Assembly: GCA_958296055.1 (NCBI GenBank)
Contig: CATQHS010000001.1
Span: forward strand, 225,917-289,916
From: an uncultured Acidimicrobiales bacterium
GTDB lineage: Bacteria; Actinomycetota; Acidimicrobiia; Acidimicrobiales; Aldehydirespiratoraceae
Length of the DNA: 64,000 nt
Direction of reading: 5' to 3'
Shown: one piece after another, positions 1 to 64,000 of the stretch
Layout of the letters: the number at the start of each line of letters is the position of its first letter
Position numbering within the stretch: position 1 is the first letter of the stretch
The notes under the pieces: generated by a model
The model's database searches: none
Seen by the model: only the letters and a program-made list of their open reading frames with translations
Told to the model about the DNA's origin: nothing
Program-made: the position numbers and the translations under genes

Positions 1-359
1 ACCCGTTGCGACAGCAGCTTGTCGCAGATCTGCGTGAGCTCGTCGGATGAGTCGCGGGTCTCCGTCATGATCGGCAGCACCCCCCTCGCCCCGAGGGCGT
101 TGGCGATGCCCCGGAGCACGGGCCCGATGAAGGGGTTGCTGAGGTCGGCCACGATCACGCCGACGACCCCGGTTCGGCCCCGCCGCAGGGCGGACGCCTG
201 AAGGTTCGCCCGGTATCCGAGCCTCTCCGCGGCCTCAAGAACCCGTATTCGGGTCGCAGTGCTCACCAGTGAACTCTTATCGGCGCTGAGCGCCCGAGAG
301 GCAGTCGACACGTCCACGCCAGCGGCGTCGGCCACTTCTCTCAACGTCACGCTTCCCAT
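1..359 (-). CDS. LacI-family transcriptional regulator, N-terminal part (the rest lies outside the window)
   Basis: Not in ORF track because it runs off the edge. Reverse translation from ATG at 359 gives MGSVTLREVADAAGVDVSTASRALS... (LacI/PurR HTH), then GVIVADLSNPF, the start of the sugar-binding fold. Confidence 0.85.
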   Translation of the reverse strand, partial: MGSVTLREVADAAGVDVSTASRALSADKSSLVSTATRIRVLEAAERLGYRANLQASALRRGRTGVVGVIVADLSNPFIGPVLRGIANALGARGVLPIMTETRDSSDELTQICDKLLSQR

Positions 360-494
360 GCCGACACCCTATATGAGACGACATCCACGGCTGAAGTTGG
401 AGCCTCCATAGCGGCGGCGGCTGGGCTCGGGCGGATCATACTCCGCCCGAGCCCAGCCCACGTCTCCTAAGACGCGATCACCGCAGAGGAATGA

Positions 495-1586
495 CTACCA
501 CTCGGGGGCCACGGACGAGTCATCGGCGTTGTCCGCCGTGACTTTGACTGACGGCATGAACTCAACGATCCGCGCGGCGGGGTCGTTGGTCAACACCTGG
601 TGAGCGACGGTGACAGCGTGTTCGCCATCCCACGATGAGGACTGGAAGACCGTTCCGTCCAGCTCTCCCGACACCACCAGCGGGTTGCCGAGGAAGGTGT
701 TGCCGATGGAAGTGATGATCATGTCGGCCGGATCGATACCGCGGGCCTTCAGCGCGTCTATCACTCCGGCGACCATCGTGTCATCGGCGGCATAGGCGCC
801 TTGGATGTTCTCCGCGCCGACCGCGGAGATCATCTCCGAGGCTGCGAGCTGAGAATCGTCCTTGTTCCAGTTGCCCGGCTGCCGGGCCAGGATGGTGACA
901 TTGGCACACTGCTCATTGATCGTGTCCTCGAAGCCGTTCTCACGGTCGATGGCCGTGGAGTTGCCGGTCAGGCCGTTGACCATAATGATGCCGATGTCCT
1001 GTCCATCGGCAAACTCGCACATCAGTTCGCCGGAGGCCGCCCCTTGCCCGTAGGTATCGGGCCCGGAGTAAGCCTCAGTGAGATCCTTGTCCTCGGGGTT
1101 CACATCTGAGTTAGTCACCGTGACGGGAATGCCCGCATCCTTAGCCGCCTCAAGGCACGGACGCACAGTGTCGCCCACGGCTGGCCAGAGAATGATCAGA
1201 TCGGGGTTGGCCGCAACGGCCACCTCGCACTCGCTAGCCTGCTTATCGGCATCGTACTGAGAGTTGGTGATGTTCAGATTGATTCCCAACTCGTCGGCCT
1301 TGGCCATCATCGGAGGCAGATAGGTGGTGCCGTACGGCTGGTCGTTCCCCTGAGGCAACAGCGCGAACACCTCGTATTGTGCCGCCGCTTCAGTCGTTGC
1401 CGCCGCCTCAGTCGTCGTCGCCGTTGACGCGGCCGAGCCGGAACTCGAATCGTCCGAATCGTCGCCGCCGCACGCCGCGAACAGCAACGACGCGGCGACG
1501 ACTAAGCCGAGGCTCAGCACTCTGAAGGGCGTGATTTTCGATTCTTTCCTGTGGTTATCCATTATTTGTTGCCTCCTTAGGGTCAA
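495..1586 (-). CDS. Sugar-type ABC transporter substrate-binding lipoprotein (PBP1/RbsB-like)
   Basis: 363 aa ORF. It has a signal peptide with lipobox LLFAAC-GG and a Thr/Ala/Ser linker, and periplasmic binding protein type 1 similarity throughout. An alternative start at Met9 (1562) is possible. Confidence 0.85.
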   Translation of the reverse strand: MTLRRQQIMDNHRKESKITPFRVLSLGLVVAASLLFAACGGDDSDDSSSGSAASTATTTEAAATTEAAAQYEVFALLPQGNDQPYGTTYLPPMMAKADELGINLNITNSQYDADKQASECEVAVAANPDLIILWPAVGDTVRPCLEAAKDAGIPVTVTNSDVNPEDKDLTEAYSGPDTYGQGAASGELMCEFADGQDIGIIMVNGLTGNSTAIDRENGFEDTINEQCANVTILARQPGNWNKDDSQLAASEMISAVGAENIQGAYAADDTMVAGVIDALKARGIDPADMIITSIGNTFLGNPLVVSGELDGTVFQSSSWDGEHAVTVAHQVLTNDPAARIVEFMPSVKVTADNADDSSVAPEW

Positions 1587-2616
1587 CGCTTGGTTTTGAA
1601 AGGACCGAACCGCCCCGAAGGAAGGAGCGAACGCTCCCCGATACGGCGCGGATGCTGTTGGGGTCAGAGATCACTGCTATGAACAGGACTGACCCGATGA
1701 TGATGTTTTGCACATCGACTTGAACGACCGAGAGGGTGAGGGCAACCTGCAAGATGCCGAGCGACGTCGCTCCGAGCAGGGTTCCGAACACGGAACCGCG
1801 CCCGCCGTTCAGCAGGATGCCACCGACGATTGCCGCCGCGAAGCTCGACAGCAGCACGGTTGAACCTGCGGTCGGGTCGGCGGCCGTGCGCTCGAGGGCG
1901 TTGATCACCCCGGACCCCGCGGCCACTAGCCCCGAGATCATGAACCCGGTGAAGATGCGGCGCCGAACCGGTATGCCGGCGTCGCGGGCGGCCTGACGAT
2001 TGCCTCCGACTGCATAGAACTCTCGGCCCACCCGAACTCGCGTCAAGAACAAGTGCATGACTATGAAGGTGAAAATGAATAGGAGTATTCGGGGAGTGAA
2101 CTCGCCGATCAACGGCTTGCCGAACGAAATGCCTGCATCAATGTTCGACAGTCGGACGGGTTCTTCGTCGGAGATGACGAAGGCCAATCCTCGCAGCAAG
2201 AACAACATGCCCAAGGTGGCTATGAACGAGTTTATCCCTACTACGACGACGAGAAAGGCGTTGGCAGCACCGATCAGAAGACCAACCACTAGTGCGGCGA
2301 TAATACCGAGAGCGAGATTGTCAATGCTGGCCATGACTACGCCAGCTACAGCCAGCGTGCTGGCCACGCTCAGGTCCAACTCACCCATCAATATGACCGC
2401 GGTCAGCCCGAGCGCTACCAGTCCAACCAAGGCAATCCGGCCGAGTGTTACCTGATAAGAGGTAAAGGCCACCGGTTGGGTGATCCATGTGCCGGTAGCC
2501 ACCACGACCAACAAGGCCAAAGCACGCCCTTCGGTCCGACGGGCCAAAATGGTTCGAACCTTGCTGGCAAAGCCGCGGCGCTCTTGTCGGAGAACTAACC
2601 CTTGGGGTCGGGTCAC
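1555..2616 (-). CDS. ABC transporter permease (RbsC/branched sugar permease family)
   Basis: 353 aa multi-pass hydrophobic protein with permease-family similarity. It overlaps neighbouring cistrons in an operon arrangement. Confidence 0.85.
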   Translation of the reverse strand: MTRPQGLVLRQERRGFASKVRTILARRTEGRALALLVVVATGTWITQPVAFTSYQVTLGRIALVGLVALGLTAVILMGELDLSVASTLAVAGVVMASIDNLALGIIAALVVGLLIGAANAFLVVVVGINSFIATLGMLFLLRGLAFVISDEEPVRLSNIDAGISFGKPLIGEFTPRILLFIFTFIVMHLFLTRVRVGREFYAVGGNRQAARDAGIPVRRRIFTGFMISGLVAAGSGVINALERTAADPTAGSTVLLSSFAAAIVGGILLNGGRGSVFGTLLGATSLGILQVALTLSVVQVDVQNIIIGSVLFIAVISDPNSIRAVSGSVRSFLRGGSVLSKPSVDPKEATNNG

Positions 2617-3662
2617 TTTCCCGCCGCCCTTCTAGCTAGGGCATCCACCGACACCGCGGCGGCTATCAGCGCTCCGATCGCCATCTGCTGATAGCCGAAT
2701 CCCAGACCAGATAGCACCATTATGTTTGTGAGAACGCTCACAAACACTACGCCAAGCAGAGTTCTTAGCACACTTCCCTTGCCGCCAAAGACGCTGGTAC
2801 CGCCGACGATGATGGCGGCCAGTGCCTCAAAATCGAACCCGCTCGACATCGCTGACACTGCCGTGTTTGAGAAAGCGGCTAGGACGAACCCGCCAATAGT
2901 AGAACCTAGGGCTGAGATCAAGAAGGCACCGACGACGACTAAAGCGGTGTTGACCCCTGCTAGTCGAGTGGCGTTTCGGTTGGAGCCGTACGACTTGAGC
3001 AGGAATCCAAAAGTTGTTCGATTGAGCAAAAAGTGTAGCCCTATGGCAATTACAACGAGCACAATCATCGACAGCGGGAACGGCCCTATCTCTGTTGTCC
3101 CGAAAGATCTAATGGGTCCGTCACTTGGCCCGAAATATATGCTTCCCCCGCTGGCCCATCGCAAGAGACCTAAGCCTATGAAAGTCGTCGACAAGGTTAC
3201 GATAACGGCGTTGGCTTTGAACACGCCTACGGCAACTCCGTTGACAATGCCGTAGGCAAGAGCAATCAACAGGGCCAACCCTATGGCCATAGGAATATTA
3301 GAGTTATTGCTAACTCCAATGAGGACAACAGCCGCAGTGGCCACTTGCGCCACCACTGAAAGATCGAGATAGTTGGCGCTGATGACCACGAAGGTCATGC
3401 CCACCGCGACGATTCCGATCGGCGCGGCACGGTGGAAGACGTCGGTGATGTTCTCGAGCGAGGCAAAGCCGTCTATGAACAGGGCGGCGATCAGAACCAG
3501 AGCGGCTGTGAAGAAGAATATACCGCGGTTGGCCATCTGTTCGAGGACATGAAGCTTGCGCCGTTTGATGTCCGGGTCGGCCCCGCCGCGGTCGCCGAGA
3601 TCCGCCGTTCGGGCCGCCGCCTCGGAAGTTGTCGTCGCCTCGCCCGAGGCCTCGCTGGTCAT
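2613..3662 (-). CDS. ABC transporter permease (second RbsC-like subunit)
   Basis: 349 aa hydrophobic protein with 4-nt start/stop overlaps on both sides. Confidence 0.85.
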   Translation of the reverse strand: MTSEASGEATTTSEAAARTADLGDRGGADPDIKRRKLHVLEQMANRGIFFFTAALVLIAALFIDGFASLENITDVFHRAAPIGIVAVGMTFVVISANYLDLSVVAQVATAAVVLIGVSNNSNIPMAIGLALLIALAYGIVNGVAVGVFKANAVIVTLSTTFIGLGLLRWASGGSIYFGPSDGPIRSFGTTEIGPFPLSMIVLVVIAIGLHFLLNRTTFGFLLKSYGSNRNATRLAGVNTALVVVGAFLISALGSTIGGFVLAAFSNTAVSAMSSGFDFEALAAIIVGGTSVFGGKGSVLRTLLGVVFVSVLTNIMVLSGLGFGYQQMAIGALIAAAVSVDALARRAAGK

Positions 3663-5215
3663 GCGGCCACGGTCGCCTCGCCCGACGCCAGCGACATCAC
3701 CAGCTTCTCGTCGGCCTCCTCCGCCGTCAGCGTGCCCACGATTCGCCCGTCCCTAAGGATGTGGATGACATCGGACAGCTCGAGGAGCTCGGGCAGGTCC
3801 GAGCTCACCATCAGCACCGCGGCCCCGCCGTCGGCGAGATCTTTGACCAAGCGGTGTATCTCGACCTTGGCCCCCACGTCCACGCCCCGGGTCGGCTCGT
3901 CGAGGACGACGACGTCGGGCCGTCGGCCCAGCCACTTGGCCAGCACCACCTTCTGCTGGTTCCCGCCGCTGAAGTCGCCGACCTCCCGCCGGATCTCCGG
4001 CGGCCTCAGCCCCACAGTCCGGGCCAGGCCCAAGGCGAAGTCCGCGATCTTGCGGAACAGCAGAACGCCGCTGCGCGACAGCCGGCCGCGGTTCGGGAGC
4101 GCGACGTTCTCCGCCACCGTCATGGTCAGGGCCAAACCGTCGGTGCGGCGCTCCTCGGGGACGTAGGCCAGGCCGCCCGCCACCGCGGCCCGGATGCCGG
4201 CGACGCGCCGGGTCCGCCCGCCGGCTGCGACGGTCACCTCGCCGGCGGACCTGAGGTCGGCCCCGATGATCGCCCTCACCAGCTCTGTGCGACCCGCCCC
4301 CACCAGTCCCCCCAGCCCGACGATCTCGCCCGCCCGAACTTCGAGATCGACGCCGTCGACCCCCGGCGCTCTGATCCCTCGGGCCTGCAGCACGACTGCG
4401 CCGGGCTCGGCCGGCACCCGATGGGTCTGGAGGTCGAGCGCGAGTTGGCGGCCGACCATCTGGTCGACGAGATCCTGCGGCCTGGTGTCTGAGATGGCGG
4501 CGGTGTCGACATGCCTTCCGTCCCGCAGGACGGTCACCCGGTCGCAGATGCGGAAGATCTCGGGGATCCGGTGGGAGATGTAGATGATGGCCAGGCCCCG
4601 CCGCGACAGCCGCTGCAGCATGTCGAGCAGGTAGTCGGTCTCGGTCGGCGTCAGCGTCGCCGTCGGCTCGTCGAGGATCAGCACGCGCGGCTTGCGGGCC
4701 ACCGCTCTGGCGATCTCGACGAACTGGCGCAGCGCCACCGACAGCCTCCCGATGGGCTCGTCGAGGTCGACCGACACCCCGATCTCGTCGAGCGCCTCGG
4801 CGGCGATCCGCTTCAGCTCCCCGGTCTTGATGAGCCCCGCCCGGGTCGGCGTGGAGCCGAGAAGGATGTTCTCGGCCACGGTCATCTCCTCCACCAGGCT
4901 GAGCTCCTGGTGCACGAGCGCGATGCCGGCTTCGAGCGCGGCCCGGGTGTCGCCAGCCTTGAGCTCTTCGCCGTCGACGACCACGGCCCCGCGGTCGGGC
5001 GAGAGGATGCCGGCCAGAACGCGCATCAACGTGGACTTGCCCGCGCCGTTCTCCCCTACCAGGCCGTGGATCTCCCCGGGCGGCACGGCCATGCTGACCG
5101 AGTCGACGGCCACCGCCCCGCCGAAGCGCTTGACGATGCCCCGCGCCTCGATGATGGCGTCGCCGGTTCGGGAGGGGTCTTCGGGCAGAGCGTCGCTCTC
5201 GTCCACGACATCCAT
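3659..5215 (-). CDS. Sugar ABC transporter ATP-binding protein (duplicated ATPase, RbsA-like)
   Basis: 518 aa with Walker A GENGAGKST, signature LSGGNQQKV / LSVALRQ and Walker B ILDEPT in two tandem ABC domains. Confidence 0.9.
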   Translation of the reverse strand: MDVVDESDALPEDPSRTGDAIIEARGIVKRFGGAVAVDSVSMAVPPGEIHGLVGENGAGKSTLMRVLAGILSPDRGAVVVDGEELKAGDTRAALEAGIALVHQELSLVEEMTVAENILLGSTPTRAGLIKTGELKRIAAEALDEIGVSVDLDEPIGRLSVALRQFVEIARAVARKPRVLILDEPTATLTPTETDYLLDMLQRLSRRGLAIIYISHRIPEIFRICDRVTVLRDGRHVDTAAISDTRPQDLVDQMVGRQLALDLQTHRVPAEPGAVVLQARGIRAPGVDGVDLEVRAGEIVGLGGLVGAGRTELVRAIIGADLRSAGEVTVAAGGRTRRVAGIRAAVAGGLAYVPEERRTDGLALTMTVAENVALPNRGRLSRSGVLLFRKIADFALGLARTVGLRPPEIRREVGDFSGGNQQKVVLAKWLGRRPDVVVLDEPTRGVDVGAKVEIHRLVKDLADGGAAVLMVSSDLPELLELSDVIHILRDGRIVGTLTAEEADEKLVMSLASGEATVAA

Positions 5216-5280
5216 GGCGTCGCTGGTCCCTCCCTTCCGCGAGCCGGCGTCCTCGCCTGCCGATGCAACCTAGCCATTCT

Positions 5281-5294
5281 TGCAAACGATTGCA
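5281..5294. promoter_or_regulatory. LacI-type operator candidate 1 (TGCAAACGATTGCA)
   Basis: Matches the LacI/PurR-family operator pattern TGNAANCGNTTNCA. It lies in the divergent intergenic region between the ABC operon and the M24 gene, and is part of a perfect 16-bp inverted repeat with 5355-5370. Confidence 0.6.
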
Positions 5295-5357
5295 ACCACT
5301 AAGGCCGAAACGGCTCGGAAAGCGGGCAAATAAGCCGAAAACTAGGCCCTTATAGGT

Positions 5358-5371
5358 TGCAATCGTTTGCG
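5358..5371. promoter_or_regulatory. LacI-type operator candidate 2 (TGCAATCGTTTGCG)
   Basis: Second copy in inverted orientation. GGTTGCAATCGTTTGC at 5355-5370 is the exact reverse complement of GCAAACGATTGCAACC at 5282-5297. Confidence 0.6.
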
Positions 5372-5420
5372 GCTCGCCTAGTATGCCTCGAACCGAACCT
5401 CCGAGAGGAGATCACTGACC

Positions 5421-6671
5421 ATGGCCGAGTTCGCGATTGCGGTGACACCTTCGCCGGGCGGCATGGCCGTCGACTTCGAGCAGCGGGTCGACTTCTCCCG
5501 CCTCCGGGACTACCGGCTCTCCCGGGTCCGGAGCGCGCTTGACGCATCGCCGGCCGGTTCTCTCCTGTGCTTCGACACCAACAACATCCGCTACACGACC
5601 AGCACCCAGATCGGGGAGTGGGCCCGCGACAAGATGACGCGGTACTCCCTGCTCGTCCGAGGCGGCGACCCCATGGTCTGGGACTTCGGCTCCGCCGCCG
5701 CCCACCACCGGGTCTTCGCCCCCTGGCTGAAGCCGGAGAACTGCCGGGCGGGGCTCAACGGCCTGCGGGGGGCCATCCCCCCCGACAACGGGCTCTTCGT
5801 GCGGACGGCCAAAGAGATAGCGGGCATCCTGCGCGAGGCCAGCGCGGCCGACATGCCCCTCGCACTCGACATCGCGGAGCCCCCGATGCTGTTCGCCCTC
5901 CAAGAGGAGGGCATAGACGTGATCGACGGCCAGCAGATCATGCTCGACGCCCGGGAGATCAAGTCCCCCGACGAGATCATGCTGCTGACCACGGCCGCGG
6001 CCATGGTGGACGGCGCCTACCAGATGATCGCCGAGGTCCTCAAGCCCGGCATCCGCGAGAACCAGGTGGTGGCGCTGGTCAACCAGAAGCTGTACGAGCT
6101 CGGCTCGGACGACGTGGAGGCGGTCAACGCCGTCTCGGGCGAGCGTTGCAGCCCCCATCCGCACAATTTCTCAGACCGCATCCTCCGGCCCGGAGACCAG
6201 GCCTTCTTCGACATCATCCAGTCGTTCAACGGCTACCGGACCTGCTACTACCGCACGCTGAACGTCGGACGGGCCACCTCAAGCCAGCACGACGCCTACG
6301 CCAAAGCCAGGGAGTGGATCGACGCGGCGATCGCCATGATCAGGCCGGGGGTGAGCACCAAAGACGTGGCCGAGGGCTTCCCGAGATGCGACGAGTTCGG
6401 GTTCGCCGACGAGTTCGAGGCGTTCGGCCTCCAATTCGGCCACGGGCTCGGGCTCGGGCTCCACGAGCGGCCGATCATCAGCCGCGTCAACTCGCTGGCC
6501 CATCCGATGGAGATCAAAGAGGGCATGGTCTTTGCCCTCGAGACCTATTGCCCGGCGTCCGACGGCGTGTCTGCGGCCAGAATCGAAGAGGAAGTGGTGG
6601 TCACCGCGGGCGGCTGCGACGTGATCACCCTGTTCCCCGCCGAAGAACTGTTCGTCGCCAACCGGTACTGA
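5421..6671 (+). CDS. M24-family metallopeptidase/hydrolase (creatinase / Xaa-Pro dipeptidase fold)
   Basis: 416 aa. It has a creatinase-like N-domain and a pita-bread C-domain with metal-ligand context (FFDIIQSFNGY, HGLGLGLHE, ALETY). The substrate cannot be assigned. Confidence 0.75.
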   Translation: MAEFAIAVTPSPGGMAVDFEQRVDFSRLRDYRLSRVRSALDASPAGSLLCFDTNNIRYTTSTQIGEWARDKMTRYSLLVRGGDPMVWDFGSAAAHHRVFAPWLKPENCRAGLNGLRGAIPPDNGLFVRTAKEIAGILREASAADMPLALDIAEPPMLFALQEEGIDVIDGQQIMLDAREIKSPDEIMLLTTAAAMVDGAYQMIAEVLKPGIRENQVVALVNQKLYELGSDDVEAVNAVSGERCSPHPHNFSDRILRPGDQAFFDIIQSFNGYRTCYYRTLNVGRATSSQHDAYAKAREWIDAAIAMIRPGVSTKDVAEGFPRCDEFGFADEFEAFGLQFGHGLGLGLHERPIISRVNSLAHPMEIKEGMVFALETYCPASDGVSAARIEEEVVVTAGGCDVITLFPAEELFVANRY

Positions 6672-6705
6672 GTCGAACCCGTATCGGCGAGTACCGTTCC
6701 CGCCC

Positions 6706-7770
6706 ATGACCACGATGGTCTCCCACGAGGAGTACGGCCGCCAACCGCCCGTCCGCCCGGCCCCGGTGGACCCGTCCAACGCCGAGCTGCCCATCGACCT
6801 CGACATGCGCCTGCGGCTCTACCGGCTGCAGCAGGAGATGCGGCTGTTCGAGAAGCGGGTACATGACCTGTTCCTCCGAGGCCTGGTGAAGGGAACCAGC
6901 CACCTCTCCATCGGCCAAGAGGCGGTGGCCGCCGGGTTCGGGGCGGCCATGCGGCCCGACGACTGGACCTTCGCCACCTACCGGGGCCACGCCCACACCC
7001 TGGCCCGGGGGGTGCCCATGGGGCCGGTGATGGCCGAGCTGCTGGGACGGGCCGACGGCCTGATGGCGGGCAAGGGCGGGTCGATGCACCTCACCAGCGT
7101 CGACCACGGGGTCATGGGCAGCTACGCCATTATCGGCGCCCACCTGTGCGTGGCCAACGGCGCGGCCTGGACCGCCCAATACCACGGCACCGAGCAGGTG
7201 GCGGTGGCCTTCTTCGGCGACGGCACCACCAACATCGGCGCCTTCCACGAAGCCCTCAACTTCGCCAAGGTGTGGAACCTGCCGACCGTGTTCGTCTGCG
7301 AGAACAACCTGTACATGGAGTACACCCCCATCGATCAGGTCACCGCGGTGGCCGACCCCGCCGCCGGCCGGGCCGCGGCCTATGGGCTCGACCCGATCCT
7401 CATCGACGGCAACGACGCCGACGCGGTGTACACCGCGGCCGCCGCCGCCCTCGGCCGGGCCCGCGGCGGGGAGGGCCCCTCGCTCATCGAGGCGGTGACC
7501 TACCGGCACGGCGGCCACAGCCGGGCCGACCCCGGCACGTACCGGCCCCAAGAGGAGGTCGAGGCCTGGCTCGAACGCGATCCGATCCCCATGTACCACC
7601 AGCGGCTGCTCCGCCTGGGCGTCGATGAGGGGGATCTGAGCGTCATCGTTGCCAAGGCCGCCGCCGCGGTGGACGCCGCCGCCCAACAGGCCGTCGACGG
7701 GCCGGACCCGGACCCGGCCTCGCTCCACACCGACGTGTGGGCCGACGGAGGCTCCTCATGGCGCAACTGA
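6706..7770 (+). CDS. Thiamine-diphosphate-dependent 2-oxoacid/acetoin dehydrogenase E1 alpha subunit
   Basis: 354 aa with the TPP-binding motif GDGTTNIGAFHEALNFAKVWNLPTVFVCENN and YRGH/YRHGGHS motifs typical of E1 alpha. Confidence 0.85.
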   Translation: MTTMVSHEEYGRQPPVRPAPVDPSNAELPIDLDMRLRLYRLQQEMRLFEKRVHDLFLRGLVKGTSHLSIGQEAVAAGFGAAMRPDDWTFATYRGHAHTLARGVPMGPVMAELLGRADGLMAGKGGSMHLTSVDHGVMGSYAIIGAHLCVANGAAWTAQYHGTEQVAVAFFGDGTTNIGAFHEALNFAKVWNLPTVFVCENNLYMEYTPIDQVTAVADPAAGRAAAYGLDPILIDGNDADAVYTAAAAALGRARGGEGPSLIEAVTYRHGGHSRADPGTYRPQEEVEAWLERDPIPMYHQRLLRLGVDEGDLSVIVAKAAAAVDAAAQQAVDGPDPDPASLHTDVWADGGSSWRN

Positions 7771-7837
7771 CCCGCCCCGGGACCGGCGGCGGGCCGGTCC
7801 GCTGCCGGGGCCGCCGCCGAGCGGATGGAGGCTCGTC

Positions 7838-8815
7838 ATGGCGGAGATGACCTACCGCGAGGCGGTGGCCGCGGGCATCGCCCAGGAGATGGACAACGAC
7901 CCCAGCGTCGTCTTCCTGGGCGAGGACGTGGCCGGGGCCGGGGGCGTGTTCAAGACCACCGTCGGGCTGCTGGAGCGCTTCGGGCCCGAGCGGGTCCGCG
8001 ACGCCCCCATCTCCGAGCAGGCCATCCTGGGCGCGGCCATGGGCGCGGCCATGACCGGCCTGCGGCCCATCGCCGAGATCATGTTCAGCGACTTCTTGGC
8101 CGTGTGCTGGGACATGACGGCCAACCAGATCGCCAAGGCCCGGTACATGGCCGCCGGGCAGTTGGCGCTGCCGCTGGTGATCCGCACCGCCAACGGCGGC
8201 GGGTCCCGGTTCGGGGCCCAGCACTCCCAGAGCGTCGAGAGCTGGGCCATGTCCGTGCCCGGCCTCAAGGTGGCGGCCCCCTCCACCGCGGAAGACGTGA
8301 TCGGCCTGCTGGCCGCGGCGGTGCGCGACCCCGATCCGGTCGTCTTCTTCGAGCACAAGTCCTGCTACCCCATGAAGTTCGACGTGGCCGACCGGGGCGG
8401 CGACATCGTTGACGAACTGGGCCGGGCCAAGGTGGTGCGGGCCGGCGCGGACGTGACCATCGCCGCCCTGGGCCTCATGGTCCACCGGGCCTCAGAAGCG
8501 GCCGACCGGCTAGCAGCCGAGGGCATCGACGCCGAGGTCATCGACCTCCGCTCGCTGGTACCCCTCGACACCGAGACGCTGCTGGCGTCGGTGGCCAAGA
8601 CCAGCCGGCTCTTCACCGTGGAGGAGAACCCCCGACTGTGCGGCTGGGGAGCCGAGATCACGTCGATCGCCGCCGAGGAGGCCTTCTGGGACCTCGACGG
8701 CCCCATCGTGCGCATCACCACCCCGCACGTGCCGCTCCCCGCAGCCGACTCGCTCGAAGACGCCGCCCTCCCCACCGCCGAGCGCATCGCCGAGACCGTC
8801 CGCCGGGCGCAATGA
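7838..8815 (+). CDS. 2-oxoacid/acetoin dehydrogenase E1 beta subunit
   Basis: Homology starts at MAEMTYREAVAAGIAQEM (ATG 7838). The upstream 63 codons of ORF 7649..8815 are Pro/Arg-rich and overlap E1 alpha, so I trimmed them. Confidence 0.85.
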   Translation: MAEMTYREAVAAGIAQEMDNDPSVVFLGEDVAGAGGVFKTTVGLLERFGPERVRDAPISEQAILGAAMGAAMTGLRPIAEIMFSDFLAVCWDMTANQIAKARYMAAGQLALPLVIRTANGGGSRFGAQHSQSVESWAMSVPGLKVAAPSTAEDVIGLLAAAVRDPDPVVFFEHKSCYPMKFDVADRGGDIVDELGRAKVVRAGADVTIAALGLMVHRASEAADRLAAEGIDAEVIDLRSLVPLDTETLLASVAKTSRLFTVEENPRLCGWGAEITSIAAEEAFWDLDGPIVRITTPHVPLPAADSLEDAALPTAERIAETVRRAQ

Positions 8816-8891
8816 ACCCCACGAACGGCGACCTCTCGGACTCCCCGACCGACTACCCGGCCAGCCGCCTCGCCGGCCTCCCGACCGGCCA

Positions 8892-10340
8892 ATGACCGGC
8901 CGCCTCTCAGATCTGCCGACCGACTGCTACATCGGCGGGCAGTGGCGCGGCGCGTCCGACGGGAGGCGGTTCAACGTGGAGGACCCGGCGACGGGCGAGT
9001 TGGTCGCCGCCGTGGCCAACGGCACCGTCGAGGACGGCCTGGCCGCGGTGGCCGCGGCCGACGCCGCCTCCGCGGGCTGGGCGGCCGCGTCGCCCCGACG
9101 GCGGGCCGAGGTCCTCCGGCGGGCCTTCGAGCTGATGACCGAGCGGGCCGACGAGATCGCCGAGCTGATGGTGCGAGAGAACGGCAAAGCCCTGGCCGAC
9201 GCCCGGGGCGAGGCCGCCTACGCGGCCGAGTTCTTCCGCTGGTACGCCGAGGAGGCCGTCCGGGTCCTGGGTGCCGTCGGTCCGGCCCCGGCCGGCGACA
9301 AGAAGATCCTCGTGCTGCACCAGCCGGTGGGGGTGGCGGTGCTGGTCACGCCCTGGAACTTCCCGGCGGCCATGGCCACCCGCAAGATGGGCCCGGCCCT
9401 GGCCGCGGGCTGCGCCGTGGTGTTGAAGCCCGCGTCGGACACTCCGATGACCGCCCTGCTAGTGGCCCGCATCCTCGAAGAGGCGGGAGTGCCCCCGGGG
9501 GTGGTCAACGTCGTGCCGTCGAGGCGGTCGGGGCCGGTGGTCAGCGCCATGCTGCACGATCCCAGGGTTCGCAAGCTGTCCTTCACCGGCTCAACCGAGG
9601 TGGGCCGGATGCTGCTGCACGAGGCGGCCGACAACGTGGTCAACGCCTCGATGGAACTGGGCGGCAACGCCCCGTTCGTGGTGTTCGACGACGCCGACCT
9701 CGATGCGGCCATAGACGGGGCCATGGTGGCCAAGATGCGCAACGGCGGCGAGGCCTGCACCGCGGCCAACCGCTTCTACGTGCAGCGGGGCGTGGCCGGC
9801 CAGTTCTCCGGCCGCCTGGCCGAGCGGATGGCCTCTCTGGTGGTCGGCCCCGGTCTGGGCGAGGGGGTGGAGTTGGGGGCGCTGGTCAACGCGGCCGCGG
9901 TGGACGGGGTTCACGAGCTGGTGGAGTCGGCGGTGGCCGCGGGCGCCGCGGTGCTGACCGGGGGCTCGCCGCTGGAGGGGCCGGGCCATTTCTATCCCCC
10001 GACGGTGCTCGGGTCGGTCCCGCCCGACGCCGGGATACTGCGAACGGAGATCTTCGGCCCGGTCGCGCCCATCGTCGAATTCGACGACGAGAGCGAGGCG
10101 GTGAAGCTGGCCAACGACACCGAGTTCGGCCTCATCGCCTACGTCTACACCTCCGACTTGGCCCGGGGCCTGCGGGTGTCCGAGGCGCTGGAGGCGGGCA
10201 TGGTCGGGCTGAACCGGGGCTTGGTCTCGGATCCGGCCGCGCCCTTCGGAGGCGTGAAGCAGAGCGGCATCGGCCGGGAGGGCGGGCACGACGGCTTGCT
10301 CGACTACCTGGAGAAGAAGTACGTCGCCGTCGACTGGTGA
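8892..10340 (+). CDS. gabD: NAD(P)-dependent aldehyde dehydrogenase, succinate-semialdehyde dehydrogenase-like
   Basis: 482 aa with ALDH motifs ELGGNAP, EACTAANR (catalytic Cys) and FGGVKQSGIGREGG. Overall it resembles GabD. Confidence 0.7.
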   Translation: MTGRLSDLPTDCYIGGQWRGASDGRRFNVEDPATGELVAAVANGTVEDGLAAVAAADAASAGWAAASPRRRAEVLRRAFELMTERADEIAELMVRENGKALADARGEAAYAAEFFRWYAEEAVRVLGAVGPAPAGDKKILVLHQPVGVAVLVTPWNFPAAMATRKMGPALAAGCAVVLKPASDTPMTALLVARILEEAGVPPGVVNVVPSRRSGPVVSAMLHDPRVRKLSFTGSTEVGRMLLHEAADNVVNASMELGGNAPFVVFDDADLDAAIDGAMVAKMRNGGEACTAANRFYVQRGVAGQFSGRLAERMASLVVGPGLGEGVELGALVNAAAVDGVHELVESAVAAGAAVLTGGSPLEGPGHFYPPTVLGSVPPDAGILRTEIFGPVAPIVEFDDESEAVKLANDTEFGLIAYVYTSDLARGLRVSEALEAGMVGLNRGLVSDPAAPFGGVKQSGIGREGGHDGLLDYLEKKYVAVDW

Positions 10341-10443
10341 CGGCGGTGGCCGGCAGCGGTGGGCCAACGACGGCAGGCTGGTGGCTGATGGCTGGTGGTG
10401 GCGGCGACGACGGTGAGCGGCGGTGGCCGGTGGCGGCGGGCTG

Positions 10444-11052
10444 ATGGCGGGCCGAGCGTCTAGTCGGCCGCTGAGGCTGCGTTTCGTCGCCTCGTTCGCC
10501 CGGGCGCGGGACCTGCCCGAGACCGAAGCCGAGATCGCCTTGGTGGGCCGGTCCAATGTCGGCAAGTCGTCGCTGATCAACGCGGCGGCCAACCAGCGCA
10601 ATCTGGCCCGGACCTCCAAGACGCCGGGCGCCACCCGCCTCCTCAACGCCTTCGAGCTGGGGTCGGAGGGTTCGGGGCGCTGGCTGGTGGATCTGCCCGG
10701 CTACGGCTACGCCCGGGCCTCCAAAGCCGACCAGCGGGCCGGGGCGGCCATGACCGAGGGCTACCTCGTCGACCGGGCCCCGCTGCGGGGAGTGCTGCAC
10801 CTGATCGACGGCGCCATCGGCCCCACCGCCTCAGACCTAGAGACCCGGGCCTGGCTGGCCGACATCGGACTGCCGGTGAGCTACGTGGCCACCAAGGCCG
10901 ACAAGGTGAAGCCCTCAGCGGCGGCGAGGCGCCGGGCCGAGCTGGCCGACAAGCTGGAGGCGGCCCCCGGCGACGTGTCGTGGGCCAGCGCCCGGACCGG
11001 CGCCGGAATCGCCGACCTGCGGTCTCGCATCCAAGCCTTGCTCGGGGATTGA
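10444..11052 (+). CDS. engB: Ribosome biogenesis GTP-binding protein EngB/YsxC
   Basis: G1 motif [13 protein letters not shown]3 DLPGYGY, G4 TKADK. The start is uncertain (10423 or 10444). Confidence 0.85.
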
Positions 11053-11147
11053 CCGCCGACCGTTCGGCCGTTCGGCCGCCGTTGGTCGCCGCCGCTTCGG
11101 GCGGCGCTCCCCCTGACCGTCACACCCGCTCACTACCGTGCGGGTCC

Positions 11148-12785
11148 ATGGGAGAAGGCGGGCCTGGCGAGGTGTTCACCCGGCGGTGGGTGGTGGAGCT
11201 GATACTCGACGCGGTCGGTTATCGGGCCGAGGCCGATCTCGGCGGCATGACGATCGTGGAGCCCTCGTGCGGACGCGGCGCGTTCTTGCTGCCCATCGTC
11301 GAGCGCCTGGTCCGCTCCTGCGCCCACCACGGCCGCCGCCTCGCCGACACGGGCGGCGCCATCCGGGGATTCGACCTCCTCGAGCACAACGTGGAGCACG
11401 TCCGCAAGGCGATGACAGTGAAGCTGCTCGAACTCGGCGAGTCGCTTGATGCGGCCGAGCGACTCTCGGACGGGTGGGCGACCGCCGGGGACTTCCTCCT
11501 CACCGACCACGGGCGGGGCCAGGCCGATTTCGTGGTCGGCAACCCGCCTTACATCCGCCTCGAGGACGTGCCGGCGAAGGTCAGCGCCGCGTACCGGGCC
11601 GAGTGCTTCACCATGCGGGGCCGAGCCGACGTCTTCGTGGGCTTCTTCGAGAAGGGCCTGGGGCTTCTGGCTCCCGGAGGCAGGTTGGCCTTCATCTGCG
11701 CCGACCGCTGGATGCGCAACCAGTACGGCGAGAGGCTCCGCGGCCTCGTGACCGAGGGCTATTCGGTGGACTCCGTCGTGACGATGCGCGAGGTGGACGC
11801 ATTCGAGGACGAGGTGTCCGCCTACCCCGCCATCACCGTGATGAGAAAAGGTCCGCAGGGGCCGGTCAAAGTCGTCGAAGCCGGTTCGACCTTCGACCAG
11901 TCCGCCGGCGATCAGCTCGTCGGATGGCTGGCCAGCGACGAAGGAGCCGTGCCCGCCGGAGAGTCCTTCGAGGCGGCCGAGCTCAAGGGATGGTTCGACG
12001 GCCGGGGACATTGGCCGGAGGGTCCGCCGCGCGCCTTGGAACTCCTCGCCGATCTGGAGGAGCGGTTCCGTCCCCTCGAGGACCCCCGGACCGGAACTCG
12101 GGTCGGCATCGGCGTGGCCAGCGGATGCGACGACGTGTTCGTCGTGAGGGAGGCCGCCGGCGTCGAGGAGAGCCGGCTCTTGCCGATGGTGACGGCCGCC
12201 GACATCGCCGCGGGCGAGCCGAGGTGGGGCGGCCGATACCTGGTCAACCCCTGGGACGACGGCCGGCTCGTGGATCTGGCCGACTTCCCCGGTTTGCGGG
12301 CCTACCTCGAGAGCCACGGGACTCGGGTCCGGTCCCGCCATGTGGCCCGAAGGCGGCCCGGGTCCTGGTACCGGACCATCGACCGGGTGGATCCGTCCCT
12401 GCGGTGCAGGCCCAAGCTCTTGCTGCCGGACATCAAGGCCTTCGCCCACCCGGTGCTGGAGCGAGGCGAGCTGTACCCGCATCACAACCTCTACTACGTC
12501 ACCTCCGACGCCTGGGATCTGGAAGTGCTGGGCGGGCTGCTGCTCTCCGACGCGGCCAACCTGTTCGTGGGGGCCTACTGCGTGAAGATGCGGGGCGGCA
12601 CTTATCGGTTCCAGGCCCAGTACCTGCGGAAGATCCGGGTCCCCGATCCGACCGTGCTGAGCGCCGATCAGTCGACCGCCCTCGCCGAAGCGTTCAGAGC
12701 CAGAGACCGCCGCTCGGCCACCGCCGCCGCCGCGGCCGCCTACGGCCTCGATGAATCAGACCTGTCGCCCCTGGCCGCCGCCTGA
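11148..12785 (+). CDS. N6-adenine DNA methyltransferase (gamma class, Eco57I/TaqI-like with C-terminal target-recognition domain)
   Basis: Motif I is [11 protein letters not shown] and motif IV is GNPPYIRLE. The long C-terminal domain resembles TaqI-like specificity domains. The start was trimmed to [14 protein letters not shown] (ATG 11148). I see no adjacent endonuclease. Confidence 0.8.
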
Positions 12786-12800
12786 TTTATGACTCGCTCC

Positions 12801-12914
12801 TCACTTCTTCCGCCTCTCAGAGACGGTCGTCTTTGGGTGCCGCTTGGCTGTGGATTCCTTGACGTACCGGCCAGTGATGGCCGAACGGTGGGACTTGCCA
12901 TTTGACTTACTCAC
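12801..12914 (-). CDS. Small basic hypothetical protein (37 aa), below the ORF-track size cutoff
   Basis: A GTG start lies 6 nt downstream of a perfect AAGGAGGTG Shine-Dalgarno (12921-12929). Translation is VSKSNGKSHRSAITGRYVKESTAKRHPKTTVSERRKK. It sits in a lower-GC patch right after the methyltransferase. Confidence 0.45.
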   Translation of the reverse strand: MSKSNGKSHRSAITGRYVKESTAKRHPKTTVSERRKK

Positions 12915-13010
12915 CGATTTTCACCTCCTTATCGAAATTAGGATCAAACCTGACCCTTCAGAATATACAAGAAAGTAATTACACTGGTGTGACCCTTGGT
13001 TCTACCCAAG

Positions 13011-13320
13011 CCTCCAAGACGCCGGTGTGCACTCACCTCCTTGACGTTCCGAGTTGGGACCGCGGCTCGGGACGCTGGCTGGTGGGGGACCTGCCGGCTA
13101 CGGCTACACCCGGGCCCTCCAAGGCCGACCAGCGGGCCTGAGTGGTCATGACTGAGAGCTAACTCATTGACCGTGCCCCGCTGCCGGGGGTGCTGCACCT
13201 GATCGACGGCCTCGTCGGCCTTCCGCCTCAGACCTCGACCCGGGCACGGCTGACCGACGCCAGGCTGCCGGTGGGCTACCTGGACACCGAGGCCAACAAA
13301 GGTGAAGCCCCTTCGCAGCG
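13011..13320 (+). pseudogene. engB: Degenerate duplicate of the 3' two-thirds of engB (displaced gene end)
   Basis: Collinear nucleotide similarity to 10611-10920, for example CTCCAAGACGCCGG, GCTGGCTGGTGG, GGCTACGGCTAC, GCCGACCAGCGGGCC, GTGCTGCACCTGATCGACGGC and GGTGAAGCCC, interrupted by indels and in-frame stops. Confidence 0.8.
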
Positions 13321-13615
13321 ACTAGACGATGCATCGAGCTAGCTAGCAGCAAGCTCGAGCGCGGCCCGGACGAACGTGTAGTGAATGAACGTCAGGGCCA
13401 AAACCAGGATAACGCCTTGGCCTCGTGACTTGGCGGCTTGAGCGTGTCGTACGTTCCAGTAATCGGCCACGGCGTTTTCGACGAGTTCGCGGTAGTCGGA
13501 GAGGTTGTAAGGCATCGGCTGGTCGATCTGGGCTATGACGGTGGGGCCAGGGTAAGCCCGATTGAAGGCCGGGCATGGCATTCGTTCGGTCATGGCATTC
13601 GTTGAGGAGGCGCTA

Positions 13616-14542
13616 GTGCGGGTGGGGGTCAACGCCATGCTGACCGACCGGTCGGTCGGACCGGCCGAGTTGGCGGTCGAGGCCGAGGCCCGGGGGTTCA
13701 CCGAGCTGTGGCTGCCCGAACACACTCACATCCCCGTGGGGCGCGAGACCCCTTGGCCGATGAACGAGGACGCCGAAATCCCTGAGAGATACCGGCGGAC
13801 GCTCGACCCATTCGTGGCCCTCACCGCCGCGGCAGCGGCCACATCGACCATCTCGCTCGGGACCGGGGTGTGCCTGGTGGCCCAGCACGATCCGATCATC
13901 CTGGCCAAGACCGCGGCCACCCTCGACTGTATGTCCAACGGCCGGTTCATCTTCGGCGTCGGGTTCGGCTGGAATGCCGACGAGATGCGCCACCACGGGG
14001 TGGACCCCGACCGGCGCCGGACCATCGGGCGGGAGAAGGCGCTGGCCATCCGGGAGCTGTGGACCCGGGCCGAGGCCTCCTTCCACGGTGCCTATGTCGA
14101 TTTCTCCGAGAGCTGGCAGTGGCCCAAGCCGGTCCAAGAGCCCCATCCGCCCATCTGGGTGGGCGGGGGCGCGTCGGTTCTGCGGCATGTGGTCGAGTGG
14201 GGCGACGGCTGGATGCCCATTCACGGAGTCATGCCGGTGGCCGAGCTCACCCGGAGGCTGCGGACCATGGCCGCCGAGGCCGGGCGCGACCCCAGCGGGC
14301 TCGCCGTTTACCTCGTCGGCCTGCCCCGCGATCCGACCATGGCCGAGGCGTACCTCGAAGTCGGGGTGGACGGGTTCGCTCTAGCCGTCACCGGCAATGC
14401 CGATCTCGATGCCGTCCGGCGCGACCTCGACGCCAACGCCGAGTTCCGCGACCGCTGGCTGACCCGTGAACCGACTCCGTGGATCGGCGATTCGGCCCGT
14501 GAGTCCCCGCCTCGGTCCGTGAGCAGGCGATTCATCCCGTGA
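13616..14542 (+). CDS. LLM-class (luciferase-like) F420/flavin-dependent oxidoreductase
   Basis: VRVGVNAMLT...ARGFTELWLPEHTHIP is typical of the LLM family. A GTG at 13616 is preceded by GAGGAGG (13604-13610). The ORF-track start at 13562 is probably too far upstream. Confidence 0.8.
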   Translation: MRVGVNAMLTDRSVGPAELAVEAEARGFTELWLPEHTHIPVGRETPWPMNEDAEIPERYRRTLDPFVALTAAAAATSTISLGTGVCLVAQHDPIILAKTAATLDCMSNGRFIFGVGFGWNADEMRHHGVDPDRRRTIGREKALAIRELWTRAEASFHGAYVDFSESWQWPKPVQEPHPPIWVGGGASVLRHVVEWGDGWMPIHGVMPVAELTRRLRTMAAEAGRDPSGLAVYLVGLPRDPTMAEAYLEVGVDGFALAVTGNADLDAVRRDLDANAEFRDRWLTREPTPWIGDSARESPPRSVSRRFIP

Positions 14543-15492
14543 ACCGGCGATTCGGTCGGGAGTCGACCGCCGAGGAGGTGCTCGAGGGCGTCGACCTGTC
14601 GGGGCAGGTGTTCGCGGTCACCGGCTCGTCCAGCGGGCTGGGCGAGGAGTCGGCCCGGGTGTTAGCCGCCCGCGGGGCCCGGGTGGCGATGCTGGCCCGC
14701 CACCCCGGCCGGAACGCCAAGGCCGCGGCCCGCATCCGATCCTCGGCGCCCGGCGCTGATCTCTCCACCCATGTGATCGACTTGGCCGACCTGGCCAACG
14801 TGGCCCGCTTCGCCGACGAGGCGGCCGGCCAACTCGACCGCATCGACGTCCTCATCAACAACGCTGGGGTGATGGGCTGTCCCGAAGGCCGCACCGCCGA
14901 CGGGTTCGAGACCCAGTTCGGCGTCAACCACCTCGGCCACTTCGCCCTCACCGCCCGGCTGGCCCCCCTGCTGCTCGCCGCCCCCGGTCCGCGGGTGGTG
15001 ACCTTGTCCTCGGGCGGACACCGCATCGCCGACGCCAACCTCGACGACCCCAACTTCGAGACGACCCCGTACGACCCGTGGATGGCCTACGGGCGGTCCA
15101 AGAGCGCCAACGCCCACTTCGCCGCCGAACTGGCCCGCCGGTTCGACGGCGATCTGCTGTCGTTCTCGGTCCACCCCGGCGCCATCGCCACCCGGCTCGG
15201 CCGCCACCTCACCCCCGAGCTAATCCAGGCGCTGAGGCAGCGGGCCGAGCGGAGCGGAGGCGGAGGCGGGGGCGGCCTGCGATTCAAGAGCGTCGAGGCG
15301 GGTGCGGCGACTCAGGTGTGGGCGGCCACCGCCCCCGAGGCGGACGCTCACAACGGCTGTTACCTGGCCGACTGCGGGCCCGCCGCCCCCGGCCCCGGCG
15401 AGCAGGGCTACGAGCCGTGGATCGACAACCCCGACACCGCCGGGCGGCTGTGGGAGTTGAGCGAGCGGTTGGTCGGTCTTTCGTTCGGTTAG
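14539..15492 (+). CDS. SDR-family short-chain oxidoreductase
   Basis: Cofactor motif TGSSSGLG, NNAG, and catalytic YxxxK (YGRSKSAN). There is a 4-nt overlap with the upstream gene. Confidence 0.85.
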   Translation: MNRRFGRESTAEEVLEGVDLSGQVFAVTGSSSGLGEESARVLAARGARVAMLARHPGRNAKAAARIRSSAPGADLSTHVIDLADLANVARFADEAAGQLDRIDVLINNAGVMGCPEGRTADGFETQFGVNHLGHFALTARLAPLLLAAPGPRVVTLSSGGHRIADANLDDPNFETTPYDPWMAYGRSKSANAHFAAELARRFDGDLLSFSVHPGAIATRLGRHLTPELIQALRQRAERSGGGGGGGLRFKSVEAGAATQVWAATAPEADAHNGCYLADCGPAAPGPGEQGYEPWIDNPDTAGRLWELSERLVGLSFG

Positions 15493-15505
15493 CGGGGGTT
15501 CTGTA

Positions 15506-15594
15506 TCCGGCCGGCGGGTCCTGTCACGGGCGCGCCAGCGCCGCCGTACGGCGACGCCGGACTTGCCCCCGTGCCACCCCCCGGCCTGGCGCAC
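15506..15594 (+). repeat. Palindromic ~90-bp repeat element, copy A (diverged interior)
   Basis: Shares CCGGCCGGCGGGTCCTGTCACGGG ... CCCCCGTGCCACCCCCCGGCCTGGCGCAC with the copies at 15843, 49001 and 50043. Confidence 0.75.
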
Positions 15595-15595
15595 C

Positions 15596-15812
15596 GCGCG
15601 CCGGGCCGGCTGCGCCCTAGACAACGCGGCGGCCGAGTCGTTCTTCTCGACCCCCCAACACGAACGGCTCTCACGAAGCGACTACGCCACCCGCGCCCAG
15701 GCCCGCCAAGATGTCGCCGCCTGGATCGACCAGTTGGTACAACCGCCGCCGCCGCCACTCTAGCACCGACATGCTCGCACCGATAGAGTACGAACTAGCC
15801 AACGCGGCATAA
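15596..15812 (+). mobile_element. IS3-family transposase (OrfB) C-terminal remnant, frameshifted
   Basis: Translation gives ALDNAAAESFFSTPQHERL...YATRAQARQDVAAWIDQ. After a 1-nt frame change it continues WYNRRRRHSSTDMLAPIEYELANAA*, the characteristic IS3 integrase-core C-terminus. No N-terminal or DDE part is present. Confidence 0.7.
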
Positions 15813-15842
15813 ACCAACCCTCCAAAACCAGGGGGGAAGCTC

Positions 15843-15963
15843 AGGGGGGTGGCACGGGGGTCAGCGTCGGTGCCGCTTGCGGCGACGACCGCCCCCGTGA
15901 CAGGACCCGCCGGCCGGGACAACCCGCAACCAACCAACCGCCAGGGCGACCCGCCGGCCGGGA
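15843..15963 (-). repeat. Palindromic repeat element, copy B (inverted relative to copy A, with extra GTCCCGGCCGGCGGGTC module)
   Basis: The reverse complement matches copy C nearly base for base (GGGGGGTGGCACGGGGGTCAGCGTCGGTGCCGCTTGCGGCGACGACCGCCCCCGTGACAGGACCCGCCGGCCGGGAC). Confidence 0.8.
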
Positions 15964-16009
15964 CACCGCCCAATCGGTCCGCCGGCCCAAACCTGCCGGC
16001 TGCTGTCTG

Positions 16010-17077
16010 CTACACCGCGAACTTGAACTCCAGAACGTCGCCGTCGGCTACGACGTAATCCTTGCCCTCGGAGCGGACCCGGCCCCGGTCGCGGGCTGCG
16101 GCCCAGGACCCGGCGTCCAGCAGCTCATCACAGGCGATGGCGTCGGCCCGGATGAAGCCCCGCTGGAAGTCGGAGTGGACCAGGCCCGCGCACTCCGGGG
16201 CGGTGGAGCCGGACCGGAAGGTCCAAGCCCGGCTCTCGGGCTCCCCGGTGGTCAGGAACGTCTCCAGCCCCAGCAGGCGGCGGGCGGCGGCCAAGAACCG
16301 GTCCATGGCCCCGGCCCCGAGCCCCAGGGCCTCCAGCATCTCGGCCCTGGAAACCTGGTCGAGCTGGGCCGCCTCGGCTTCGAGCTGCACGCACAGCGGG
16401 ATCACCTCGGCCCCGGTCAGGATCGACCGGACCGGGGCGGCCGTATCGTCGCCGTTCTGGCCCTCCCCCACGTTCACCACGGCCAGCACCGGCTTGGCGG
16501 TCAGCAAAAAGAACGACCGGAGCCCGGCCGTCTCGGCGTCGGTCAGCCCGGCCCGGTACAGGGGGGTGCCCTCGGCCAGCGCCGCTGCCGCCTTTTCCAG
16601 CAGCGCGGTCTGGGGCTTCAGCGAAGGGTCGCCCTTGGCCCGGCGGGTCAGCTTCTCGAGCTGCCTCTCGCTGGAGGTCAGGTCGGCCAGGGCCAGCTCG
16701 ATCTCGAGGACCTCCAGGTTCTCAAGAGGGTCAGCCGATCCGGCCACGCCGACGCCGGGGAAGGCCCGCAGCACGAAGACGATGGCGTCGACCTCTCGGA
16801 CGTGAGCTAGGAAGGCGTTGCCGAGGCCCTCACCCCGGCTAGCCCCCTCCACCAGACCCCCGATGTCGGTGAAAGAGACGGCGGCCGGAACCACCCGGCC
16901 GCTCCGGCTCATCTCGGCCAGCCGGTCAAGGCGGCGGTCGGGCACCCGGGCCACGCCCGTGTTGGGGGCGGTGGTGGCGAATGCGAAGGGCGCGGCATAC
17001 GCCCCGCCGCCAGCCAGGGCGTTGAACAGAGAGCTCTTGCCGACGTTGGGCAGGCCCACGAACCCGAAGCGTTCCAC
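16010..17077 (-). CDS. ychF: Redox-regulated ATPase YchF
   Basis: VERFGFVGLPNVGKSSLFNAL... through ...DGDVLEFKFAV. The 684-aa ORF in the track was trimmed to the GTG at 17077 because its upstream part is antisense to the PHP gene. Confidence 0.9.
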   Translation of the reverse strand: MERFGFVGLPNVGKSSLFNALAGGGAYAAPFAFATTAPNTGVARVPDRRLDRLAEMSRSGRVVPAAVSFTDIGGLVEGASRGEGLGNAFLAHVREVDAIVFVLRAFPGVGVAGSADPLENLEVLEIELALADLTSSERQLEKLTRRAKGDPSLKPQTALLEKAAAALAEGTPLYRAGLTDAETAGLRSFFLLTAKPVLAVVNVGEGQNGDDTAAPVRSILTGAEVIPLCVQLEAEAAQLDQVSRAEMLEALGLGAGAMDRFLAAARRLLGLETFLTTGEPESRAWTFRSGSTAPECAGLVHSDFQRGFIRADAIACDELLDAGSWAAARDRGRVRSEGKDYVVADGDVLEFKFAV

Positions 17078-17167
17078 GTCGACCTCCAGCGAAGGCAAGA
17101 AAATAAAGGGCAAGCAAGACAAGGGCCAGACGGGGCCGCGGCCGGAGGCGAAGAGTACTCTGGCCCT

Positions 17168-18187
17168 GTGACGGAACCGCCCGCCGATCCGATCGCCGCC
17201 TTGGGCTTGGCCGTCCACTACCTGGACCGGGAGCTGGCCCCCGGCGCCAAAGTCAAAGCCTTCCAGCGGGCCATCGAGGTGGTGGCCGACCGCCCCGAAG
17301 AGGAGATCGCCCGGCGGGCCGAGGCCGGAACCCTCACCGAACTCGACGGCATCGGCCCCAGCACGGCCCGGGTCGTCGCCGAGGCCATCGCCGGCGTCGC
17401 CGACGGCTACCTGGCCAACTTGGAGGCCCGGAGCCGGGTGCCGGTCGCCGACGGCGGGCCGGTCCTGGAGCGGCTTCGGGGCGACTGCCACTGCCACACC
17501 ACTTGGTCCGACGGCGGGGCGTCGCTGCGGGACATGGCTGCCGCGGCGGTAGCCCTGGGCCACGAGTGGCTGGCCATAACCGACCACTCGGCCCGCCTCA
17601 CCGTGGCCCACGGCCTCGACGAGCGCCGGCTCGCCCTCCAGCTCGACGAGATCGCCGAGCTGAACGAGGAGCTGGCCCCGTTCCGGATTCTGACCGGCAT
17701 GGAGGTGGACATCCTGCCCGACGGCACGCTCGACCTGGCCGACGAGATGCTGGGCCGCCTCGACGTGGTGGTGGGCTCGGTTCACTCCAAGCTCCGCATG
17801 GACTCCGGCACCATGACCCGCCGGATGGTGGCCGCCGTGGCCAGCCCCCACGTGGACATACTCGGACACTGCACCAACCGCAAAATGGCGGGCGGAGGGC
17901 GGCCCCCGTCGGCCTTCGACGCCGAGATCGTGTTCGCGGCCTGCTCCCGGTTCGACACTGCGGTGGAGATCAACTGCAGGCCCGAGCGCCAGGACCCGCC
18001 CGAGGAGTTGCTGGAGCTGGCCCTGGAATGGGGCTGCAAGGTGGCCGTCGACAGCGACGCCCACGCCACCGGTCAGCTCGAATGGCTCCCCTACGGGGCC
18101 GACAAGGCGGTGCGCTGCGGCGTACCGGTGGACGACATCGTCAACACCTGGCCCGCCGAAGACCTCCTAGCCTGGACCGCGGGTTAG
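17168..18187 (+). CDS. PHP-domain phosphoesterase with N-terminal helix-hairpin-helix region (PolX C-terminal-like)
   Basis: PHP metal motifs GDCHCHTTWSDG, ITDHS, GSVHS and DSDAH. Confidence 0.75.
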   Translation: MTEPPADPIAALGLAVHYLDRELAPGAKVKAFQRAIEVVADRPEEEIARRAEAGTLTELDGIGPSTARVVAEAIAGVADGYLANLEARSRVPVADGGPVLERLRGDCHCHTTWSDGGASLRDMAAAAVALGHEWLAITDHSARLTVAHGLDERRLALQLDEIAELNEELAPFRILTGMEVDILPDGTLDLADEMLGRLDVVVGSVHSKLRMDSGTMTRRMVAAVASPHVDILGHCTNRKMAGGGRPPSAFDAEIVFAACSRFDTAVEINCRPERQDPPEELLELALEWGCKVAVDSDAHATGQLEWLPYGADKAVRCGVPVDDIVNTWPAEDLLAWTAG

Positions 18188-18270
18188 TTGCGGCCCGCGT
18201 TGGGCTTGCGACCGTGGTTGGCCTTGGATCGACGGGCCTTGGCCCTCCTGCGCTGGGTGCGCTTGGACAT
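18184..18270 (-). CDS. 50S ribosomal protein bL37 (actinobacterial mini-protein, 28 aa)
   Basis: MSKRTQRRRAKARRSKANHGRKPNAGRN has the KANHG(K/R)(R/K)PN signature of bL37 known from mycobacterial ribosome structures. It is embedded in a longer 69-aa track ORF. Confidence 0.65.
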   Translation of the reverse strand: MSKRTQRRRAKARRSKANHGRKPNAGRN

Positions 18271-18401
18271 GCTCCCCAGGCTATCGCCGCCAGCCCCGAG
18301 CCGAGTCAGCGGGCAGCCCGATGTAGCGGGCGCACTTTGCGATCCAGCGACGTACTGCGATGTAGCGGGCACACTGCGATGCAGCGGGCACACTGAAGGG
18401 C

Positions 18402-18515
18402 ATGGGCGGCGAGGCCGTGAACCGCAAGGCAGCTAACCACGAGACCGCGAACCGGGGCATGGGCGGCGAGGCCGTGAACCGCAAGGGCGCTAACCGCGAG
18501 ACCGCGTACCGCGAG
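18402..18515 (+). repeat. 57-bp x2 tandem duplication containing the start codon of the DCC gene
   Basis: ATGGGCGGCGAGGCCGTGAACCGCAAGG... occurs at 18402 and again at 18459. At protein level this is MGGEAVNRKAANHETANRG / MGGEAVNRKGANRETAYRE. Confidence 0.9.
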
Positions 18516-18932
18516 GCCAGGCCGCTGCTGGTGTTCGACGGCGACTGCGGGTTCTGCACCCGCTCGGCCCGGTGGATCCAGCGCAAGCTGCCGGAAGAGG
18601 CCAGGGTAGAGCCCTGGCAGGCGCTCGATCTCGACGAGCTGGGCCTGACTGTCGCCGACGTCACCGGCGCGGCTTGGTGGGTCTCCCCTGACCAGCCGCA
18701 ACCGGCCCGGGGACACGAGGCCATCGGCCGGGCCCTGGTCGCGGCCGGCGGGGTCTGGGGGGTGGCGGGCAGGCTGATCGTGGGCTGGCCCGGGCGTTGG
18801 CTGGCCCGCCCGGTCTACGCGGTGATCGCCCGCAACCGGCACCGGATGCCCGGCGGCACCCCGGCCTGCCAGACCAGCGCCGAGGATTCCCCGGCCGCCG
18901 CGCCCGCCTGGCACCCCGGCCACGACAACTAA
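18402..18932 (+). CDS. DCC-family thiol-disulfide oxidoreductase (DUF393)
   Basis: The VFDGDCGFCTRSARW motif is present. The start is ambiguous (18402 or 18459) because the ATG lies in a 57-bp tandem duplication. Confidence 0.75.
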   Translation: MGGEAVNRKAANHETANRGMGGEAVNRKGANRETAYREARPLLVFDGDCGFCTRSARWIQRKLPEEARVEPWQALDLDELGLTVADVTGAAWWVSPDQPQPARGHEAIGRALVAAGGVWGVAGRLIVGWPGRWLARPVYAVIARNRHRMPGGTPACQTSAEDSPAAAPAWHPGHDN

Positions 18933-19062
18933 CGACTCCCCGACCGCCGCCGGCACACCGGCCACGACAACCGGCACCTCCCCGACCGTCACCGCCGCCG
19001 CCTGCACACCGGCCATGACAACCGGCACCTCCCCGGCCGCCGCGCCCGCCGGCACACCGGCC
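18911..19062. repeat. Intergenic tandem repeat (~42-52 bp unit, 3+ copies)
   Basis: GGCACACCGGCCACGACAACCGGCACCTCCCCGACCG... is repeated with variation between the DCC gene and the BMP lipoprotein gene. Confidence 0.8.
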
Positions 19063-19140
19063 TCAGCGGGCGGAGAGGCCGGTGCTAGCCTGGCCGATCA
19101 ACGCTGAGGGCAACCTCAGAACAACCTCCGGGAGGGAATA

Positions 19141-20295
19141 ATGCGGAGTCGCGCAATGCGGAGTCACCCGTTTAGTCGCCTGGCCGCACTGCTGGCCGTC
19201 CTGCTGCCGTTCGGCCTGATAGCTGCCGCCTGCGGAGGCGACGACGACACCGAGACCGCCACCACCACCGAGGCCCCCGCCCCCGCCGACGAACCAGCCC
19301 CGGCCACCACCGCCGATGAAGGGCCGCCGCTCACCGTTGGGCTGGTGTTCGACATCGGCGGCCGGGGCGACCAGTCGTTCAACGACTCAGCCGCGGCCGG
19401 GATCGAGCGAGCCCGGAACGAGCTCGGCATCGAGTTCACCGAAGCCTCGCCCAATCCCGACGGGTCGAACCGGGCCGAACTGCTCCAGCTCGCGGCCGAC
19501 GCCCACGACGTGGTGATCGCAGTCGGCTTCCTGTTCGAGGGCGACGCGGCCGCGGTCGGCGTCGAAAACCCCGGCACCGTATTCGGCGTGGTCGACACGG
19601 CCATGCTCGACTTCAGCAGCGACCCCCCCGCCCCCTTCGGCGACAACATCGCCGGCCTGGTGTTCGCCGAGGAGCAGGGCTCGTTCCTGGTCGGGGCGGC
19701 CGCCGCCCTCAAGAGCACCACCGGCGCCATCGGGTTCATAGGCGGCGTGGCCAACGTGGGCGGGCTCATCGAGAGGTTCCAGGCCGGCTACGAGGCCGGG
19801 GCCAAGGCGGTGAACCCCGACATCGAGGTCATCTCCGACTACATCACCGAGGCCCCCGACTTCGACGGCTTCAACGCCCCCGACCGGGCCAAGGAGATCG
19901 CCCTGGCCATGTACGAGGAGGGCGCCGACATCGTGTACCACGCCGCGGGCGGCTCCGGGGCCGGGCTGTTCCAGGCGGCCAAGGATCAGAGCGACGCCAC
20001 CGGGTCCAAGGTGTGGGCCATCGGGGTGGACTCCGACCAGTACTACACCGCCGACGCCGGGGTGCGGGACTACATCCTCACCTCAATGCTCAAGCGGGTG
20101 GACGTCTCCATCTTCGAGGTGATCAAGGCGGCCATGGACGGCACCGTCACCCCCGGGCCCACCACCTACAACCTGTCGGTGGACGGCGTCGGGTACAGCA
20201 CCTCGGGCGGGTTCATCGACGACATCACCGACCAGCTCGAGGAATACAAAGCCCAGATCACCTCGGGCGGAATCGTGGTGCCCACCGAGCCGTAG
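19141..20295 (+). CDS. BMP-family (PnrA-like) ABC transporter substrate-binding lipoprotein, probable nucleoside binding
   Basis: Lipobox LIAAAC-GG and BMP/Med family similarity (GDQSFND, IGFIGG). Confidence 0.85.
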   Translation: MRSRAMRSHPFSRLAALLAVLLPFGLIAAACGGDDDTETATTTEAPAPADEPAPATTADEGPPLTVGLVFDIGGRGDQSFNDSAAAGIERARNELGIEFTEASPNPDGSNRAELLQLAADAHDVVIAVGFLFEGDAAAVGVENPGTVFGVVDTAMLDFSSDPPAPFGDNIAGLVFAEEQGSFLVGAAAALKSTTGAIGFIGGVANVGGLIERFQAGYEAGAKAVNPDIEVISDYITEAPDFDGFNAPDRAKEIALAMYEEGADIVYHAAGGSGAGLFQAAKDQSDATGSKVWAIGVDSDQYYTADAGVRDYILTSMLKRVDVSIFEVIKAAMDGTVTPGPTTYNLSVDGVGYSTSGGFIDDITDQLEEYKAQITSGGIVVPTEP

Positions 20296-20322
20296 GCGCC
20301 GCACCGACCCCGGGGCCGGGCC

Positions 20323-21846
20323 ATGGCGCCGGCCATAGAGCTGCGGGGCATCACCAAGCGATTCCCGGGCGTCGTGGCCAACGACGGCATCGACCTCACC
20401 GTGGCCGAGGGCGAGATCCACGCCATCTGCGGCGAGAACGGGGCCGGCAAGTCGACCCTGATGAAGATCCTCTACGGGATGCAGGCCCCCGACTCCGGCA
20501 CCGTCACCATCGACGGCCGCCCGGTGGAGCTGGGCTCGCCGGCCCGGGCTATCGAGGCCGGGATCGGCATGGTCCACCAGCACTTCATGCTGGCCGACCA
20601 GCTCACCGTGCTCGAGAACGTGATCCTGGGGGCCGAGCCGATGCGCTCCTTCGGCCGGATCGACTTCGAGGCGGCCCGGTCCCATCTCAAGGAGGTGGGC
20701 CAGGCCTACGGCCTAGACGTCAACCCCGACGATCTGGTCGAGACCCTGGAGGTGGGCGAGCGCCAGCGGGTCGAGATCATCAAGGTCCTGTACCGGGGGG
20801 CGAGGATCCTCATCCTCGACGAGCCCACCGCGGTGCTGGTCCCCCAAGAGGTGGACGAACTGTTCCGCAACATGCGCGAGCTCAAGGCGGCCGGCACCAC
20901 CATCTTGTTCATCGACCACAAGCTCGACGAGGTGCTCGAGATCGCCGACGCCGTCACCGTGCTCCGCCAGGGCCGCGCCGTGGGGACGGTGAACCCCGGC
21001 GCCGTGACCGCCCACGATCTGGCCGAGATGATGATCGGCTCGGAGCTGCCCGTCCCCGACGCCGGGTCCTCCACCGTCACCGACGAGGCCGCCCTGGTGA
21101 TCGACGGCCTCACCGTGACCGACGGCGACCGGGCCGTGGTGGACAGCGTGAGCCTGCGGGTGCACAGGGGCGAGATCGTCGGGATCGCCGGGGTGGAGGG
21201 CAACGGCCAGGCCGAGCTGGTCAGCGCCGTGCTGGGCATCCTCGAGCCCGACGCCGGCGCCGTCGCCCTAATGGGACAGGACCTCACCGGCCGGCCGGTG
21301 CGCCGCCGGCGGCGGATGGGGCTGGGCTACGTGCCCCAGGACCGCCAGCGCGAGGGCCTGCTGCTGGGCGCGGCCCTGTGGGAGAACACCGCTCTGGGGC
21401 ATCAGACCAAGGCCCCCTACTCCCGGGGCCCGTGGCTGAGCCGGGCGGGGATGAAGGACCGGGCCAGCCAGGTCACATCCGGCTTCGACGTGCGCACCCC
21501 CGGCATCGACGTGGCCGCCCACGCCCTGTCCGGCGGCAACCAGCAGAAGCTGATCGTGGGCCGGGAGATGGTGGCCGGGCCGGTGGTGCTCATCGCCAAC
21601 CACCCCACCCGGGGCATCGACGTGGGCGCCCAGGCCGCGGTGTGGGACGACATCCGCGAGGCCCGGGCCCAGGGTCTGGCCACCCTGCTGGTGTCGGCCG
21701 ACTTAGACGAGCTGATCGGGCTGTCCGACGTCATCGTGGTCATGCTGCGGGGCCGCCTGGTGGCCCGCCTGGACCCGGCCGAGGTCACCCCCCGGGACCT
21801 GGGCGCCTACATGACCGGCGCGGCCTTGGAGGCCGCCGCCCCGTGA
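20323..21846 (+). CDS. ABC transporter ATP-binding protein (duplicated ATPase)
   Basis: GENGAGKSTLMK, LSGGNQQK and ILDEPT motifs in two ABC domains. Confidence 0.9.
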   Translation: MAPAIELRGITKRFPGVVANDGIDLTVAEGEIHAICGENGAGKSTLMKILYGMQAPDSGTVTIDGRPVELGSPARAIEAGIGMVHQHFMLADQLTVLENVILGAEPMRSFGRIDFEAARSHLKEVGQAYGLDVNPDDLVETLEVGERQRVEIIKVLYRGARILILDEPTAVLVPQEVDELFRNMRELKAAGTTILFIDHKLDEVLEIADAVTVLRQGRAVGTVNPGAVTAHDLAEMMIGSELPVPDAGSSTVTDEAALVIDGLTVTDGDRAVVDSVSLRVHRGEIVGIAGVEGNGQAELVSAVLGILEPDAGAVALMGQDLTGRPVRRRRRMGLGYVPQDRQREGLLLGAALWENTALGHQTKAPYSRGPWLSRAGMKDRASQVTSGFDVRTPGIDVAAHALSGGNQQKLIVGREMVAGPVVLIANHPTRGIDVGAQAAVWDDIREARAQGLATLLVSADLDELIGLSDVIVVMLRGRLVARLDPAEVTPRDLGAYMTGAALEAAAP

Positions 21847-21950
21847 CGGCCCGCCTCGTGACCGGCCCGGCCCTGACCGGCCCCGCCACCCCGTGACCAA
21901 CCCCGCCCTGACCGGCCCCGCCGCCTCGTGACCGGCCCGGCCCTGACCCC

Positions 21951-23063
21951 GTGAGCACCAGCCGCCGGGTCCTGATGGCCGGGGCCGCGCCCTTGGCCGC
22001 GCTGGCGGTGGCGGTGGTGCTGTCGTCGATCGTGCTGCTGGCATCGGGCAGCAATCCGCTGGAGGCCTACGGCGACATGATCGGCCACGCCTCCAAGCTC
22101 GAGACCCAGGTGGACATGTTGAACCGGGCCACCCCGCTGTACCTGTCGGCGGTAGCGGTGGCCATCGGCTTCCGCATGAACCTGTTCAACATCGGCGTCG
22201 AGGGCCAGTACCTGCTGGCCTTCATCGTGGCCGCCCACCTCGGGGCCCAGGTGGAGCTGCCGACCGCGCTGCACGTGGCCTTCATCATGGCCGCGGCCAT
22301 GGTCGTCGGCGGGGTCTTCTCCGGGGCGGCCGGGGTGCTGAAGGTGACCCGGGGCATCAACGAGGTGATCTCCACCATCATGTTGAACGCGGTGGCCATC
22401 TCCGGGCTGGCGGCTTGGTGGATCGTGGAGTGGCAGGCTGGCGGCGAGATATCCACCACCGGGGGCCGGGTCGGCACCGAGCCCATCGCCGACCGCGGCC
22501 TGCTGCCGGACATGAACGGCCTGGTGGAGATGTTCACCCGGGAGATCGCCCAGGGCAAGAAGCTCACCGGGATGCTGCTGGTGGCGGTGGCGGTGGGGGG
22601 GCTCTACAGCACCGCCCTCAACCGCACCGTGTTCGGCTTCGAGCTGCGGGCCAGCGGGGCCAACCCGTTCGCCGCCCACGCGGGGGGCGTGTCGCCGGGG
22701 CGGATGGTGGTGGCGGCCATGACCCTGTCGGGGATGGTGGCCGGGCTGGTGGGGATGACCGAGCTGATGAACACCGGCTTCTACCCGTCGAACCCGGTGG
22801 CCGGGCTCGGGTTCGCCGGCATCGCCGTGGCCCTGCTGGGCCGCAACCACCCGGTGGGGGTGGCGGTGGCCGCCCTGATCTTCGCCTTCCTGGACGTGTC
22901 CTCGGGGATCCTGCAGATCTCGGGGGCGGCCTCCCGGGAGATCGTGGTGATCATGCAGGGGGTGATCATCCTGACCGCGGTGATCGCCTACGAGATCGTG
23001 CGCCGCGTCCGCGAGCGCGATGAGGCGGCCGCCGCGGCCGCGGCCATGGCCGCCGGGACATGA
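21951..23063 (+). CDS. ABC transporter permease (YufP-like)
   Basis: 370 aa polytopic membrane protein in operon context. Confidence 0.85.
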   Translation: MSTSRRVLMAGAAPLAALAVAVVLSSIVLLASGSNPLEAYGDMIGHASKLETQVDMLNRATPLYLSAVAVAIGFRMNLFNIGVEGQYLLAFIVAAHLGAQVELPTALHVAFIMAAAMVVGGVFSGAAGVLKVTRGINEVISTIMLNAVAISGLAAWWIVEWQAGGEISTTGGRVGTEPIADRGLLPDMNGLVEMFTREIAQGKKLTGMLLVAVAVGGLYSTALNRTVFGFELRASGANPFAAHAGGVSPGRMVVAAMTLSGMVAGLVGMTELMNTGFYPSNPVAGLGFAGIAVALLGRNHPVGVAVAALIFAFLDVSSGILQISGAASREIVVIMQGVIILTAVIAYEIVRRVRERDEAAAAAAAMAAGT

Positions 23064-23200
23064 CCGCCGACCCAAACCCGACAGTCGCCAGCCATGACCG
23101 CCGGAACATGACCGCCGACCCAAACCCGACAGTCGCCAGAGATGGCCGCCGGAACATGACCGCCGACCCGAACCCGACAGCCGCCAGAGATAGCGGGCTG
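23059..23200. repeat. 48-bp x3 tandem repeat at the permease1/permease2 cistron junction
   Basis: CATGACCGCCGACCCAAACCCGACAGTCGCCAG..CCGCCGGAA is repeated at 23059, 23107 and 23155. Each unit re-creates the ACATGACC stop context. Confidence 0.9.
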
Positions 23201-23202
23201 AC

Positions 23203-24462
23203 ATGATGGCCGCCCTTCACCGGCTGCCGGCCTGGGGCCGGTGGATGCTCTACGCCGCCGTCGGCGTGGCCGTGCTCACCGTGGTGCAGGGCTTCGACGA
23301 CACCGAGCGGCTCACCGCGGTCACGTCGTCGCAGGCCATGCTGCGCTGGGCCGTGCCCATCATGCTGGCCGGGCTGGGGGGCCTGTTCTCGGAGCGGGCC
23401 GGGGTGGTCAACATCGGCTTGGAGGGGATGCTGATCCTGGGCACCTGGTTCGGGGCCTGGGGGGCCATCAACTACGGCGGCTGGGCGGGCCTGGTCATCG
23501 GGATGGCCGGCGGAGCCCTGGGGGGGCTGGTCCACGCCGTGGCCACCGTCTCGTTCGGGGTGGACCACATCATCTCGGGGGTGGCCATCAACGTGACCGC
23601 CCCGGGGGTGACCCGGTTTTTGTCGTCGGAGGTCTTGGTGGGCCACGAGGGCGGGTCGATCACCCAGTCGCCCCGGACCCCCGGCGTGGGCAAGTTCACC
23701 TTCCCGTTCGCGGCCGGGGGCGACCTGTTCGGCTGGAAGACCCCCGACGTGCTGGGCTGGCTGACCGGCCAGGGTTGGTTCTTCGTGTCCGACCTCACCG
23801 GGTTGGCCCGGGGGCTGGTGTCGAACCTGTCGCTGACCACTGTCATCGCCTTCGCCTTGGTGCCGGCCAGCGCCTGGCTGATCTGGCGGACCCGGTTCGG
23901 GCTGAGGGTGCGCATCTGCGGCGAGCACCCGGCCGGCGGCGAGACCCAGGGCATAAACATCTACCTGTACAAGTACCTGGCCGTGATGATCAGCGGCGGG
24001 CTGGCCGGGCTGGGCGGCGCCTTCATGGCCAGCCCCGAGCTGTCGGGCATCTACCTGGAGGGCCAGACCCAGGGCCGGGGGTTCATCGGGCTGGCCGCGC
24101 TGATATTCGGCAACTGGCGGCCGGCCGGGATCATGGCCGGGGCGCTGCTGTTCGGCTACCCGTTCGGGGTGGGCCTGCGGGACTTGGACGGCTCGGCCTC
24201 GCACTCGCTGCTGCTGGTCACCGCCCTGGCTCTGGGCGCGGTGGCCGCCCGGGCCCTGGGCCGCCGCCGCCGGGTGGACGCGGCCCTGGCCGCCGGGCTG
24301 GGGCTGGGGGCGACGGCGTGGTACCTAGCCTCCGAGACCGCGCCCGACTGGTGGATCTCCATCCTGCCCTTCGTGATCGTGCTGGTGGTGCTGGCCTTCT
24401 ACTCCCAGCGGCTGCGGATGCCCCGGGCCGACGGCCTCCCCTACCGCAAGGGCGAGACGTGA
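23203..24462 (+). CDS. ABC transporter permease (YufQ-like)
   Basis: 419 aa polytopic membrane protein in operon context. Confidence 0.85.
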   Translation: MMAALHRLPAWGRWMLYAAVGVAVLTVVQGFDDTERLTAVTSSQAMLRWAVPIMLAGLGGLFSERAGVVNIGLEGMLILGTWFGAWGAINYGGWAGLVIGMAGGALGGLVHAVATVSFGVDHIISGVAINVTAPGVTRFLSSEVLVGHEGGSITQSPRTPGVGKFTFPFAAGGDLFGWKTPDVLGWLTGQGWFFVSDLTGLARGLVSNLSLTTVIAFALVPASAWLIWRTRFGLRVRICGEHPAGGETQGINIYLYKYLAVMISGGLAGLGGAFMASPELSGIYLEGQTQGRGFIGLAALIFGNWRPAGIMAGALLFGYPFGVGLRDLDGSASHSLLLVTALALGAVAARALGRRRRVDAALAAGLGLGATAWYLASETAPDWWISILPFVIVLVVLAFYSQRLRMPRADGLPYRKGET

Positions 24463-24537
24463 CCAAGGACCTGCCCCTCGTTCTCGAAATGCTCCAAGAA
24501 CTGCAGAGCTGATCAAACCTGCTGCAGCAGCGGGCGA

Positions 24538-27500
24538 TCACGTAGCGGCGGCGGTCGGATGCTGGTTCTCGAGGCGGGTCAGGGTTTCGGACAGGCGGCG
24601 GCGGTATTCCGCCACGTTGGCCATCTTGATGTCCTCGTAGCCTCGGACCATCTCGGGCAACCCGGCCAGCTCGACGGCCGCCTCCAGGGTGTCGGGGGCG
24701 AGGACGGCCAAAGCCTGATCCAAAGCCTCGACGTACTCGGCGGGCAGGCGGCGCTCGGTGCGGCGGACCTCGCTGCGCCCGAACGGGTCCCAGCAGGTGC
24801 CCCGGAGCCGCTTGGCCCGGGCCAGCAGCCGCACCGCCGGGGCGGCCCACACCCCCACCGAGATCTTGCGGTCCATGCCCATGGCCCGCAGCACCGGCGG
24901 GTGCAGCCTCCAGGCCACCTTCCCGCCTTCGGCCACCCGGCGGGCCTCGGCCATGGCCTCGGGGTCGGTCATCAGCCGGGCCACCTCGTACTCGTCCTTG
25001 TAGGCGGTGAGCTTGTACAGGCCGGCCGCGGCCGCCGCCAGCAGCCGGGTGGAGCCAGGATCGACGGCCCGCTCGGCCGCGGCCACCCGGTCCAGCACGT
25101 CGAACCAGTCGGCGGCGACCGACCGGTCGCCCCAGCGGGCCAGCTCGCCCGCCAACAGCGACAGGCGGTCCCGCAGCTCGCCGTCGGCCCCGAGCCGGTC
25201 CAGGCGGTCGGCGAACCGCTCTACCGGGGCCGCCGCAACCTCGGACGGGCGGGCCGCGGCCCGGGCCGCGTCCACCGCGGCCTCATCGGCCACCTGGACC
25301 CGGCCCCACCTAAAAGCAGCGGTGTTGGCCTCCACCGCCACCCCGTTGAGGTCGATGGCCCGCTCGACGCAGGCCGGGTCGATGGGCAATGCCCCGGCCT
25401 GCACGGCCATGCCCACCACGAACAGGTTGGCGGTGACGGTGGAGCCGAACAGGTCGGCGGTCACCGCCTGGGCGTCGGCCCAGCAGTGGATCGGCCCGCT
25501 GGCCGACGCGATGCGCTCGGCCAGCTCCTCGGGGGTGGGCAGGGGCACGGCGGGGTCGATGATCATGGCCCCCGTCGGGGTGGGCGAGGTGGAGCCCACC
25601 ACCGCGGTGCGCTCCGACACCGTGTTCATGCCCTGGGCGCCGGCCGCGGTGAGCTGGTCGAGGGCCAGCAGCAGGTCGGCCTGGCCCTGGCCCAGCCGGT
25701 TGGTGAACGACGGATGGGCCTTCGACAGCCGGACGTCGCTCACCACCGGCCCTGCCTTCTGGGACAGGCCGATCTGGTCGAGGCCCCGGGTGTGGAAGCC
25801 GTCCAGCATGGCCGCGGTGCCGATGATCTGGCCCACGGTCACCACCCCGGTGCCGCCCACCCCGGTGATGCGCACCGCCACCTCATCGGCGGGGACCACG
25901 AGCTGCGGGTCGGGCGCCGGCGGCGGCTGGGGCGGCCCGGCGGCTGAAGTCGCCGCCCGGCGGGTCAGGCCCAGCCGCCGCAGGCGACCCGGCCCGGCCG
26001 AGCCGGATCGGTCAGCCGGGTCATCGGGCCGATCCACGGTCATGAACGACGGGCAGTCGCCCTCCAGGCAACTGAAGTCGAGGTTGCAGGTGGTCTGGTC
26101 GATGGTCGTCTTGCGCCCGAAGGGGGTCTCCGTCGGCTGGACCGACAGGCAGTTGCTGATGCGGCTGCAGTCGCCGCACCCCTCGCAGATCCGCTGGTTG
26201 ATCACCACCCGCTGCCTCGGGGTCTCCACCAGCCCCCGCTTGCGGGCCCGGCGGGACTCGGCCGCGCAGGCCTGGTCGTGGACCAGCACCGTGACCCCCG
26301 ACACCTCGGCCAGCACCCGCTGGGCCTCCATGAGCCGATCCCGGGACCACACCTCCACCCCGGCGGGCATCCGGGCCCCGGCGTAGCGAGCCGGGTCCTC
26401 GGTGGTGACCAGCACCCGCTTCACCCCCTGGGCCAGCAGGACCTCGGCCACCCGGGGGATGTCCAGGCCGCCGGTGGGGTCCTGGCCCCCGGTCATGGCC
26501 ACGGTGCCGTTGTAGAGCAGCTTGTAGGTGATGTTCACCCCGGCCGCCACCGCGGCCTGCACCGCGAGCTGCCCGGAGTGGAAGAAGGTGCCGTCGCCCA
26601 GGTTCTGGATCAGGTGCGGGTGGTCGACGAAGTCGGCCATGCCGATCCACTGGGCCCCCTCGCTGCCCATGCAGGTCAGCCCGGTGAGCTCCCCGAACCG
26701 CTCTTCGTCCATCAGCAGGGTCATGGTGTGGCAGCCGATGCCCGCGCCGACCAGGGCCCCGTCGGGGGCCTGGGTGCTGCGGTTGTGGGGGCACCCCGAG
26801 CAGAAGAACGGGGAGCGCTGCCCGGCGCCGGGGGCCCACACCGACACCGGGATGGGCCGGCGGGGCTCGGGGGCCAGCCGGTAGGACAGGTGGGACTCCA
26901 GCCGGCGGCGCAGCAGGGGGGCGATGGCGTCGGCGTCCAGCCCGCCCCAGCCGGGGACCAGCAGTTCGCCGGCCTCGTCGTGCTTGCCCACCACCGCCGG
27001 GCGGTCGGGCATCGAGTAGAGGGCGTCTTTGACCAGCGATTCGATGCTGGGCCGTTTCTCCTCGATCACGAACACCTGCTGGAGGCCCCGGGCGAACCGG
27101 CGCATGGTGTCGGGGCTGAACGGCACCGGCATGCCCATCTTCAGCAGCCGGATGCCGCCCGCGGCGATGTCGGAGTCGTCGGCCAGGCCGAGGCGGGCCA
27201 GCGCCTCTCGCACCTCCCGGTAGGTGATGCCCGAGGAGACGATGCCGATCCAGGCCCGGTCCGGGTCCACCACGGCGTAGTTCAGCCGGTTCTGCACCGC
27301 GTAGGTGCGGGCCAGCTCGTAGCGGACATCGAGGATCTCCCGCTCGACGTCGACGGTGCGGGGGGTGAGCAGCCGCCCGTCGGGGACGTGGAGGTAGGGC
27401 TCGCCGTTGAGCAGGGGGATCACCGGCTGGACCCGGTCGGGGTCGAGGTCCACGGTGGCGGTGGCGTCGGCCACGTCGGACACGATCTTCAGCGCCGACC

Positions 27501-28119
27501 ACAGCCCGGTGGTCCTTGACATGGCGATGGCGTGGCGGCCTAGGTCGAGGGCCTCGGCCGGGTCGCCGGGGTACAGCACCGGCATGTGCATGTCGGACAG
27601 GACCCCGGCTGAGGACGACGGGATGGTCGAGGACTTGGCGCTGGGGTCGTCGCCGACGACGGCCACCACCCCGCCCAGCGGCGCAGCGCCGGCGAAGACG
27701 GCGTGGCGCAGGGCGTCGGTGGCCCGGTCCACGCCGGGGGCCTTGCCGTACCAGACGCCGATCACTCCGTCGTAGCGGGCGTCGGGCCGGGTCGAGGCGA
27801 GCTGGGCGCCCATGACCGCGGTGGCGGCGTACTCCTCGTTGAGGCCGGGCTTGAAGATCAGCGGCAGGTCGGGGGCGCGGGCGGCCGCGGCCCGCACCGC
27901 CTCGCCGTACCCGCCCAGCGGCGAGCCCTGGTAGCCGGAGACGAAGGCCGCGGTCCTGTGCCCGCTGCGCCGGTCGGCTCGGAGCTGCTCGAGGGGCAGG
28001 CGGGCCAGGGCCTGCAGGCCGGTGAGGAACACCCGGCCCCCGTCGTCGGTGTACTTGCGGTCGAGGCGGTAGTCGTCGAGGAGGGGCTGGTCTAGGAGGG
28101 GCTCGTCGAGGCGGGTCAC
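24538..28119 (-). CDS. Indolepyruvate/2-oxoacid ferredoxin oxidoreductase family protein (fused alpha-beta, ~1190 aa)
   Basis: TPP domain (GDGTFFHSG), 4Fe-4S motifs (CEGCGDC, CLEGDCPSF) and a C-terminal Ior beta-like domain. The start was trimmed to the GTG at 28119, which overlaps the lgt stop (GTGA). Confidence 0.85.
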   Translation of the reverse strand: MTRLDEPLLDQPLLDDYRLDRKYTDDGGRVFLTGLQALARLPLEQLRADRRSGHRTAAFVSGYQGSPLGGYGEAVRAAAARAPDLPLIFKPGLNEEYAATAVMGAQLASTRPDARYDGVIGVWYGKAPGVDRATDALRHAVFAGAAPLGGVVAVVGDDPSAKSSTIPSSSAGVLSDMHMPVLYPGDPAEALDLGRHAIAMSRTTGLWSALKIVSDVADATATVDLDPDRVQPVIPLLNGEPYLHVPDGRLLTPRTVDVEREILDVRYELARTYAVQNRLNYAVVDPDRAWIGIVSSGITYREVREALARLGLADDSDIAAGGIRLLKMGMPVPFSPDTMRRFARGLQQVFVIEEKRPSIESLVKDALYSMPDRPAVVGKHDEAGELLVPGWGGLDADAIAPLLRRRLESHLSYRLAPEPRRPIPVSVWAPGAGQRSPFFCSGCPHNRSTQAPDGALVGAGIGCHTMTLLMDEERFGELTGLTCMGSEGAQWIGMADFVDHPHLIQNLGDGTFFHSGQLAVQAAVAAGVNITYKLLYNGTVAMTGGQDPTGGLDIPRVAEVLLAQGVKRVLVTTEDPARYAGARMPAGVEVWSRDRLMEAQRVLAEVSGVTVLVHDQACAAESRRARKRGLVETPRQRVVINQRICEGCGDCSRISNCLSVQPTETPFGRKTTIDQTTCNLDFSCLEGDCPSFMTVDRPDDPADRSGSAGPGRLRRLGLTRRAATSAAGPPQPPPAPDPQLVVPADEVAVRITGVGGTGVVTVGQIIGTAAMLDGFHTRGLDQIGLSQKAGPVVSDVRLSKAHPSFTNRLGQGQADLLLALDQLTAAGAQGMNTVSERTAVVGSTSPTPTGAMIIDPAVPLPTPEELAERIASASGPIHCWADAQAVTADLFGSTVTANLFVVGMAVQAGALPIDPACVERAIDLNGVAVEANTAAFRWGRVQVADEAAVDAARAAARPSEVAAAPVERFADRLDRLGADGELRDRLSLLAGELARWGDRSVAADWFDVLDRVAAAERAVDPGSTRLLAAAAAGLYKLTAYKDEYEVARLMTDPEAMAEARRVAEGGKVAWRLHPPVLRAMGMDRKISVGVWAAPAVRLLARAKRLRGTCWDPFGRSEVRRTERRLPAEYVEALDQALAVLAPDTLEAAVELAGLPEMVRGYEDIKMANVAEYRRRLSETLTRLENQHPTAAAT

Positions 28120-28934
28120 TGGAAGATCCCGGCTCGGGCCCGGCTCCTCAGGGCCAGGGCCAGGTACACCGCCGAGCCGGCCATGAGGGCCAGGCTCATC
28201 CAGATGTTGACCCGGATCCCGCCCAGCAGGCTGGCCGGGTCGATCCTGATGGTCTCCACCCAGAGCCGGCCCAGCCCGTACCCGCCCGCGTAGACGGCCA
28301 GCAGCGACCCCGGCGGCAGCGCCTTGCGGCGGCCCACCGCCAGCAGCGCCCCGCACAGGGCCAGGTTCCAGAGCCCCTCGTACAGGAAGGTCGGATGGAA
28401 CCCGGCCTGGTCCAGATACTCGACCGGCCGGTGGGCCGGGTCGATCTCAAGCGCCCAGGGCAGGTCGGTGGGCCGGCCGAACAGCTCCTGGTTGAACCAG
28501 TTGCCCAGCCGGCCGATGGCCTGGGCCAGGGGCAGGCCCGGCATCACCGCGTCGATCACCCGGCCGGTCGGGAGGCCGAGTCGGCGGGCCGTCCACACCC
28601 CCACCGCGATGCCGGCCGCCATCCCGCCGGGGATGCCGAGGCCGCCCTCCCAGATCTTGAGCACCTCAATCCAGCCGTCGTCCTGGAACCGCTTCCAGTC
28701 GGTGATCACGTGGTAGGCCCGGGCCCCGACCACGCCGGCCGGGACGGCCCACATCGCGATCCGGCTGATGTCCTCGGGGTCGCCGCCGTCGCGGGCCCAC
28801 CGCCCCCGGGCCAGCAACACCGCGGCCACCACCCCCAGCGCGATCATCAGGCCATACATCCGCAGGTTCAGCGGGCCGAGCTGGAAGCTGTTGAAGCCGG
28901 GGCTGGGAATCGACGCCAGCAGGGCCTCAGTCAC
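28116..28934 (-). CDS. lgt: Prolipoprotein diacylglyceryl transferase
   Basis: 272 aa. It has Lgt family similarity (YGLMIALG, GRLGNWFNQELFGRPT, HPTFLYE). Confidence 0.9.
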   Translation of the reverse strand: MTEALLASIPSPGFNSFQLGPLNLRMYGLMIALGVVAAVLLARGRWARDGGDPEDISRIAMWAVPAGVVGARAYHVITDWKRFQDDGWIEVLKIWEGGLGIPGGMAAGIAVGVWTARRLGLPTGRVIDAVMPGLPLAQAIGRLGNWFNQELFGRPTDLPWALEIDPAHRPVEYLDQAGFHPTFLYEGLWNLALCGALLAVGRRKALPPGSLLAVYAGGYGLGRLWVETIRIDPASLLGGIRVNIWMSLALMAGSAVYLALALRSRARAGIFQ

Positions 28935-28971
28935 CGGGACCCTCCGGCCAGCAACCCCTCGGTCACCGGGG

Positions 28972-30729
28972 TCATCCGGCCAGCACTCCTCGGGTGGCCG
29001 CGGCCAGGTCGGGGCCGGGCTCGGTCACCGCGGCCAGGCGGCCCGGCACCCGGGCCAGCCGGTTGGAGGCGAAAAAGCGAGCCAGCACGGCCCGGTCGGC
29101 CGCTGACCCGCGAGCCAGGGCGCCGTCGGCCAGGGCGGCCCCGGCGGTGGTGACGGCCAGCATCTCCAGGTAGGGCGCAGCCCCGGCCAGCCGAGCTTCG
29201 GGAGAGGCCCGCAACAGCCACCGGGTGGCCTGGGCGGTGGCGGTCACCGCGGCCCGGAGGTGGCGCCGCACCGGGTCCAGCCCGGCCCGGCGGTCCGCGG
29301 CGGCCAAGGCCTCGACGGTGGCGGCCGCGTCGCTCAAGAGGTCGGCCGCCGCGCCCCCGTCCCGGATGGCCAGCTTGCGGCTCACCAAGTCGATGGCCTG
29401 GATGCCGTTGGTGCCCTCGTAGATGGGGGCGATGCGGGCGTCTCGGTAGTGCTGGGCCGAGCCGGTTTCCTCCACATAGCCCATGCCGCCGTGGACTTGG
29501 AGCCCGACCCCGGCCAGCTCGCAGCCGGTGTCGGTGGCCCAGGCCTTGGTGAGCGGCGTGAGCAGCGCGGCCCGCTCATCGGCGGCCCGGCGGGCGTCGG
29601 GGTCGGGTTCGCGGCCGGCCCGGTCCAGGGCCTCGGCGTTGCGGTAGGCCAGGCCCCGCATGGCGCAGATAGTCGACCGCATGTCCAGCAGCATCCGGGC
29701 CACGTCGGGGTGCTCGATGATGGCCGCGGGTTCCCCGCCGGGGGCCCGGCCCTGGCGGCGCTGGCGGGCATAGGCCAGAGCCTGCTGGTAGGACCGCTCG
29801 GCGATGGCCACCCCCTCCAGGCCCACGCTGAGGCGGGCCAGGTTCATCATCTTGAACATGTAGCGCATGCCGTCGTTCTCGGCGCCGATCAGCCACCCGA
29901 CCGCGCCGTCGCCGTCGCCGTAGGACATGACGCAGGTGGGGCTGGCGTGGATGCCGAGCTTGTGCTCTATCGAGACGCAGCGCACGTCGTTGCGGGCCCC
30001 GGGCTCGCCGTCGGAGTCGGGCAGGTGCTTGGGCACGATGAAGCAGCTCAGCCCCTTGGTGCCGGGCGGGGCGCCGGGGGTGCGGGCCAGCACCATGTGG
30101 ACGATGTTGGGGGCCAGGTCGTGCTCGCCGTAGGTGATGAAGATCTTGGTGCCGGTCAGCCGGTAGGAGCCGTCGGGGCGGGGCACGGCCCGGGTGGTCA
30201 CCGCGCCCAGGTCGGACCCGGCCTCGGGCTCGGTGAGGTTCATGGTGCCGGTCCACTCCCCCGACACCAGCCGGGGCAGGTAGAGGGCCTTCTGCTCACC
30301 GCTGCCGAAGGCGGACAGCAGGGCGACCGCCCCCTGGGTCAGCAGCGGGCACAGCGACCAGGCCATGGAAGCAGTGGTGATCATCTCCTCGATGGCCGCC
30401 CCCACCAGGTGCGGGAAGCCGCCGCCCCCGTAGTCGGGGTCGGCGGTGACCGCCCCCCACCCGGCCTCGACGTAAGCGGCGTAGGCGGCGGCGAACCCCG
30501 GCGTGGTGACGACTTGGCCGTCGTCGCCGTGGCGGGCGCCGATGAGGTCGCCGTCGCGGTTGAGGGGGGCGATCACCTCCTCGGCGAACCGGGCCGCCTC
30601 GGCCAGCAGGTCGTCGACCAGATCGGCCTCGACGTGCTCGAAGCCGGGCAGTGCGGCCACGCCGTCCAAGTCGGCCACGCCGCGCAGGTTGAACTTGATC
30701 TCGTCGAGGTCGACCCGGAGATCGCTCAC
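28972..30729 (-). CDS. Acyl-CoA dehydrogenase (long form, ~585 aa)
   Basis: ACAD N/M/C domains (GTMNLTEPEAGSD, YGEHD, IYEGTNGIQ). The 881-aa track ORF was trimmed to the GTG at 30729, which overlaps the upstream stop. Confidence 0.85.
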   Translation of the reverse strand: MSDLRVDLDEIKFNLRGVADLDGVAALPGFEHVEADLVDDLLAEAARFAEEVIAPLNRDGDLIGARHGDDGQVVTTPGFAAAYAAYVEAGWGAVTADPDYGGGGFPHLVGAAIEEMITTASMAWSLCPLLTQGAVALLSAFGSGEQKALYLPRLVSGEWTGTMNLTEPEAGSDLGAVTTRAVPRPDGSYRLTGTKIFITYGEHDLAPNIVHMVLARTPGAPPGTKGLSCFIVPKHLPDSDGEPGARNDVRCVSIEHKLGIHASPTCVMSYGDGDGAVGWLIGAENDGMRYMFKMMNLARLSVGLEGVAIAERSYQQALAYARQRRQGRAPGGEPAAIIEHPDVARMLLDMRSTICAMRGLAYRNAEALDRAGREPDPDARRAADERAALLTPLTKAWATDTGCELAGVGLQVHGGMGYVEETGSAQHYRDARIAPIYEGTNGIQAIDLVSRKLAIRDGGAAADLLSDAAATVEALAAADRRAGLDPVRRHLRAAVTATAQATRWLLRASPEARLAGAAPYLEMLAVTTAGAALADGALARGSAADRAVLARFFASNRLARVPGRLAAVTEPGPDLAAATRGVLAG

Positions 30730-31679
30730 CCCGGTGATGGTACCGCCCCGCCTCCGTCGCCGGTTCCGGCCGCCTCGGGTTTGCCCCCGTCGCCGGGGTC
30801 GGCGCCCCGATGGCGGCCTGCGGCCAGAACCTCGTTGATCTCGGCTCCGGCCAGCAGGCCCATGGCCAGCAGGTAGAGCCACACCAGCACGCTCAGGGCC
30901 CCGCCCAGCAGCCCGAACACGGCGTTGACCCCGTCGGAGACCGCGTCCAGATAGGTCCGGAACCCCAGCGACACGGCCATCCACCAGGCGGTGGCCACCA
31001 CCGCGCCGGGGAGCTCCCGCCGCCACGGCACCCGCTGGCGGGGGGCGACGCGGTAGACGGTGGTGGCCCAGACCACCACCACCCCGAACACGACCGGCCA
31101 CCGGAGCCAGTTCCAGGCGGCGGTGAACGCCGATCCGGCCCCGAACCGGCCGGCGATCTCCTCGCCTCCTCCGAGCAGGGGCCCCACCACGATCATGGTG
31201 ACGACCAGGGCGGCCACCGCCACGGTGAAGGCGGTCAGCCCCAAGCCCACCAGCCGGCTGGACAGCCAGCCCCGGCGCTCGTCGAGGTCGAGGTTGTAGG
31301 CCACGTCGAGGGCCTTGACCACGGCCACGAAGCCCCGCGACGAGGCGTACAGCACCAGCGCGGTGCCCACGGTGAGGGCTCCGGTGTTGGACCGCTCGAA
31401 CAGGTCGGCGAGGGTGGATTGCAAGGTGTTGTCGGCGCCGAACACCCCAATCACCTGGTCTAGGAGCCAGGCCCGGGCGTCGGCGGCGGCGTCTTGGCCG
31501 ATCACCACGTCCAGCCAGCTCAGCGCGGCCGCGAAGGCGATCACCGCCGGGAACAAGCCCAGCAGGGCGAAGAACGCTATCTCCGCGGCCAGTCCCCCGA
31601 CCCGATCCCGGGACCACTCCCGGTGGAAGTCGAGGGCGATGCGGACGGCCGGGTTGGCGCGTAGTCGGGCGAAGCGCAT
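30726..31679 (-). CDS. YihY/BrkB-family membrane protein
   Basis: 317 aa polytopic protein with YihY family similarity (LAAEIAFFALLGLFP). Confidence 0.8.
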   Translation of the reverse strand: MRFARLRANPAVRIALDFHREWSRDRVGGLAAEIAFFALLGLFPAVIAFAAALSWLDVVIGQDAAADARAWLLDQVIGVFGADNTLQSTLADLFERSNTGALTVGTALVLYASSRGFVAVVKALDVAYNLDLDERRGWLSSRLVGLGLTAFTVAVAALVVTMIVVGPLLGGGEEIAGRFGAGSAFTAAWNWLRWPVVFGVVVVWATTVYRVAPRQRVPWRRELPGAVVATAWWMAVSLGFRTYLDAVSDGVNAVFGLLGGALSVLVWLYLLAMGLLAGAEINEVLAAGRHRGADPGDGGKPEAAGTGDGGGAVPSPG

Positions 31680-31723
31680 CCCCGGAGTCTGCTACCGGGC
31701 CGGGCCTGACCCCGGGCCGGGGC

Positions 31724-34696
31724 TCAACTGCAGCCGCTGGTGGAGCCGCAGTGGGCGCACACGTGGCACGGGCCGGTGCGCAGCATCGGCACCCCGCAGG
31801 TCAGGCAGAAGGGGGCGTCGGAGTGGGGCCTGAACCCGGCGGCGGCTCGGGCCGCGGCGGGGCCGGGCCGGGCCCCGGGCGGGTCGGGGGGCAGGTCGAG
31901 GCCCTGGAGGGTCTCCACCGCCTGCTCCTCCACCCCGGGCAGGGTGGGCTCGGTCCGCTCGTCGGTGGTGAGGATGCCCAGATCGGCCCGCTCGGCCGGG
32001 TCGAGGTACATCACGGCCAGCTTGCGGAACAGGTAGTCGATCAGGCTGGTGGCGATGCGCAGCTCGGCGTCGTCGGTGATGCCGGCCGGCTCGAACCGCA
32101 TCCCCACGAAGGCCTCGACGAAGGCCTGCAGCGGCACCCCGTACTGGAGCCCGTGGCTGACCGAGATGGCGAAGCCGTCCATGATCCCGGCCAGGGTCGA
32201 GCCCTGCTTGGACACCCGCACGAACACCTCGCCGGGCCGGCCGTCGTCGTACTCCCCCACGGTCACGAACCCCTTGCAGCCGGCCACCCGGAACTCGAAG
32301 GTCCGCGACCGGCGGCTGCGGGGCAGCCGCCGCCGCACCGGCCCGCTGGCAGCGGGAGCGGTACCGGCGGCGGAGGCGGCACTGGCGGCGGGAGCGGCGG
32401 TGTCGTCAGGGCCAGCGGGCCCGGCGTCAGATCCGGCCGTCAGGGGCTGGACGACTTTGCAGTTGTCGCGATACAGGGCCACCGCCTTGAGCCCGAGCCG
32501 CCAGCTCTCGATGAGCAGCTTCTCGATCTCGGCCGCGGTCACCGACTCGGGGAGGTTCACGGTCTTGGAGATGGCGCCGGACAGGAAGGGCTGCACCGCC
32601 GCCATCATCTTCACGTGGCCCAGGTAGTGGATGGAGTTGTCGCCCAGCGAGCAGGCGAACACCCCGATGTGGGCGGGGTCGAGGCCGGGCGCGCCCAGCA
32701 CGGTGTGATGCCGGTCCACGTGGTCCACGATGGCCGTGGCCTGGCCGTCGTCGTAGCCGAGCCGGCGCAGGGCCCGTGACACGGTCTGGTTGACCATGGT
32801 CATGGTGCCGCCGCCGACTAGCTGCTTGACCTTGACCAGCATCAGGTCGGGCTCGATGCCGGTGGTGTCGCAGTCCATGAGCAGGCCGATGGTGCCGGTG
32901 GGGGCCAGCACCGTGGCCTGGCTGTTGCGCACCCCGTCGGCTGCGGCCCGCCGGCAGGCCTCGTCCCAGGCCCGGCGGGCCGCGGCCAGCAGGCCGGCGG
33001 GGGCTAGGGCGGGATCGATGGCCGCGGTGGCGTCCCGGTGCTTGTCCAGCACGTCCAGCATGGGCCCGCGATTGGCGTGGAAGCCGGCGAAGGGGCTCAT
33101 CCGGGCGGCCAGGCGGGCCGAGGTGAGGTAGGCCCGGCCGGTCATCAGCGAGGTGACGGCTGCGGCCACGGCCCGGCCCTCGTCGGAGTCGTAGGCCAGG
33201 CCCAGGGCCATGAGCAGCGCCCCCAGGTTGGCGTAGCCCAGGCCGAGCTGGCGGAAGGCCCGGGTGGTGGCGGCGATGGCCGGGGTCGGGTAGTCGGCGT
33301 TGCCCACCAGGATTTCCTGGGCGGTGAACATCACCGTCACCGCGTGGGCGAAGCCGTCGGCGTCGAAGGCCCCGTCGTCGCCCAGGAAGCTCAACAGGTT
33401 GAGCGAGGCCAGGTTGCAGGCGCTGTCGTCGAGGTGGACGTACTCGCTGCACGGGTTGCTGGCGTTGATCCGGCCGGTGGCCGCGGCGGTGTTCCAGGCG
33501 TTGATGGTGGTGTCGAACTGCACGCCGGGGTCGGCGCACTCCCAGGCCGCCTCGGCTATCTGGCCCAGGATGGACCGGGCGTCGACGGCATCGACCACCG
33601 AGCCGTCGGTGCGGGCGGTCAGCTCCCATTGGGCGTCGTCGAGCACGGCCCGCATGAAGTCGTCGCTGAGCCGCACCGAGTTGTTGGCGTTCTGGTACTG
33701 GATGGAATGGGTGTCGGCCCCGTCGAGGCTCATGTCGAAGCCGGCGGCGGCCAGGGCCCGGGCCTTGCGCTCCTCGCGGGCCTTGCACCAGATGAAGTCG
33801 ACGATGTCGGGGTGGTCGGCGTCGAGGATCACCATCTTGGCCGCCCGGCGGGTCTTGCCCCCCGACTTGATGGTGCCGGCCGAGGCGTCGGCGCCCCGCA
33901 TGAAGCTCACCGGGCCCGAGGCGGTGCCCCCGCCCCGCAGGGGCTCGGCGCCGGCCCGCAAGGACGACAGGTTGACGCCGGACCCGGAGCCGCCCTTGAA
34001 GATGCGGGCCTCGGTTGAGTACCACTCCAGGATCGACTCCATGGAGTCGTCCACCGACAGGATGAAGCAGGCCGACGCCTGCTGGGGCACGCCGGCGACG
34101 CCGATGTTGAACCACACCGGCGAGTTGAAGGCGGCTCTCTGGGTGACCAGCAGGCAGGACAGCTCGTCTCGGAAGGCGTCCCGCTCGGCGCCGTCGGCGA
34201 AGTAGCCGTCCCGGTTCCCCCATTCGGTGATGGTCCCGGCGATGCGGTCCACCACTTGGCGCAGCGAACTCTCCCGCTCGGGGGTTCCGAGCCCGCCCCG
34301 GAAGTACTTCTGGGCCAGGATGTTGGTGGCGTTCTGCGACCAGGACTTCGGCACCTCCACGTCGGGTTGCTCGAAGGCGACCGACCCGTCCCGGTGGTCG
34401 GTCAGCCGGGCCAGGCGGCGCTCCCAGACGACGCCGCCAGGGCCGCCATGGCGGTTGTGGCCTGCGGTGTCGTTGTGGCCTGCGGTGCTGTAGTGACCCG
34501 CGGTGTCGTTGCGGCCTGCGGTGTCGTTGTGGCCTGCGGTGAACCGCCGGGTGATGATGGGCGCGTCGTCTGAGCGGCCTGAGGGCCCTTGACCCGGGCC
34601 CCGGTCGCCAGGCACCGGATTGTCCGGTGCCGGACGGCCGGCGACCGAGGCCAAGTCGGCCGCGTCGGAGGGTGCTGCCAGGTCAGGAGGATGCAT
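31724..34696 (-). CDS. nrdJ: Vitamin B12-dependent ribonucleotide reductase (class II)
   Basis: KSWSQNATNILAQKYFRG, SACFIL, the GGGTMTMVNQ region and a C-terminal CxxC..CxxC zinc ribbon. I chose the ATG at 34696, but the start is uncertain. Confidence 0.9.
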   Translation of the reverse strand: MHPPDLAAPSDAADLASVAGRPAPDNPVPGDRGPGQGPSGRSDDAPIITRRFTAGHNDTAGRNDTAGHYSTAGHNDTAGHNRHGGPGGVVWERRLARLTDHRDGSVAFEQPDVEVPKSWSQNATNILAQKYFRGGLGTPERESSLRQVVDRIAGTITEWGNRDGYFADGAERDAFRDELSCLLVTQRAAFNSPVWFNIGVAGVPQQASACFILSVDDSMESILEWYSTEARIFKGGSGSGVNLSSLRAGAEPLRGGGTASGPVSFMRGADASAGTIKSGGKTRRAAKMVILDADHPDIVDFIWCKAREERKARALAAAGFDMSLDGADTHSIQYQNANNSVRLSDDFMRAVLDDAQWELTARTDGSVVDAVDARSILGQIAEAAWECADPGVQFDTTINAWNTAAATGRINASNPCSEYVHLDDSACNLASLNLLSFLGDDGAFDADGFAHAVTVMFTAQEILVGNADYPTPAIAATTRAFRQLGLGYANLGALLMALGLAYDSDEGRAVAAAVTSLMTGRAYLTSARLAARMSPFAGFHANRGPMLDVLDKHRDATAAIDPALAPAGLLAAARRAWDEACRRAAADGVRNSQATVLAPTGTIGLLMDCDTTGIEPDLMLVKVKQLVGGGTMTMVNQTVSRALRRLGYDDGQATAIVDHVDRHHTVLGAPGLDPAHIGVFACSLGDNSIHYLGHVKMMAAVQPFLSGAISKTVNLPESVTAAEIEKLLIESWRLGLKAVALYRDNCKVVQPLTAGSDAGPAGPDDTAAPAASAASAAGTAPAASGPVRRRLPRSRRSRTFEFRVAGCKGFVTVGEYDDGRPGEVFVRVSKQGSTLAGIMDGFAISVSHGLQYGVPLQAFVEAFVGMRFEPAGITDDAELRIATSLIDYLFRKLAVMYLDPAERADLGILTTDERTEPTLPGVEEQAVETLQGLDLPPDPPGARPGPAAARAAAGFRPHSDAPFCLTCGVPMLRTGPCHVCAHCGSTSGCS
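34451..34540 (-). repeat. 18-bp x5 in-frame tandem repeat (TAGHND hexapeptide units) in the nrdJ N-terminal region
   Basis: GTCGTTGTGGCCTGCGGT-type units encode TAGHND TAGRND TAGHYS TAGHND TAGHNR. Confidence 0.9.
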
Positions 34697-34992
34697 GCGC
34701 GGACGCGCCTTCCCGCTCTCCCTCGCTCGGGACTCGGGACCTCCAAGGACAGCGCATTCCCACTCCATTCCCTTTCGGGTTCAAGATAAGGGACCGCCAC
34801 CACATCCGGCGGTCCTCCGACACAGCGACGGCAAGTTACGGCGGCCGCGATGTGAATGTAAAGAGAATTGCATGGGGATTTAAGGTGGATTCCGGCGGAT
34901 TCGTCCACAGATCCTCCCCCGGCCTGTGGACAGCCCGCCGGGCGGCGCAGGCAACCGCGGGCGGTGCGGGGCGGCGCCGGTAGCGTCGGGGC

Positions 34993-35850
34993 GTGCGCAA
35001 GCTGCTGCCCGGCCCGGCGGCCGAGGTAGACCTGCTCGACGTGTACCCGGCTGCGGCCCGGACCCCTCCGGCCGGGCGGCCCTGGGTGATGGTCAACATG
35101 ATCGCCTCGGCGGACGGGGCGGTGGCGGTGGGCGGGGCCAGTCGGGGGCTGGGCAGCCCCGCCGACCAGGCCGTGTTCCAAGCGGTGAGGGCCTGCGCCG
35201 ACTGGATACTGGTGGGGGCTGGCACCGTAAGGGCCGAGCGCTACCGCCTCCCCCGCCCGTCGGCGGCGGCGCTCGAAGCCCGGCGGCAGGCGGGGCGGTC
35301 TGACCGGCCCGGTCTGGCCGTGGTGAGCGCCGGCTTGGACTTCGACCCGGGCCTGCCCATGCTGGCCGACCAGCGCCCCGGCGAGGCCCGTCCGCTGATC
35401 CTCACCGGCCCCGACGCACCCCGAGACCGGGCCGAGCACCTGGCCGGGACGGCCGAAGTGGTGCGGCTGGAGCCGCCCGCCATCCCGCTGGCCGAAGCGG
35501 CCCGGATCGGGTCGCCCGCCGCCACGTTGGGCGAGTTGGGACGGATGGAGCCGCCCGCCGCCCCGCCGGCCGAAACGGCCCGGATCGGGTCGCCCGCCGC
35601 CGCGCTGGGCGAGTTGGGACGGCGGGGGGCGAAGGTTGTGCTGTCGGAGGGGGGGCCGACCCTCAACGCCTGGCTGGCCGACGCGGGAATGATCGACGAA
35701 CTGTGCCTGTCGATCGCCCCCCTGCTGGCCGGGGGGCCGAGCCCCCGCCTGATACACGGCGCCGCCCTCGCCGGGCCGCTAACCCTCGAGTTGGCCCATT
35801 TGCTCGAGGAAGACGGCATGCTGTTCGCCAGATACCTCGCGCTCCGGTAA
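34993..35850 (+). CDS. RibD C-terminal domain / dihydrofolate-reductase-like pyrimidine reductase family protein
   Basis: NMIASADGAV, ILVGAGTVRAERY, SEGGPTLNAWL and DELCLSIAP motifs. Confidence 0.75.
   Translation: MRKLLPGPAAEVDLLDVYPAAARTPPAGRPWVMVNMIASADGAVAVGGASRGLGSPADQAVFQAVRACADWILVGAGTVRAERYRLPRPSAAALEARRQAGRSDRPGLAVVSAGLDFDPGLPMLADQRPGEARPLILTGPDAPRDRAEHLAGTAEVVRLEPPAIPLAEAARIGSPAATLGELGRMEPPAAPPAETARIGSPAAALGELGRRGAKVVLSEGGPTLNAWLADAGMIDELCLSIAPLLAGGPSPRLIHGAALAGPLTLELAHLLEEDGMLFARYLALR
35470..35625 (+). repeat. 78-bp x2 in-frame tandem duplication inside the RibD-C-like gene
   Basis: EPPAIPLAEAARIGSPAATLGELGRM / EPPAAPPAETARIGSPAAALGELGRR. The nucleotide units start at 35470 and 35548. 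Confidence 0.9.
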
Positions 35851-35898
35851 AGAGGGGCGACTCGAGCCATAAGGCTCAGTGCTTTGAACCCCAAATGC

Positions 35899-35927
35899 TT
35901 GACCTCGGCATCTGGGGAACATATGTT
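35899..35927 (+). promoter_or_regulatory. Candidate lexA promoter (TTGACC-N17-TATGTT)
   Basis: -35/-10 hexamers have a 17-nt spacer, immediately upstream of and overlapping the SOS boxes. This is a motif match only. Confidence 0.45.
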
Positions 35928-35928
35928 G

Positions 35929-35944
35929 TCGAACACGAGTTCGA
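35929..35944. promoter_or_regulatory. LexA (SOS) box TCGAACACGAGTTCGA, plus adjacent imperfect box GAACATATGTTG (35917-35928)
   Basis: Perfect match to the actinobacterial consensus TCGAAC-N4-GTTCGA, about 130 nt upstream of the lexA ATG. Confidence 0.85.
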
Positions 35945-36072
35945 CCGGTCGGGTTCAGGGCCCGACCCGCCCAGACCGATCCAGGCCGATCCCCAGTCAG
36001 CCGGATCGGAGCAACCCCCTCCCGGATCACAAGCCCGATCGGAGAAGCCGATCGGGGAAGGAGAGCAGCATC

Positions 36073-36699
36073 ATGAGAGTTCTCACCAACAGACGGCGCC
36101 AGATCCTCGACTGCATCATCGAAAACCAGCGCGACCGCGGCTACCCGCCCTCCCTGCGGGAGATAGCCGCCGAAGTGGGCCTGCGGTCGCCGGCATCGGT
36201 GAAGGCCCATCTCGACATCCTCCAGAGGCACGGCTATGTGCGGGTGGACCCCACCAAGCCCAGGGCCATCGAGGTGTGCTACGACGAGAACACCGGCGCG
36301 GCCGTCCACCGCCAGCCCGTCCGCCACATCCCGTTAGTGGGCCATGTGGCCGCCGGCACCGATGTGCTGGCGGCTGAGAACGTCGAGGACCTCATCCCGG
36401 TGCCAGCCGACCTGGCCGGCCACGGCGACCTGTTCATGCTGCAGGTCCGGGGCGACTCCATGATTGAGGCCGCCATCCTCGACGGCGACCTGGTGGTGTG
36501 CCGCTCCCAGGGCACGGCCGAGAACGGCGAGATCGTGGTGGCGGGCATACCCGGGGGCGAGGCCACGGTCAAGAAGCTCCGGCGCGACAATGGCCAAGTC
36601 GTGCTGGAGCCGGCCAACAGCCAGTACGCGCCCATGGTGTTCGACAGCGCCGAGGTCTCGGTCTACGGCCGGGTCATCGCGGTGATGCGCCGGCTGTGA
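36073..36699 (+). CDS. lexA: LexA repressor
   Basis: MRVLTNRRRQILDCIIENQRDRGYPPSLREIA is the winged HTH. The cleavage and S24 peptidase region contains GDSM and the Ser/Lys dyad context. RBS GAAGGAG lies upstream of ATG 36073. Confidence 0.9.
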   Translation: MRVLTNRRRQILDCIIENQRDRGYPPSLREIAAEVGLRSPASVKAHLDILQRHGYVRVDPTKPRAIEVCYDENTGAAVHRQPVRHIPLVGHVAAGTDVLAAENVEDLIPVPADLAGHGDLFMLQVRGDSMIEAAILDGDLVVCRSQGTAENGEIVVAGIPGGEATVKKLRRDNGQVVLEPANSQYAPMVFDSAEVSVYGRVIAVMRRL

Positions 36700-36711
36700 G
36701 TCGGCAGTGAC

Positions 36712-37794
36712 TCAAGCGCCGTTGACCAGCAGGTCCCCCAGCGCGGCGTAGGTCGACTCGATCGCCTCCCGGCCGACGTGCTCGTCGCGGGTGTGGGCCA
36801 GCAGCGGGTCGCCGGGGCCGAAGTTGGAGGCCGGCACCCCCCGGGCGGCGAAGAAGGCCACATCGGTCCAGCCCAGCTTGGCCCGCACCGTCAGCCGGTT
36901 GCGCTCGGCCAGGGCGGCCAGCAGCGGGTCGTTCAGGCCGGGCCGGGCCGCCGGGGCCGCATCGAGCAGCTCGACCGTGTCGCCGGCGTCCAGGACCGGG
37001 GCCAGCACGGCCCGCACGTGGGCCTCGGCCTCGGCCGGGGTCCGGTCGGGGGCGAAGCGGTGGTTGACGGTCACCGAGGCCTCGTCGGGCACGACGTTGC
37101 CGGCCGCGCCGCCGGCCACGGCCACCGCCTGCAGCCCCTCGCGGTACTGGCAGCCGTCCACGTCGGGGCGGCGGGGCTCGTAGTCGGCCAGGGCGTCGAG
37201 CACCCCGGCCAGCCGGTGGATGGCGTTGCGGCCCATCCAGGCCCGGGCGGTGTGGGCCCTCTCCCCCGCCAGGGTGACCCGCGCCCTCAGCGTCCCCTGG
37301 CAGCCGGCCTCGACCGCGCCGCCGGTCGGCTCGGCCAGCAGGGCGACATCGGCCTCGAGCAGGTCGGGCCGGGCCTCGAACAGCTCCTTGAGCCCGCTGT
37401 GGCGGCTGTCCACCTCCTCCCGGGCGTACAGCACGTAGCTGACGTCCACGGTCGGGGCGGTCACGGTGCGGGCCAGTTCCAACAGGACGGCCACGCCGCT
37501 CTTCATGTCGGCCGCCCCCAGGCCCCACACGGTGTCGCCGTCGATGCGGGCCCGGTCGTTGCCGGCCGCCGGCACGGTGTCGGTGTGGCCGGCCAGGACG
37601 ATCCGGCGGGCGCGGCCCAGGTTCGTGCGGGCCACCAGGTTGTCGCCGACCCGGTGCGTCTCCAGGTGGGCCAAGCCCGCCAGCTCGGCTTCGAGCGCGT
37701 CGGTGATCGGGCCCTCATAAAAGCTCACCGAGCCGATGTCGATCAGGGCGGCGGTGAGGGCCGGCAGGTCGCCGGCGGGCAGGCTCTGAGTCAC
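36712..37794 (-). CDS. dapE: Succinyl-diaminopimelate desuccinylase (M20 family)
   Basis: GHTDTVP and GLGAADMKSG motifs, adjacent to dapD. Confidence 0.8.
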   Translation of the reverse strand: MTQSLPAGDLPALTAALIDIGSVSFYEGPITDALEAELAGLAHLETHRVGDNLVARTNLGRARRIVLAGHTDTVPAAGNDRARIDGDTVWGLGAADMKSGVAVLLELARTVTAPTVDVSYVLYAREEVDSRHSGLKELFEARPDLLEADVALLAEPTGGAVEAGCQGTLRARVTLAGERAHTARAWMGRNAIHRLAGVLDALADYEPRRPDVDGCQYREGLQAVAVAGGAAGNVVPDEASVTVNHRFAPDRTPAEAEAHVRAVLAPVLDAGDTVELLDAAPAARPGLNDPLLAALAERNRLTVRAKLGWTDVAFFAARGVPASNFGPGDPLLAHTRDEHVGREAIESTYAALGDLLVNGA

Positions 37795-37795
37795 G

Positions 37796-38698
37796 TCAGG
37801 CGGCTCCGCGGCGGCGGGGCCGCGAATCGGGCGGCTCCCAGCGCACGTTAAGCGGCAGCGCGGCGTGGTCGCGCAGGATCTGGCTTAGGGCCGCCTTGTC
37901 GTGGCGCTCCCCCTCGGCCAAGCGGCGGATCACCAGCACCGCGGGCAGCCCGTAGGTGCCGCCAGCGAAGGTGCGGGAGCGGGTGCCGGCCACCGCCACC
38001 GACCAGGCCGGGACCCGGCCCCGGCCCAGCTCTTCGCCGGTCTCGACGTCGATCACCGGGATCGACTCGGTGATCACGGCCCCGGCCCCCAGCACAGTGC
38101 CCCGCCCCACCCTGGCCCCCTCGGCCACGATGCAGCGGCTGCCGATCAGGCAGTCGTCCTCCACGATCACCGGCTCGGCCTGGGGCGGCTCGAGGACCCC
38201 GCCGATGCCCACCCCGCCCGCCAGGTGGACATTGGCGCCGATCTGGGCGCAGGACCCGACGGTGGCCCAGGTGTCGACCATGGAGTTGGCCCCGACGTAG
38301 GCCCCGATGTTGGTGTAGCTCGGCATCATCACCACGCCCGGCCCCTGATAGCTGCCCCAGCGGGCCGACGCCCCCGGCACCGCCCTCACCCCTCGGGCCG
38401 CGTAGCCGGTCTTGAGCGGGATCTTGTCGGCGTACTCGAAGGGGCCGAACTCGATGGTGGACATCCGGGCCGTCTTGAACAGCAACAAAATGGCCTGCTT
38501 GCACCACTGGTTGACCTGCACGGTCCCGTCGTCGAGCACCTCGGCCACCCGGACCTCGCCCGCGTCTAGGGCGTTGATGGCCTCGGTAATCGCGCCGTTG
38601 ACGGCCGGGTCTTCGGCGGCGGCTTGGTCGATCTGATCGCGCTGGGCCCAGAGGTTCTCTATGCGGGACTGGAGGCTGGAGTGAGGGTTGCTGTCCAT
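37796..38698 (-). CDS. dapD: Tetrahydrodipicolinate N-succinyltransferase
   Basis: Left-handed beta-helix hexapeptide repeats with a DapD-type N-terminal domain (RIENLWAQRD...). Confidence 0.8.
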   Translation of the reverse strand: MDSNPHSSLQSRIENLWAQRDQIDQAAAEDPAVNGAITEAINALDAGEVRVAEVLDDGTVQVNQWCKQAILLLFKTARMSTIEFGPFEYADKIPLKTGYAARGVRAVPGASARWGSYQGPGVVMMPSYTNIGAYVGANSMVDTWATVGSCAQIGANVHLAGGVGIGGVLEPPQAEPVIVEDDCLIGSRCIVAEGARVGRGTVLGAGAVITESIPVIDVETGEELGRGRVPAWSVAVAGTRSRTFAGGTYGLPAVLVIRRLAEGERHDKAALSQILRDHAALPLNVRWEPPDSRPRRRGAA

Positions 38699-38787
38699 GA
38701 CCGCAGGCTACCGAGCCGGTAGGCGAGGTTCAGGGCCGGGCGCAAGGGTCGCCGGGTTCAGGGGTTGCGGTTCAAGGCGCGTCTGGG

Positions 38788-39951
38788 TCAGGGGCTGACG
38801 GCGCTGATCCGGTCCAGGGCCAGCTCCAGTCGGTGGTCGGGCTGGACCGCGGCCAGGCGGACATGGTCGGCGGCGGCTTGGCCGTAGAACTCGCCGGGGC
38901 TGCTCACCAGGCCGGCCCGCTCGGCCAGCCGCCGGGCCAGGCCCCAGGCGTCGCCGCCGGGGGCGGGCACCCACAGGTAGAACCCCCCGGCCGGCGGCTC
39001 GGCCGGGGCCCCCGCGGCTTGGGCGATGGCGGCCAGCAGGCCCAGGCGGCGGCGGTAGGTCACCCGCTGGGCGTCGACGTGGGCTTGGTCCTCCCAGGCG
39101 GCGGCGGCCGCGGCCTGCACCGGGCCGGGGACCATCAGCCCGGCGTGCTTGCGGACCTCGCGCAGATAGCCGACCAGGTCGGCGTCGCCAGCGTAGAACC
39201 CGGCCCGGGCCCCGGCCAGGTTCGACCGCTTCGACAGCGAGTGGACGGCCAGCACTCCGGAGGCCCCGGACTCCAGGATCGTGCGGGGCGGTCCGTCCCA
39301 GGTGAACTCGGCGTAGCACTCGTCGCTGGCCGCGATCACGCCCCGGTCCCGGCCCCAGCGGGCCGCGGCGGCCAGGTCGTCGAGGCCGCCGGCCGGGTTG
39401 CCGGGGGTGTTGACCCACAGGCACAGGGCCCGGGCCGCGTCGGCCTCGTCCACCGCGGCCAGGTCGATCCGGAACCGGTCGTCCATCGGGACGGGCACGG
39501 CCCGGCACCCGGCCAGGGTTGCCCCCATGGCGTAGCTCGGGTAGGAGACGGCCGGGTGCAGCACCGTGTCCCGGTCGGGGCGGCGGAGCTGCAGGAACCG
39601 GGGCAGCGACGCCACTAGCTCCTTGGTGCCGACGCAGGCGGCCAGCTCGGCGTCGGGGTCGACGGCCACGCCGAAGCGCCGCCGGAGCCAGGCCGCCGCG
39701 GCCCGGCGGTATCCGGGTTCGCCGGCCGAGGCCGGGTAGCCCCGCTCGGACTCGGACCGGGCCAGGGCCTCCACCACCGAGGCCGGGGGCGGGTCGCAGG
39801 GTTGGCCGACCGAGCAGTCCACCGCCCCGCCGGGGGCTTGGGCGGCGATGGCCCTGATCTCACCGAGCCGGTCGTAGGGGTAGGCGGGCGGCACGAAGCC
39901 CGCCGTCGAGGTTGAGGTTGAAGTTGAGGTTGAAGTTGAGGGCGGGGTCAT
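38788..39951 (-). CDS. dapC: Succinyldiaminopimelate aminotransferase (class I PLP aminotransferase)
   Basis: 387 aa with an actinobacterial DapC-like sequence (SLSKRSNLAG carries the PLP lysine). The N-terminus carries an (ST)6 microsatellite. Confidence 0.75.
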   Translation of the reverse strand: MTPPSTSTSTSTSTSTAGFVPPAYPYDRLGEIRAIAAQAPGGAVDCSVGQPCDPPPASVVEALARSESERGYPASAGEPGYRRAAAAWLRRRFGVAVDPDAELAACVGTKELVASLPRFLQLRRPDRDTVLHPAVSYPSYAMGATLAGCRAVPVPMDDRFRIDLAAVDEADAARALCLWVNTPGNPAGGLDDLAAAARWGRDRGVIAASDECYAEFTWDGPPRTILESGASGVLAVHSLSKRSNLAGARAGFYAGDADLVGYLREVRKHAGLMVPGPVQAAAAAAWEDQAHVDAQRVTYRRRLGLLAAIAQAAGAPAEPPAGGFYLWVPAPGGDAWGLARRLAERAGLVSSPGEFYGQAAADHVRLAAVQPDHRLELALDRISAVSP

Positions 39952-41339
39952 GGCGCGACGATGTAGTCCCGGAACGAGCCGATCGAGGCCGGCTCCAAGC
40001 GGGCCCGCAGCCTCATGCCGTGCTCCTCGGCCGTCTCGGTGAGCACTTGGCCCTCGCGGTGTACCCCGGCCAGCACCCGGGCCTGCTCCCAGGGCACCAT
40101 CAGCTCGACCACGTCGGTCATGGACCTGAGCCGGTCGCCGATGAGCTGGCGCAGCTCGTCAATCCCGGCGCCGGTGAGGGCCGACACCGCCACGGTCGGC
40201 TCGGGGCGGTCGCAGCCCCAGCCGTTCTGGCCGTTCCAGCCCTGGGACTGGTCTAGGTCTGACTGGTTCAGGTCCGACTTGTTCAGGACCATGATCTCGG
40301 GCCGGTCGCCCGCGCCGATCTCGGCCAGCACCTCACGCACCGCGGCCACCGAGCCCTGTGGATCGGCGGCGGCGCCGTCCACGACGTGCAGCAGCAGGTC
40401 GGCGTCGCGCACCACATCGAGCGTGGTCTTGAACGCCTCCACCAACTGGTGGGGCAGCTTGCGCACAAACCCGACCGTGTCGCTGGCCAGCACCGTCTCG
40501 CCGCCGTCGAGCACCAGCCTGCGGGTGGTGGTGTCGAGGGTGCAGAACAGGCGGTCCTCGACCGCGGCGGCGGCCCCGGTGAGCCGGTTCAGCAGCGACG
40601 ACTTCCCGGCGTTGGTGTAGCCGACCAGAGCCACGGCCCGGCTCCGGGAACGGTGCCGGGACTTGGAGCGGGTCCGGCGGTGCTGCTCCAGAGTGCGCAG
40701 CTCGTCCTCCAACTTGTGGACGCGCCGCACCAGGCGGCGGCGGTCCGTCTCCAGACGGGTCTCGCCCGGCCCCCGGGTGCCGATACCGCCGGCCTGCTGG
40801 GACAGGCGCTGGCCCGACCCCCGCAAGCGGGGCAGCCGATAGCGGAGTTGGGCCAACTCGACCTGGGCCTTGCCCTCGGGGGTGCTGGCGTTCTGGGCGA
40901 AGATGTCCAGGATCACCGCGGTGCGGTCCAAGGCGGTACGGCCCAGCAGCTTCTCCAGGTTGAACTGCTGGGCCGGGGTGAGCTCTTCGTCGAACACCAC
41001 CGTGTCGCAGTCAACCCGCTCGGCCGCGTCCCGGATCTCCAGCGCCTTGCCGGAGCCGACGAAGGTGGCCGGGTCGGGGGCGGACCGGCGCTGGCGGATC
41101 CGCTCCACCGCGTCGGCGCCGGCCGTGTCCACCAGCAGGCTCAGCTCGTCCAGGGATGCCTCGGTGTCGGCCGAGTCGGCTCCGGCGCGGGTGACGCCCA
41201 CCAGCACGATCCGCTCCCTGAAAGCCCGGTCGATGAGGCCGGAGACGCCGCCGCCCAAGTCGCCGAACCCGCCCCGGTGGGTGACTTGGCCCGAGTCGGT
41301 GACTTGAGCCGGACGGGACGGCGGATGACGGCTGGTCAC
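39948..41339 (-). CDS. hflX: GTPase HflX
   Basis: HflX N-domain plus G-domain (GYTNAGKSSLLN, DTVGF, NKSD). Confidence 0.9.
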   Translation of the reverse strand: MTSRHPPSRPAQVTDSGQVTHRGGFGDLGGGVSGLIDRAFRERIVLVGVTRAGADSADTEASLDELSLLVDTAGADAVERIRQRRSAPDPATFVGSGKALEIRDAAERVDCDTVVFDEELTPAQQFNLEKLLGRTALDRTAVILDIFAQNASTPEGKAQVELAQLRYRLPRLRGSGQRLSQQAGGIGTRGPGETRLETDRRRLVRRVHKLEDELRTLEQHRRTRSKSRHRSRSRAVALVGYTNAGKSSLLNRLTGAAAAVEDRLFCTLDTTTRRLVLDGGETVLASDTVGFVRKLPHQLVEAFKTTLDVVRDADLLLHVVDGAAADPQGSVAAVREVLAEIGAGDRPEIMVLNKSDLNQSDLDQSQGWNGQNGWGCDRPEPTVAVSALTGAGIDELRQLIGDRLRSMTDVVELMVPWEQARVLAGVHREGQVLTETAEEHGMRLRARLEPASIGSFRDYIVAP

Positions 41340-42358
41340 GGGGCGCCCCAGCCAGGGAGGACGAGGACATCGCCGGAAAGCTCGATGTCAGCGACGTGGA
41401 CCACCGGGCCGGTGAGCGCGGCGGGCGGGCCCAGATGCACCCGGGCCTCGCCGCCGGGCATGGCCACGACGATCTCACCTGGCCCGTTTCCAGCATCGAC
41501 GCCAGCCCCGGCGGAGGCATCAGCCCCGGCACTCTCGCCGCCAACACCAGCCCCAGCGGCGGCACCAGGGTCAGCCCCAGCGGCGGAGCCAGCCCCAGCG
41601 GCAGCGTCAGCCCCGGCGGCCCAGGCGTCGAACACCGCGGCCGCCACCACCGCCCCGCTGCCGCACGACTCGGTAACCCCCGCCCCCCGCTCCCAGATCC
41701 GCATCCTCACCCGACGGGGGCCGGCCGCGGCGGCGAAGTGGACGTTGGCGCCGCCGGCGAAGCAGGCCTCCACCGCGGCCCCGGCCGACTCCAGGTCGAC
41801 CGAGCCGGGGTCGGCCACCTCGACCACCGCGTGGGGATTGCCGACCGACCCGGTCCGCCAGCGGCCGGTGAACCCCTCCACCTGAGCCAGGGCGGCGGTG
41901 AGCCGGTCGAGGTCAGGGGCCGCCGAGTCCAGGGCCACGGCCCCCATCTCCACCCGGCCCGTCGCCGACCCGGCGCCGGGCTCGATCCGGCAGCGCCGAG
42001 GCCCGGCCGGGGTGTCGATCTCGACATCGATGTCGTTTGTCCCCCGGGTCAGGGCCTGGGCCAGGCAGCGCAGCCCGTTGCCGGAGATCTCGGCCTCGGA
42101 GCCGTCGGCGTTCCACAGCCGCATCCGCACCCCTTCGGCGGACTCGACGCCCAGCACCAGCCCGTCGGCGCCGACGCCCCGGCGGCGGTGACATAGCGCC
42201 ACGGCTGACTGGCCTAGGAACCGGGCCGAGTTGACGGTGATCTCACCGTCGGCTGACGGCTCGCTCACCAGGGCGACCAGAAAATCGTTGCCGGTGCTGT
42301 GGTGCTTGGAGAGCCGCAGGGTCACCCCGCCATTGTCGCAGGTCTCCCCCGCTGTCAC
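41336..42358 (-). CDS. dapF: Diaminopimelate epimerase
   Basis: GNDFLV and SCGSGA catalytic Cys contexts. It contains a Gly/Ala-rich insertion of about 50 aa. Confidence 0.85.
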   Translation of the reverse strand: MTAGETCDNGGVTLRLSKHHSTGNDFLVALVSEPSADGEITVNSARFLGQSAVALCHRRRGVGADGLVLGVESAEGVRMRLWNADGSEAEISGNGLRCLAQALTRGTNDIDVEIDTPAGPRRCRIEPGAGSATGRVEMGAVALDSAAPDLDRLTAALAQVEGFTGRWRTGSVGNPHAVVEVADPGSVDLESAGAAVEACFAGGANVHFAAAAGPRRVRMRIWERGAGVTESCGSGAVVAAAVFDAWAAGADAAAGAGSAAGADPGAAAGAGVGGESAGADASAGAGVDAGNGPGEIVVAMPGGEARVHLGPPAALTGPVVHVADIELSGDVLVLPGWGAP

Positions 42359-43374
42359 TTCCCGCCGCCTTTCGACTCTTGGGGGTCGGGGGCGGCCGGG
42401 CGCCGGGATGGGTCGGCGATGGCGGCGTCCCAGACGGCGGTCACCTCTTCGACCGCGGCGGGGGCGTCCAGCCAGCAGATGCGGGGATCGCGCCGGAACC
42501 AGCTCTGCTGGCGGCGGGCGAAGCGGCGGGTGCGGGCCACGGCCGCCTCGACCGCCTCCTCCAGGGTCAGCTCGCCCCGCAGATGGGCCAGCAGCTCCCG
42601 GTACCCCAGGGCCTGGGCCGCAGTGCGCGACAACTCCCGGCCGGCCAGGGCTTTCACCTCGTCCAGGAATCCGGCCTGGAGCTGGCCGCGGTAACGGGCC
42701 GCGATGCGGGCGTCGAGGTCGGGGCGGGGCCGGTGCAGGCCCACCTGCACGAACGGGGTGGGCGGGTAGCGGTCCAGGCCGGGCCCGTACGACGAAAACG
42801 GCCGGCCGCCGCCCAGGGTCACCTCCAGGGCCCTCACCACCCGGCGCCGGTTGGACGGCTCCATGCGGGCCGCGGCCGCCGGGTCTAGCCCGACCAGCTT
42901 GCGGTGCAGCCCGGCGGTGTCGGGATCGGCCTCGATCTCCCGGCGCACGTCGGGCCAGCGGCCGGGCATGTCGAGGTCATCGACCACGGCCCGCACATAC
43001 AGCCCGGTGCCGCCCACCAGCACCGGGACCCCGCCCCGGCCCCGGACGGCGGCGACGGCGGCCCGGGCCTCGCGCTGGAGGTCGGCGACGCTGAACTCCT
43101 CGGTCGGCTCGACCAGGTCGATCAGGTGGTGGGGGATCTCGGCCTGCTCGGCGGGGGTGGGGGTGGCGGTGCCGATGTCCATGCCCTTGTAGACCTGCAT
43201 GGAGTCGACGGCCACGATCTCGACCGGGCCCTCCATCGACTGGCCAAGCTGCCGGGCCAGCGCCAGGGCTAGGGCCGACTTGCCCGACGCGGTGGGGCCG
43301 ACGACCGCCAGCGGCCGGTCGGCTCTTGAGTGCCGGTCCGGCCCGAACTCCGCCCGCTCGGACCCTGACAACAC
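42355..43374 (-). CDS. miaA: tRNA dimethylallyltransferase
   Basis: P-loop GPTASGKSALAL and DSMQVYKGMDIGTATP. The start is uncertain: GTG 43374 or 43419, both within a 45-bp tandem repeat. Confidence 0.85.
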   Translation of the reverse strand: MLSGSERAEFGPDRHSRADRPLAVVGPTASGKSALALALARQLGQSMEGPVEIVAVDSMQVYKGMDIGTATPTPAEQAEIPHHLIDLVEPTEEFSVADLQREARAAVAAVRGRGGVPVLVGGTGLYVRAVVDDLDMPGRWPDVRREIEADPDTAGLHRKLVGLDPAAAARMEPSNRRRVVRALEVTLGGGRPFSSYGPGLDRYPPTPFVQVGLHRPRPDLDARIAARYRGQLQAGFLDEVKALAGRELSRTAAQALGYRELLAHLRGELTLEEAVEAAVARTRRFARRQQSWFRRDPRICWLDAPAAVEEVTAVWDAAIADPSRRPAAPDPQESKGGGK

Positions 43375-43472
43375 GTCAGGGCCGGCCGTCGCCGCCGCCC
43401 GCTCAGACCCTGACAACACGTCAGGGCCAGGCGCCTCCCGCTCGGCCGGGCGGTCGGGGTGGGCTTGTCGCC

Positions 43473-44984
43473 TCAGCTTGCAGCGACGGGGATGCGGGGC
43501 CGGTGCCGAGGCGGGCGGACCACGTCGAGCATTTCGCCCCTCAGATGGTGGGCGCCCGCGTCGGTGACCCTCACGCTCACGTAACTGCCGACCCTCACCG
43601 GGCGGGTCGGGGCGAAGTGGACCAGCGTGTTGCGCCGGGTCCGGCCGGTGAGGACGCCCGGGTCCTTCTTGCTCGGCCCCTCCACGGTCGCCTCCTCTAC
43701 CGCTCCGACCCGGGCCCGGTTGGCCAGCAGGCTGGAGCGCTCGACCACCTGCCGCAGCCGCCGGTAGCGGTCGGCGGTTGCCGGTCTGGGCACGAACCGG
43801 TCGGTGAGCTCGGCCGCTCGGGTGCCGGGCCGGGGCGAGAAGATGAAGGTGAAGGCGCTGTCGTAGCGGGCTTCGGCCGTCACTTCGAGGGTCTGCTCGA
43901 AGTCGGCCTCGGTCTCGCCGGGGAACCCGACGATTATGTCGGTGGAGACGGCCAAGTCGGCCACCGCCGCCCGGGCCCGGGCCAGCCGGTCCAGGTAGCC
44001 CTGCGCGGTGTAGCCCCGGCGCATGGCGGCCAGGATCGCGTCGCTGCCCGACTGCAGGGGCAGATGCAGGTGCTCGCACACCGGGCCGACTTCGGCCATG
44101 GCCGCCATGGTGGCGGGCCGGAGGTCCTTGGGGTGGGGGCTGGTGAACCGGACCCGGTGGATGCCATCGATCTCCCCCACCGCCCGCAGCAGGTCGGCGA
44201 ACAGCGGCCGGGCCCGCCGGTCGGCGGGCCACACCGGACCGCACTGCCACTCGTCGCCGTTAGAGCCCGCGGCCCAGCCCTGACCGGTGTCGGAACTGCC
44301 GAGGCCGAAGCCGCCGTCGCCGTCAGAGCCCGCGGCCCGGCGGGCCAGGGCCAGGTCCCGACCGAAGCTGTTGACGTTCTGGCCCAGCAGGGTGACCTCG
44401 CTCACCCCCTCGGCCGCCAGCCGCCTGACCTCGGCGACGATCTCACCGAAGGGCCGGCTGATCTCGGGGCCCCGCACAGCGGGCACGATGCAGAAGGCGC
44501 AACTGTTGTCGCAGCCGATCTGGATGGTCACCCAGGCCGCGTGGTCGCAGTCGCGGCGCACCGGCAGCGCCGAGGGGAAGGCGGCCGCGTCCTCCGTCTC
44601 GGCCAGGATCTCCACCACCGGGCCGCGGTCGGCGGCCTGGCGCAGCAGGGCCGCGGCCCGGTGCACGTTGTGGGTGCCGAACACCACGTCGACGTGGCCG
44701 GCCCGGCGGCGGACGAGTTCCCCGTCCTTTTGGGCCAGGCAGCCCGCCACCGCGATCTGGACGCCGGGCCGGGCATCTTTCGTCGCCTTCAGTTGGCCGA
44801 GGGCGCCGTAGAGCTTGTTGTCGGCGTTCTCGCGTATGCAGCAGGTGTTGAGGACGATCACGTCGGCCGACTCAACCCCGTCGGCCCGCTCTAGGCCATC
44901 GGCCTCCAGCAGCCCGGCGATGCGCTCGGAGTCATGCTCGTTCATCTGGCACCCGAAGGTGCGGATGGCGTAGGACCGGCCCAT
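43473..44984 (-). CDS. miaB: tRNA-i6A37 methylthiotransferase (radical SAM)
   Basis: MGRSYAIRTFGCQMNEHDS, radical-SAM motif CDNSCAFCIVP, and a TRAM domain at the C-terminus. Confidence 0.9.
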   Translation of the reverse strand: MGRSYAIRTFGCQMNEHDSERIAGLLEADGLERADGVESADVIVLNTCCIRENADNKLYGALGQLKATKDARPGVQIAVAGCLAQKDGELVRRRAGHVDVVFGTHNVHRAAALLRQAADRGPVVEILAETEDAAAFPSALPVRRDCDHAAWVTIQIGCDNSCAFCIVPAVRGPEISRPFGEIVAEVRRLAAEGVSEVTLLGQNVNSFGRDLALARRAAGSDGDGGFGLGSSDTGQGWAAGSNGDEWQCGPVWPADRRARPLFADLLRAVGEIDGIHRVRFTSPHPKDLRPATMAAMAEVGPVCEHLHLPLQSGSDAILAAMRRGYTAQGYLDRLARARAAVADLAVSTDIIVGFPGETEADFEQTLEVTAEARYDSAFTFIFSPRPGTRAAELTDRFVPRPATADRYRRLRQVVERSSLLANRARVGAVEEATVEGPSKKDPGVLTGRTRRNTLVHFAPTRPVRVGSYVSVRVTDAGAHHLRGEMLDVVRPPRHRPRIPVAAS

Positions 44985-45130
44985 CGCCCCCAGGCTACCG
45001 CCAGCCCGGGGGCGGCCAGCCAGCCCCGGGCCGGCGGCGCCGCGGCGGCCGGGACCGGCTGACCCGCGCCGGGCCGTCAGCCGACCGGCCAGCCCCGCCG
45101 GGACCGGCCAGCCGGCGCCGGGCTGACCTG

Positions 45131-46189
<1,059 letters not shown>

Positions 46190-46295
46190 TTTTCGTCTCT
46201 CCTGAATGCTCGGAGTTGGATGGGGGAAGTTGGTTGCGAACCTACTGAGGGGGTGTGACAGCCTCCGGCACGGCAGGCCCGACCGGGACGACACC

Positions 46296-46324
46296 AATGT
46301 AGTTATGAACACCCGTTCAGTCAA
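46296..46324 (-). promoter_or_regulatory. Candidate recA promoter (TTGACT-N17-TACATT on minus strand)
   Basis: The hexamers flank and overlap the SOS box. This is a motif match only. Confidence 0.45.
46305..46320. promoter_or_regulatory. LexA (SOS) box ATGAACACCCGTTCAG upstream of recA
   Basis: GAAC-N4-GTTC core of the actinobacterial SOS box, about 120 nt upstream of the recA start, inside the candidate promoter spacer. Confidence 0.7.
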
Positions 46325-46474
46325 GCATCCCCCTGCGAACGGCCGATCTCGCCGGTCAGCCGTCGAGTGGCCAATAGGCTGGGAGGGCCGCCGGGCGGCG
46401 AGCGGCCGATCAAGGCGGGAAGCGATGCTCGGCGACTGACCGCAACCGACAGGAACCGAGCGAAGGCGGACATT

Positions 46475-46873
46475 ATGCCATCGAAAACCCCGAATGACAC
46501 CGAGCTGCGGGATCGCCTCACCCCGACCCAGTACCAGGTGACCCAGCAGGCCGGCACCGAGCGGCCCTTCACCGGCCAGTACTGGGACTGCCACGACGAC
46601 GGCGTCTACCGCTGCATCGTGTGCGACGCCGCCCTGTTCGACAGCGGCACCAAGTACGACTCCGGGACGGGCTGGCCCAGCTTCTGGGAATCGGTCGACC
46701 CGAGCCGCATCGAGATCCGCACCGACACCAGCCGCGGCATGGTTCGCGAGGAGGCGGTGTGCGCCGGGTGCGGCGCCCATCTCGGGCACCGCTTCGACGA
46801 CGGCCCGCAGCCGACCGGGCAGCGCTACTGCATGAACTCGGCGTCGCTGCGCCTCGACCCAGCCCGCCTCTGA
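46475..46873 (+). CDS. msrB: Peptide-methionine (R)-S-oxide reductase
   Basis: SelR domain with CxxC..CxxC zinc site ([16 protein letters not shown]) and GWPSF. Trimmed to ATG 46475. Confidence 0.9.
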
Positions 46874-46885
46874 CTCAGGCGCGAC

Positions 46886-47764
46886 TCAGGCGGCCCGCAG
46901 CGGGGCGGCCACCTGCTCGGCGAACCGCAGGGCGGGCTCGGCCGACTTCGGGTGGCCGAAGTCCATGACGAAATGGGTGACGCCCAGGCGGTGCAGGCCG
47001 GCCAGTTCCTCCAGCAGGGCGGCCGACTCCGAGTCGGAGGAGGGCAGGGGCCGTTCGACGGTGGCGGTGATCTCTATGGCGCCGGGGTCGCGCCCGGCGG
47101 CCTCGGCCGAGGCCCGCACGATGTCTCGCCGGGCCGCCCAGGCCTCGGGCCCGCCGTGCATCGAGCCGTTCCACATGTCGGCCCGGCGCCCGGCCAGCGG
47201 CAGCCCGTACCGCTCGCCGCTGGCCCCGATGCAGATCCGGGGCGGGGGGTCGGGCAACGGCGGGGCCGAGGCGCCGTCGATGGCGAAGTGCTCCCCGGCG
47301 AAGCTGGGGTGGTCCTCGGTCCACATGAGCCGGCAGATCTCGAGCGCCTCCTCGAGCTGGGCGAAGCGGACCGAGGGCCTAGGGAAGTCGTAGCCGTAGG
47401 CCCGGTACTCGTCGGAGCGCCACCCGGCCCCGATGCCGAGGGCGAAGCGGCCGCCCGACAGGGTCTGGAGCGTGGCCGCCATCTTGGCGGTGAGAGCGGG
47501 CGGGCGGTACCCGACGCCGAGCACGTGGTGGCACAGCATGACCCGGTCGAACTTCGCCGCCAGCCAGGTGAGGGTGGTCCACGCCTCCATGAAGGGGTCG
47601 GTGCGGGCGTCGAAGCCGTAGAAGTGATCGGCCACCCACAGCGAGTCGAAGTGGGGCAGCGCCTCGGGGAGGACGTGGCGCTCTTGGTGCACGACGATGG
47701 GCTGGTGGTCGCTCCAGCGGTTGCCGATGACCGGCGACAGCCAGCCGAACTTCACGTCGTGCAT
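46886..47764 (-). CDS. LLM-class flavin/F420-dependent oxidoreductase
   Basis: MHDVKFGW...SLWVADHF...GRFALGIGAGW is the luciferase-like pattern. Trimmed to ATG 47764. Confidence 0.8.
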   Translation of the reverse strand: MHDVKFGWLSPVIGNRWSDHQPIVVHQERHVLPEALPHFDSLWVADHFYGFDARTDPFMEAWTTLTWLAAKFDRVMLCHHVLGVGYRPPALTAKMAATLQTLSGGRFALGIGAGWRSDEYRAYGYDFPRPSVRFAQLEEALEICRLMWTEDHPSFAGEHFAIDGASAPPLPDPPPRICIGASGERYGLPLAGRRADMWNGSMHGGPEAWAARRDIVRASAEAAGRDPGAIEITATVERPLPSSDSESAALLEELAGLHRLGVTHFVMDFGHPKSAEPALRFAEQVAAPLRAA

Positions 47765-47900
47765 GATTCTCTCGGTTTCTCTTTCTCTCGGCGGGTTCTC
47801 GTTCTCTTGGCAGTTCTCGACCGCCGTGGGCTTGTAGCGTGGGGTCGGCTCTCGGGGCGCTCCGAGACCCGAGAATAGGGGCCGATCAGGAGGGAGCGGC

Positions 47901-48476
47901 ATGACCGACCTGTTGACCGAGCGGGCCGCCTTCACCCGCATGGACCGATCGACCCGGCACGACTGGGACGTCATCGGCCGCCACTTGGCGGACTACACCG
48001 CCAACACCCTGGCCGACCGGATCCTCGCCGAGCTGGCCCACATGGGCGGCGAGCACGGCGGCTTCGCCGTCGACCGCCTCACCCACAGTCTCCAGACCGC
48101 CCATTTGGCCGAGCAGGCCGGGCACGACGAGGAGTACCTGGTGTGCGCCCTGGTGCACGACATCGGCGACGGGCTGGCCCCGATGAACCACTGCGACTTG
48201 GCCGCGGCCGTGGTGAGGCCGTATGTGTCGGAGGCCAATCACTGGATGGTGCAGAACCACGGGGTGCTGCAGGGCTACTACTTCTGGCACCACATCGGCT
48301 GGGACCGCAACGCCCGGGACGCCCTCAGGGGCTGCGAGCACTACGAGTACACCGAGGAGTTCTGCGCCAAGTACGACATGTTGGCCTTCGACCCCGACGG
48401 GGTGACGCCGCCGTTGTCGCACTACGAGCCGCTGATCCGCTCGACGTTCACCTACGTCGATTACGCCGAGGGTTGA
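47901..48476 (+). CDS. HD-domain protein (PhnZ-like putative diiron oxygenase/phosphohydrolase)
   Basis: THSLQTAHLA...ALVHDIGD is the HD motif. Its 191 aa length is similar to PhnZ-type HD proteins. Confidence 0.6.
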   Translation: MTDLLTERAAFTRMDRSTRHDWDVIGRHLADYTANTLADRILAELAHMGGEHGGFAVDRLTHSLQTAHLAEQAGHDEEYLVCALVHDIGDGLAPMNHCDLAAAVVRPYVSEANHWMVQNHGVLQGYYFWHHIGWDRNARDALRGCEHYEYTEEFCAKYDMLAFDPDGVTPPLSHYEPLIRSTFTYVDYAEG

Positions 48477-48485
48477 CCCGCTCGG

Positions 48486-48968
48486 TCAGCCGAGAGCGAA
48501 GCGCTCGACGGTCTCGTAGGCGCCTGAGGGCTCGACCCTCACCAAGGCAATCTCGGAGGCAGTGAACGACGCCTCGACCGCGGGCCCGTAGCCGGGCGGG
48601 GGTCTGCGGTTGAGCCGGGCCACGGTGAGGTGGCCAACGAAGGGCCGGTCCGGCGGCGGCTGGCCCAGGTGACCGGTGGCGGCGACCGCGGCGGCGGCCA
48701 GCCCCTCGGCCCCCCGGGCCGGGATCATCAGCACTCCCCGGCCAAGCCGCTCGACAGCCGGCCCCAGCGCCACGGCCGCCGCCGGGGCCCGCAGGCCCCT
48801 CAGCGCGCCCGCTGCCGCGTCCTCGTCGGCCTCGCCCAGGAACCGCAGCGTCACGTGAAGCCGGTCCGGGGCAGTCCAGCGAACCCCCGGCACGTCCGGG
48901 CGGGGCATCCGGGCCAGCGTCTCGATCACGTCAGCGGGCGGCCAGAGGGCCACGAACAGGCGGGGCAC
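48486..48968 (-). CDS. thpR: RNA 2',3'-cyclic phosphodiesterase (2H family, ThpR/LigT)
   Basis: Two HxT motifs (HVTLRF, HLTVAR) and LFVALWPP at the N-terminus. Trimmed to GTG 48968 because the upstream part of the track ORF is repeat-element sequence. Confidence 0.8.
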   Translation of the reverse strand: MPRLFVALWPPADVIETLARMPRPDVPGVRWTAPDRLHVTLRFLGEADEDAAAGALRGLRAPAAAVALGPAVERLGRGVLMIPARGAEGLAAAAVAATGHLGQPPPDRPFVGHLTVARLNRRPPPGYGPAVEASFTASEIALVRVEPSGAYETVERFALG

Positions 48969-49000
48969 GGCTCGACGGTATTGCCCCGAGGCCTGCGGGG

Positions 49001-49152
49001 CGTCCCGGCCGGCGGGTCCTGTCACGGCTGGCGGATTGCCCCAGCGGTTGGGTTGGTTGCGGGGCGTCCCGGCCGGCGGGTCCTGTCACGGGGGCGGTCG
49101 TCGCCGCAAGCGGCGCCGACGCTGACCCCCGTGCCACCCCCCGGCCTGGCGC
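49001..49152 (+). repeat. Palindromic repeat element, copy C (with duplicated GTCCCGGCCGGCGGGTCCTGTCACGG module)
   Basis: GTCCCGGCCGGCGGGTCCTGTCACGGGGGCGGTCGTCGCCGCAAGCGGCGCCGACGCTGACCCCCGTGCCACCCCCCGGCCTGGCGC. Confidence 0.85.
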
Positions 49153-49160
49153 GCTGCTCA

Positions 49161-49340
49161 CCAGTCAAGGACATTCACCGACGAGCGGTCAGCGGGGTCC
49201 CCGCGTGCTGACCCAGTCAAGCGACTGCTTGAAGCCAAGGACATTCACCGACGAGCGCTCGACGGGGTCCTCGCGTGCTGACCCAGTCAGGCGGCTGCTT
49301 GAGGCCAGGGGCATTCACCGACGAGTGGTCGCGGGAGGGG
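49161..49340. repeat. 70-bp x2.5 tandem repeat
   Basis: AAGGACATTCACCGACGAGCGGTC.GCGGGGTCC.CGCGTGCTGACCCAGTCA.GCG.CTGCTTGA.GCC units start at 49167, 49237 and 49307. Confidence 0.9.
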
Positions 49341-49364
49341 CTCGTGCCGTCCCGGCCGGGCTGG

Positions 49365-50897
49365 TCATGATCCGGCCCGAATCTTGGCCGGTGGTCTCGG
49401 GGCCGGGACGTAGCCCTGGACGCTGGCCCGGGTTCGGCTCGCAGGATCGCTCCTGTTGGAGAGAGCTACCGTTTCGACGCGGGAGTCACAGTTGTCCCGC
49501 AGGTTTCGGCCAGCGGGGTCGCTCCGGTTGGAGGGACTGCTTGAGCCAGCCGAGTCAAGGCTGGCGGGTTTTCGGGCGGTGCGGGTGGGCCGGGGCTGGT
49601 TGGGGGTGTGGGTGGCCCATTGGCCGTTGGGTGCTCGGGTGAGGGTGAGGTTGTGTTGGTGGATGTGGTGGTGGTGTCGGTTGCAGACCAGGGCGAGGTT
49701 GTCGATGTCGGTGGGGCCTTGGGCGGGGGCGGTCCAGGGGACGATGTGGTGGGCGTGGCAGTGGCTGGGGCTGGCCGCGCACAACACGCAGCCGCGGTCT
49801 CGGGCTATGAGCGTTCGCCATTGCTGGGGGGAGACGGTTCTGGTCTTGCGGCCGTGCCACAACGGCAGGCCGTCGCGGGAGAACAGGGCCCCGAACAGGT
49901 CGGCCTCGCAGGCCAGGCGCTCTAGTTCGGAGCGGGGGATGGGGCCGGTGCCGGGGATTTCGCAGCGGGCGTCGGGGTCGGCACCGGTGATGGCGTCAGT
50001 GTGGGCGATGACGAGGATCTGATTGCGCAGACTCGGGGGCTTGTCCCGGCCGGCGGGTCCTGTCACGGGGGCGGTCGTCGCCGCAAGCGGCGCCGACGCT
50101 GACCCCCGTGCCACCCCCCGACTTGGCGCACCGGGCTCCGGCCCGGGCTCTTGCTCGCCGAGCGTGTTGGCGCCGTTGTCGGGGTCTGGGGCGGGGGTGG
50201 GGGTTATTCCCAGGGCGGCGGTTAGGGCGTCGGCGTTGCGCTGGTCCCAGGTGCGGATCTGGTCGGGTTTGGCGTCTCGGCCGCCGTCGGCTCGATAGAG
50301 GCGGTTGGCGATGTCGTCGATTACGGCCCGGGCCTGGGCACCGGTGACGGGGTCCAAGCGGGTGCGGAAGTTGACCATGCCTTCGCCGTCGCACCAGGCC
50401 CGGTGGCTGCGCATGGCCCGCTGGCGGCGGAACTTGGCCTCACGGTCTGCCGCCGTTTGGTGACGGTGAGCCCAGTCGGCGACCTCCCGGCCGGCCAGAT
50501 CGGCGGGCAGCGCCTTTGCCTTCTCCAGCAGGCCCGCGTCGGTGTCCACCGTCTCGGCCGAGGTGGTCCGGGCGGCTTGCACCAAAGCGTCGGCGTGCTC
50601 GGCGGTGATATCGCCCTCGGCCAGGGCGCCGGCCACCGCAGGCATCTGGTCCAAAACCTCGGCCCGGCGCAGCCGCCGGCGAGCCTCGCGCTGAGAACAG
50701 CCCCCGACGTCACGCAACAACTCCATGCCCGCCGCCGGGTCGAAGGTCCGATCGGCGGCCGCAGTCAACAGGCGGGCCTCCAAAGCGTCCACCGCCGCCC
50801 GCACCCGCTTCGCTCCGGCCGCCGTCTCGTGCAACTCGGCCAGGCCCATGGTCGCCACATTCAAGGCGTTCAGTTGGGTGACGATCCGGTCGAACAC
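49365..50897 (-). CDS. HNH endonuclease with N-terminal DUF222 (REP13E12-type family)
   Basis: DUF222-like N-half and an HNH C-half (CHAHHIVPW...NLALVCNRHHHHIH). It carries repeat copy D in frame. Confidence 0.85.
   Translation of the reverse strand: MFDRIVTQLNALNVATMGLAELHETAAGAKRVRAAVDALEARLLTAAADRTFDPAAGMELLRDVGGCSQREARRRLRRAEVLDQMPAVAGALAEGDITAEHADALVQAARTTSAETVDTDAGLLEKAKALPADLAGREVADWAHRHQTAADREAKFRRQRAMRSHRAWCDGEGMVNFRTRLDPVTGAQARAVIDDIANRLYRADGGRDAKPDQIRTWDQRNADALTAALGITPTPAPDPDNGANTLGEQEPGPEPGAPSRGVARGSASAPLAATTAPVTGPAGRDKPPSLRNQILVIAHTDAITGADPDARCEIPGTGPIPRSELERLACEADLFGALFSRDGLPLWHGRKTRTVSPQQWRTLIARDRGCVLCAASPSHCHAHHIVPWTAPAQGPTDIDNLALVCNRHHHHIHQHNLTLTRAPNGQWATHTPNQPRPTRTARKPASLDSAGSSSPSNRSDPAGRNLRDNCDSRVETVALSNRSDPASRTRASVQGYVPAPRPPAKIRAGS
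50043..50131 (+). repeat. Palindromic repeat element, copy D (inside the HNH/DUF222 CDS)
   Basis: Nearly identical to copy C. It is translated in frame as ...SRGVARGSASAPLAATTAPVTGPAGRDKPP... Confidence 0.85.
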
Positions 50898-51093
50898 GAC
50901 GCACTCCTATCCAGCCGATCCCCGAAGGGACCGAAGTCGAATCTGAAACTGCGGCCAGCCGAAGCCGACGAATCACCAGTCCGGGGAAGTGCCAGAACCT
51001 CCGAACGGTTAGTTCAGGAAGTTCGGTGACCGGTAACGACAATGTATCAGAGCCCTGTGACACTCCCAACACCCGTTCGAAAAAACGAAACGA

Positions 51094-51891
51094 TTACAGG
51101 GGCAGAGACCGGCCCGCCTCGCGCAGACGGCGGCGGCGGTGCTGAGCGTCGGGCATGACGGCGGCCACGATCCGCCAGAACTCGGGCGAGTGGCTCCTGA
51201 CCGCCAGATGGGCCAGCTCGTGCACCACTATGTAATCGATCAGCGCCGGCTCGAGCATCACAGCCCGCCAGTTGAATCGCAGGGTGCCGTCGGGGGCGCA
51301 ACTCCCCCACCGCTGGCGCTGGTCGCGGATCAGCACCCGGGGAATGGGGCTCCGGCCCAACCGGGGCTGCCAGCGACCGACGCAGGCCGGCAGCCGCTCG
51401 CCAGCCCGGCCCCGATACCACCCCACCACAGCTCGGCGGACCCGCTCTCGGCGCTCGTCGCCTTCGAGGAACTGAGGCACGGCGATGCGGAAGCGCCAGT
51501 GGTCGAAGCGGACCTCCGGCGAGCGGACCCCGCCAACAGAAGGCTCGACGATCAGACGGACGTTGCGGCCCAGGTAGGGCAGCGTCTCGCCGCTGACGAA
51601 CCGCCGGGGCGTCGGGGCCAGGCTCGAAACCGATCCGGCCGCTCCCACGGCCCCGCCAGCCTCAGCCAGGCGGGCCAGTATCCACGCCGCCCGTTTCGTG
51701 ACGATGGCCCGCACCTCGGCACCAGATGTTGCTGACGGCGCGGCCACCTGCACTCCCCCGCCGTCCACGGTGATCTGGACCGTCTTGTGCCGCCGCGGGC
51801 TGCGGCGGATCTCGTACTCGATGGTGGTGGCGCCGAAACGGACGGAGTCCCGCTCAGCCACCGACCCGGCCGTCACCACTCGACCGGCCAC
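51094..51891 (-). CDS. M48-like zinc metallopeptidase, DUF45/YgjP family
   Basis: HELAHL zinc motif, WGSC, and the IEYEIRRSPRRHKTVQITV N-terminal pattern. It lies directly downstream of hsdR, a common arrangement. Confidence 0.8.
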   Translation of the reverse strand: MAGRVVTAGSVAERDSVRFGATTIEYEIRRSPRRHKTVQITVDGGGVQVAAPSATSGAEVRAIVTKRAAWILARLAEAGGAVGAAGSVSSLAPTPRRFVSGETLPYLGRNVRLIVEPSVGGVRSPEVRFDHWRFRIAVPQFLEGDERRERVRRAVVGWYRGRAGERLPACVGRWQPRLGRSPIPRVLIRDQRQRWGSCAPDGTLRFNWRAVMLEPALIDYIVVHELAHLAVRSHSPEFWRIVAAVMPDAQHRRRRLREAGRSLPL

Positions 51892-51963
51892 CCAGTTGCC
51901 GCCACCCGGCCGGTCACCCGGACCGCCCGTTCGCTCACCACCCGGCCGTCACCAGCCCGCTCC

Positions 51964-54900
51964 TCACCGGCTGCTTCTCCGGCGGGCCAGCTCCACCACC
52001 CGGCCAGCCAGCTCGTCCAACTGCTCCTCGGTGTGGGCGCCCGCGGGCCTGAGCTGGCGCTTGACGTCCCGGCGCATCTGGCGCTGGACCTCCAGGTTCG
52101 ACTGCCAGTCCACGACGGCGCGATGGCGCTCCACCGCCGACTCGATCCTCAGAGCGAACCGCTTGGCCTCCTCGTCAAGACGCACCCGGCCTCCAGACCC
52201 GGCCCCAGCCTCCCCCTCCGAGAGCCCGGCCTCCCCCGCTCCGGCCGAACCGGCCGAACCGGTCGAAGAAGGCCCCGGCTCCTCCAGTCGCCTGTCGAGC
52301 AGCTCGTAGACGGCGAAGGCCAGCGGCGACAGGCCGTGCTCGGCGGCGAAGTCGTCGAGGCGCAGGATCTGCTGGGCCACCGCGGCCAGGCGGTGACAGG
52401 CCTCGGCCGAGTCGATCAGCCGGTTGCGCAGGTCCTCGATGACCCGGGCGAGCTGGTCCGAGAGCCGCTCGAAGAACGCCGGGTTCTCGCCCAAGCGCTC
52501 GTGGATCTGAGCCCGGATGGCGTGTTCCATCACCGAGGCCCTGGCCTCGTCGCCGGGCAGGCTGGCGATCTTCCGCTCGAAGTCGGCGTCGAGGATGGAT
52601 ATCGGCTTCATCATCTCCCGCACCCGGGCGCTGATGCGCTCATCGATCAGCTTCTTGACCTTCGCCCCGATCTCGGTCCAGTCGGCGGCGGCGTCCTCGC
52701 GCAGGAACTGGGCCCGGACGCAGGCCCGTATCTCGGTGAGGCGAGCCAGCCGGTCCCGGTAGTCCAAGGCCCGGGGGTCGGGCAGGAAGCGGTCCATGAG
52801 GATCGAGAACTGGCGGTAGTCGGCGTTGAACCGCTCGAAGAGATCGACCTTGAAGGCACCGTCGGTGGAGGCGTCGGGGGCGAAGACGGCCACGCACGCC
52901 CACGTGTCGCCGAAGTCGCGACCCCCGAACCAGGACTCGGCCGCGGCGGCGGCCGACTCGATGACCTCGGCCGGGTCCTCTTCCATCTCCCACATGGCCC
53001 CCTGGACATCCGACTGGTCGAAGGCGGACAGCACCTCCTCCAAGTCGCGGGAGACGCCGCAGTAGTCCACCACCAAGCCGAAGGTCTTCTCGGTGGCCAC
53101 GCCATCGAACACGTGGGAGAACCGGCGGTTCACCCGGGCGATGGCCTGGAGCAGCCCGTGCTCCCGCAACCCTCGGTCGAGGTAGAGCACCTGCTCCACC
53201 GGGGCGTCGAACCCGGTGAGCAGCATGTCCACCACCACCAGCACCTCGGGGTCGCCCTCGGGATCGACGAAGGCCTCGGTGACCAGGCTCTGGTTCAGCT
53301 CACGGGCCGTATTGAACTCGCGCCCGTCTTGGGGGGTGGTGGTGATGATCGGGAAGGCGCTCACCCCGAAGTTGATCAGGTGACCGGCGTAGCGCACCGC
53401 CGCGGCCCGGCTGGGGGCCACCACCTGGGCCTTGAACCCGTTGGGACGCACCTTGGCCTTGAAGTGCTCGGCGATGTCGAAGGCGATCATCTCAATCCGG
53501 CGCTCGGCCTCGGCCACGGTCTCCTTGTTCCCGTAGCGGCGGCGCAGCCGGGCCCGCACCTCCTCGGGCTGGTCGCTGAACAGGGCATCGAAGAGCTGGT
53601 CGAGGGTGTCGGGGCCTTCGACGGCCAGATCGGGGAGCCGGGCCTCGTAATAGATGGGCACAGTCGCCCCGTCGGCCACCGACTGGGGGATGGTGTAGGA
53701 GTCGATGAGGGGCCCGAACCGGCGCATGGTGCTGCGCCGAAACCCCTTGTCGATGGGGGTGCCGGTGAAGCCGAGCAGCGTGGCGTTGGGCAGCGCTTTG
53801 GACATGCGGGCCCCGAGCGTGCCGTACTGGGTGCGGTGGGCCTCGTCCACCATGACGATCACGTTCTCGGAGGGGTCGAGCACGTCCAGTTCCCCCTCGG
53901 GCGCGGTCAGGGCCTCCTCGAACTTCTGCACCGTCGTCATCACCGTGCGGCCCGCGCCGGTGGTGAGCAGTAGGCGCAGGTCGCCGGTGCTCGACGCCCG
54001 CTCGGGGGCGGGGAAGCCGCAGCGCTGGAAGGTGGCGGTGATCTGACGGTCGAGCTGGGTCCGGTCGGTCACCATCACGATGGTCGGGTTGTCGAGGCCG
54101 GGCTGGCGGCGCAGCTTGCCGGCCAGCCACAACATGGTCAGCGACTTGCCGGAGCCCTGGGTATGCCACACCACGCCGCCCCGCTCGGCGGGGGTGCGGC
54201 CCCTCAGGACCCGCTCCAGGGCGGCCCCGACGGCCCGATGCTGGTGGTAGCGGGGCAGCTTCTTCACCACTTTGCCCTGCTCGGGCTCGTATACGACGTG
54301 GTCGCGCATAACGTCGAGCAGAACGACCGGGTCCAGCAGCCCGACGATGAGCCGGTTCTGGCCCTCGGGCTCGACCCCAAAGCGCTGCCGCACCTCGTCC
54401 TCGGAGTAGGGCAGCACCGACTTCCACCCGACATAGGCATTCTCCGGCGCGCCGAGCCCGGCGAAGACGGCGTCGGTCCCGCAGTGGGCCACGCTCATCA
54501 GATTCCAGGCGAACAACTCGGGCGCACCCCGGCCGTGCCATTCCGGCGACGACTCCTGATAGCGCCGGAGTTGGTTCACCGCCTTGGTCTTCCACCGGTC
54601 GTGCAGCGCCAGCGACTTGGCTTCCATAACCACCAGCGGTATGCCGTTGACGAACAGCACCAAGTCGGGGATGACGGACCGCTCGTCGTCGTCGGGATCA
54701 CCGCGCCCGCTGCCGCTGAGGACCCGGAACTGGGTGGTGACCACGAAATCGTTGAGGCCGCTGTGGGGGTGGTCGAAATCGAAGAAGCGGACCGTGCGGG
54801 TCCGCCGCCCCTTGGGGGTGTCGGTGTCGAGGGGCATCCCGTAGGTGAGGTATTCGTGGACAATCTGGTTGCGGGCCATCCCGACCGCGTCGACATGCCC

Positions 54901-55116
54901 AAGGTCGAAGATCACCCGCTCGGCCTGGCTCTCAGTCATCCACTCGTTGAGCCGCAGCAGCGCCCGCGTCAGCCGACCCCGGAGCAGCACATCCCGTTCG
55001 TCCCCGCGCTCAGCCGCCAGGGCGTCCCGGTGGACATACGTCCATCCCAGCTTCTCCAGCAGCCGCCGGGCTGGTCCCTCAGCGTGGTCGAACTCGTTGA
55101 GCTTGGTGGAAGTCAT
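51964..55116 (-). CDS. hsdR: Type I restriction endonuclease subunit R
   Basis: 1050 aa with an N-terminal nuclease region (PDLVLFVNGIPLVVMEAK), SF2 helicase motifs (TQGSGKS, DEAH, TGTP) and a C-terminal domain. Confidence 0.95.
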   Translation of the reverse strand: MTSTKLNEFDHAEGPARRLLEKLGWTYVHRDALAAERGDERDVLLRGRLTRALLRLNEWMTESQAERVIFDLGHVDAVGMARNQIVHEYLTYGMPLDTDTPKGRRTRTVRFFDFDHPHSGLNDFVVTTQFRVLSGSGRGDPDDDERSVIPDLVLFVNGIPLVVMEAKSLALHDRWKTKAVNQLRRYQESSPEWHGRGAPELFAWNLMSVAHCGTDAVFAGLGAPENAYVGWKSVLPYSEDEVRQRFGVEPEGQNRLIVGLLDPVVLLDVMRDHVVYEPEQGKVVKKLPRYHQHRAVGAALERVLRGRTPAERGGVVWHTQGSGKSLTMLWLAGKLRRQPGLDNPTIVMVTDRTQLDRQITATFQRCGFPAPERASSTGDLRLLLTTGAGRTVMTTVQKFEEALTAPEGELDVLDPSENVIVMVDEAHRTQYGTLGARMSKALPNATLLGFTGTPIDKGFRRSTMRRFGPLIDSYTIPQSVADGATVPIYYEARLPDLAVEGPDTLDQLFDALFSDQPEEVRARLRRRYGNKETVAEAERRIEMIAFDIAEHFKAKVRPNGFKAQVVAPSRAAAVRYAGHLINFGVSAFPIITTTPQDGREFNTARELNQSLVTEAFVDPEGDPEVLVVVDMLLTGFDAPVEQVLYLDRGLREHGLLQAIARVNRRFSHVFDGVATEKTFGLVVDYCGVSRDLEEVLSAFDQSDVQGAMWEMEEDPAEVIESAAAAAESWFGGRDFGDTWACVAVFAPDASTDGAFKVDLFERFNADYRQFSILMDRFLPDPRALDYRDRLARLTEIRACVRAQFLREDAAADWTEIGAKVKKLIDERISARVREMMKPISILDADFERKIASLPGDEARASVMEHAIRAQIHERLGENPAFFERLSDQLARVIEDLRNRLIDSAEACHRLAAVAQQILRLDDFAAEHGLSPLAFAVYELLDRRLEEPGPSSTGSAGSAGAGEAGLSEGEAGAGSGGRVRLDEEAKRFALRIESAVERHRAVVDWQSNLEVQRQMRRDVKRQLRPAGAHTEEQLDELAGRVVELARRRSSR

Positions 55117-55530
55117 GAGGCTTGGATCAATTCCAATTCGGGTATTCCTTGGAAATCTCGGTCAGGAAGCAAAGCGGACTATTCAACAAAAGTGCCGTTA
55201 GCAGCAATCCACGCGTCCGCTTATGCGGTCTAAAGCTTTGATACCTAGCTAAAGCGTCGGAGCTATCCGACCGAGTCGATAGAATTAATTCAACCTCAAG
55301 CGATCCAGAAGAAGATGAACACTGCCGAAGCCTACTTAAAATTTGCTTCCAATTCAAAGAGTCGCCCTTTTGAAAATTATGGCAAATCAGATCATAAATC
55401 ATTAGACAAACCGCTCTCTGAATATGACCGCAAGTTGTTTGTAAATCAACTACCCTGTCCATACTAAGGTAAGGTCCCTTCAAATACTACAAGTAACTGA
55501 CTGGTCATCATGCTCCTATCGTTGAAGTAT

Positions 55531-56448
55531 TTATATTACAGGCGTTTCAAAATCTCCAACCGTGTGCCAGTCCGTACCATCCAAGTTTACTGGACAACCA
55601 GCAGCTTGAAGACGTTGTGCCAATTCCTGACGTCGTTGGGAAGTATTGTCAAGTCTTACAGTATGACGACCCGCAATATCGCTAAAAGGTCTTAGGACAC
55701 CAAGTTCTACAAGTATAGTACGATCTTCTGATTGACCCATTGCCATTCCTGCTTCAAACAATACATTAGGGCGAGCTTGACCACTTAATTCTATCTCATA
55801 TGTCAGTTCATTTTTTGATCTAAGATTTTCTCGAAGACGAGCCTCATCATCCGGTGTGAAGAGAACCAAAATGGCATGCGCTTCACTAAAGGCTGCGGTT
55901 AAAATTTCCCAAATATGGGGGCTAACTTTACCAGTCAGTTTAATAGCTTCTATCCATTCTAGCGGTTGAAGATCTATAGCCCTTAGAAAGTTGAATAGTT
56001 CATCTCTAGCTGATATATTTCTACCGTGTATTACAAATATTTTTTGAGTATTTTTGGCTGGCATAGGCAACATATTATTAGAGTCATAACGATCAATTTC
56101 ATATCCGGGTGGACCCAAAATAAAATCATCAGTAACATCTTTACCTTCCTTAGCTATAATCCAATCTATAGACGGGCCTGGCAATACATTTGACCATCTG
56201 CTTTGCTTGATATTTTCAGCCAGCCCATAGTAATTCTTAGAAGACTCTTTGGTAGTACTTATCCACATTCTTTCAATATCATCTAGCTGAATCGTCTTTC
56301 CATTAACTACTATTGATTCTCCACGACGATAAGGGGTAAGAACGCGCTCATTTAATCTGCCCTCAGTTAGATCGAGTTTAACTTCACCGTAAGATCTACT
56401 AGATTTCAAGCTTATACAAATATGATAGTACTTCACAATTATCTCCAT
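55531..56448 (-). CDS. TIR-like domain protein (PF10137 / CAP12-PycTIR type) with uncharacterised ~135-aa N-terminal domain
   Basis: The C-terminal half matches the family pattern: IFVIHGRN, HAILVLFTPDDEA, QARPNVLFEAGMAMG (candidate catalytic Glu) and LRPFSDIAGRHTV. The gene is AT-rich. Its ATG lies 2 nt after the hsdS stop. Confidence 0.75.
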   Translation of the reverse strand: MEIIVKYYHICISLKSSRSYGEVKLDLTEGRLNERVLTPYRRGESIVVNGKTIQLDDIERMWISTTKESSKNYYGLAENIKQSRWSNVLPGPSIDWIIAKEGKDVTDDFILGPPGYEIDRYDSNNMLPMPAKNTQKIFVIHGRNISARDELFNFLRAIDLQPLEWIEAIKLTGKVSPHIWEILTAAFSEAHAILVLFTPDDEARLRENLRSKNELTYEIELSGQARPNVLFEAGMAMGQSEDRTILVELGVLRPFSDIAGRHTVRLDNTSQRRQELAQRLQAAGCPVNLDGTDWHTVGDFETPVI

Positions 56449-56450
56449 AA

Positions 56451-57704
56451 TCAGCGGATAATTCCGGGAAGTAGCTGGTTAAGTAAGGAAGTTTTGAGAG
56501 AAATTATTGCGTTCTGCTCCTGTTTCATCCATACCAATGACTCTAAGATTGTACCAATTACTGACGTAATAATCTGCTGTTCCGGCAGAGTTGGGAGAGG
56601 AATTGGTAGAGTTGAATACTCCGAAGCATTAATGTTTGGTTGAGCGCCGACTCGTTTCATTGATGCAATCCAACGGCGATAATAACTCGAATGCGTGTAT
56701 AATGATACGAATTCTGGAAGTGCAATTTCAGGGTTGGGACGAAACCGAATCAGATAACCTGCATATACACAATGACCATCTTCAGATTGATAAAGGTACG
56801 TTCTCCCTACACTACCACTTCTAGCAAATAATAGATCACCCATACGCAGCTTATGCTCTGAATCATTTGATATCTTTACAGATCTAATTCCCTCAGTACG
56901 TAACCGTCCATCACCAGTTATGTCAGTGATCCGAACATATCGTGGTAAGATTGGGTCGAACGGACATGCTCGTAATCCAACACCGTATTTAGGTGGATCA
57001 CATATTTCTCCCAAGCTGACAACTTGCCAGTCCGCTGGAATAGTTCCTATACTCTGATATGTTCGCCGTTCGGTGTGCCAACCGGGGACACCACAAGTGA
57101 ATAGTGCATGTAGCATAGCATTCCGTAAATTCTTGGTGGCAATTATAACTGCTTCAGAGTGTCGAATAGCTTCGTCAATTGAATCCAATACGATTGCAAT
57201 ACTTGCTTGTTCTGAGAGTGGCGGAAGTAGTACCATACTTCTCTTCAAATGTGCGCTAGTAATAGAAGGTACAGCACTTACATTAGCTAACTGGGCTAGA
57301 TCAATAGATTCAAACCAAGCGTGAAGGAACCTTGTATCACACTTTTGGGTATCTGATACTGTAACGCCTATCATGTTATTATCGATAATAGTGGGCACCG
57401 TTAATGCTCTCTTCTTGTTGGTAGCTATAGCAGCCCCTACCTTGGGAAATACAATTGTACCAGGCGCAAAGACAGTTGCTTTGAGTTCTTCCACATCTTT
57501 CTCATCAACATAGTTGTTTGCGTATTGAATGTAAGTTTCGTTACCTTGCAGAGTCATATCAGAAACCTTGATGAATGGATACTCGCCACTACGTCGCCCC
57601 TGTCTGTTCATCGGGAATCCAGTACCATTTCGTACTTTTGCTACGTCTCCGATGCGCATAATCTGCCAACCATCGGGCACGGTTTCTATAGTTGGTCCAA
57701 CCAT
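56451..57704 (-). CDS. hsdS: Type I R-M specificity subunit (full length, two target-recognition domains)
   Basis: 417 aa with two TRDs separated by conserved helices (PPLSEQASIAIVLDSIDEAI and LPEQQIITSVIGTILESL). Very AT-rich relative to its surroundings. Confidence 0.9.
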   Translation of the reverse strand: MVGPTIETVPDGWQIMRIGDVAKVRNGTGFPMNRQGRRSGEYPFIKVSDMTLQGNETYIQYANNYVDEKDVEELKATVFAPGTIVFPKVGAAIATNKKRALTVPTIIDNNMIGVTVSDTQKCDTRFLHAWFESIDLAQLANVSAVPSITSAHLKRSMVLLPPLSEQASIAIVLDSIDEAIRHSEAVIIATKNLRNAMLHALFTCGVPGWHTERRTYQSIGTIPADWQVVSLGEICDPPKYGVGLRACPFDPILPRYVRITDITGDGRLRTEGIRSVKISNDSEHKLRMGDLLFARSGSVGRTYLYQSEDGHCVYAGYLIRFRPNPEIALPEFVSLYTHSSYYRRWIASMKRVGAQPNINASEYSTLPIPLPTLPEQQIITSVIGTILESLVWMKQEQNAIISLKTSLLNQLLPGIIR

Positions 57705-57710
57705 CTGATC

Positions 57711-59252
57711 TCACTCCTGGTCTCTGGAGAAGCCCATATTGGTCAGAAGCGCGTCCATCTTCGATACTGCTTCGTCTCGACGGTGCTCCGCCTCCCGTAA
57801 CTGGGCTAGAGCATCCTCGACGCTTAGCACCTCCACTGGTTCGGTTGTGTCAACGTAGCGGCTGATGTTCAGATTGAAACCGTTGTCGGCTATCTCCTCC
57901 AAATCAACTACATGCGCGAACCGCTCTGCCTCTTCGAAGGTCTGATACGCCTCGACGATCTTGGCGATGTGTTCGCGGTCTAGGAAGTTCTGCGCCTTGT
58001 CCTGGCGGAAGCATCCATCCTGGGCAGCGTTCACGAACAGCACCTTGCCCCGGCGGTCCGCCGGCTTGGCCCGGTTCAGCACGCAGATGGTCACCGGGAT
58101 GCTGGAACCGAAGAACAGGTTAGGGGCTAGGCCGATGATCGCCTCAAACAGATCGGCTTCCAAGATACCTTCGCGGATCTTGCCCTCGGCACCGCCGCGG
58201 AACAAGATGCCGTGGGGCATCACCACGCCCACCATGCCCTTGGAATTCGTCACCGCCAGCATGTGCATCAGGAAGGCGAGGTCGCCCTTGGTGCGGGGGG
58301 GGATGGCGCCATAGCGGTCAAAGCGGTGGTGGGGATCGTTAGGGGCGAAGTCGTGGCCCCAGTTCTTCAGGCTGAACGGCGGATTGGCGATCACCCGGTC
58401 ATAGGAGAGAAGCCGGTCCGTGGCCGGGTCCACCAGGCGCGGTTCGGCAATCACATCGCCAGCCTCCAGGCGGGCGGCCCGCAGGTCGTGCAGCAACAGA
58501 TTGAGTTTGCCCGCGGCCAGCGTACCCAGGTTGCGCTCTTGGCCGTGCAGCGCCAGGTTGCGGCGGTCGCCGCCCTGCTCGTGTACATATTGCGCGGTGT
58601 AGATGAGCATCCCGCCGGACCCGGCCGTGGGATCGCAGATCCGCATCCCCTCACGGGGCTGCAACAGTTCGACGATGAGACGAACCACCGAGCGGGGCGT
58701 GTAGAACTCCCCGCCCTTCTTGCCAGCGTCGTCGGCGAACTGGTTGATCAAGTACTCGTAGGCATCGCCCAGCACGTTGCCGGCACCGTCCCCGCCGTCG
58801 CTCAGATTGTCATCGCGCAGGTTCAGGGCGCTGAAGTGGGTGAGCAGGCTGCGGATGATGCGCTCCCGGTTGGCCGGGCTGCCCAGCTTCGACTCATCGT
58901 TCCAGTTGGTGCCCGACAGCACACCGTCGAGCCTCGGAGCGTTGGCCGTCTCCACTTCGTGGCCAGCGATGTTGAGGGCGTCGCCGGGGTTCCTCGGGGC
59001 TCCGGCCAGCACGGACCAGCGACCCGACTCGGGGACGAAAAACTCGTGCTCGTCGGGGTCCGACAACGCCACCTCGCGGGGGACGCCGGAGGCCACCGCG
59101 CTCTCCACCTCCTCGTCGAACCGGTCCGAGAGCCGCTTCAGGAAAAGGATGGAGAAGATGTAGTTCTTGTAGTCGGCCGCGTCGATCTGGCCGCGCAGGA
59201 TGTCGGCGGCTTGCCAAAGCTTCGACTGGAGCTCCTGGCTGGTGAGCGGCAC
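57711..59252 (-). CDS. hsdM: Type I R-M DNA methyltransferase subunit M
   Basis: HsdM N-terminal domain (LWQAADILRGQIDAADYKNYIFSILFLKRLSD), motif I DPTAGSGGML and motif IV NPPF. Confidence 0.95.
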   Translation of the reverse strand: MPLTSQELQSKLWQAADILRGQIDAADYKNYIFSILFLKRLSDRFDEEVESAVASGVPREVALSDPDEHEFFVPESGRWSVLAGAPRNPGDALNIAGHEVETANAPRLDGVLSGTNWNDESKLGSPANRERIIRSLLTHFSALNLRDDNLSDGGDGAGNVLGDAYEYLINQFADDAGKKGGEFYTPRSVVRLIVELLQPREGMRICDPTAGSGGMLIYTAQYVHEQGGDRRNLALHGQERNLGTLAAGKLNLLLHDLRAARLEAGDVIAEPRLVDPATDRLLSYDRVIANPPFSLKNWGHDFAPNDPHHRFDRYGAIPPRTKGDLAFLMHMLAVTNSKGMVGVVMPHGILFRGGAEGKIREGILEADLFEAIIGLAPNLFFGSSIPVTICVLNRAKPADRRGKVLFVNAAQDGCFRQDKAQNFLDREHIAKIVEAYQTFEEAERFAHVVDLEEIADNGFNLNISRYVDTTEPVEVLSVEDALAQLREAEHRRDEAVSKMDALLTNMGFSRDQE

Positions 59253-59255
59253 GTT

Positions 59256-59870
59256 TCAACCTCGGGTTTCTTGCAGGGCCTTGTAGCCGATTTCGTGGAT
59301 GAGTGAGTCGCGAAGCACCTCACGCCGGAGCTGGGCGGCCTTGACCGCAGCCCCGTACGCCGCCTCCGATGCCTCCACCAACTCCGCCGCTAGATGCAGC
59401 TCGCGGGCGGAAGGCATCGGAACCTCAACCTCTCGGAGGCTATTAGCCGATAGCGACGTGATGGTGGAACTCACCGTCAGCCGCCGGGCCAACTGGGCCC
59501 GCCCGTGGGCCGAGGAGAGGAACCACCAGAGCCAGTGCCCCAGGCCCGAGTCCGGGCGCTTCGGCCGGACCACCAGCAGCGTCACCCCAGCCACCGTCCT
59601 GGACACGCCCGGCGGCACCAGCGCAACCTTGGTTGAGTCGGCCCGGGCCGTCACCAGCACATCGTGGGGCCGGAGCAGGTGGCGCTCGGTGCGGACGTTG
59701 CGGTCGACCTCGATTTCCCGGAGGCCGTCGAGATTGAGCCAGCCGCCGCCTTCCGGCAGGTTGCTGCTCTCCACCAGTCGCAGCGCCCACTCCCCCGCCC
59801 GAGCCCCGGCCCCGCGCCCCGCCCGACCCAGCCCCTGGTAGACATCCGCCACGTCAGCCACCTGGTTCAT
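59256..59870 (-). CDS. hsdS: Half-size Type I specificity subunit (single TRD plus conserved helix)
   Basis: 204 aa and GC-rich, with HsdS-like architecture (one TRD, then PMPSARELHLAAELVEASEAAYGAAVKAAQLRREVL). It ends 3 nt before the hsdM start. Confidence 0.7.
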   Translation of the reverse strand: MNQVADVADVYQGLGRAGRGAGARAGEWALRLVESSNLPEGGGWLNLDGLREIEVDRNVRTERHLLRPHDVLVTARADSTKVALVPPGVSRTVAGVTLLVVRPKRPDSGLGHWLWWFLSSAHGRAQLARRLTVSSTITSLSANSLREVEVPMPSARELHLAAELVEASEAAYGAAVKAAQLRREVLRDSLIHEIGYKALQETRG

Positions 59871-60028
59871 TACGATGACCTTACAGTGCGATCATAAAAA
59901 AATCAACACTTAGAAGTGCTAGTTAGTGCACGGTCCACCTTCAGGTCTATCAGGCGAGGTAAGCTGTGCCGTTGGCGATCTCAACTGTGGAGATCCAAAC
60001 GAATCATCATCAAAAAGGAGCATTTTCA

Positions 60029-61009
60029 ATGGCTGACCTGATTGTCCAGTTCGCCAAGGCAAAGTCAAACGTAGAAGCGTCGGAGGAAGACAAATCCAAT
60101 GCCGCGGAAGCTCATAAGGCTGTGCGCGCCTGCCTCGAACATGAAGAAACGTTGAGATCCTACGGTATTGACACGGTACTAATTGGCAGTTACAAACGCC
60201 ATGTGGCCATCCGTCAAGTCAAAGATGTAGATGTGTTGTCCAAGCTTCCCCAGTTACCAGCCGATGTAGAGCCAAGAACGCTTTTGGACTATTTCTTAAA
60301 AGTCCTGAAGAACGCCTATGGGTCTGATCGAGTAGAGGCTCAGAGTCGTTCGGTCAAGATTGAGTTCCCTGACTTTGACCTTGCAGTGGATGTAGTACCT
60401 GCTCGTCCTTGCCAAAGTTCTAACTACATTGAGATTCCTGATCGCGTTGAAGGCTGGCAGGAGACTAACCCAGAACGGCTTACAGAGCTAACAACAGCGA
60501 TGAACAACTCTTACGACGACGAGTACGTACCATTAGTCAAGCTGATTCGTCAGACGCGTCGACACAATCTCAACAAGCGTCCAGGTGGTTTTTACTTTGA
60601 AATCCTCACGTATCATGCAGCAGCCAATGGTCTAGACCGTAGAAGCACTGGTGCGCTTTTTACTTCCGCCTTACGCGACATCGCAGAACAGCTCAGATTA
60701 GCTGCCGCGGGCCATGAAGTGCAAGATCCGACGATGCCAGGTGCTAGTATTTCAATTCGAGTCACCGATGTTCAAATGCAAACAGCCGTAACAAAGTTTA
60801 CTGACCTCGCATCCAAGGCTGAAGCGGCCCTTGAGGCTGATATTTGTCCGGCAGCAAAAGCATTTCAAAAGATCTTCGGCCGCAACGACGATAACGAATT
60901 GGTCTTTGAAATGCCAGCAGCATGCAATGAGGACGGAACCTCTAAGTCTCTGATCGCCATCTCACCTGGAGATCGCACCATCCCAGCAGGCAATCGCCGT
61001 TTCGCATGA
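60029..61009 (+). CDS. CBASS cGAS/DncV-like nucleotidyltransferase (CD-NTase, SMODS domain)
   Basis: Pol-beta NTase motifs GSYKRHVAI...VKDVDVL and the third acidic residue in FDLAVDVVPA. RBS AAAAGGAG lies upstream of ATG 60029. There is a 4-nt overlap with cap2. The C-terminus ends ...RRFA. Confidence 0.8.
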   Translation: MADLIVQFAKAKSNVEASEEDKSNAAEAHKAVRACLEHEETLRSYGIDTVLIGSYKRHVAIRQVKDVDVLSKLPQLPADVEPRTLLDYFLKVLKNAYGSDRVEAQSRSVKIEFPDFDLAVDVVPARPCQSSNYIEIPDRVEGWQETNPERLTELTTAMNNSYDDEYVPLVKLIRQTRRHNLNKRPGGFYFEILTYHAAANGLDRRSTGALFTSALRDIAEQLRLAAAGHEVQDPTMPGASISIRVTDVQMQTAVTKFTDLASKAEAALEADICPAAKAFQKIFGRNDDNELVFEMPAACNEDGTSKSLIAISPGDRTIPAGNRRFA

Positions 61010-62490
61010 TGAGTATCCTGAGCGACAGTGTAGCAGCGGAGCGTGAGGCTTTCATTGAAGGACTCTGCACTCGTGGGTTCAAATTACTTAATGACTGTCG
61101 AACTCTCCTGGGTGCTATCAACATTAACGGGCAACCCATAGAGCATGAAATCGCCCTTACCGCAGAGTTTCCCATTACAAAGCCTCGGGTATCAGTCCCA
61201 AATGGGGAGGGTAGCCTATCTTGGCACAGGGAGTCTGATGGAACTTTATGTTTATGGTCTGATGACGAGGCATCTGATCTTCCATGGAGCGACGCTGCTG
61301 CCATGATTGATCGTATCTCTCAATGGCACGCCAAGGATGCCGCAGGCTGGTCGAATGATCCTCCCGATCTCGACTTGGAAAGGTATTGGACATCCGGCTG
61401 TAATCCTATATTAGTAGTTCACCCAGATCTCGAACCTCTCACTGGCAAAAAGTGCAGAGCCAGAAAATATCTAAAGAAGTCATTCGAGGTGTGGGATGTT
61501 GGGCCAGGAAAAGTCTACAAGAACCGTAAACGTTGGGCAGGAGTATCCGTAGTCAACGCGGGAGAGTTGAAGCAGCCCGTCCGTAATTTTGATGAACTCG
61601 CGGATCGGCTCGGAGCCGAAGAGTCTGAGGAGCTAAGTGCTGCAATTGAAAACGGCGATGTCAGTGTAGTGGTGGTACGCTATCGCAGACAAGAACACGA
61701 AGCAGCCGTGAGCCTTATCGCAGAAGATCAAAATCCTAATCGCCTCACGGCTGTTAGAACTGCTCACACGGGCGAGTCAACCTTACGCCTACGAGCCGGA
61801 CTAGACGCCAACGTGCTTGCAAATAAGAGGATCGCACTAGTCGGGCTCGGGGCGGTCGGATCTCTGTTGGCAGAGATGCTCGTCCGTTCAGGTGTGGGCG
61901 CGATGACACTCATAGACGGCGATATTATTAGACCTGGTAATTGTATTAGGCATGTAGCCACTTTAAACGATGTTGGTATCAATAAAGCTGAAGTCGTCAA
62001 AGATAAGATCATAACCGCGGGACTGATTTCCAAGGAGGACGCTAATGGCAAGCTCACGGTACAGCCCCAGATGTTACAAGACGCAGTAACCACTGAAAAG
62101 ATCTTCAACGAACATGACCTTATTATTGACGCCACTGGTGACAATCCAGTAACGGCGTTGGTATGTACCGCTAGCCGGATTTTAAACAGGCCCTTGATCA
62201 CGGTCTGCTTACAACGAGGGGGAACAGTCGCACGCGTTGACCGCTTTCCGCTGCTCCACGGCGAAACCCACAAAGACGCACTACCTCCGGCTGAATCCCA
62301 TATCGAGCTTCGTGAGGGGGGGTGCGGAGACCCTATATCCCCTGCACCGCCATGGGCCTGTGCGGCTGCCGCAGCCCGAGCCGCGGGAATGGCAGCCGAT
62401 CTGCTCGTTGGACGTGATCTGTACCCTCCAACCGTCATCGACGAGTTGATCAAGTTGCCAGATAGCTTGCCAACGGCAAGCAGTCTGTGA
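61006..62490 (+). CDS. cap2: CBASS Cap2 (fused E2-like and E1/ThiF-like ubiquitin-transferase-like enzyme)
   Basis: N-terminal E2-like Cys context (HRESDGTLCLW). The ThiF Rossmann motif is LVGLGAVGSLLAEMLVRSGVGAMTLIDGD. The C-terminal Cys region is GGCGDPISP. Confidence 0.8.
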   Translation: MMSILSDSVAAEREAFIEGLCTRGFKLLNDCRTLLGAININGQPIEHEIALTAEFPITKPRVSVPNGEGSLSWHRESDGTLCLWSDDEASDLPWSDAAAMIDRISQWHAKDAAGWSNDPPDLDLERYWTSGCNPILVVHPDLEPLTGKKCRARKYLKKSFEVWDVGPGKVYKNRKRWAGVSVVNAGELKQPVRNFDELADRLGAEESEELSAAIENGDVSVVVVRYRRQEHEAAVSLIAEDQNPNRLTAVRTAHTGESTLRLRAGLDANVLANKRIALVGLGAVGSLLAEMLVRSGVGAMTLIDGDIIRPGNCIRHVATLNDVGINKAEVVKDKIITAGLISKEDANGKLTVQPQMLQDAVTTEKIFNEHDLIIDATGDNPVTALVCTASRILNRPLITVCLQRGGTVARVDRFPLLHGETHKDALPPAESHIELREGGCGDPISPAPPWACAAAAARAAGMAADLLVGRDLYPPTVIDELIKLPDSLPTASSL

Positions 62491-62978
62491 TGAAGTACCA
62501 AACCCGTCAAATCGTCGTGGAGCCCTCTAGCTGGTTGGAAGCTACAACAACAGCTTCACAAACTAAGTTAGAAATTGGTGGCATCTTGGCGGGCTGGCGT
62601 CATGACACAGGTATTTATATATCGAAATTTGTCGAAGTGCCAGACATGCGCGCGACTCGGGCCACCTACCTGCGACGACATGCATTCGCCTCTGAACGCT
62701 TAAAGAGTCTAGTCGAAACTCTGCCGGAAGGTTCACCAGTCGGTTATGTCGGTGAGTGGCACACCCATCCAGAGAATCAAGGTCCTAGCCGAACCGACCG
62801 TAACCAACTAAAGCGTATTTCAAAGAAAGTTAAAGGGGATATAGCTCTCATCGTACTCGTTTATGATCAGAATACTGGCCAATGGATGCCCGCAGGGATG
62901 TGTGCTAACTCTGGCGTAGTGCATACAGCCGTCATCAGGATCGATAACTCATTGGCAATGCAGATAAAATCAGTATAA
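62487..62978 (+). CDS. cap3: CBASS Cap3 (JAB/JAMM isopeptidase)
   Basis: JAMM motif EIGG...GEWHTHPENQGPSRTD (HxH-x7-S-xx-D), overlapping the cap2 stop. Confidence 0.8.
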   Translation: MMKYQTRQIVVEPSSWLEATTTASQTKLEIGGILAGWRHDTGIYISKFVEVPDMRATRATYLRRHAFASERLKSLVETLPEGSPVGYVGEWHTHPENQGPSRTDRNQLKRISKKVKGDIALIVLVYDQNTGQWMPAGMCANSGVVHTAVIRIDNSLAMQIKSV

Positions 62979-62992
62979 TCTATGTAATCCAT

Positions 62993-64000
62993 ATGACCGA
63001 TATCTCTAGCCATAGTCAAAGCGCTTCGCGGATTGCGGGCGACTACTATCAACACCTCATTGCCTGGAATGAAGCACTTGAAGCCCTGCGATCAGACAAC
63101 GATGTACTCGCTGTTACTGTTGAGCATCCAGATGCTGGAAACGTAGACGACATCGTTGTGCACAGGCGCACCGGTTCAACCCTCTTCATTCAAGTCAAAC
63201 ATGCAGTAGATGCCAGAACACCTGTTGGATACAAATGGTTACTCGGTTTAAGATCTTCAAACTCCAGAGCAACAAGCCTCCTGCAAAAATTCTATAGAAG
63301 TTGGATTCATCTTTCAAAATCGGACGAACGCCCCGAACTCCGGCTTATAACAGACCGAGAAATTGATCCTAATGACCCGGTTATGAGCCGAATTGATCGC
63401 ATGACAGGTTTACTAGTGCCTAATATCCGCCACGGCCGTGCGGCCGAAGGCCGAGCCCAATGGGCACAACACTTAGAAATTGACGAATGTGAACTCTTAG
63501 AATTTCTAGAGAATCTACGATTTGAGACCGGTCGACCAGTGAGAGCAGAAGAGCAACGCGCCAGGACGCTGATGTGGGCTATGGGTTTTAACAACGACCA
63601 ACGGGCTATAGACGCAGCTATCGGATTAGTGAGAGAGTGGGTTCTGCTAAGAGAGCGCCAACTCCAACCCGATATACTTCATAATTGGGCACGAAACCAC
63701 ATCGGACAGCAAACCGACCAAGGTGCAGTTGTCATCATAGATGCTATCGATTATGACCCTCACCCGGAAGACGCCGATGAACACATCTGCTTCGTTGACG
63801 ACTATCTAGGAAACGAGGCTTCCGAGAGGCGACAACTTCGCGACCCAACCCAATGGGACCGAATTGGTCAAGAGATTACACAAGCCTCAGATAGATTGCG
63901 CAATCGCGGCGTACGGCGTGTCATAGCCCGTGGAGCAATGCGCTTACCAGCCTGGTTTACTGTTGGCGCAGCTTTTCGCCATGTTCGTGGCTTTGAGATA
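62993..64000 (+). CDS. CBASS effector, Cap4-like (DUF4297 PD-(D/E)xK nuclease N-domain; probable SAVED sensor domain begins near window end); 3' end outside the window
   Basis: Absent from the ORF track because no stop occurs before the window end. The frame is open from ATG 62993 for 336 codons. The sequence MTDISSHSQSASRIAGDYYQHLIAWNEALEAL...VTVEHPDAGNVDDIVVH...LFIQVKH resembles the DUF4297 nuclease motif. Confidence 0.65.
   Translation, partial: MTDISSHSQSASRIAGDYYQHLIAWNEALEALRSDNDVLAVTVEHPDAGNVDDIVVHRRTGSTLFIQVKHAVDARTPVGYKWLLGLRSSNSRATSLLQKFYRSWIHLSKSDERPELRLITDREIDPNDPVMSRIDRMTGLLVPNIRHGRAAEGRAQWAQHLEIDECELLEFLENLRFETGRPVRAEEQRARTLMWAMGFNNDQRAIDAAIGLVREWVLLRERQLQPDILHNWARNHIGQQTDQGAVVIIDAIDYDPHPEDADEHICFVDDYLGNEASERRQLRDPTQWDRIGQEITQASDRLRNRGVRRVIARGAMRLPAWFTVGAAFRHVRGFEI

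Follow-up and report, generated by a model that had tools for sequence, protein, structure and literature searches.

How did an intact DNA methyltransferase gene come to lie between engB, which encodes a ribosome-biogenesis GTPase, and a decayed second copy of the 3' part of engB? The arrangement occurs in a 64,000-nucleotide stretch of an uncultured Acidimicrobiales genome (hereafter the window). The original prediction saw in it a ~2.4-kb integrative insertion that had supplied engB with a new 3' end. To our reading, the locus most probably combines an old partial engB duplication, which carries the small gene s37, with a decaying restriction–modification (R–M) module, the duplicated unit having later replaced the 3' part of the endonuclease gene. 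The features concerned are the following:

10444 to 11052, plus strand: engB (ribosome-biogenesis GTPase YihA/YsxC), intact, 202 aa, TIGR03598.
10605 to 11010, plus strand: 3' two-thirds of engB, from codon ~52–55 onward, the upstream, functional copy of a direct repeat (alignments).
11148 to 12785, plus strand: gamma-class N6-adenine DNA methyltransferase (M), intact, 545 aa, PF07669 Eco57I and PF02384 N6_Mtase.
12786 to 13004, minus strand: low-GC cassette (48.9% GC) with s37.
12914 to 12801, minus strand: s37, a 37-aa basic protein with a GTG start (open reading frame, orthologues in relatives).
13005 to 13411, plus strand: pseudo-engB, a truncated and frameshifted engB copy (alignments, tblastn).
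13412 to 13515, minus strand: N-terminal remnant of an XhoI-family endonuclease (R), MPYNLSDY...AKSRGQG (collinear with the related locus L018, tblastn).
13616 to 14542, plus strand: F420-dependent LLM-class oxidoreductase (LLM), TIGR03619 at 265 bits and PF00296.

The product of engB scores 172 bits against TIGR03598 over residues 20–203, above the equivalog cutoff of 124.45, and is therefore a member of the EngB/YihA/YsxC family; an alternative GTG start lies at 10423. The protein is 89–92% identical to those of relatives, with a dN/dS of 0.28–0.32. The claim that 13011–13320 is a decayed, collinear copy of engB 10611–10920, identical at about three-quarters of positions, was borne out. Local alignment of 10423–11100 with 12791–13420 pairs 10613–10982 with 13011–13383 at 302 of 386 columns (78%, or 85% with gaps excluded), with a score of 321 compared to 22.7 ± 2.5 for shuffled sequences (maximum 33, n = 200), and the blastn identity is 77.4% over 381 columns (E = 4.5e-71). 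Once a global alignment and the sequences of relatives are taken into account, the copy spans ~13005–13411, equivalent to engB ~10605–11010, the final ~40 nt of engB being absent from it. It has suffered at least 14 indel events and four in-frame stops (13139, 13160, 13379 and 13382), its substitutions are skewed from GC to AT (54 versus 20), and a tblastn match to EngB residues 55–154 retains 53% identity. Pseudo-engB is decaying neutrally. The two copies form direct repeats that flank M and s37, with the pseudogene ~2.4 kb downstream; neither it nor the low-GC patch has a further copy within the 64-kb window.

The assignment of M to the gamma-class, TaqI/Eco57I-like enzymes was also correct: it matches PF07669 with an E value of 1.7e-18, in addition to PF02384, and its translation shows the motifs EPSCGRGAF and NPPY. 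The proposal that M has no endonuclease partner does not hold. On the minus strand, 13515–13412 encodes ~34–36 N-terminal codons of an XhoI-family endonuclease (tblastn with the L018 enzyme, 75% identity, E = 9e-14), the length being set by comparison with four homologues. This remnant is collinear with L018 8399–8502 and in register with the intact enzymes, and its open frame runs on into pseudo-engB sequence to a stop at 13339. The intact L018 endonuclease matches PF04555 (XhoI) with an E value of 1.8e-43. In the window, s37 and pseudo-engB (12786–13411) replace approximately the C-terminal 215 codons of R, with junctions at 12785/12786, directly after the stop codon of M, and at 13411/13412, at R codon 34/35. 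M is thus an orphan because its partner was destroyed in place, not because M came alone. With 34 N-terminal codons of R left, the window, judged by its sequence, holds a remnant rather than a working XhoI/PaeR7I-type system.

To place this arrangement among its relatives, we compared ~10 related metagenome loci whose flanks are ~85–92% identical to the window at the nucleotide level. LLM is syntenic in every clade relative and forms the conserved right flank of the interval, which appears to be a variable slot in this Acidimicrobiia clade where two unrelated things would have gathered. M occupies the same place without a pseudogene, with or without R, in L018, L021, L023, L028 and L030–L034. 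Two of these loci (L018 and L028) have the order engB-M-R-LLM with an intact, convergent R, and three (L021, L023 and L030) read engB-M-LLM, R having been cleanly deleted. Against L018, the window is 88–89% identical over 7000–11105 and 11157–12785 and 85% identical over 13412–14464, while window 12786–13411 takes the place of L018 7702–8398, inside the XhoI-family gene. A further allele, in L024 and L025, reads engB-s37-pseudo-engB-type III R-M-LLM; here the repeats enclose s37 alone, without an Eco57I-like methyltransferase. In L026 and L027, engB and s37 precede a pseudo-engB that breaks off after ~20 nt, where it joins a truncated M at the point corresponding to window position 11716; LLM comes next. 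The joint between s37 and the pseudogene is identical in the window, L024/L025 and L026/L027, and pseudo-engB always adjoins s37.

Orthologues of M at this locus are 84–87% identical and adjoin an XhoI-family endonuclease in L018, L028 and L033. The dN/dS of M is 0.19–0.23 against relatives and also ~0.2 among the orphan lineages. At synonymous sites M has diverged about twice as far as engB, which makes some horizontal exchange of the R–M module between lineages possible; the M and XhoI pair is also found in an unrelated context in L020, a sign of module mobility. R was inactivated independently in at least three lineages and probably in four: by 3' replacement in the window, by clean deletion in L021/L023/L030, by deletion in L026 and by a 44-aa in-frame deletion in L033.

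The duplication itself is older than the window lineage. The window and L024 pseudogenes share derived lesions (a frameshifting GG insertion, GAGGGC>GAGAGC and ATC>GTC/GTT), and the GG insertion and shared substitutions occur in no functional engB copy; the duplication is therefore ancestral, and its association is with s37 rather than with the methyltransferase. A tree of the flanks resolves {window, L024, L025}, {L026, L018, L033} and {L021, L023, L030}, each with 100% bootstrap, which places s37 with pseudo-engB in two of the three groups. We had also considered pseudo-engB as a recent duplicate within the window lineage, on the strength of three derived states that it shares with the window engB, and dropped this reading because the lesions held in common with the L024 pseudogene point to an older common origin. 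A few states, ATGACC among them, are common to the functional window engB and the pseudogenes; this implies gene conversion or crossover and makes the dating of the duplication less sharp.

These comparisons suggest the following history. Part of engB, from around codon 52 to a little beyond the stop codon, would have been duplicated in tandem, creating the order engB, s37, pseudo-engB, with s37 at the novel joint; the neutral decay of the downstream copy, which has no 5' end, would have begun before the window, L024 and L026 lineages diverged. The second component of the slot would be a type II R–M module consisting of the gamma-class m6A methyltransferase and the convergent XhoI-family endonuclease. 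The fusion joint in L026, together with parsimony, points to an ancestral order engB, s37, pseudo-engB, M, R, LLM, although neither this order nor an intermediate is among the recovered alleles. Recombination between the engB repeats could then have produced the clean engB-M-R-LLM allele seen in L018. On such a backbone, in the window lineage, a copy of s37 and pseudo-engB would have replaced the 3' ~215 codons of R, killing R and leaving M an orphan. To arrive at the window order, in which M precedes s37, no fewer than two events are required, of which one or more must have been illegitimate. Illegitimate recombination may have carried the unit, or a copy of it, over ~2 kb, the candidate routes being template switching, re-insertion of an excised circle, and tandem duplication followed by deletions. 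Neither junction of the unit shows flanking homology, and no microhomology or signature pointing to a rearrangement mechanism was found at the window junctions. Loss of R may have been tolerated or favoured since M stayed.

The lack of homology at both junctions would suit the capture of foreign DNA, in which s37 and a pseudo-engB fragment from a co-occurring L024/L026-type relative were end-joined into a double-strand break in R of an engB-M-R-LLM chromosome. Alleles with the unit are found together in the same sample series, and the window pseudogene is about equally distant (78–80%) from every clade engB. We nevertheless consider this account improbable: the unit is present in L024 and L025, the closest relatives by flank, which makes its vertical presence in the ancestor of the window the simpler reading; several states of the window pseudogene are shared with the window engB in particular; and there is no direct evidence for end-joining. 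Somewhat more doubtful still is a reading in which the engB 3' fragment and s37 form a minimal mobile module without an integrase, which enters engB by Campbell-type recombination, pops out as a ~650-bp circle and re-inserts, here having hit R; the selective value of the module would come from s37, which would represent a new family of proteins that are small, basic and associated with plasmids.

The single-insertion reading of the original prediction is very unlikely. It held that a remnant of one ~2.4-kb integrative element, carrying a surrogate engB 3' end, an orphan methyltransferase and a small open reading frame, had entered engB at ~10611, and that the displaced 3' end was decaying at 13011–13320. 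The model was the e14 prophage, which integrates at the 3' end of icd and carries a surrogate 3' end. The topology is indeed alike, in that a complete gene is followed by intervening DNA and then by a displaced 3' pseudogene fragment that points the same way. The segment with M and s37 is bordered by direct repeats of 3' engB sequence, of which the upstream one completes the functional gene, and it ends on the right in a lower-GC patch with a 37-aa open reading frame, as had been described. Unlike e14, the window has no recombinase: no site-specific recombinase or integrase is encoded between 10.4 and 13.6 kb, as the original prediction had noted, or in any related allele. The sole trace of mobility nearby is an IS3-type rve_3 fragment at 15563–15763. 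Nor does the functional 3' end show any sign of foreign origin. The 5' part of engB is 0.89–0.92 identical to seven relatives and the 3' part 0.90–0.92, with no discontinuity at the supposed crossover, which argues against a 3' end supplied by the insert. The intervening DNA varies among relatives that have the same pseudogene joint, and L024/L025 share engB-s37-pseudo-engB without the methyltransferase, an arrangement that had been named in advance as contrary to the insertion. The pseudogene does not flank an element but interrupts R within the R–M module. Relatives with engB followed directly by LLM had been expected, yet no such empty site and no presence or absence of the whole block was recovered in the clade; the relatives that lack the pseudogene keep the same methyltransferase in place, two of them with an intact R. 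A scan for EngB in genome contigs returned only relatives of at most 68% identity, none with synteny around engB, which are therefore uninformative on the empty site. What stands of the original prediction is the truncated engB copy and the bracketing repeats; its fallback, in which a local duplication preceded an insertion, fits the evidence better than its main reading does.

A chimeric assembly of two coexisting alleles, conceivable since several slot alleles coexist in related samples and the DNA seems to come from an environmental genome, can practically be dismissed, because two independent contigs, of 3.27 and 3.28 Mb, encode exactly this methyltransferase protein, the ~400-bp repeats are at ~78% identity too diverged to mislead an assembler, and flank divergence from every other allele is a uniform ~10–13% on both sides of each junction.

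Returning to the reading we prefer, in which an old engB duplication met a resident R–M module, the locus is an ordinary, if well-documented, case of the decay of an R–M system. As in other solitary methyltransferases that arose in this way, an intact M under purifying selection lies beside its truncated cognate R, complete pairs are found at orthologous loci, and R is lost repeatedly while M is kept. The window therefore presents the marks of an orphan methyltransferase: M intact and maintained, a degraded R at the locus and an intact R in relatives. It differs from a simple deletion or point mutation of R in that the 3' three-quarters of the gene were exchanged for a small gene and an engB pseudogene fragment from 2 kb upstream. 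The clade thus offers a compact natural series of type II R–M decay, with R lost three to four times and M retained by purifying selection. A repeat topology resembling that of an element can come from rearrangements that involve a resident defence module and an older, partial duplication of a gene, which calls for caution in automated genomic-island calling.

Insertion of R–M units with long target duplications has been described (Nobusato et al. 2000; Furuta, Abe & Kobayashi 2010, PMC2853133), and in H. pylori the duplications span ~370–420 bp (PMC2853133). The definition of Furuta et al. asks for R and M inside the borders, a duplication of >30 bp, an insert of <20 kb without any other mobile element, and a comparison genome with a single-copy target and no R–M genes (PMC2853133). 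The repeat in the window, at ~400 bp, is of H. pylori length; it brackets ~2 kb of DNA that includes an R–M gene and no integrase, transposase or other mobility gene, and substitution by an allele of another R–M type, here type III in L024/L025, is likewise known from such systems. In contrast to that definition, the window repeats enclose M and s37, with the remnant of R to the right of the pseudogene, those of sister lineages enclose s37 alone, and the single-copy loci L018, L021, L023, L028, L030 and L033 keep M. The duplication is therefore not attributable to the insertion of an R–M unit.

The lost enzyme belongs with the PaeR7I/XhoI type II systems, which recognize CTCGAG and carry m6A at the fifth base (PMC3031569). 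The endonuclease of the relatives is a Pfam XhoI protein that adjoins an N6-adenine methyltransferase in L018 and L028, and its partner, as in those systems, is a gamma-class methyltransferase of ~550 aa with an NPPY motif. By its family the module probably recognizes CTCGAG; the site is only mildly depleted in the window (28 observed versus 45 expected, ratio 0.62), a count that is uninformative on specificity. A literature search for work joining PaeR7I/XhoI, CTCGAG and methyltransferase found none.

A side lead is s37 itself, which encodes a conserved 37-aa protein family without annotation. Its cassette stands out against the 68% GC of the whole window, a GGAGG box (12928–12924) lies 9 nt upstream of the GTG start, and the region 12915–13004 presumably holds its promoter. 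Searches of Pfam, NCBIfam, PHROGs and phage records returned nothing that matches the protein, and a scan of metagenome contigs with a conserved 29-nt s37 pattern found nothing. Members of the motif family are, however, present on 30 plasmids of actinobacteria. A protein search with the sequence padded to 40 aa led to s37 proteins of 92–95% identity directly after engB in L024–L027, and with a dN/dS of 0.12–0.14 the gene is under purifying selection. A second, separate lead is that CAGCTG is completely avoided across the clade.

The engB-to-LLM interval is a variable slot in which a restriction-modification (R-M) system has decayed and been rearranged, a well-resolved case but an ordinary one. 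The observation behind the original prediction is confirmed, while its interpretation is only partly supported. Aligned locally, 10613-10982 and 13011-13383 match at 302 of 386 columns and score 321 (22.7 ± 2.5 for shuffled sequences), and blastn finds them 77% identical over 381 columns (E = 4.5e-71). The engB repeat is genuine and well above chance. Its downstream copy, pseudo-engB, is decayed as predicted for ~13011-13320, with at least 14 indel events, four in-frame stops and substitutions skewed GC to AT (54 versus 20). The predicted methyltransferase (MTase) and the low-GC patch (48.9% GC) with its 37-aa ORF (s37) were also recovered. The window features are as follows.

10444-11052, plus strand: engB, a YihA/YsxC GTPase gene (TIGR03598, 172 bits)
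11148-12785, plus strand: Eco57I/N6_Mtase-type gamma-class adenine MTase (motifs EPSCGRGAF and NPPY)
12914-12801, minus strand: s37, GTG start, GGAGG box 9 nt upstream
~13005 to 13411: pseudo-engB, equivalent to engB ~10605-11010, its extent set with the relatives as guide
13616-14542, plus strand: F420-dependent LLM-class oxidoreductase gene (LLM)

When homologues of the MTase, s37 and EngB were looked up by exact protein, about ten related metagenome loci (L numbers) came back. Flanking identity to the window is 85-92%, the flanks being E1/E1-beta dehydrogenase, aldehyde dehydrogenase and engB on one side and LLM oxidoreductase on the other. Between engB and LLM, these loci and the window show several alleles.

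Type A (L024/25): engB, s37 (minus), pseudo-engB to ~13 nt past its stop, type III R-M, LLM
Type B (window): engB, MTase, s37 (minus), pseudo-engB without its last ~40 nt, 34 N-terminal endonuclease codons (minus), LLM
Type C (L018/19, L028, L033/34): engB, MTase, convergent XhoI-family endonuclease, LLM; no pseudogene
Type D (L021/22, L023, L030-32): engB, MTase, LLM; endonuclease cleanly deleted
Type E (L026/27): engB, s37 (minus), ~20 nt of pseudo-engB fused to the MTase interior (window-equivalent 11716), LLM

In the outgroup L035 (77% EngB identity), none of these elements adjoins engB.

The MTase was predicted to lack an endonuclease partner, a claim contradicted by the XhoI-family remnant (tblastn E = 9e-14). 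This remnant translates as MPYNLSDY...AKSRGQG and stays in register with four intact homologues before diverging, so the window MTase did once have a partner. Compared with L018, the window is 88-89% identical over 7000-11105 and 11157-12785 and 85% identical over 13412-14464; L018 7702-8398, the 3' three-quarters of the endonuclease gene, occupies the exact place of window 12786-13411. The window endonuclease was thus destroyed through replacement.

An insertion supplying the functional 3' end of engB is not what the alignments indicate: similarity to seven relatives runs unbroken across the repeat boundary (identity 0.89-0.92 upstream, 0.90-0.92 downstream). The duplicated arrangement also occurs without this MTase in L024/L025, a finding that the prediction had named as refuting it. 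The window, L024/25 and L026/27 have an identical joint where the region upstream of s37 meets the beginning of engB homology (engB ~10598-10605), and the window and L024 pseudogenes have in common lesions found in no functional copy (a frameshifting GG insertion, GAGGGC>GAGAGC and ATC>GTC/GTT). There was therefore one duplication event, already a pseudogene before the lineages split, with s37 rather than the MTase as its constant companion. At 10735-10760, a few states of the functional window engB recur in pseudogene copies and are absent from other functional copies (for example, ATGACC rather than ATGGTC), which hints at gene conversion between both repeats.

A neighbour-joining flank tree resolves {window, L024, L025}, {L026, L018, L033} and {L021, L023, L030}, each with 100% bootstrap. 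The s37–pseudo-engB unit occurs in two of these three groups, L026 being sister to type C genomes, and the L026 fusion joint implies that the MTase must have lain downstream of the pseudogene. The simplest reading is an ancestral order engB, s37, pseudo-engB, MTase, endonuclease, LLM, from which type C would arise through homologous recombination of one engB repeat with the other. The window is collinear with type C/D relatives all along the stretch that begins in the engB tail, crosses the intergenic region and runs into the MTase, which makes its backbone the clean allele left by recombination. Onto this backbone, a copy of s37 and pseudo-engB would have been placed where the endonuclease 3' part had been; one joint directly follows the MTase stop codon and the other falls at codon 34/35 of the endonuclease, with no flanking homology at either. 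Three inferred routes would give this order, and the recovered alleles do not separate them: duplication of the unit into the endonuclease gene, templated or dispersed, with the original later lost in a repeat-mediated event; a ~650-bp circle popping out via the engB repeats and re-inserting illegitimately; or tandem duplication of s37, pseudo-engB and MTase followed by two deletions. Alternatively, the fragment might have been captured from a co-occurring relative.

The nearest known category is an orphan MTase left after R-M decay. The repeat architecture resembles R-M 'insertion with long target duplication', for which PMC2853133 reports repeats of about 370-420 bp and no mobility genes, but it departs from two criteria of that paper: the endonuclease lies outside the repeats, and the MTase is still present in single-copy relatives. 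Likeness to e14 in icd holds for topology and for nothing beyond it. As predicted, an integrase is missing, and recombinases are absent from every allele. An IS3-family transposase C-terminal fragment (15563-15763, plus strand; rve_3, E = 2.9e-5), directly downstream of an SDR gene, is the sole mobility-gene trace near the locus.

Comparison with relatives gives an MTase dN/dS of 0.19-0.23, and comparison of two orphan lineages gives 0.23; the MTase is therefore maintained. Between window and relatives its dS is 0.34-0.41, roughly double the 0.18-0.22 of engB next to it, which could reflect differing codon constraint or some horizontal module exchange. The endonuclease has been lost or inactivated independently in the window, the type D group and L026. 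In L033, whose genome otherwise resembles the intact allele, the endonuclease (9478-10164, minus strand) has an in-frame 44-aa internal deletion spanning the ..IIELK.. region, probably a further independent inactivation. In L024/L025, the window's closest relatives, a type III system (N6_N4_Mtase and ResIII helicase-nuclease; locus 1063-5215, minus strand) fills the slot, so that here one R-M type has been substituted for another as an allele.

The residual curiosity of the locus is the unit of s37 and engB fragment. With a dN/dS of 0.12-0.14, s37 is under purifying selection. Its family, matched by no Pfam, NCBIfam or PHROG model, has the motif RSAITGRYV..TAxRHPKTTV in single (37-46 aa) or tandem double (64-67 aa) form. 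Thirty actinobacterial plasmids carry the motif, pMAB23 and pMM23 among them, and it also occurs once beside AbiEii/MazE genes. Family examples are:

window 12801-12914, minus strand
L036 1298-1396
L037 3501-3596
L029 6001-6198

XhoI Pfam membership suggests CTCGAG as the specificity of the R-M system; PaeR7I recognizes this site, its fifth base being methylated to m6A (PMC3031569). CTCGAG is only mildly depleted (28 observed, 45 expected). CAGCTG, a PvuII-type site, occurs 0 times in window 1-64000 (a maximal-order Markov estimate predicts 25.8) and is missing from every clade relative locus (L018, 0 versus 7.7; L030, 0 versus 8.2; L021, L024, L026, L033 and L035). In L001, L004, L005 and L020, which are more distant, its frequency is as expected. 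The absence suggests that the lineage has long had a restriction system specific for CAGCTG.

Follow-up and report, generated by a model that had tools for sequence, protein, structure and literature searches.

How did genes of such different base composition come to lie together at one chromosomal locus? The stretch of DNA analysed here (the window, 64,000 nt) belongs to a high-GC Acidimicrobiia genome of the Ca. Aldehydirespiratoraceae type, a sponge-symbiont-type host. Its right end is a chromosomal anti-phage defence island of ~15.4 kb that runs from ~49.0 kb to roughly 64.45 kb, with LigT as its neighbor on one side and a 287-aa/GNAT/cinA flank on the other. We put at roughly 80% the probability that the island is best explained by three layers, a restriction-modification (RM) backbone, a slot cassette, and a CBASS, with turnover of the cassettes. 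Layer 1 would be a GC-rich type I RM backbone (DUF222/HNH, DUF45, and hsdR, followed beyond the slot by hsdM and halfS), layer 2 an AT-rich cassette filling the slot that separates the hsdM stop from the hsdR start, and layer 3 a type II CBASS of intermediate GC inserted divergently upstream of halfS. Catalytic motifs are intact across the island genes.

Synteny between the window and an island-free relative, L164, stops at 48983, the LigT start. Judged against this empty site, the island begins just past LigT at ~49.0 kb, which places inside it the repeats and the DUF222/HNH gene that the first-pass annotation had assigned to the left flank. All the features described there are present. A repeat zone at the island’s left edge (49026–49364) combines two perfect 34-nt direct repeats (48994–49027 and 49058–49091), one copy of a dispersed GC-rich hairpin repeat (49020–49152), and a 70-bp tandem array of 2.4 copies (49166–49335). 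The adjacent DUF222/HNH endonuclease-like gene (49365–50897, minus strand; Pfam DUF222 1.3e-23, HNH 1e-3) carries a further hairpin copy at 50036–50146. It occupies the same place in L001, L081, L082, L165, L167, and L168 and is absent from L164, while the L170 and L172 loci stop short of this side. The left part of the island is kept in all RM-bearing relatives, and turnover falls at two internal sites rather than on the repeat-rich side that the first-pass annotation had read as a recombination hot spot.

The RM backbone reads on the minus strand. A YgjP-like/DUF45 zinc metallopeptidase gene (51094–51891; Pfam PF01863 9.4e-52; HExxH motif, HELAH) is a constant partner in this RM family, lying at most 131 nt downstream of hsdR in 67 of 70 loci. 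The restriction subunit gene hsdR (51964–55116; GC 0.69) encodes HSDR_N, SWI2_SNF2, T1R_D3, and T1RH-like_C domains (Pfam; PADLOC REase_I 8e-130) with GSGKS, DEAH, and D...EAK motifs, and shares 89–90% nucleotide identity with L001, L081, and L082. The N6-adenine methyltransferase gene hsdM (57711–59252; Pfam N6_Mtase 3e-94, HsdM_N; NPPF motif) has a GC of 0.64. Its neighbor halfS (59256–59870; GC 0.70; PADLOC Specificity_I 5e-10), whose stop lies 3 nt before the hsdM start, encodes a half-size HsdS-like protein with a single target-recognition domain (TRD) and a helix. A profile built from 50 halfS homologs matches two HsdS structures, 5ybb and 3okg, at 1e-9; its match to Esub1 (8vsr), a half-S homodimer, reaches 2.6e-8. 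Both halves of the window’s hsdS align with halfS. The halfS gene is no leftover: this RM family conserves it immediately upstream of hsdM, and it is intact in 56 of 58 loci, with 44–86% amino acid identity between the window copy and 49 other aligned sequences.

This RM core (halfS, hsdM, hsdR, and DUF45, without DUF222/HNH) is also found in Chloroflexota MAGs, and hsdM is 69–92% identical at the amino acid level across 80 loci from two phyla. Among MAGs of Chloroflexota and Acidimicrobiia, the core thus circulates as a module. The first-pass description of hsdR, hsdM, and the half-hsdS as GC-rich like the host therefore stands for GC itself but does not imply native origin, since the backbone is shared with Chloroflexota MAGs.

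Between hsdM and hsdR lies the slot, also read on the minus strand. It holds the full-length hsdS (56451–57704; GC 0.43; PADLOC Specificity_I 5.3e-49), with two TRDs seen as two Pfam Methylase_S stretches, and an embedded TIR gene that is a single-gene defence candidate (55531–56448; GC 0.39; Pfam PF10137 8.6e-25; PADLOC PDC-S35 3.6e-21, a candidate defence family only). The TIR protein joins an N-terminal domain without a family assignment (~aa 1–120) to a CAP12/Pycsar-type TIR domain with a conserved LFEAG motif; in its AlphaFold model (pLDDT 80.6), the best fold matches of the C-terminal domain are TIR domains. Homologs of this gene occupy the same slot in eight other loci among the first 80 and in L081 and L082. 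An AT-rich spacer (55117–55530) then forms a non-coding scar. Its first part (55117–55220), adjoining hsdR upstream, is a PIN (VapC-like) pseudogene remnant that matches the L001 PIN query in tblastn at 59% identity over 34 aa with an in-frame stop, and it points to earlier cargo in the slot. A 118-aa ORF in the spacer (55127–55483) was rejected as spurious, lacking a Pfam or PADLOC match, and a search for homology between it and the C-terminal extension of longer TIR relatives found none. Across the RM family, hsdS is in the slot in 70 of 70 loci and stands alone in only four. The slot usually holds an extra defence or toxin gene beside it; the cargo of the 70 loci includes DUF2442, PIN, HicB, HepT, TIR/PDC-S35, HEPN, PDC-S19, PDC-S31, OLD, SIR2, AbiJ, and HORMA genes. 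No close homologs of the cassettes were found in viral contigs.

The CBASS lies on the plus strand beyond a divergent intergenic region (59871–60028) that marks the boundary of the block; homology to CBASS-free relatives ends here, at 59860 for L001 and 59917 for L082. The first gene encodes a cGAS/DncV-like nucleotidyltransferase (CD-NTase; ORF 59966–61009; GC 0.49; Pfam SMODS 3.6e-19; PADLOC Cyclase 5.1e-119) with GS...DVD...DFD motifs. Its true start is probably near 60029, as the PADLOC cyclase profile begins at ORF residue 22, and its closest solved structures are the CD-NTases 9sa4, P. aeruginosa CdnD (6p8u), and E. cloacae CdnD (7to3). It is followed by Cap2, an E1/E2-like (ThiF) accessory protein (61006–62490; GC 0.52; Pfam ThiF 1.6e-17; PADLOC E1-E2 3.8e-127) whose named homologs are mostly from Acidimicrobiia, and by Cap3, a JAB/JAMM deconjugating peptidase (62487–62978; GC 0.48; Pfam Prok-JAB 4.4e-9; PADLOC JAB) with the motif HTHPENQGPSRTD. 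The last gene (62993–64000) encodes a Cap4-like effector with an N-terminal PD-(D/E)xK nuclease, a D...QVK motif, and a SAVED sensor (PADLOC SAVED_PDDEXK 2.8e-95, covering 1–336 of 483; Effector/Endonuclease 7.8e-93). It is cut by the window end, with ~145–150 codons missing as estimated from orthologs; those in L081, L170, L172, and L174 are 481–485 aa long with a Pfam SAVED domain. The right boundary does fall outside the window, as anticipated, and reading it from relatives we infer that it lies just beyond, at ~64.45 kb.

Base composition follows this division into genes. The host part of the window (1–49000) has a mean GC of 0.710 (sd 0.046, 97 windows of 500 nt). Against these, the DUF45–hsdR block is unremarkable (0.698, z −0.2), the block with the TIR gene and hsdS (55117–57710) falls to 0.415 (z −6.5, with all five of its 500-nt windows at 0.38–0.44), the hsdM–halfS block returns to 0.655 (z −1.3), and the CBASS (59871–64000) lies at 0.502 (z −4.6). 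Third-position GC (GC3) separates the genes into three classes: 0.84–0.96 (hsdR 0.92, hsdM 0.84, halfS 0.85, DUF45 0.84–0.85), 0.26–0.33 (TIR 0.26, hsdS 0.33), and 0.43–0.50 (the CBASS genes). The edges of the compositional blocks match gene edges to within ~20 nt. Much of what the first-pass annotation had read by eye survives: its hand counts of 44, 19, and 25 G+C in 60 nt are exact on recount, its gene identities (DUF45, hsdR, TIR-like, hsdS, hsdM, half-hsdS, and divergent CBASS) are borne out by Pfam and PADLOC, and the blockwise, non-uniform composition that it described is recovered with both 500-nt windows and GC3.

Comparison with relatives shows where the island changes. Ten same-site relatives were compared, all Acidimicrobiia-type MAGs or metagenome scaffolds: one without the island, one with the RM mostly deleted, and eight with the backbone DUF222/HNH–DUF45–hsdR–[slot]–hsdM–halfS, always at the same site. 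In the first (L164), recA–SelR–LLM–HD–LigT is followed directly by PIN–288aa–GNAT–cinA. Rather than never having held the island, this “empty” site may have lost it by deletion; its spacer only weakly resembles the hsdR 5′ end, with 45 of 2000 shuffles scoring equally well. The second (L165) retains only DUF222, DUF45, and the C-terminal 486 aa of hsdR. Backbone nucleotide identity to the window is 81–90% in L001, L081, L082, L167, L168, L170, and L172, and the slots of these seven contain a half-hsdS with OLD, hsdS with TIR, hsdS alone, OLD with hsdS, a 311-aa PDC-M14A-like gene, or a 559-aa gene without a known family. Slot content differs from the window in L001, L167, L168, L170, and L172, with homology breaking at 55134–57697. 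Two close pairs locate the breaks: L167 and L168 are 99.3–100% identical up to the hsdR start codon and divergent beyond, and L081 and L082 are 98.8% identical over 14.3 kb, with a break 32 nt upstream of halfS, where L081 carries the CBASS and L082 has 5.3 kb of unrelated gene content. Of the six genomes readable on that side, four have the CBASS and two (L001 and L082) do not; in L170 and L172 it ends ~20 nt from the 287-aa flank gene, a homolog of the L164 288-aa gene. Third-position identity between the window and L081 is 0.50–0.60 for the TIR and CBASS genes and 0.71–0.84 for backbone and housekeeping genes. Their hsdS proteins share only 53% amino acid identity, and no DNA homology was found over 57189–57663, the N-terminal TRD. 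A duplicated PIN-3′/hsdR-5′ junction in L001 and L081 shows further rearrangements. Turnover is seated at two internal positions, the hsdM–hsdR slot and the site upstream of halfS. An empty-site comparison, which the first-pass annotation had called for, accordingly yields an island-free genome and a variable gene order, and its proposal of at least three acquisition layers nested at one locus is supported by these alignments because the relatives differ exactly at the compositional boundaries.

Could the mosaic have arisen otherwise? An assembly or binning artefact, with low-GC fragments of other organisms spliced into a high-GC contig within repeated RM genes, is conceivable insofar as every sequence involved, that of the source included, comes from a MAG or metagenome scaffold and RM genes are 70–90% conserved across taxa, so that a mis-join is possible in principle. 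It is very improbable, however, given that GC-rich hsdR, AT-rich slot, and GC-rich hsdM recur in eight more independent assemblies from different samples, several on Mb-scale contigs. Frames and short spacings also run unbroken over the junctions (6 nt from the hsdM stop to the hsdS start and 2 nt between hsdS and TIR), hsdM GC3 drops from ~0.9 to 0.66 in its final 450 nt toward the slot, and a type I system requires hsdS, the sole full copy of which is in the AT-rich block. A site-specific integrative element whose integrase and att sites would lie beyond the window is, in our view, also highly unlikely. The right end outside the window and the DUF222/HNH gene and repeats at the left edge would suit such an element, but a search of the kind that the first-pass annotation suggested, covering the window’s island and four relatives, came back empty: the island and the DNA beside it yielded no tRNA, integrase, or Rfam family; scans of the window’s island, and of L081, L170, L172, and L001 across their full islands and the flanks on either side, gave no integrase, transposase, or tRNA; and long direct repeats do not flank the island. 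Moreover, the right flank directly follows cap4 in relatives, and breakpoints vary from genome to genome. Arrival of the whole 15-kb island en bloc, already mosaic, with later deletions only, draws on the presence of the backbone and some slot cassette in all RM-bearing relatives, on L165 as proof that large deletions occur, and on the shared CBASS position in the window, L081, L170, and L172, which fits one ancestral insertion with loss in L001 and L082. We regard it as improbable, since non-homologous slot genes of similar size (TIR, OLD, 311-aa, and 559-aa) denote replacement rather than deletion; L082 carries 5.3 kb of different genes at the CBASS position of L081; the N-terminal hsdS TRD is replaced between the window and L081; a PIN scar lies beneath the current cassette, and the cassettes are more diverged than the backbone.

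A separate matter is why the slot is AT-rich. It is not one recent import, since slots of low GC occur in each of the eight RM-bearing relatives irrespective of cargo. Low GC may not mark foreign origin at all if the cassettes are long-term residents of the clade kept AT-rich by selection, possibly through Lsr2-type AT-binding silencing, a need to hold down the expression of toxic effectors, or the demands of diversifying TRDs. Slot GC is 0.39–0.49 in every RM-bearing relative of the clade and, in 52 of 70 RM-family loci from two phyla, lower than that of both flanking genes by 0.05 or more; the TIR genes of the window and L081 are 77% identical, yet both have a GC3 of 0.26–0.30; and the most AT-rich cargo sits in the highest-GC hosts, homologous cargo in lower-GC Chloroflexota hosts being GC-richer (0.50–0.56). 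Together with the AT-rich slots of the eight relatives, that last difference means that simple recent import followed by amelioration fails to explain the composition. Against selection, holding a pool at 0.40 GC within 0.70-GC genomes would take strong selection to overcome mutational bias, and steady import from low-GC donors yields the same pattern. We hold this explanation only tentatively, as rather unlikely. It concerns the cause of the composition alone and is compatible with cassette exchange.

Going by what is known of these families, HsdM2–HsdS would recognize a bipartite site, methylating it in host DNA and, together with HsdR, cutting DNA that lacks the modification. The halfS protein would probably dimerize in an HsdS-like manner and so lend the shared M and R subunits another specificity, one that is fixed and symmetric. 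The TIR protein, presumably co-transcribed with the RM operon, may sense infection through its N-terminal domain and probably degrades NAD+, leading to abortive infection. With Cap2 priming it and Cap3 limiting it, the CD-NTase would make a cyclic oligonucleotide that activates the SAVED-nuclease to degrade DNA. Comparison of the aligned sequences shows that the slot cassette and CBASS are swapped or lost as units, with breakpoints no more than ~20–50 nt from gene ends. These breakpoints suggest that replacement could proceed without an integrase, by homologous recombination between related strains in the conserved hsdM, hsdR, and halfS flanks. Because the hsdM 3′ and hsdR 5′ ends are no more conserved than the rest across phyla (~0.70–0.74 nucleotide identity), such exchange is plausible only among close relatives.

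Type I RM operons with embedded genes have already been described (Payne et al. 2024); they are an established pattern and the source of the PDC families (bioRxiv 10.1101/2024.01.29.577857), alongside which TgvAB is also cited. The island is a clear, not unprecedented, example of defence-gene turnover, in which differing base compositions mark pieces that have been gained, swapped, or lost independently in related genomes.

The defence island at the right end of the window consists of a resident GC-rich type I restriction-modification (RM) backbone that includes DUF222/HNH and DUF45, an exchangeable AT-rich cassette in the slot between hsdM and hsdR, and an exchangeable CBASS of intermediate GC content, together extending from ~49.0 kb to just past the window. 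The first-pass annotation had described a compositional mosaic from hand counts of G+C in three 60-nt lines; all three counts are exact on recount, and sliding 500-nt GC and third-codon-position GC (GC3) confirm three classes. Against a mean GC of 0.710 (s.d. 0.046; 500-nt windows, positions 1-49000), DUF45-hsdR has a value of 0.698 and the segment comprising hsdM and a half-size HsdS-like gene (halfS, 59256-59870, minus strand) a value of 0.655. The block from the hsdR start to the hsdM stop (55117-57710) drops to 0.415 (z = -6.5), with every window between 0.38 and 0.44, and 59871-64000 lies at 0.502 (z = -4.6). GC3 separates the same classes more sharply: 0.84-0.96 for DUF45, hsdR, hsdM, halfS and the housekeeping flank genes; 0.26 for the TIR gene (55531-56448, minus strand) and 0.33 for hsdS (56451-57704, minus strand); and 0.43-0.50 for the four CBASS genes. 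Over the last 450 nt of hsdM, toward the AT-rich block, GC3 falls from ~0.9 to 0.82, 0.76 and 0.66. A second lower-GC stretch of the window, at 501-3750 (0.53-0.62), encodes a sugar-type ABC transporter with one periplasmic binding protein and two BPD_transp_2 permeases.

Pfam and PADLOC searches return every island gene, halfS included, under the name it was first given. The YgjP/DUF45 metallopeptidase carries a HELAH motif. HsdR matches Pfam HSDR_N, SWI2_SNF2, ResIII and T1R_D3 as well as PADLOC REase_I (8e-130), and contains D...EAK, GSGKS and DEAH motifs; HsdM matches N6_Mtase (3e-94) and HsdM_N, with NPPF at residue 290; and HsdS has two TRDs, matching Methylase_S in two stretches and PADLOC Specificity_I (5.3e-49) over residues 13-410 of 417. 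In the CBASS, the CD-NTase matches SMODS (3.6e-19), PADLOC Cyclase (5.1e-119) and CD-NTases in the PDB and has GSY...DVD...DFD motifs, Cap2 matches ThiF and PADLOC E1-E2 (3.8e-127), and Cap3 is a Prok-JAB protein with a JAMM motif (HxH...S..D). The Cap4-like nuclease-SAVED effector starts at 62993 and runs off the window end (SAVED_PDDEXK, 2.8e-95, residues 1-336 of 483), retaining a D...QVK motif. Catalytic motifs are intact in HsdM, HsdR, the CD-NTase, Cap3, Cap4, the TIR protein and DUF45. The locus therefore holds each element of a type I RM system (HsdR nuclease/SF2 translocase, HsdM with NPPF, two-TRD HsdS) and of a type II CBASS (CD-NTase active site, Cap2 and Cap3, SAVED-nuclease effector). 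Judging from their families, the RM operon would perform type I restriction and methylation, and the CBASS would operate through CD-NTase signalling to the SAVED-nuclease. An Rfam search of 44-64 kb and a tRNA scan gave no matches.

The TIR protein is of the CAP12/Pycsar type (PF10137, 8.6e-25) and matches five HMMs of the PADLOC candidate defence family PDC-S35 (3.6e-21 to 1.7e-11). Its TIR domain contains the conserved glutamate within a F231-E232-A233-G234 (FEAG) motif that is invariant among 42 homologs. In the AlphaFold model (pLDDT 80.6), the C-terminal domain best matches TIR domains; the N-terminal domain is confidently modelled, and a fold search with it gave no convincing structural match. 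By analogy with its family, the protein is a candidate NADase acting in abortive infection. A literature search for PDC-S35 found no paper mentioning the name. PDC-S35-type TIR proteins come in two architectures of ~300 and ~415 aa; many slot TIR proteins of the wider RM family (loci L010, L012, L030, L047, L054 and L058) have an extra C-terminal domain of ~110 aa, which is missing from the window's protein and that of L069. A 118-aa ORF downstream of the TIR gene (55127-55483) was considered as a partner gene and rejected for its lack of homologs and odd composition, and it shows no homology that would make it a split C-terminal domain of the longer TIR relatives; it is judged spurious, its region holding a PIN remnant instead.

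We compared the site across ten loci from close relatives, one recovered by the HsdM scan (L001) and the rest through TIR, HD and Cap2 homologs. The relatives carry the window's housekeeping context of recA, SelR, a luciferase-like monooxygenase, an HD protein and LigT. One of them, L164 (HD protein 79% identical), lacks the island: only 58 nt separate LigT from a run of PIN, a 288-aa gene, GNAT and cinA-NUDIX, and DNA synteny with the window ends at 48983. When checked for a deletion scar, the 58-nt spacer shows only weak resemblance to the hsdR 5' end; this "empty" site might be a deletion product rather than a naive site. In L165, the RM system has been deleted, leaving DUF222, DUF45 and only the C-terminal 486 aa of HsdR. 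The backbone is kept at 81-90% nucleotide identity to the window in L001, L081, L082, L167, L168, L170 and L172, with different genes in the slot. The window, L081 and L082 carry hsdS and the TIR gene, L001 a half-hsdS and an OLD gene, L168 OLD and hsdS, and L167 hsdS only; hsdS is accompanied by a 311-aa PDC-M14A-like gene in L170 and by a 559-aa unknown gene in L172. A metagenome-contig scan with the HD protein returned relatives of at most 66% full-length identity and a single partial match at 75%, none of them sharing synteny with the window.

The breakpoints between these variants are sharp. The window and L001 lose homology across 55134-57697, within 20 nt of the hsdR start and the hsdM stop, and the 99.3-100% identity that L167 and L168 share over 17.6 kb ends precisely at the hsdR start codon. 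In the comparison of the window with L081, the TIR gene and the hsdS C-terminal half can be aligned at 75% nucleotide identity, and the N-terminal TRD is unalignable. Irrespective of cargo, the slots of all eight same-site relatives with the RM system are AT-rich, at a GC content of 0.39-0.49. The TIR genes of the window and L081 are 77% identical and both have a GC3 of 0.26-0.30; third-position identity between the two genomes is 0.50-0.60 in the TIR and CBASS genes and 0.71-0.84 in backbone and housekeeping genes. Directly abutting the hsdR start, window positions 55117-55220 hold a pseudogene remnant, the last 34 codons of a PIN (VapC-like) gene with an in-frame stop. At the island's distal edge, L001 (6291-6751) and L081 (about 314-924) have an intact PIN gene followed by ~60 nt of an hsdR 5' end. 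This duplicated PIN/hsdR-5' junction mirrors the window's PIN remnant, which points to repeated, older rearrangements of the locus.

The CBASS lies divergent from halfS at the same position in the window, L081, L170 and L172, with Cap2 proteins 71-75% identical to the window's and a GC content of 0.49-0.50; the Cap4 orthologs are 481-485 aa long, match Pfam SAVED and, in L081, share 77% amino acid identity with the window's effector. L001 and L082 have no CBASS. L081 and L082 are 98.8% identical over 14.3 kb up to a break 32 nt upstream of halfS, beyond which L082 carries 5.3 kb of unrelated genes at the CBASS position. L170 and L172 show the right-hand junction: ~20 nt beyond the effector gene lies a 287-aa gene, a homolog of the 288-aa flank gene in L164, and then GNAT. 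By analogy the window's island should end at ~64.45 kb. Past the island's right flank, L170 encodes RelB/YafQ and a HEC-01A-like ABC ATPase with a DUF4276 protein (15811-21290), and the window's source genome may likewise hold more defence genes beyond 64 kb. L174, from a more distant Ca. Poriferisocius, has the same four CBASS genes (57% identity, GC 0.60) at another chromosomal site within a different defence cluster, indicating that the CBASS moves as a unit. Named homologs of the window's Cap2 subfamily are mostly from Acidimicrobiia. The region upstream of halfS does not behave as a general defence hotspot of the RM family, holding only CBASS in 2-3 of ~45 loci. An unrelated type II CBASS (27-37% amino acid identity to the window's) adjoins halfS/hsdM in three Chloroflexota loci (L028, 6727-9311; L039, 8266-9306; L073, 7319-9904), two of them divergent as in the window.

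A syntenic site without the island, together with variable content and atypical composition among relatives, marks the locus as a genomic island, and the layered acquisition first proposed from composition is upheld by the differences between relatives at the slot and the CBASS. Four details of the first-pass annotation are revised, those on the backbone and halfS being taken up below. Its left boundary of ~51.1 kb moves to ~49.0 kb, where synteny with L164 ends, and the repeat-rich left flank with its DUF222/HNH gene, which it read as typical of a recombination hot spot, is conserved among relatives; turnover occurs elsewhere. The 70-bp tandem array in this flank (49166-49335; 2.4 copies, 88% matches) is specific to the window genome, having no counterpart in L001, L081 or L082. 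A GC-rich dispersed repeat of ~75-110 nt that forms one long hairpin (-59 kcal/mol, z = -2.3) occurs in the window at 15507-15609 (plus strand), 15844-15965 (minus strand), 49020-49152 and 50036-50146, and in relatives at 19324-19431 (L001) and at 16915-17025 and 17900-18015 (L081). The copy within the DUF222/HNH ORF, at a place where the Pfam match exceeds the profile by ~43 residues, may represent a MITE/REP-like element inserted in frame. Elsewhere in the window, a direct repeat of ~370 nt (77% identity) occurs at 10613-10982 and 13011-13383, ~2.4 kb apart.

Taken together, the comparisons show replacement of the slot cassette and the CBASS and not loss alone, because non-homologous cargos of similar size occupy one slot, one TRD has been replaced between L081 and the window, the present cassette overlies a PIN scar, and alternative genes sit at the CBASS position in L082. 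An integrative element is a poor account of this turnover: in the sequence up to 64 kb there is no tRNA, no island gene has a recombinase domain, no integrase or transposase is encoded and no long direct repeats flank the island. Relatives that span both flanks likewise have no tRNA, no long flanking repeat, and no integrase or transposase in their full islands. Scans of viral contigs with Cap2 and TIR returned no relatives and thus no evidence for a phage vector. Phase-variable switching between hsdS genes is also at odds with the locus, since hsdS and halfS lie on the same strand with no inverted repeat between them and no recombinase. Given the lack of such elements and breakpoints that hug the ends of conserved genes, homologous recombination is the most economical explanation; it would take place between related strains, within hsdM, hsdR and halfS.

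The RM backbone belongs to a family that spans two phyla. A scan with HsdM, limited to one genome per species, returned 80 loci (L001-L080), all in metagenome-assembled genomes (MAGs) of Dehalococcoidia/SAR202, Caldilineaceae and other Chloroflexota and of Acidimicrobiia, including Ca. Aldehydirespiratoraceae and Ca. Poriferisodalis. HsdM (hsdM at about 10001-11530 of each locus) is 69-92% identical in amino acid sequence across the 80 loci, Acidimicrobiia compared with Chloroflexota MAGs, many of them from sponge-type communities; this identity suggests that the whole module has been transferred between phyla. The order halfS, hsdM, variable slot, hsdR, DUF45 is found in 70 loci. The description of the backbone as GC-rich like the host is right as to composition, but the backbone is not simply host sequence, as the same module occurs in Chloroflexota MAGs. 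Across phyla, the hsdM 3' and hsdR 5' ends share only ~70-74% nucleotide identity and are not more conserved than the remainder of either gene. Spread between phyla probably involves the RM module as a unit and not individual cassettes.

Both ends of this module are conserved. In 67 of the 70 loci, no more than 131 nt separate DUF45 from the hsdR stop. A literature search for a DUF45-hsdR link gave only irrelevant matches (DUF450), and the association is put forward here as that count; a 2011 defence-island analysis by Makarova and colleagues reportedly linked COG1451 to type I RM. HalfS is intact at ~200 aa in 56 of 58 loci, and a search with a profile built from 50 of its sequences recovers HsdS crystal structures (1e-9) and the half-S homodimer Esub1 (2.6e-8). 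Its conservation and integrity identify it as a subunit-like component of the family and not debris.

Across the 70 loci, the slot measures 0.9-7 kb and always contains hsdS, which is alone in only four. Its other genes include DUF2442, PIN, HicB, HepT, HEPN/Ymh, PDC-S19, PDC-S31, OLD-type ATPase-nucleases, SIR2, AbiJ, HORMA and many unknowns, and the TIR family of the window occupies the slot in eight loci. In 52 of the 70 loci, both flanking genes exceed the slot in GC by 0.05 or more; mean values are 0.565 for the slot and 0.64 for the flanks. Homologous TIR and OLD genes in lower-GC Chloroflexota hosts (host GC 0.55-0.66) have a GC content of 0.50-0.56. The trend of cargo GC with host GC is the opposite of that predicted by amelioration. 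The most AT-rich cargo (0.39-0.45) resides in the highest-GC hosts, the Acidimicrobiia (about 0.70), as seen in the slots of the window, L001, L081, L082, L167, L168, L170 and L172 compared with L010-L069.

All ingredients of the island are of known kinds: defence islands, embedded RM genes, type II CBASS and RM enrichment in sponge symbionts. PrrC in EcoprrI and TgvAB in V. cholerae VPI-2, the latter a tested case, are defence genes embedded in type I RM operons. Like them and the PDC candidates, the window's slot places an extra gene between subunit genes in the operon's orientation; its TIR gene matches PDC-S35, one of the families drawn from such embedded genes (Payne et al., bioRxiv 10.1101/2024.01.29.577857), and other loci of its RM family hold OLD, PDC-S19, PDC-S31 and HEPN genes, among others, in the slot. 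The present case differs in that the embedded genes are polymorphic among very close strains at one chromosomal site and that, throughout the clade, the slot stays ~28 GC points below the subunit genes on either side. Truncated HsdS proteins of EcoDXXI and EcoR124I act as dimers. HalfS resembles these proteins and the S. pyogenes Esub1 homodimer (PDB 8VSQ/8VSR) in its ~200 aa and its one TRD-like domain plus helix. Esub1 is encoded away from RM genes and shows no clear HsdM binding (PMC11754733), whereas halfS lies directly upstream of hsdM in an operon shared with a full-length hsdS and is conserved across two phyla. Switching type I systems also have more than one hsdS-like gene at a locus and diversify specificity by hsdS recombination (Atack et al. 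2020, PMC7394358). In contrast to those systems, variation here is between genomes and not within a cell. The E. coli immigration control region (hsd-mcr-mrr) is a chromosomal defence hotspot, comparable to the present island in its fixed site between core genes, variable defence content and lack of an obvious mobile element; the window's island differs in its host, in its flanks (LigT and cinA, next to recA) and in the extra hotspot nested inside the RM operon. The CBASS has the same four genes, with active-site motifs, as the type II CBASS of Enterobacter cloacae (CdnD-Cap2-Cap3-Cap4), and CdnD-type enzymes are among the best structure matches. The CD-NTase is only distantly similar in sequence to those with solved structures (best E = 1e-21), the Cap4-like effector has no sequence match in the PDB, and the Cap2 subfamily is small and occurs mostly in Acidimicrobiia. 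RM enrichment in sponge symbionts has been described previously (PMC5649159, PMC5099237).

An external low-GC pool may be the recurrent source of the cassettes, or they may form an old, diverse pool kept AT-rich by selection. A tentative joint reading, to which we assign a probability of only about 0.3, builds on the latter: the hsdM-hsdR interval would be a recombinase-free, integron-like cassette-exchange site, with the hsdM and hsdR subunit genes serving as homology arms and cassettes of a specificity gene plus an effector being swapped among strains of sponge-type symbionts. Selection on the AT-rich pool could act, for example, through silencing in high-GC Actinomycetota. The conserved half-HsdS would provide a fixed second specificity, such that self-methylation would never be lost during hsdS exchange.

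The specific value of the locus lies in a well-resolved variant series at one site, the half-HsdS/DUF45 RM family, the persistent GC gap within an operon and the unannotated slot candidates. At a single chromosomal site in an uncultivated symbiont lineage, the locus appears empty, RM-deleted or filled with one of at least five slot cargos, with the CBASS present or absent, and some of these cargo and CBASS differences separate strains whose flanks are 99-100% identical. With this natural variant series, metagenomes can be used to measure how fast and in what manner defence genes are exchanged. The type I RM family of half-HsdS, HsdM, slot, HsdR and DUF45 is common to Acidimicrobiia and Chloroflexota MAGs, and many of its slot genes are unannotated and, by position, defence candidates. 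A persistent 28-point GC gap within a single operon also prompts one to ask why the embedded genes remain AT-rich when their host is GC-rich. Current concepts are unchanged by these findings and are extended to a new host group.

Follow-up and report, generated by a model that had tools for sequence, protein, structure and literature searches.

A Type I restriction-modification operon with a conserved half-size hsdS and an AT-rich cassette bay that is probably exchanged recurrently

How does a GC-rich Type I restriction-modification (R-M) operon come to hold AT-rich genes at its centre, and what does a second, half-size hsdS do at its head? Both questions are raised by positions 51094-59906 (minus strand) of the window, the whole 64,000-nt stretch of DNA analysed, which are one such operon. 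Pfam and PADLOC searches place its genes in the order and at the coordinates on the minus strand that an earlier, sequence-only reading had given them. Half-hsdS comes first (59256-59870; 204 aa; PADLOC Specificity_I, E = 5e-10), and its stop codon lies 3 nt from the GTG of hsdM, the Type I N6-adenine methyltransferase subunit (57711-59252; Pfam N6_Mtase, E = 3e-94, and HsdM_N). Full-length hsdS follows (56451-57704; 417 aa, two TRDs, two Pfam Methylase_S stretches; PADLOC Specificity_I, E = 5e-49), then a TIR-like gene (55531-56448; PF10137 at 87.5 bits, cut-off 24.7). A non-coding-looking stretch of about 410 bp (55117-55530) separates the latter from hsdR, the restriction/translocase subunit (51964-55116; Pfam HSDR_N, SWI2_SNF2, ResIII, T1R_D3-like and T1RH-like_C; TIGR00348, E = 3.5e-143). 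A YgjP-like metallopeptidase gene (51094-51891; PF01863, E = 9.4e-52) completes the unit, all genes being on the minus strand.

Half-hsdS, hsdM, hsdR and the YgjP-like gene have a GC content of 0.64-0.72, compared with 0.43 for hsdS and 0.39 for the TIR-like gene. GC3 goes from 0.84-0.92 in these flanking genes down to 0.33 and 0.26, respectively, and takes intermediate values (0.65-0.70) in the last ~90 codons of hsdM. The composition switch that had been placed at the 3' end of hsdM and at the hsdR start is thus borne out, far beyond chance by GC and GC3, and homology backs its boundaries independently. By blastn, the closest relative, L001, shows DNA similarity at 59860-57698 and 55133-51945 and nothing alignable between. 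Comparison with relatives locates breakpoints at 57698 and 55133 relative to L001, and at 57664, 57188, 55548 and 55137 relative to L081, L082 and L088. They fall where hsdM stops and hsdS starts, in the conserved central part of hsdS, and some 20 nt before the hsdR ATG. The segment without homology to L001 (55134-57697, assigned to neither strand) constitutes a variable AT-rich cargo bay.

The comparison set consists of 88 related loci, mostly from sponge-symbiont MAGs: 80 from genomes and eight from metagenomes (L081-L088). The operon family is common in sponge-associated Acidimicrobiia and Chloroflexota. Related loci have in common a chassis of leaderless promoter, half-S and hsdM on one side of the bay and hsdR and YgjP on the other; the YgjP-like gene lies 3' of hsdR in nearly every locus and is syntenic in L001-L076. 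The bay itself extends from the hsdM stop codon to ~20 nt before the hsdR start and is hypervariable, containing TA pairs, a TIR-like gene (16/73), OLD ATPase, DUF3644, DUF6414, AbiJ-like, DUF4917/SIR2-like and MNT/HepT genes and PIN pairs. Bay GC is lower than core GC in all 72 loci that have both hsdM and hsdR, with a mean gap of 7.8 points. All nine close relatives, whose hsdM is 90-94% and whose hsdR is 87-88% identical to the genes here, have a bay GC of 0.42-0.45 and a core GC of 0.64-0.72. The AT-rich exchangeable cassette pattern is real and recurs in sponge-associated bacteria; it varies on an arrangement that has been described before.

The contents of the bay have a history apart from that of the flanks, one that goes back much further, and they differ between closest relatives. 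L001 is 92% identical in hsdM and 88% in hsdR, but a different AT-rich cassette fills its bay: a 226-aa half hsdS with an AAA_15/OLD-TOPRIM ATPase of the OLD family. Across the same genome pairs (Nei-Gojobori), dS is 0.26-0.36 for half-S, 0.38-0.49 for hsdM and 0.22-0.33 for hsdR, against 1.6-2.1 for hsdS and 0.94-1.46 for the TIR-like gene, a 3-7-fold excess that faster evolution or a compositional bias of the Nei-Gojobori method could partly explain. Together with the different cassette in L001, this excess speaks for cassette exchange, with recombination taking place in conserved hsd sequence. Recombination footprints are also present in relatives, as hsdR 5' stubs (L002, L009, L047, L052) and as stacked cassettes; L047 carries two, in the order hsdS, OLD ATPase, hsdR stub, S fragment, TIR, hsdR. 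A history of the hsdS/TIR block distinct from that of hsdM/hsdR is consequently upheld by discordant dS, the L001 cassette and the stubs. By sliding identity, the hsdM 3' ends of relatives do not cluster by cassette type, so recombination inside hsdM lacks direct demonstration.

The best homologues of the full-length hsdS are only 49-71% identical, many having just one TRD in common with it, and comparison with L081, L082 and L088 shows a swap of TRD1. Co-inheritance of both specificity genes with hsdM and hsdR, the case that the sequence-only reading had set against its own, is found for half-S and not for the full hsdS.

The ~410 bp between the TIR-like gene and hsdR had been taken for an AT-rich spacer. 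Its position stands, but tblastn shows that it is no mere spacer: 55117-55530 is the pseudogene relic of a two-gene module, a protein without a Pfam match plus a PIN protein. The first relic (55241-55483, minus strand) corresponds to the 5' third of a 244-300-aa gene, matching residues 8-90 of the L085, L086 and L001 proteins (35% identity, E = 2e-11); this protein family has no Pfam match, and in relatives its gene is paired with a PIN gene. The second (55119-55220, minus strand) is what is left of a PIN (VapC-like) gene, its final 34 codons, in a different frame from the first relic, and matches residues 101-134 of the L085 PIN protein (62% identity, E = 9e-10). It contains an in-frame stop, and its own stop codon overlaps the hsdR ATG. 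An intact PIN pair lies directly upstream of hsdR in L006, L008, L015, L027, L039 and L046.

Taken together, the locus is probably a conserved chassis whose AT-rich bay, carrying specificity and a linked effector, is exchanged by recombination, with half-S likeliest to be an accessory subunit. A GC-rich, host-like chassis stands on both sides of a hypervariable bay, occupied here by a two-TRD hsdS, a TIR-like single-gene defence candidate (PDC-S35) and the decayed no-Pfam/PIN module. Homologous recombination would replace whole bays or parts of bays, anchored in the hsdM 3' end/hsdS 5' end, the conserved hsdS helices and the hsdR 5' end. By a single exchange step a lineage could then switch both its restriction specificity and a linked second-line effector. 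From what is known of these families, HsdM2-HsdS would methylate an asymmetric bipartite site, and addition of HsdR would lead to restriction of unmodified DNA. The TIR-like protein, with an invariant Glu232, may be an NAD+-consuming abortive-infection effector working autonomously or, like PrrC, once the R-M complex is disabled.

Precedents exist for such cargo. DarTG2 is placed in an hsdS-hsdR interval, an M48 peptidase lies downstream, and the site has been termed a potential recombination hotspot (PMC12255303); TgvAB is found inside a Type I R-M cluster (PMC11411939); and work on guilt-by-embedding places PrrC almost exclusively in Type I R-M (10.1101/2024.01.29.577857). The TIR-like gene here occupies the same hsdS-hsdR slot as PrrC and DarTG2.

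Half-S is a conserved, unannotated core gene under purifying selection. Its protein, comprised of one TRD and a long C-terminal helix, has no Pfam match, and none of its 647 homologues is named. It adjoins hsdM in most related loci (43-86% identity), is conserved over its whole length across phyla, TRD included, and has a dN/dS of 0.20-0.31; the earlier description of it as retained does not fit these values. Profile searches match it to HsdS (5ybb/3okg, E = 2.5e-6) and Esub1 (E = 8.5e-4), Foldseek gives Esub1 (8vsr, E = 1.2e-6) as the best match, and hhalign aligns it with TRD2 of the family's HsdS at a probability of 95.7%. Such an S-fold protein would be capable of forming homodimers and be made together with HsdM. 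Judged by comparison with other systems, it most likely serves the methylase/restriction complex as a constant accessory subunit, after the pattern of the staphylococcal hsdS_short-hsdM-hsdS_long arrangement. In Staphylococcus xylosus a conserved hsdS_short accompanies a variable hsdS_long and is needed for its correct methylation (PMC10030836). The analogy is architectural only, since half-S and hsdS_short show no sequence similarity (hhalign probability 0.25%). In addition, half-S is absent from ~18% of related loci that keep hsdM, hsdS and hsdR and is thus dispensable, whereas the staphylococcal short subunit is not.

The candidate promoter upstream of half-S, of the leaderless sigma-A/sigma-70 type (59878-59906, minus strand), has exactly the sequence first reported: a -35 TTGATT (59906-59901), 17 nt, and a -10 TAAGGT (59883-59878) ending 7 nt before the half-S ATG at 59870. 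The layout TTGnnn-N16-19-TAnnnT, in most cases with 6-7 nt left to the start codon, recurs across phyla in 45 of 65 half-S loci. Inverted half-sites, CAC-N6-GTG (59907-59918, minus strand), abut the -35 and may be an operator or recognition site. Half-S could accordingly be an S-fold autoregulator rather than an enzyme subunit, its homodimer binding this element and so setting operon expression, as C proteins or RptR do. This is unlikely, but several observations are consistent with it. YAC-N6-GT(G/A) stands at the matching position in most half-S promoters and abuts the -35 across phyla, amid intergenic sequence that cannot otherwise be aligned; a palindromic bipartite element is the form expected for a half-S homodimer; and conservation along the whole of half-S fits a conserved operator. 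Half-S is also first in its operon, as is RptR in an EPEC island (PMC12255303), and the protein it matches best in structure, Esub1, forms a homodimer that has been suggested to be transcription-factor-like and showed no clear binding to HsdM (PMC11754733). Against this, the CAC/GTG positions carry 0.4-0.9 bit, a modest information content, non-palindromic variants such as ACA...GCA and CAC...GTA occur in several subgroups, and the element may simply belong to the promoter. In the 14 loci without half-S, YAC-N6-GT(G/A) is absent upstream of hsdM, and the whole promoter is gone too.

The sequence-only reading itself, a single splice of a foreign AT-rich specificity-plus-effector cassette into a GC-rich operon with half-hsdS, leaving one M/R core with two specificities, for an asymmetric site through the full S and for a palindromic bipartite one through a half-S homodimer, now appears quite improbable. 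It accounts for the sharp composition boundaries and the discordant cassette history. However, every close relative (9/9) has an AT-rich bay and every related locus a bay of lower GC than its core, which argues against one splice into a previously complete system with half-S only; the one-off insertion is not borne out, and cassette exchange is a lineage-wide, recurrent process. A donor of the AT-rich alleles was not found; the closest hsdS and TIR-like homologues all come from the same lineage and context. AT-richness would then be a standing property of an allele pool circulating in the lineage rather than the mark of a single recent import. As for the two specificities, half-S does have an S-subunit fold with a dimerisation-type helix, the Esub1 homodimer as its closest structure and close translational coupling to hsdM, and truncated half-S proteins of EcoDXXI, EcoR124I and NgoAV are active as dimers on palindromic sites (cited in PMC10030836). 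Half-S as the source of a second specificity is nevertheless less likely than an accessory role. Its TRD is conserved across phyla, where true specificity subunits diversify, and the gene is missing from a share of otherwise intact loci. In the only studied analogue, the short-S system of S. xylosus, hsdS_long depends on the short subunit, and the only motif reported after expression in E. coli was the expected one (PMC10030836).

The TIR-like gene probably starts, to judge from its homologues, which begin there, at the GTG at 56436, giving a protein of 301 aa. The protein matches PF10137 (E = 8.6e-25) and the PADLOC candidate PDC-S35 (E = 3.6e-21), and consists of an unmatched ~85 aa N-terminal domain, a variable linker, the PF10137 TIR domain and a conserved C-terminal tail. 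Glu232 is invariant within the motif NVLFEAGMAMG among 38 homologues. The AF2 model (pLDDT 80.8) gives TIR-STING 9lmr as its best Foldseek match (E = 1.7e-3). Homologues fill the hsdS-hsdR slot in 16/73 loci and in L081-L088; others, in L089 and on actinobacterial plasmids, lack any hsd genes, which speaks against a need for coupling to the R-M complex.

That the TIR-like protein is instead an effector, or an extra effector, of a neighbouring CBASS, activated by a cyclic oligonucleotide and in the R-M operon by accident, is disfavoured and very improbable. The TIR domain of CBASS (CAP12) and Pycsar effectors is that of PF10137, a CD-NTase/E1-E2/JAB operon on the opposite strand starts 96 bp from half-S, and CBASS abuts R-M also in L028, L073, L082 and L088. 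This CBASS, however, has its own effector ORF from 62994, with weak Cap4-nuclease and SAVED matches and a syntenic 484-aa SAVED protein in relatives; the loci with a TIR-like gene in the slot are mostly without nearby CBASS; and the N-terminal domain of the TIR-like protein matches no SAVED, STING or cNMP-binding family. The CD-NTase gene of the neighbouring CBASS spans 59966-61009.

Finally, although chimeric joins occur in metagenome-derived genomes and the GC step here is extreme, an artefactual join of reads from a low-GC and a high-GC organism has a negligible probability, as independent assemblies from other samples show the same gene order and GC step in at least nine contigs (L001, which is a complete MAG chromosome, and L081-L088, from several samples), both junctions keep the reading frames in tight coupling, and the stop codon of the PIN relic overlaps the hsdR start codon.

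A Type I restriction-modification (R-M) operon is carried on the minus strand, its elements placed by ORF listing and domain searches. The first cistron, at 59256-59870, encodes a 204-aa HsdS-like protein with a single TRD (half-S) that has no Pfam match and is recognised by PADLOC Specificity_I at E = 5e-10. Next comes hsdM (57711-59252), with N6_Mtase (PF02384, E = 3e-94) and HsdM N-terminal (PF12161, E = 1e-21) domains and a TIGR00497 score of 228 bits, slightly below the 242.75 cut-off of that model. The full hsdS (56451-57704) has two Methylase_S stretches by Pfam, matches Specificity_I over its full length (residues 13-410), and shows two TRDs with conserved central and distal regions in the family alignment. 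It is followed by a TIR-like gene (55531-56448; PF10137, 87.5 bits against a cut-off of 24.7), by 414 bp without a called gene (55117-55530), and by hsdR (51964-55116; TIGR00348, E = 3.5e-143, 478.6 bits against a cut-off of 284.55), whose HSDR_N, SWI2_SNF2/ResIII, T1R_D3-like and T1RH-like_C domains represent the nuclease, SF2 translocase and C-terminal domain. A YgjP-like peptidase gene (51094-51891; PF01863, E = 9.4e-52) lies beyond, again on the minus strand. Genes are tightly packed, with 3 nt from the half-S stop to the hsdM GTG, 6 nt from the hsdM stop to the hsdS ATG, and 2 nt from the hsdS stop to the first ATG of the TIR-like ORF. Since TIR-like homologues begin four codons downstream of that ATG, the GTG at 56436 is the likelier start. 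Searches for tRNA and Rfam elements found none. With HsdM, a two-TRD HsdS, and HsdR all present, the locus is at gene level a Type I R-M system, for which bipartite m6A methylation and ATP-dependent restriction are predicted.

Against a genome background of about 0.72 GC, half-S and hsdM each have a GC3 of 0.84 and hsdR one of 0.92; the value drops to 0.33 for hsdS and 0.26 for the TIR-like gene, and the last ~90 hsdM codons are intermediate (0.65-0.70). The composition switch that the sequence-only reading had placed at the hsdM 3' end and the hsdR start is borne out by these GC3 values. A milder dip, to a GC of 0.57-0.64, is also seen at positions 1-4000 of the window.

An HsdM search restricted to one genome per species yielded 80 related loci, nearly all in MAGs of Chloroflexota (Dehalococcoidia/SAR202, Caldilineaceae) and Acidimicrobiia that live with sponges. 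The top match is L001, a Candidatus Aldehydirespiratoraceae chromosome. Eight further contigs (L081-L088), retrieved by searching for exact copies of the proteins closest to the TIR-like and hsdS products, have core genes 84-94% identical to those of the window and, where the contig is long enough, the order half-S, hsdM, hsdS, TIR-like, hsdR, YgjP. By tblastn mapping, the layout common to the related loci is half-S, hsdM, a variable interval of 0.9-7 kb (here termed the bay), hsdR and YgjP. In 72 of the 72 loci having both hsdM and hsdR, the bay has a lower GC than the hsd genes beside it, by 7.8 points on average (range 2-26). In L081-L088 bay GC is 0.42-0.45 between cores at 0.64-0.72; the AT-rich bay is thus lineage-wide rather than peculiar to the window genome, and is not an assembly artefact.

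The edges of the bay are sharp. DNA homology between the window and L001 spans 59860-57698 (89%) and 55133-51945 (90%) with none between, and the L001 bay carries an hsdS of 226 aa with a single TRD, together with an AAA_15/OLD-TOPRIM ATPase of 652 aa. In comparison with L081, L082, and L088, homology ends at 57664, slightly inside hsdS, restarts at 57188 in the hsdS central conserved region, and continues at 75% identity as far as 55548, taking in TRD2 and the TIR-like gene; the first TRD is unrelated to theirs, and the ~410 bp after 55548 are missing in all three. Comparison of hsdR 5' ends among relatives, which had been proposed as a check on breakpoints, shows homology resuming at 55133 (L001) and 55137 (L081, L082, L088). 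By the Nei-Gojobori method, for the window against five close relatives, dS is 0.26-0.36 in half-S, 0.38-0.49 in hsdM and 0.22-0.33 in hsdR (dN/dS 0.20-0.31, 0.06-0.12 and 0.19-0.28, respectively), and 1.6-2.1 in hsdS and 0.94-1.46 in the TIR-like gene (dN/dS 0.14-0.25 and 0.11-0.24). Bay alleles are therefore several-fold more diverged than their flanks in the same genome pairs, a signature of recombination in conserved flanks. The breakpoints at 57698 and 55133, the dS step and the different L001 cassette all support replacement of the cassette by recombination in conserved hsd sequence as the probable mode of change. The companion claim, insertion of a single foreign cassette, does not fit a low-GC bay in all 72 loci and is recast as recurrent turnover of a pool of AT-rich alleles.

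Duplicated 5' stubs of hsdR are present in the bays of L002 (14688-14801), L009 (14269-14382), L047 (15485-15706) and L052 (14203-14352), and resemble traces left by earlier recombination or relocation of cassettes. The L047 bay contains two tandem cassettes, in the order hsdS, OLD ATPase, hsdR stub, hsdS fragment, TIR-like, hsdR. Sliding identity along the hsdM 3' end did not group the sequences by cassette type. No donor of the AT-rich alleles was found among the nearest hsdS and TIR-like relatives, which all belong to the same lineage and context, and plasmid and viral matches cover the TIR domain only, at 40-59% identity. A shufflon or inverton between the two S genes can be set aside: no repeats link 59256-59870 with 56451-57704, the two genes differ by 27 GC points, and a recombinase domain is absent among the ten ORFs tested in 51094-62978.

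Reassortment of TRDs and half-S dimers are classical themes of Type I systems, as in EcoR124I, EcoDXXI and NgoAV, and in M.AhdI with its M2S2 form. The first three, EcoR124I, EcoDXXI and NgoAV, are cited in PMC10030836. The exchange of TRD1 relative to L081, L082 and L088, in which the central region, TRD2 and the TIR-like gene stay homologous, is of this kind, and many hsdS database matches share one TRD only. Unlike in classical reassortment, the exchange here also moves non-hsd cargo genes, and the conserved half-S upstream of hsdM stays outside the shuffling and shares no repeats with hsdS.

The stretch of 414 bp that separates the TIR-like gene from hsdR, first taken as a plain AT-rich spacer of about 410 bp, turned out to hold the decayed remnants of two genes. 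At 55483-55241 (-) lies a relic of residues 8-90 of a 244-300-aa family without Pfam match (35% identity, E = 2e-11). In another frame, 55220-55119 (-) corresponds to the C-terminal 34 residues of a PIN-domain protein (62% identity, E = 9e-10), with an internal stop and a terminal TGA that overlaps the hsdR ATG. Other loci have the intact pair, a protein of about 300 aa and a PIN protein of ~140 aa, directly upstream of hsdR, and an internal deletion of roughly 0.9 kb explains the 414-bp stretch. That it is instead a remnant of the C-terminal extension of the ~415-aa long-form TIR-like proteins was rejected, as tblastn with 40 long forms gave no match beyond the TIR gene. A no-Pfam-match gene with a PIN gene and an hsdR stub is also found ~3 kb upstream of the operon in Acidimicrobiia relatives (stubs at L001 6585-6751, L085 1582-1725 and L086 2928-3035), and it likewise resembles a trace of earlier cassette recombination or relocation.

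Bay contents were surveyed by clustering 308 bay ORFs and annotating representatives, and they vary by position. The hsdM-hsdS gap takes small toxin-antitoxin-like pairs (DUF4160 + DUF2442, HicB-like, Phd + PIN), present in most Chloroflexota loci (bays of L003-L076, e.g. L018 11543-12110, L006 11600-12267) and absent from the window and its close relatives; these pairs recall the vapBC modules said to lie between hsdM and hsdS in Mycobacterium tuberculosis. After hsdS, single genes rotate, most commonly the TIR-like family (16 of 73 loci) and otherwise OLD-family ATPases, DUF3644, DUF6414, AbiJ-like, DUF4917/SIR2-like, trypsin-like protease or DUF3800 genes. The site directly before hsdR is occupied by MNT + HepT or by the pair of no-Pfam-match and PIN proteins. 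Half-size hsdS genes are seen in the bays of L001, L017, L054 and L058. In the window the occupant is a non-hsd gene, the TIR-like gene, on the same strand between hsdS (ending at 56451) and hsdR (starting at 55116). This is the known 'embedded defence gene' pattern of Type I R-M, and anti-phage activity is predicted. A fixed enzymatic chassis with a bay delimited by recombination, where the specificity subunit is exchanged along with an abortive-infection-type gene, offers a clean natural example of modular defence evolution. The steps in GC3 (0.9 to 0.3) and in dS are large enough for allele turnover to be measured directly in populations.

The TIR-like protein and its homologues, in all 38 sequences compared, begin with an N-terminal ~85-aa domain, which a variable linker connects to the TIR domain, and end in a conserved C-terminal tail. 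Glu232, which from family knowledge we take to be the catalytic Glu, is invariant (38/38) within the motif NVLFEAGMAMG. PADLOC PDC-S35 models match the whole protein (best E = 3.6e-21, residues 22-290); a full-text literature search found no paper naming PDC-S35, apparently only a predicted system, and recurrent context evidence is now given for this TIR-like defence candidate. Among PDB entries the AlphaFold model (pLDDT 80.8) best matches the TIR domain of a TIR-STING CBASS effector (E = 1.7e-3); SEFIR, SPARTA and SARM1 TIR domains come next, with Foldseek alignments covering the TIR part only. As in CAP12/PycTIR effectors, the PF10137 TIR domain scores above the Pfam threshold. Unlike them, the protein has no SAVED, STING or cyclic-nucleotide-binding sensor domain; residues 1-135 gave no significant Pfam match. 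TIR-domain relatives at 40-59% identity occur on actinobacterial plasmids, annotated 'nucleotide-binding protein'. We infer an autonomous, NAD+-directed abortive-infection effector that would travel with hsdS. About half of the TIR-like matches listed carry an extra C-terminal extension of ~100-120 aa, the window protein being a short form; the long forms include P0130 and 55 other homologues of ~400-436 aa, and also those of L010, L012, L030, L047, L054, L058 and L090, and their extension has a faint Mrr_N-like (winged-helix) match (E = 0.039).

Coupling of this effector to the R-M complex is putative. The PrrC anticodon nuclease of the EcoprrI Type Ic locus serves as the model for an effector set off by inhibition of the R-M complex, and PrrC-like guarding by the TIR-like protein would be a possible but unsupported analogy. 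Homologues also occur outside hsd loci: at L089 6214-8938 a TIR-like homologue (57% identity) stands with HicB/DUF2442 genes and a 278-aa no-Pfam-match gene, hsd genes are absent, and housekeeping genes lie on both sides, so that this locus looks like bay cargo surviving without the R-M chassis. A role as effector of the neighbouring CBASS operon is disfavoured. That operon, on the plus strand at 59966-64000, is a complete-looking type II CBASS, with a CD-NTase (59966-61009) divergent from half-S at a distance of 96 bp, a Cap2-like E1/E2 protein (61006-62490), a Cap3-like JAB protein (62487-62978) and its own effector ORF, which starts at ~62994, runs off the window, and has weak Cap4-nuclease and SAVED matches. 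The last ORF has its syntenic counterpart, a SAVED protein of 484 aa, in L082 and L088, where the CBASS neighbour also occurs at 65-77% aa identity; a more distant CBASS adjoins the R-M genes in L028 and L073. In most loci, homologues of the TIR-like gene fill the hsd slot with no CBASS nearby, so an obligate link to a cyclase does not hold. The CBASS genes, with a GC of ~0.49 (GC3 0.46-0.50), form a third compositional class of the island.

The half-S belongs to a family of 647 database members, none of which has a Pfam domain or a name, and is conserved over its entire length, TRD included. Its profile matches the HsdS chains 5ybb and 3okg (E = 2.5e-6) and Esub1 (E = 8.5e-4), and hhalign places it on TRD2 and the start of the distal helix of the family HsdS (probability 95.7%). 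The AlphaFold model, of moderate confidence (pLDDT 65), has a TRD-like head together with a helix of 50 residues, with Esub1 as the best structural match (E = 1.2e-6, TM 0.56-0.61). Esub1 of Streptococcus pyogenes (PDB 8VSQ/8VSR) is a ~200-aa half-S homodimer with one TRD-like head, a dimerisation helix and an insertion helix, encoded away from hsd genes, for which clear HsdM binding was not seen (PMC11754733). The half-S, in contrast, heads an hsd operon, and identity is only 18-20%. A tblastn search of plasmids with half-S returned only weak S-subunit matches.

An intact half-S adjoins hsdM in most related loci; copies are degraded in six, 14 have none, and the gene is absent from ~18% of loci. 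Its dN/dS of 0.20-0.31 indicates purifying selection. Unlike in the M.AhdI-type M2S2 arrangement, it is not the sole S subunit, as a full two-TRD hsdS is encoded in the same operon. By comparative genomics half-S is a conserved, sometimes dispensable core gene, co-inherited with hsdM and hsdR. Judged by the co-inheritance that the sequence-only reading had named as counting against it, half-S does not act as a specificity allele would. Its natural loss hints that half-S may not be strictly required for methylation here.

A close parallel in design is the staphylococcal hsdRSMS operon, in which a fully conserved 191-aa hsdS_short precedes hsdM and a variable hsdS_long follows; hsdS_short is required for correct methylation by hsdS_long, and in E. 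coli hsdRSMS gave the expected motif only, with no additional motif reported (PMC10030836). In both operons hsdM is directly preceded by a conserved, short, single-TRD-like S gene of ~200 aa and directly followed by a variable S gene with two TRDs. They differ in that hsdR lies upstream in staphylococci but downstream here, no cargo genes are embedded in the staphylococcal operon (hsdR, hsdS_short, hsdM, hsdS_long), and the short S gene is dispensed with in ~18% of loci here and fully conserved there. The half-S profile against hsdS_short of S. equorum pC2014-2, in a single-target hhalign comparison of limited sensitivity, gave a probability of 0.25% and E = 0.24, and the HsdM proteins are 35% identical. 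The resemblance is thus one of design, not of demonstrable descent. Taken with hsdS_short, the half-S family points to a possibly wider, poorly understood class of two-S Type I systems.

In Actinobacteria leaderless transcripts are common, and a leaderless promoter for the whole unit (TTGATT-N17-TAAGGT at 59878-59906 on the minus strand) had been proposed upstream of half-S. Its coordinates are exact, and the layout is kept among relatives: TTGnnn-N16-19-TAnnnT precedes half-S in 45 of 65 loci, with a 17-nt spacer in 27 of the 45 and a -10 that stops 6 or 7 nt short of the start codon in 28, and the remaining upstream intergenic sequence is not alignable across phyla. This conservation supports the proposed promoter. 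A simple promoter scan did not list it because TAAGGT fits TATAAT at only three of six positions. In most half-S promoters of different phyla (L001-L088) YAC-N6-GT(G/A) is also found, placed so that its GTG directly adjoins the -35; the window has the CAC at 59918-59916 and the GTG at 59909-59907. A further CAC(G/T)G lies directly upstream of the -10 (59884-59888 in the window). These inverted half-sites may be a candidate operator or methylation site. Where half-S is missing (14 loci) the whole promoter is missing too.

A half-S homodimer would be expected to recognise a bipartite element of palindromic form. That it does so is a weak reading, set against an information content of 0.4-0.9 bit only at the CAC/GTG positions and the non-palindromic form of the element in some subgroups. 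Fuller still, and improbable in our estimation, is the proposal that half-S represents a new S-fold class whose homodimer, with or without HsdM, would read the CAC-N6-GTG at the -35 and autoregulate the operon by binding or methylation. If true, a TRD would have been recruited as operon controller, and the bay would supply the restriction specificity and a changing second-line effector.

Other Type I loci also carry embedded cargo. PrrC is almost exclusively Type I-embedded, and a systematic guilt-by-embedding survey gave rise to the PADLOC PDC candidates (10.1101/2024.01.29.577857); TgvAB lies within the Type I R-M locus of Vibrio cholerae VPI-2 (PMC11411939). As with PrrC and TgvAB, a second-line defence gene here sits inside the hsd operon beside hsdS/hsdR; unlike them it is TIR-like (PF10137) and not an anticodon nuclease or GmrSD-like enzyme. 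That defence genes can be embedded between hsdS and hsdR is already established, as is TRD reassortment, and current views are not overturned. What is new is the combination of a conserved, unannotated half-S first cistron, a family-wide leaderless promoter and an extreme GC/dS discontinuity.

The EPEC RRDM island has the order rptR - hsdM - hsdS - darTG2 - hsdR - M48 peptidase, and its hsdS-hsdR site was called a likely recombination hotspot (PMC12255303). Shared with the present operon are a small first gene before hsdM, an unrelated defence module embedded in the hsdS-hsdR interval, and, beyond hsdR, a metallopeptidase gene, likened by position (YgjP-like, PF01863, here and M48 there). The first gene there encodes the 9-kDa repressor RptR and here an S-fold protein, the cargo is DarTG2 there and a TIR-like gene here, and the compositional mosaic present here is not reported for EPEC RRDM (PMC12255303). 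The YgjP-like metallopeptidase gene follows hsdR in nearly all related loci, often overlapping it or a few bases away. After it, at 49365-50897 (-), is a 510-aa ORF with an HNH-like motif (...CHAHHIVPW...NRHHHHIH...), whose syntenic genes in L081 and L082 are annotated PF02720 (DUF222).
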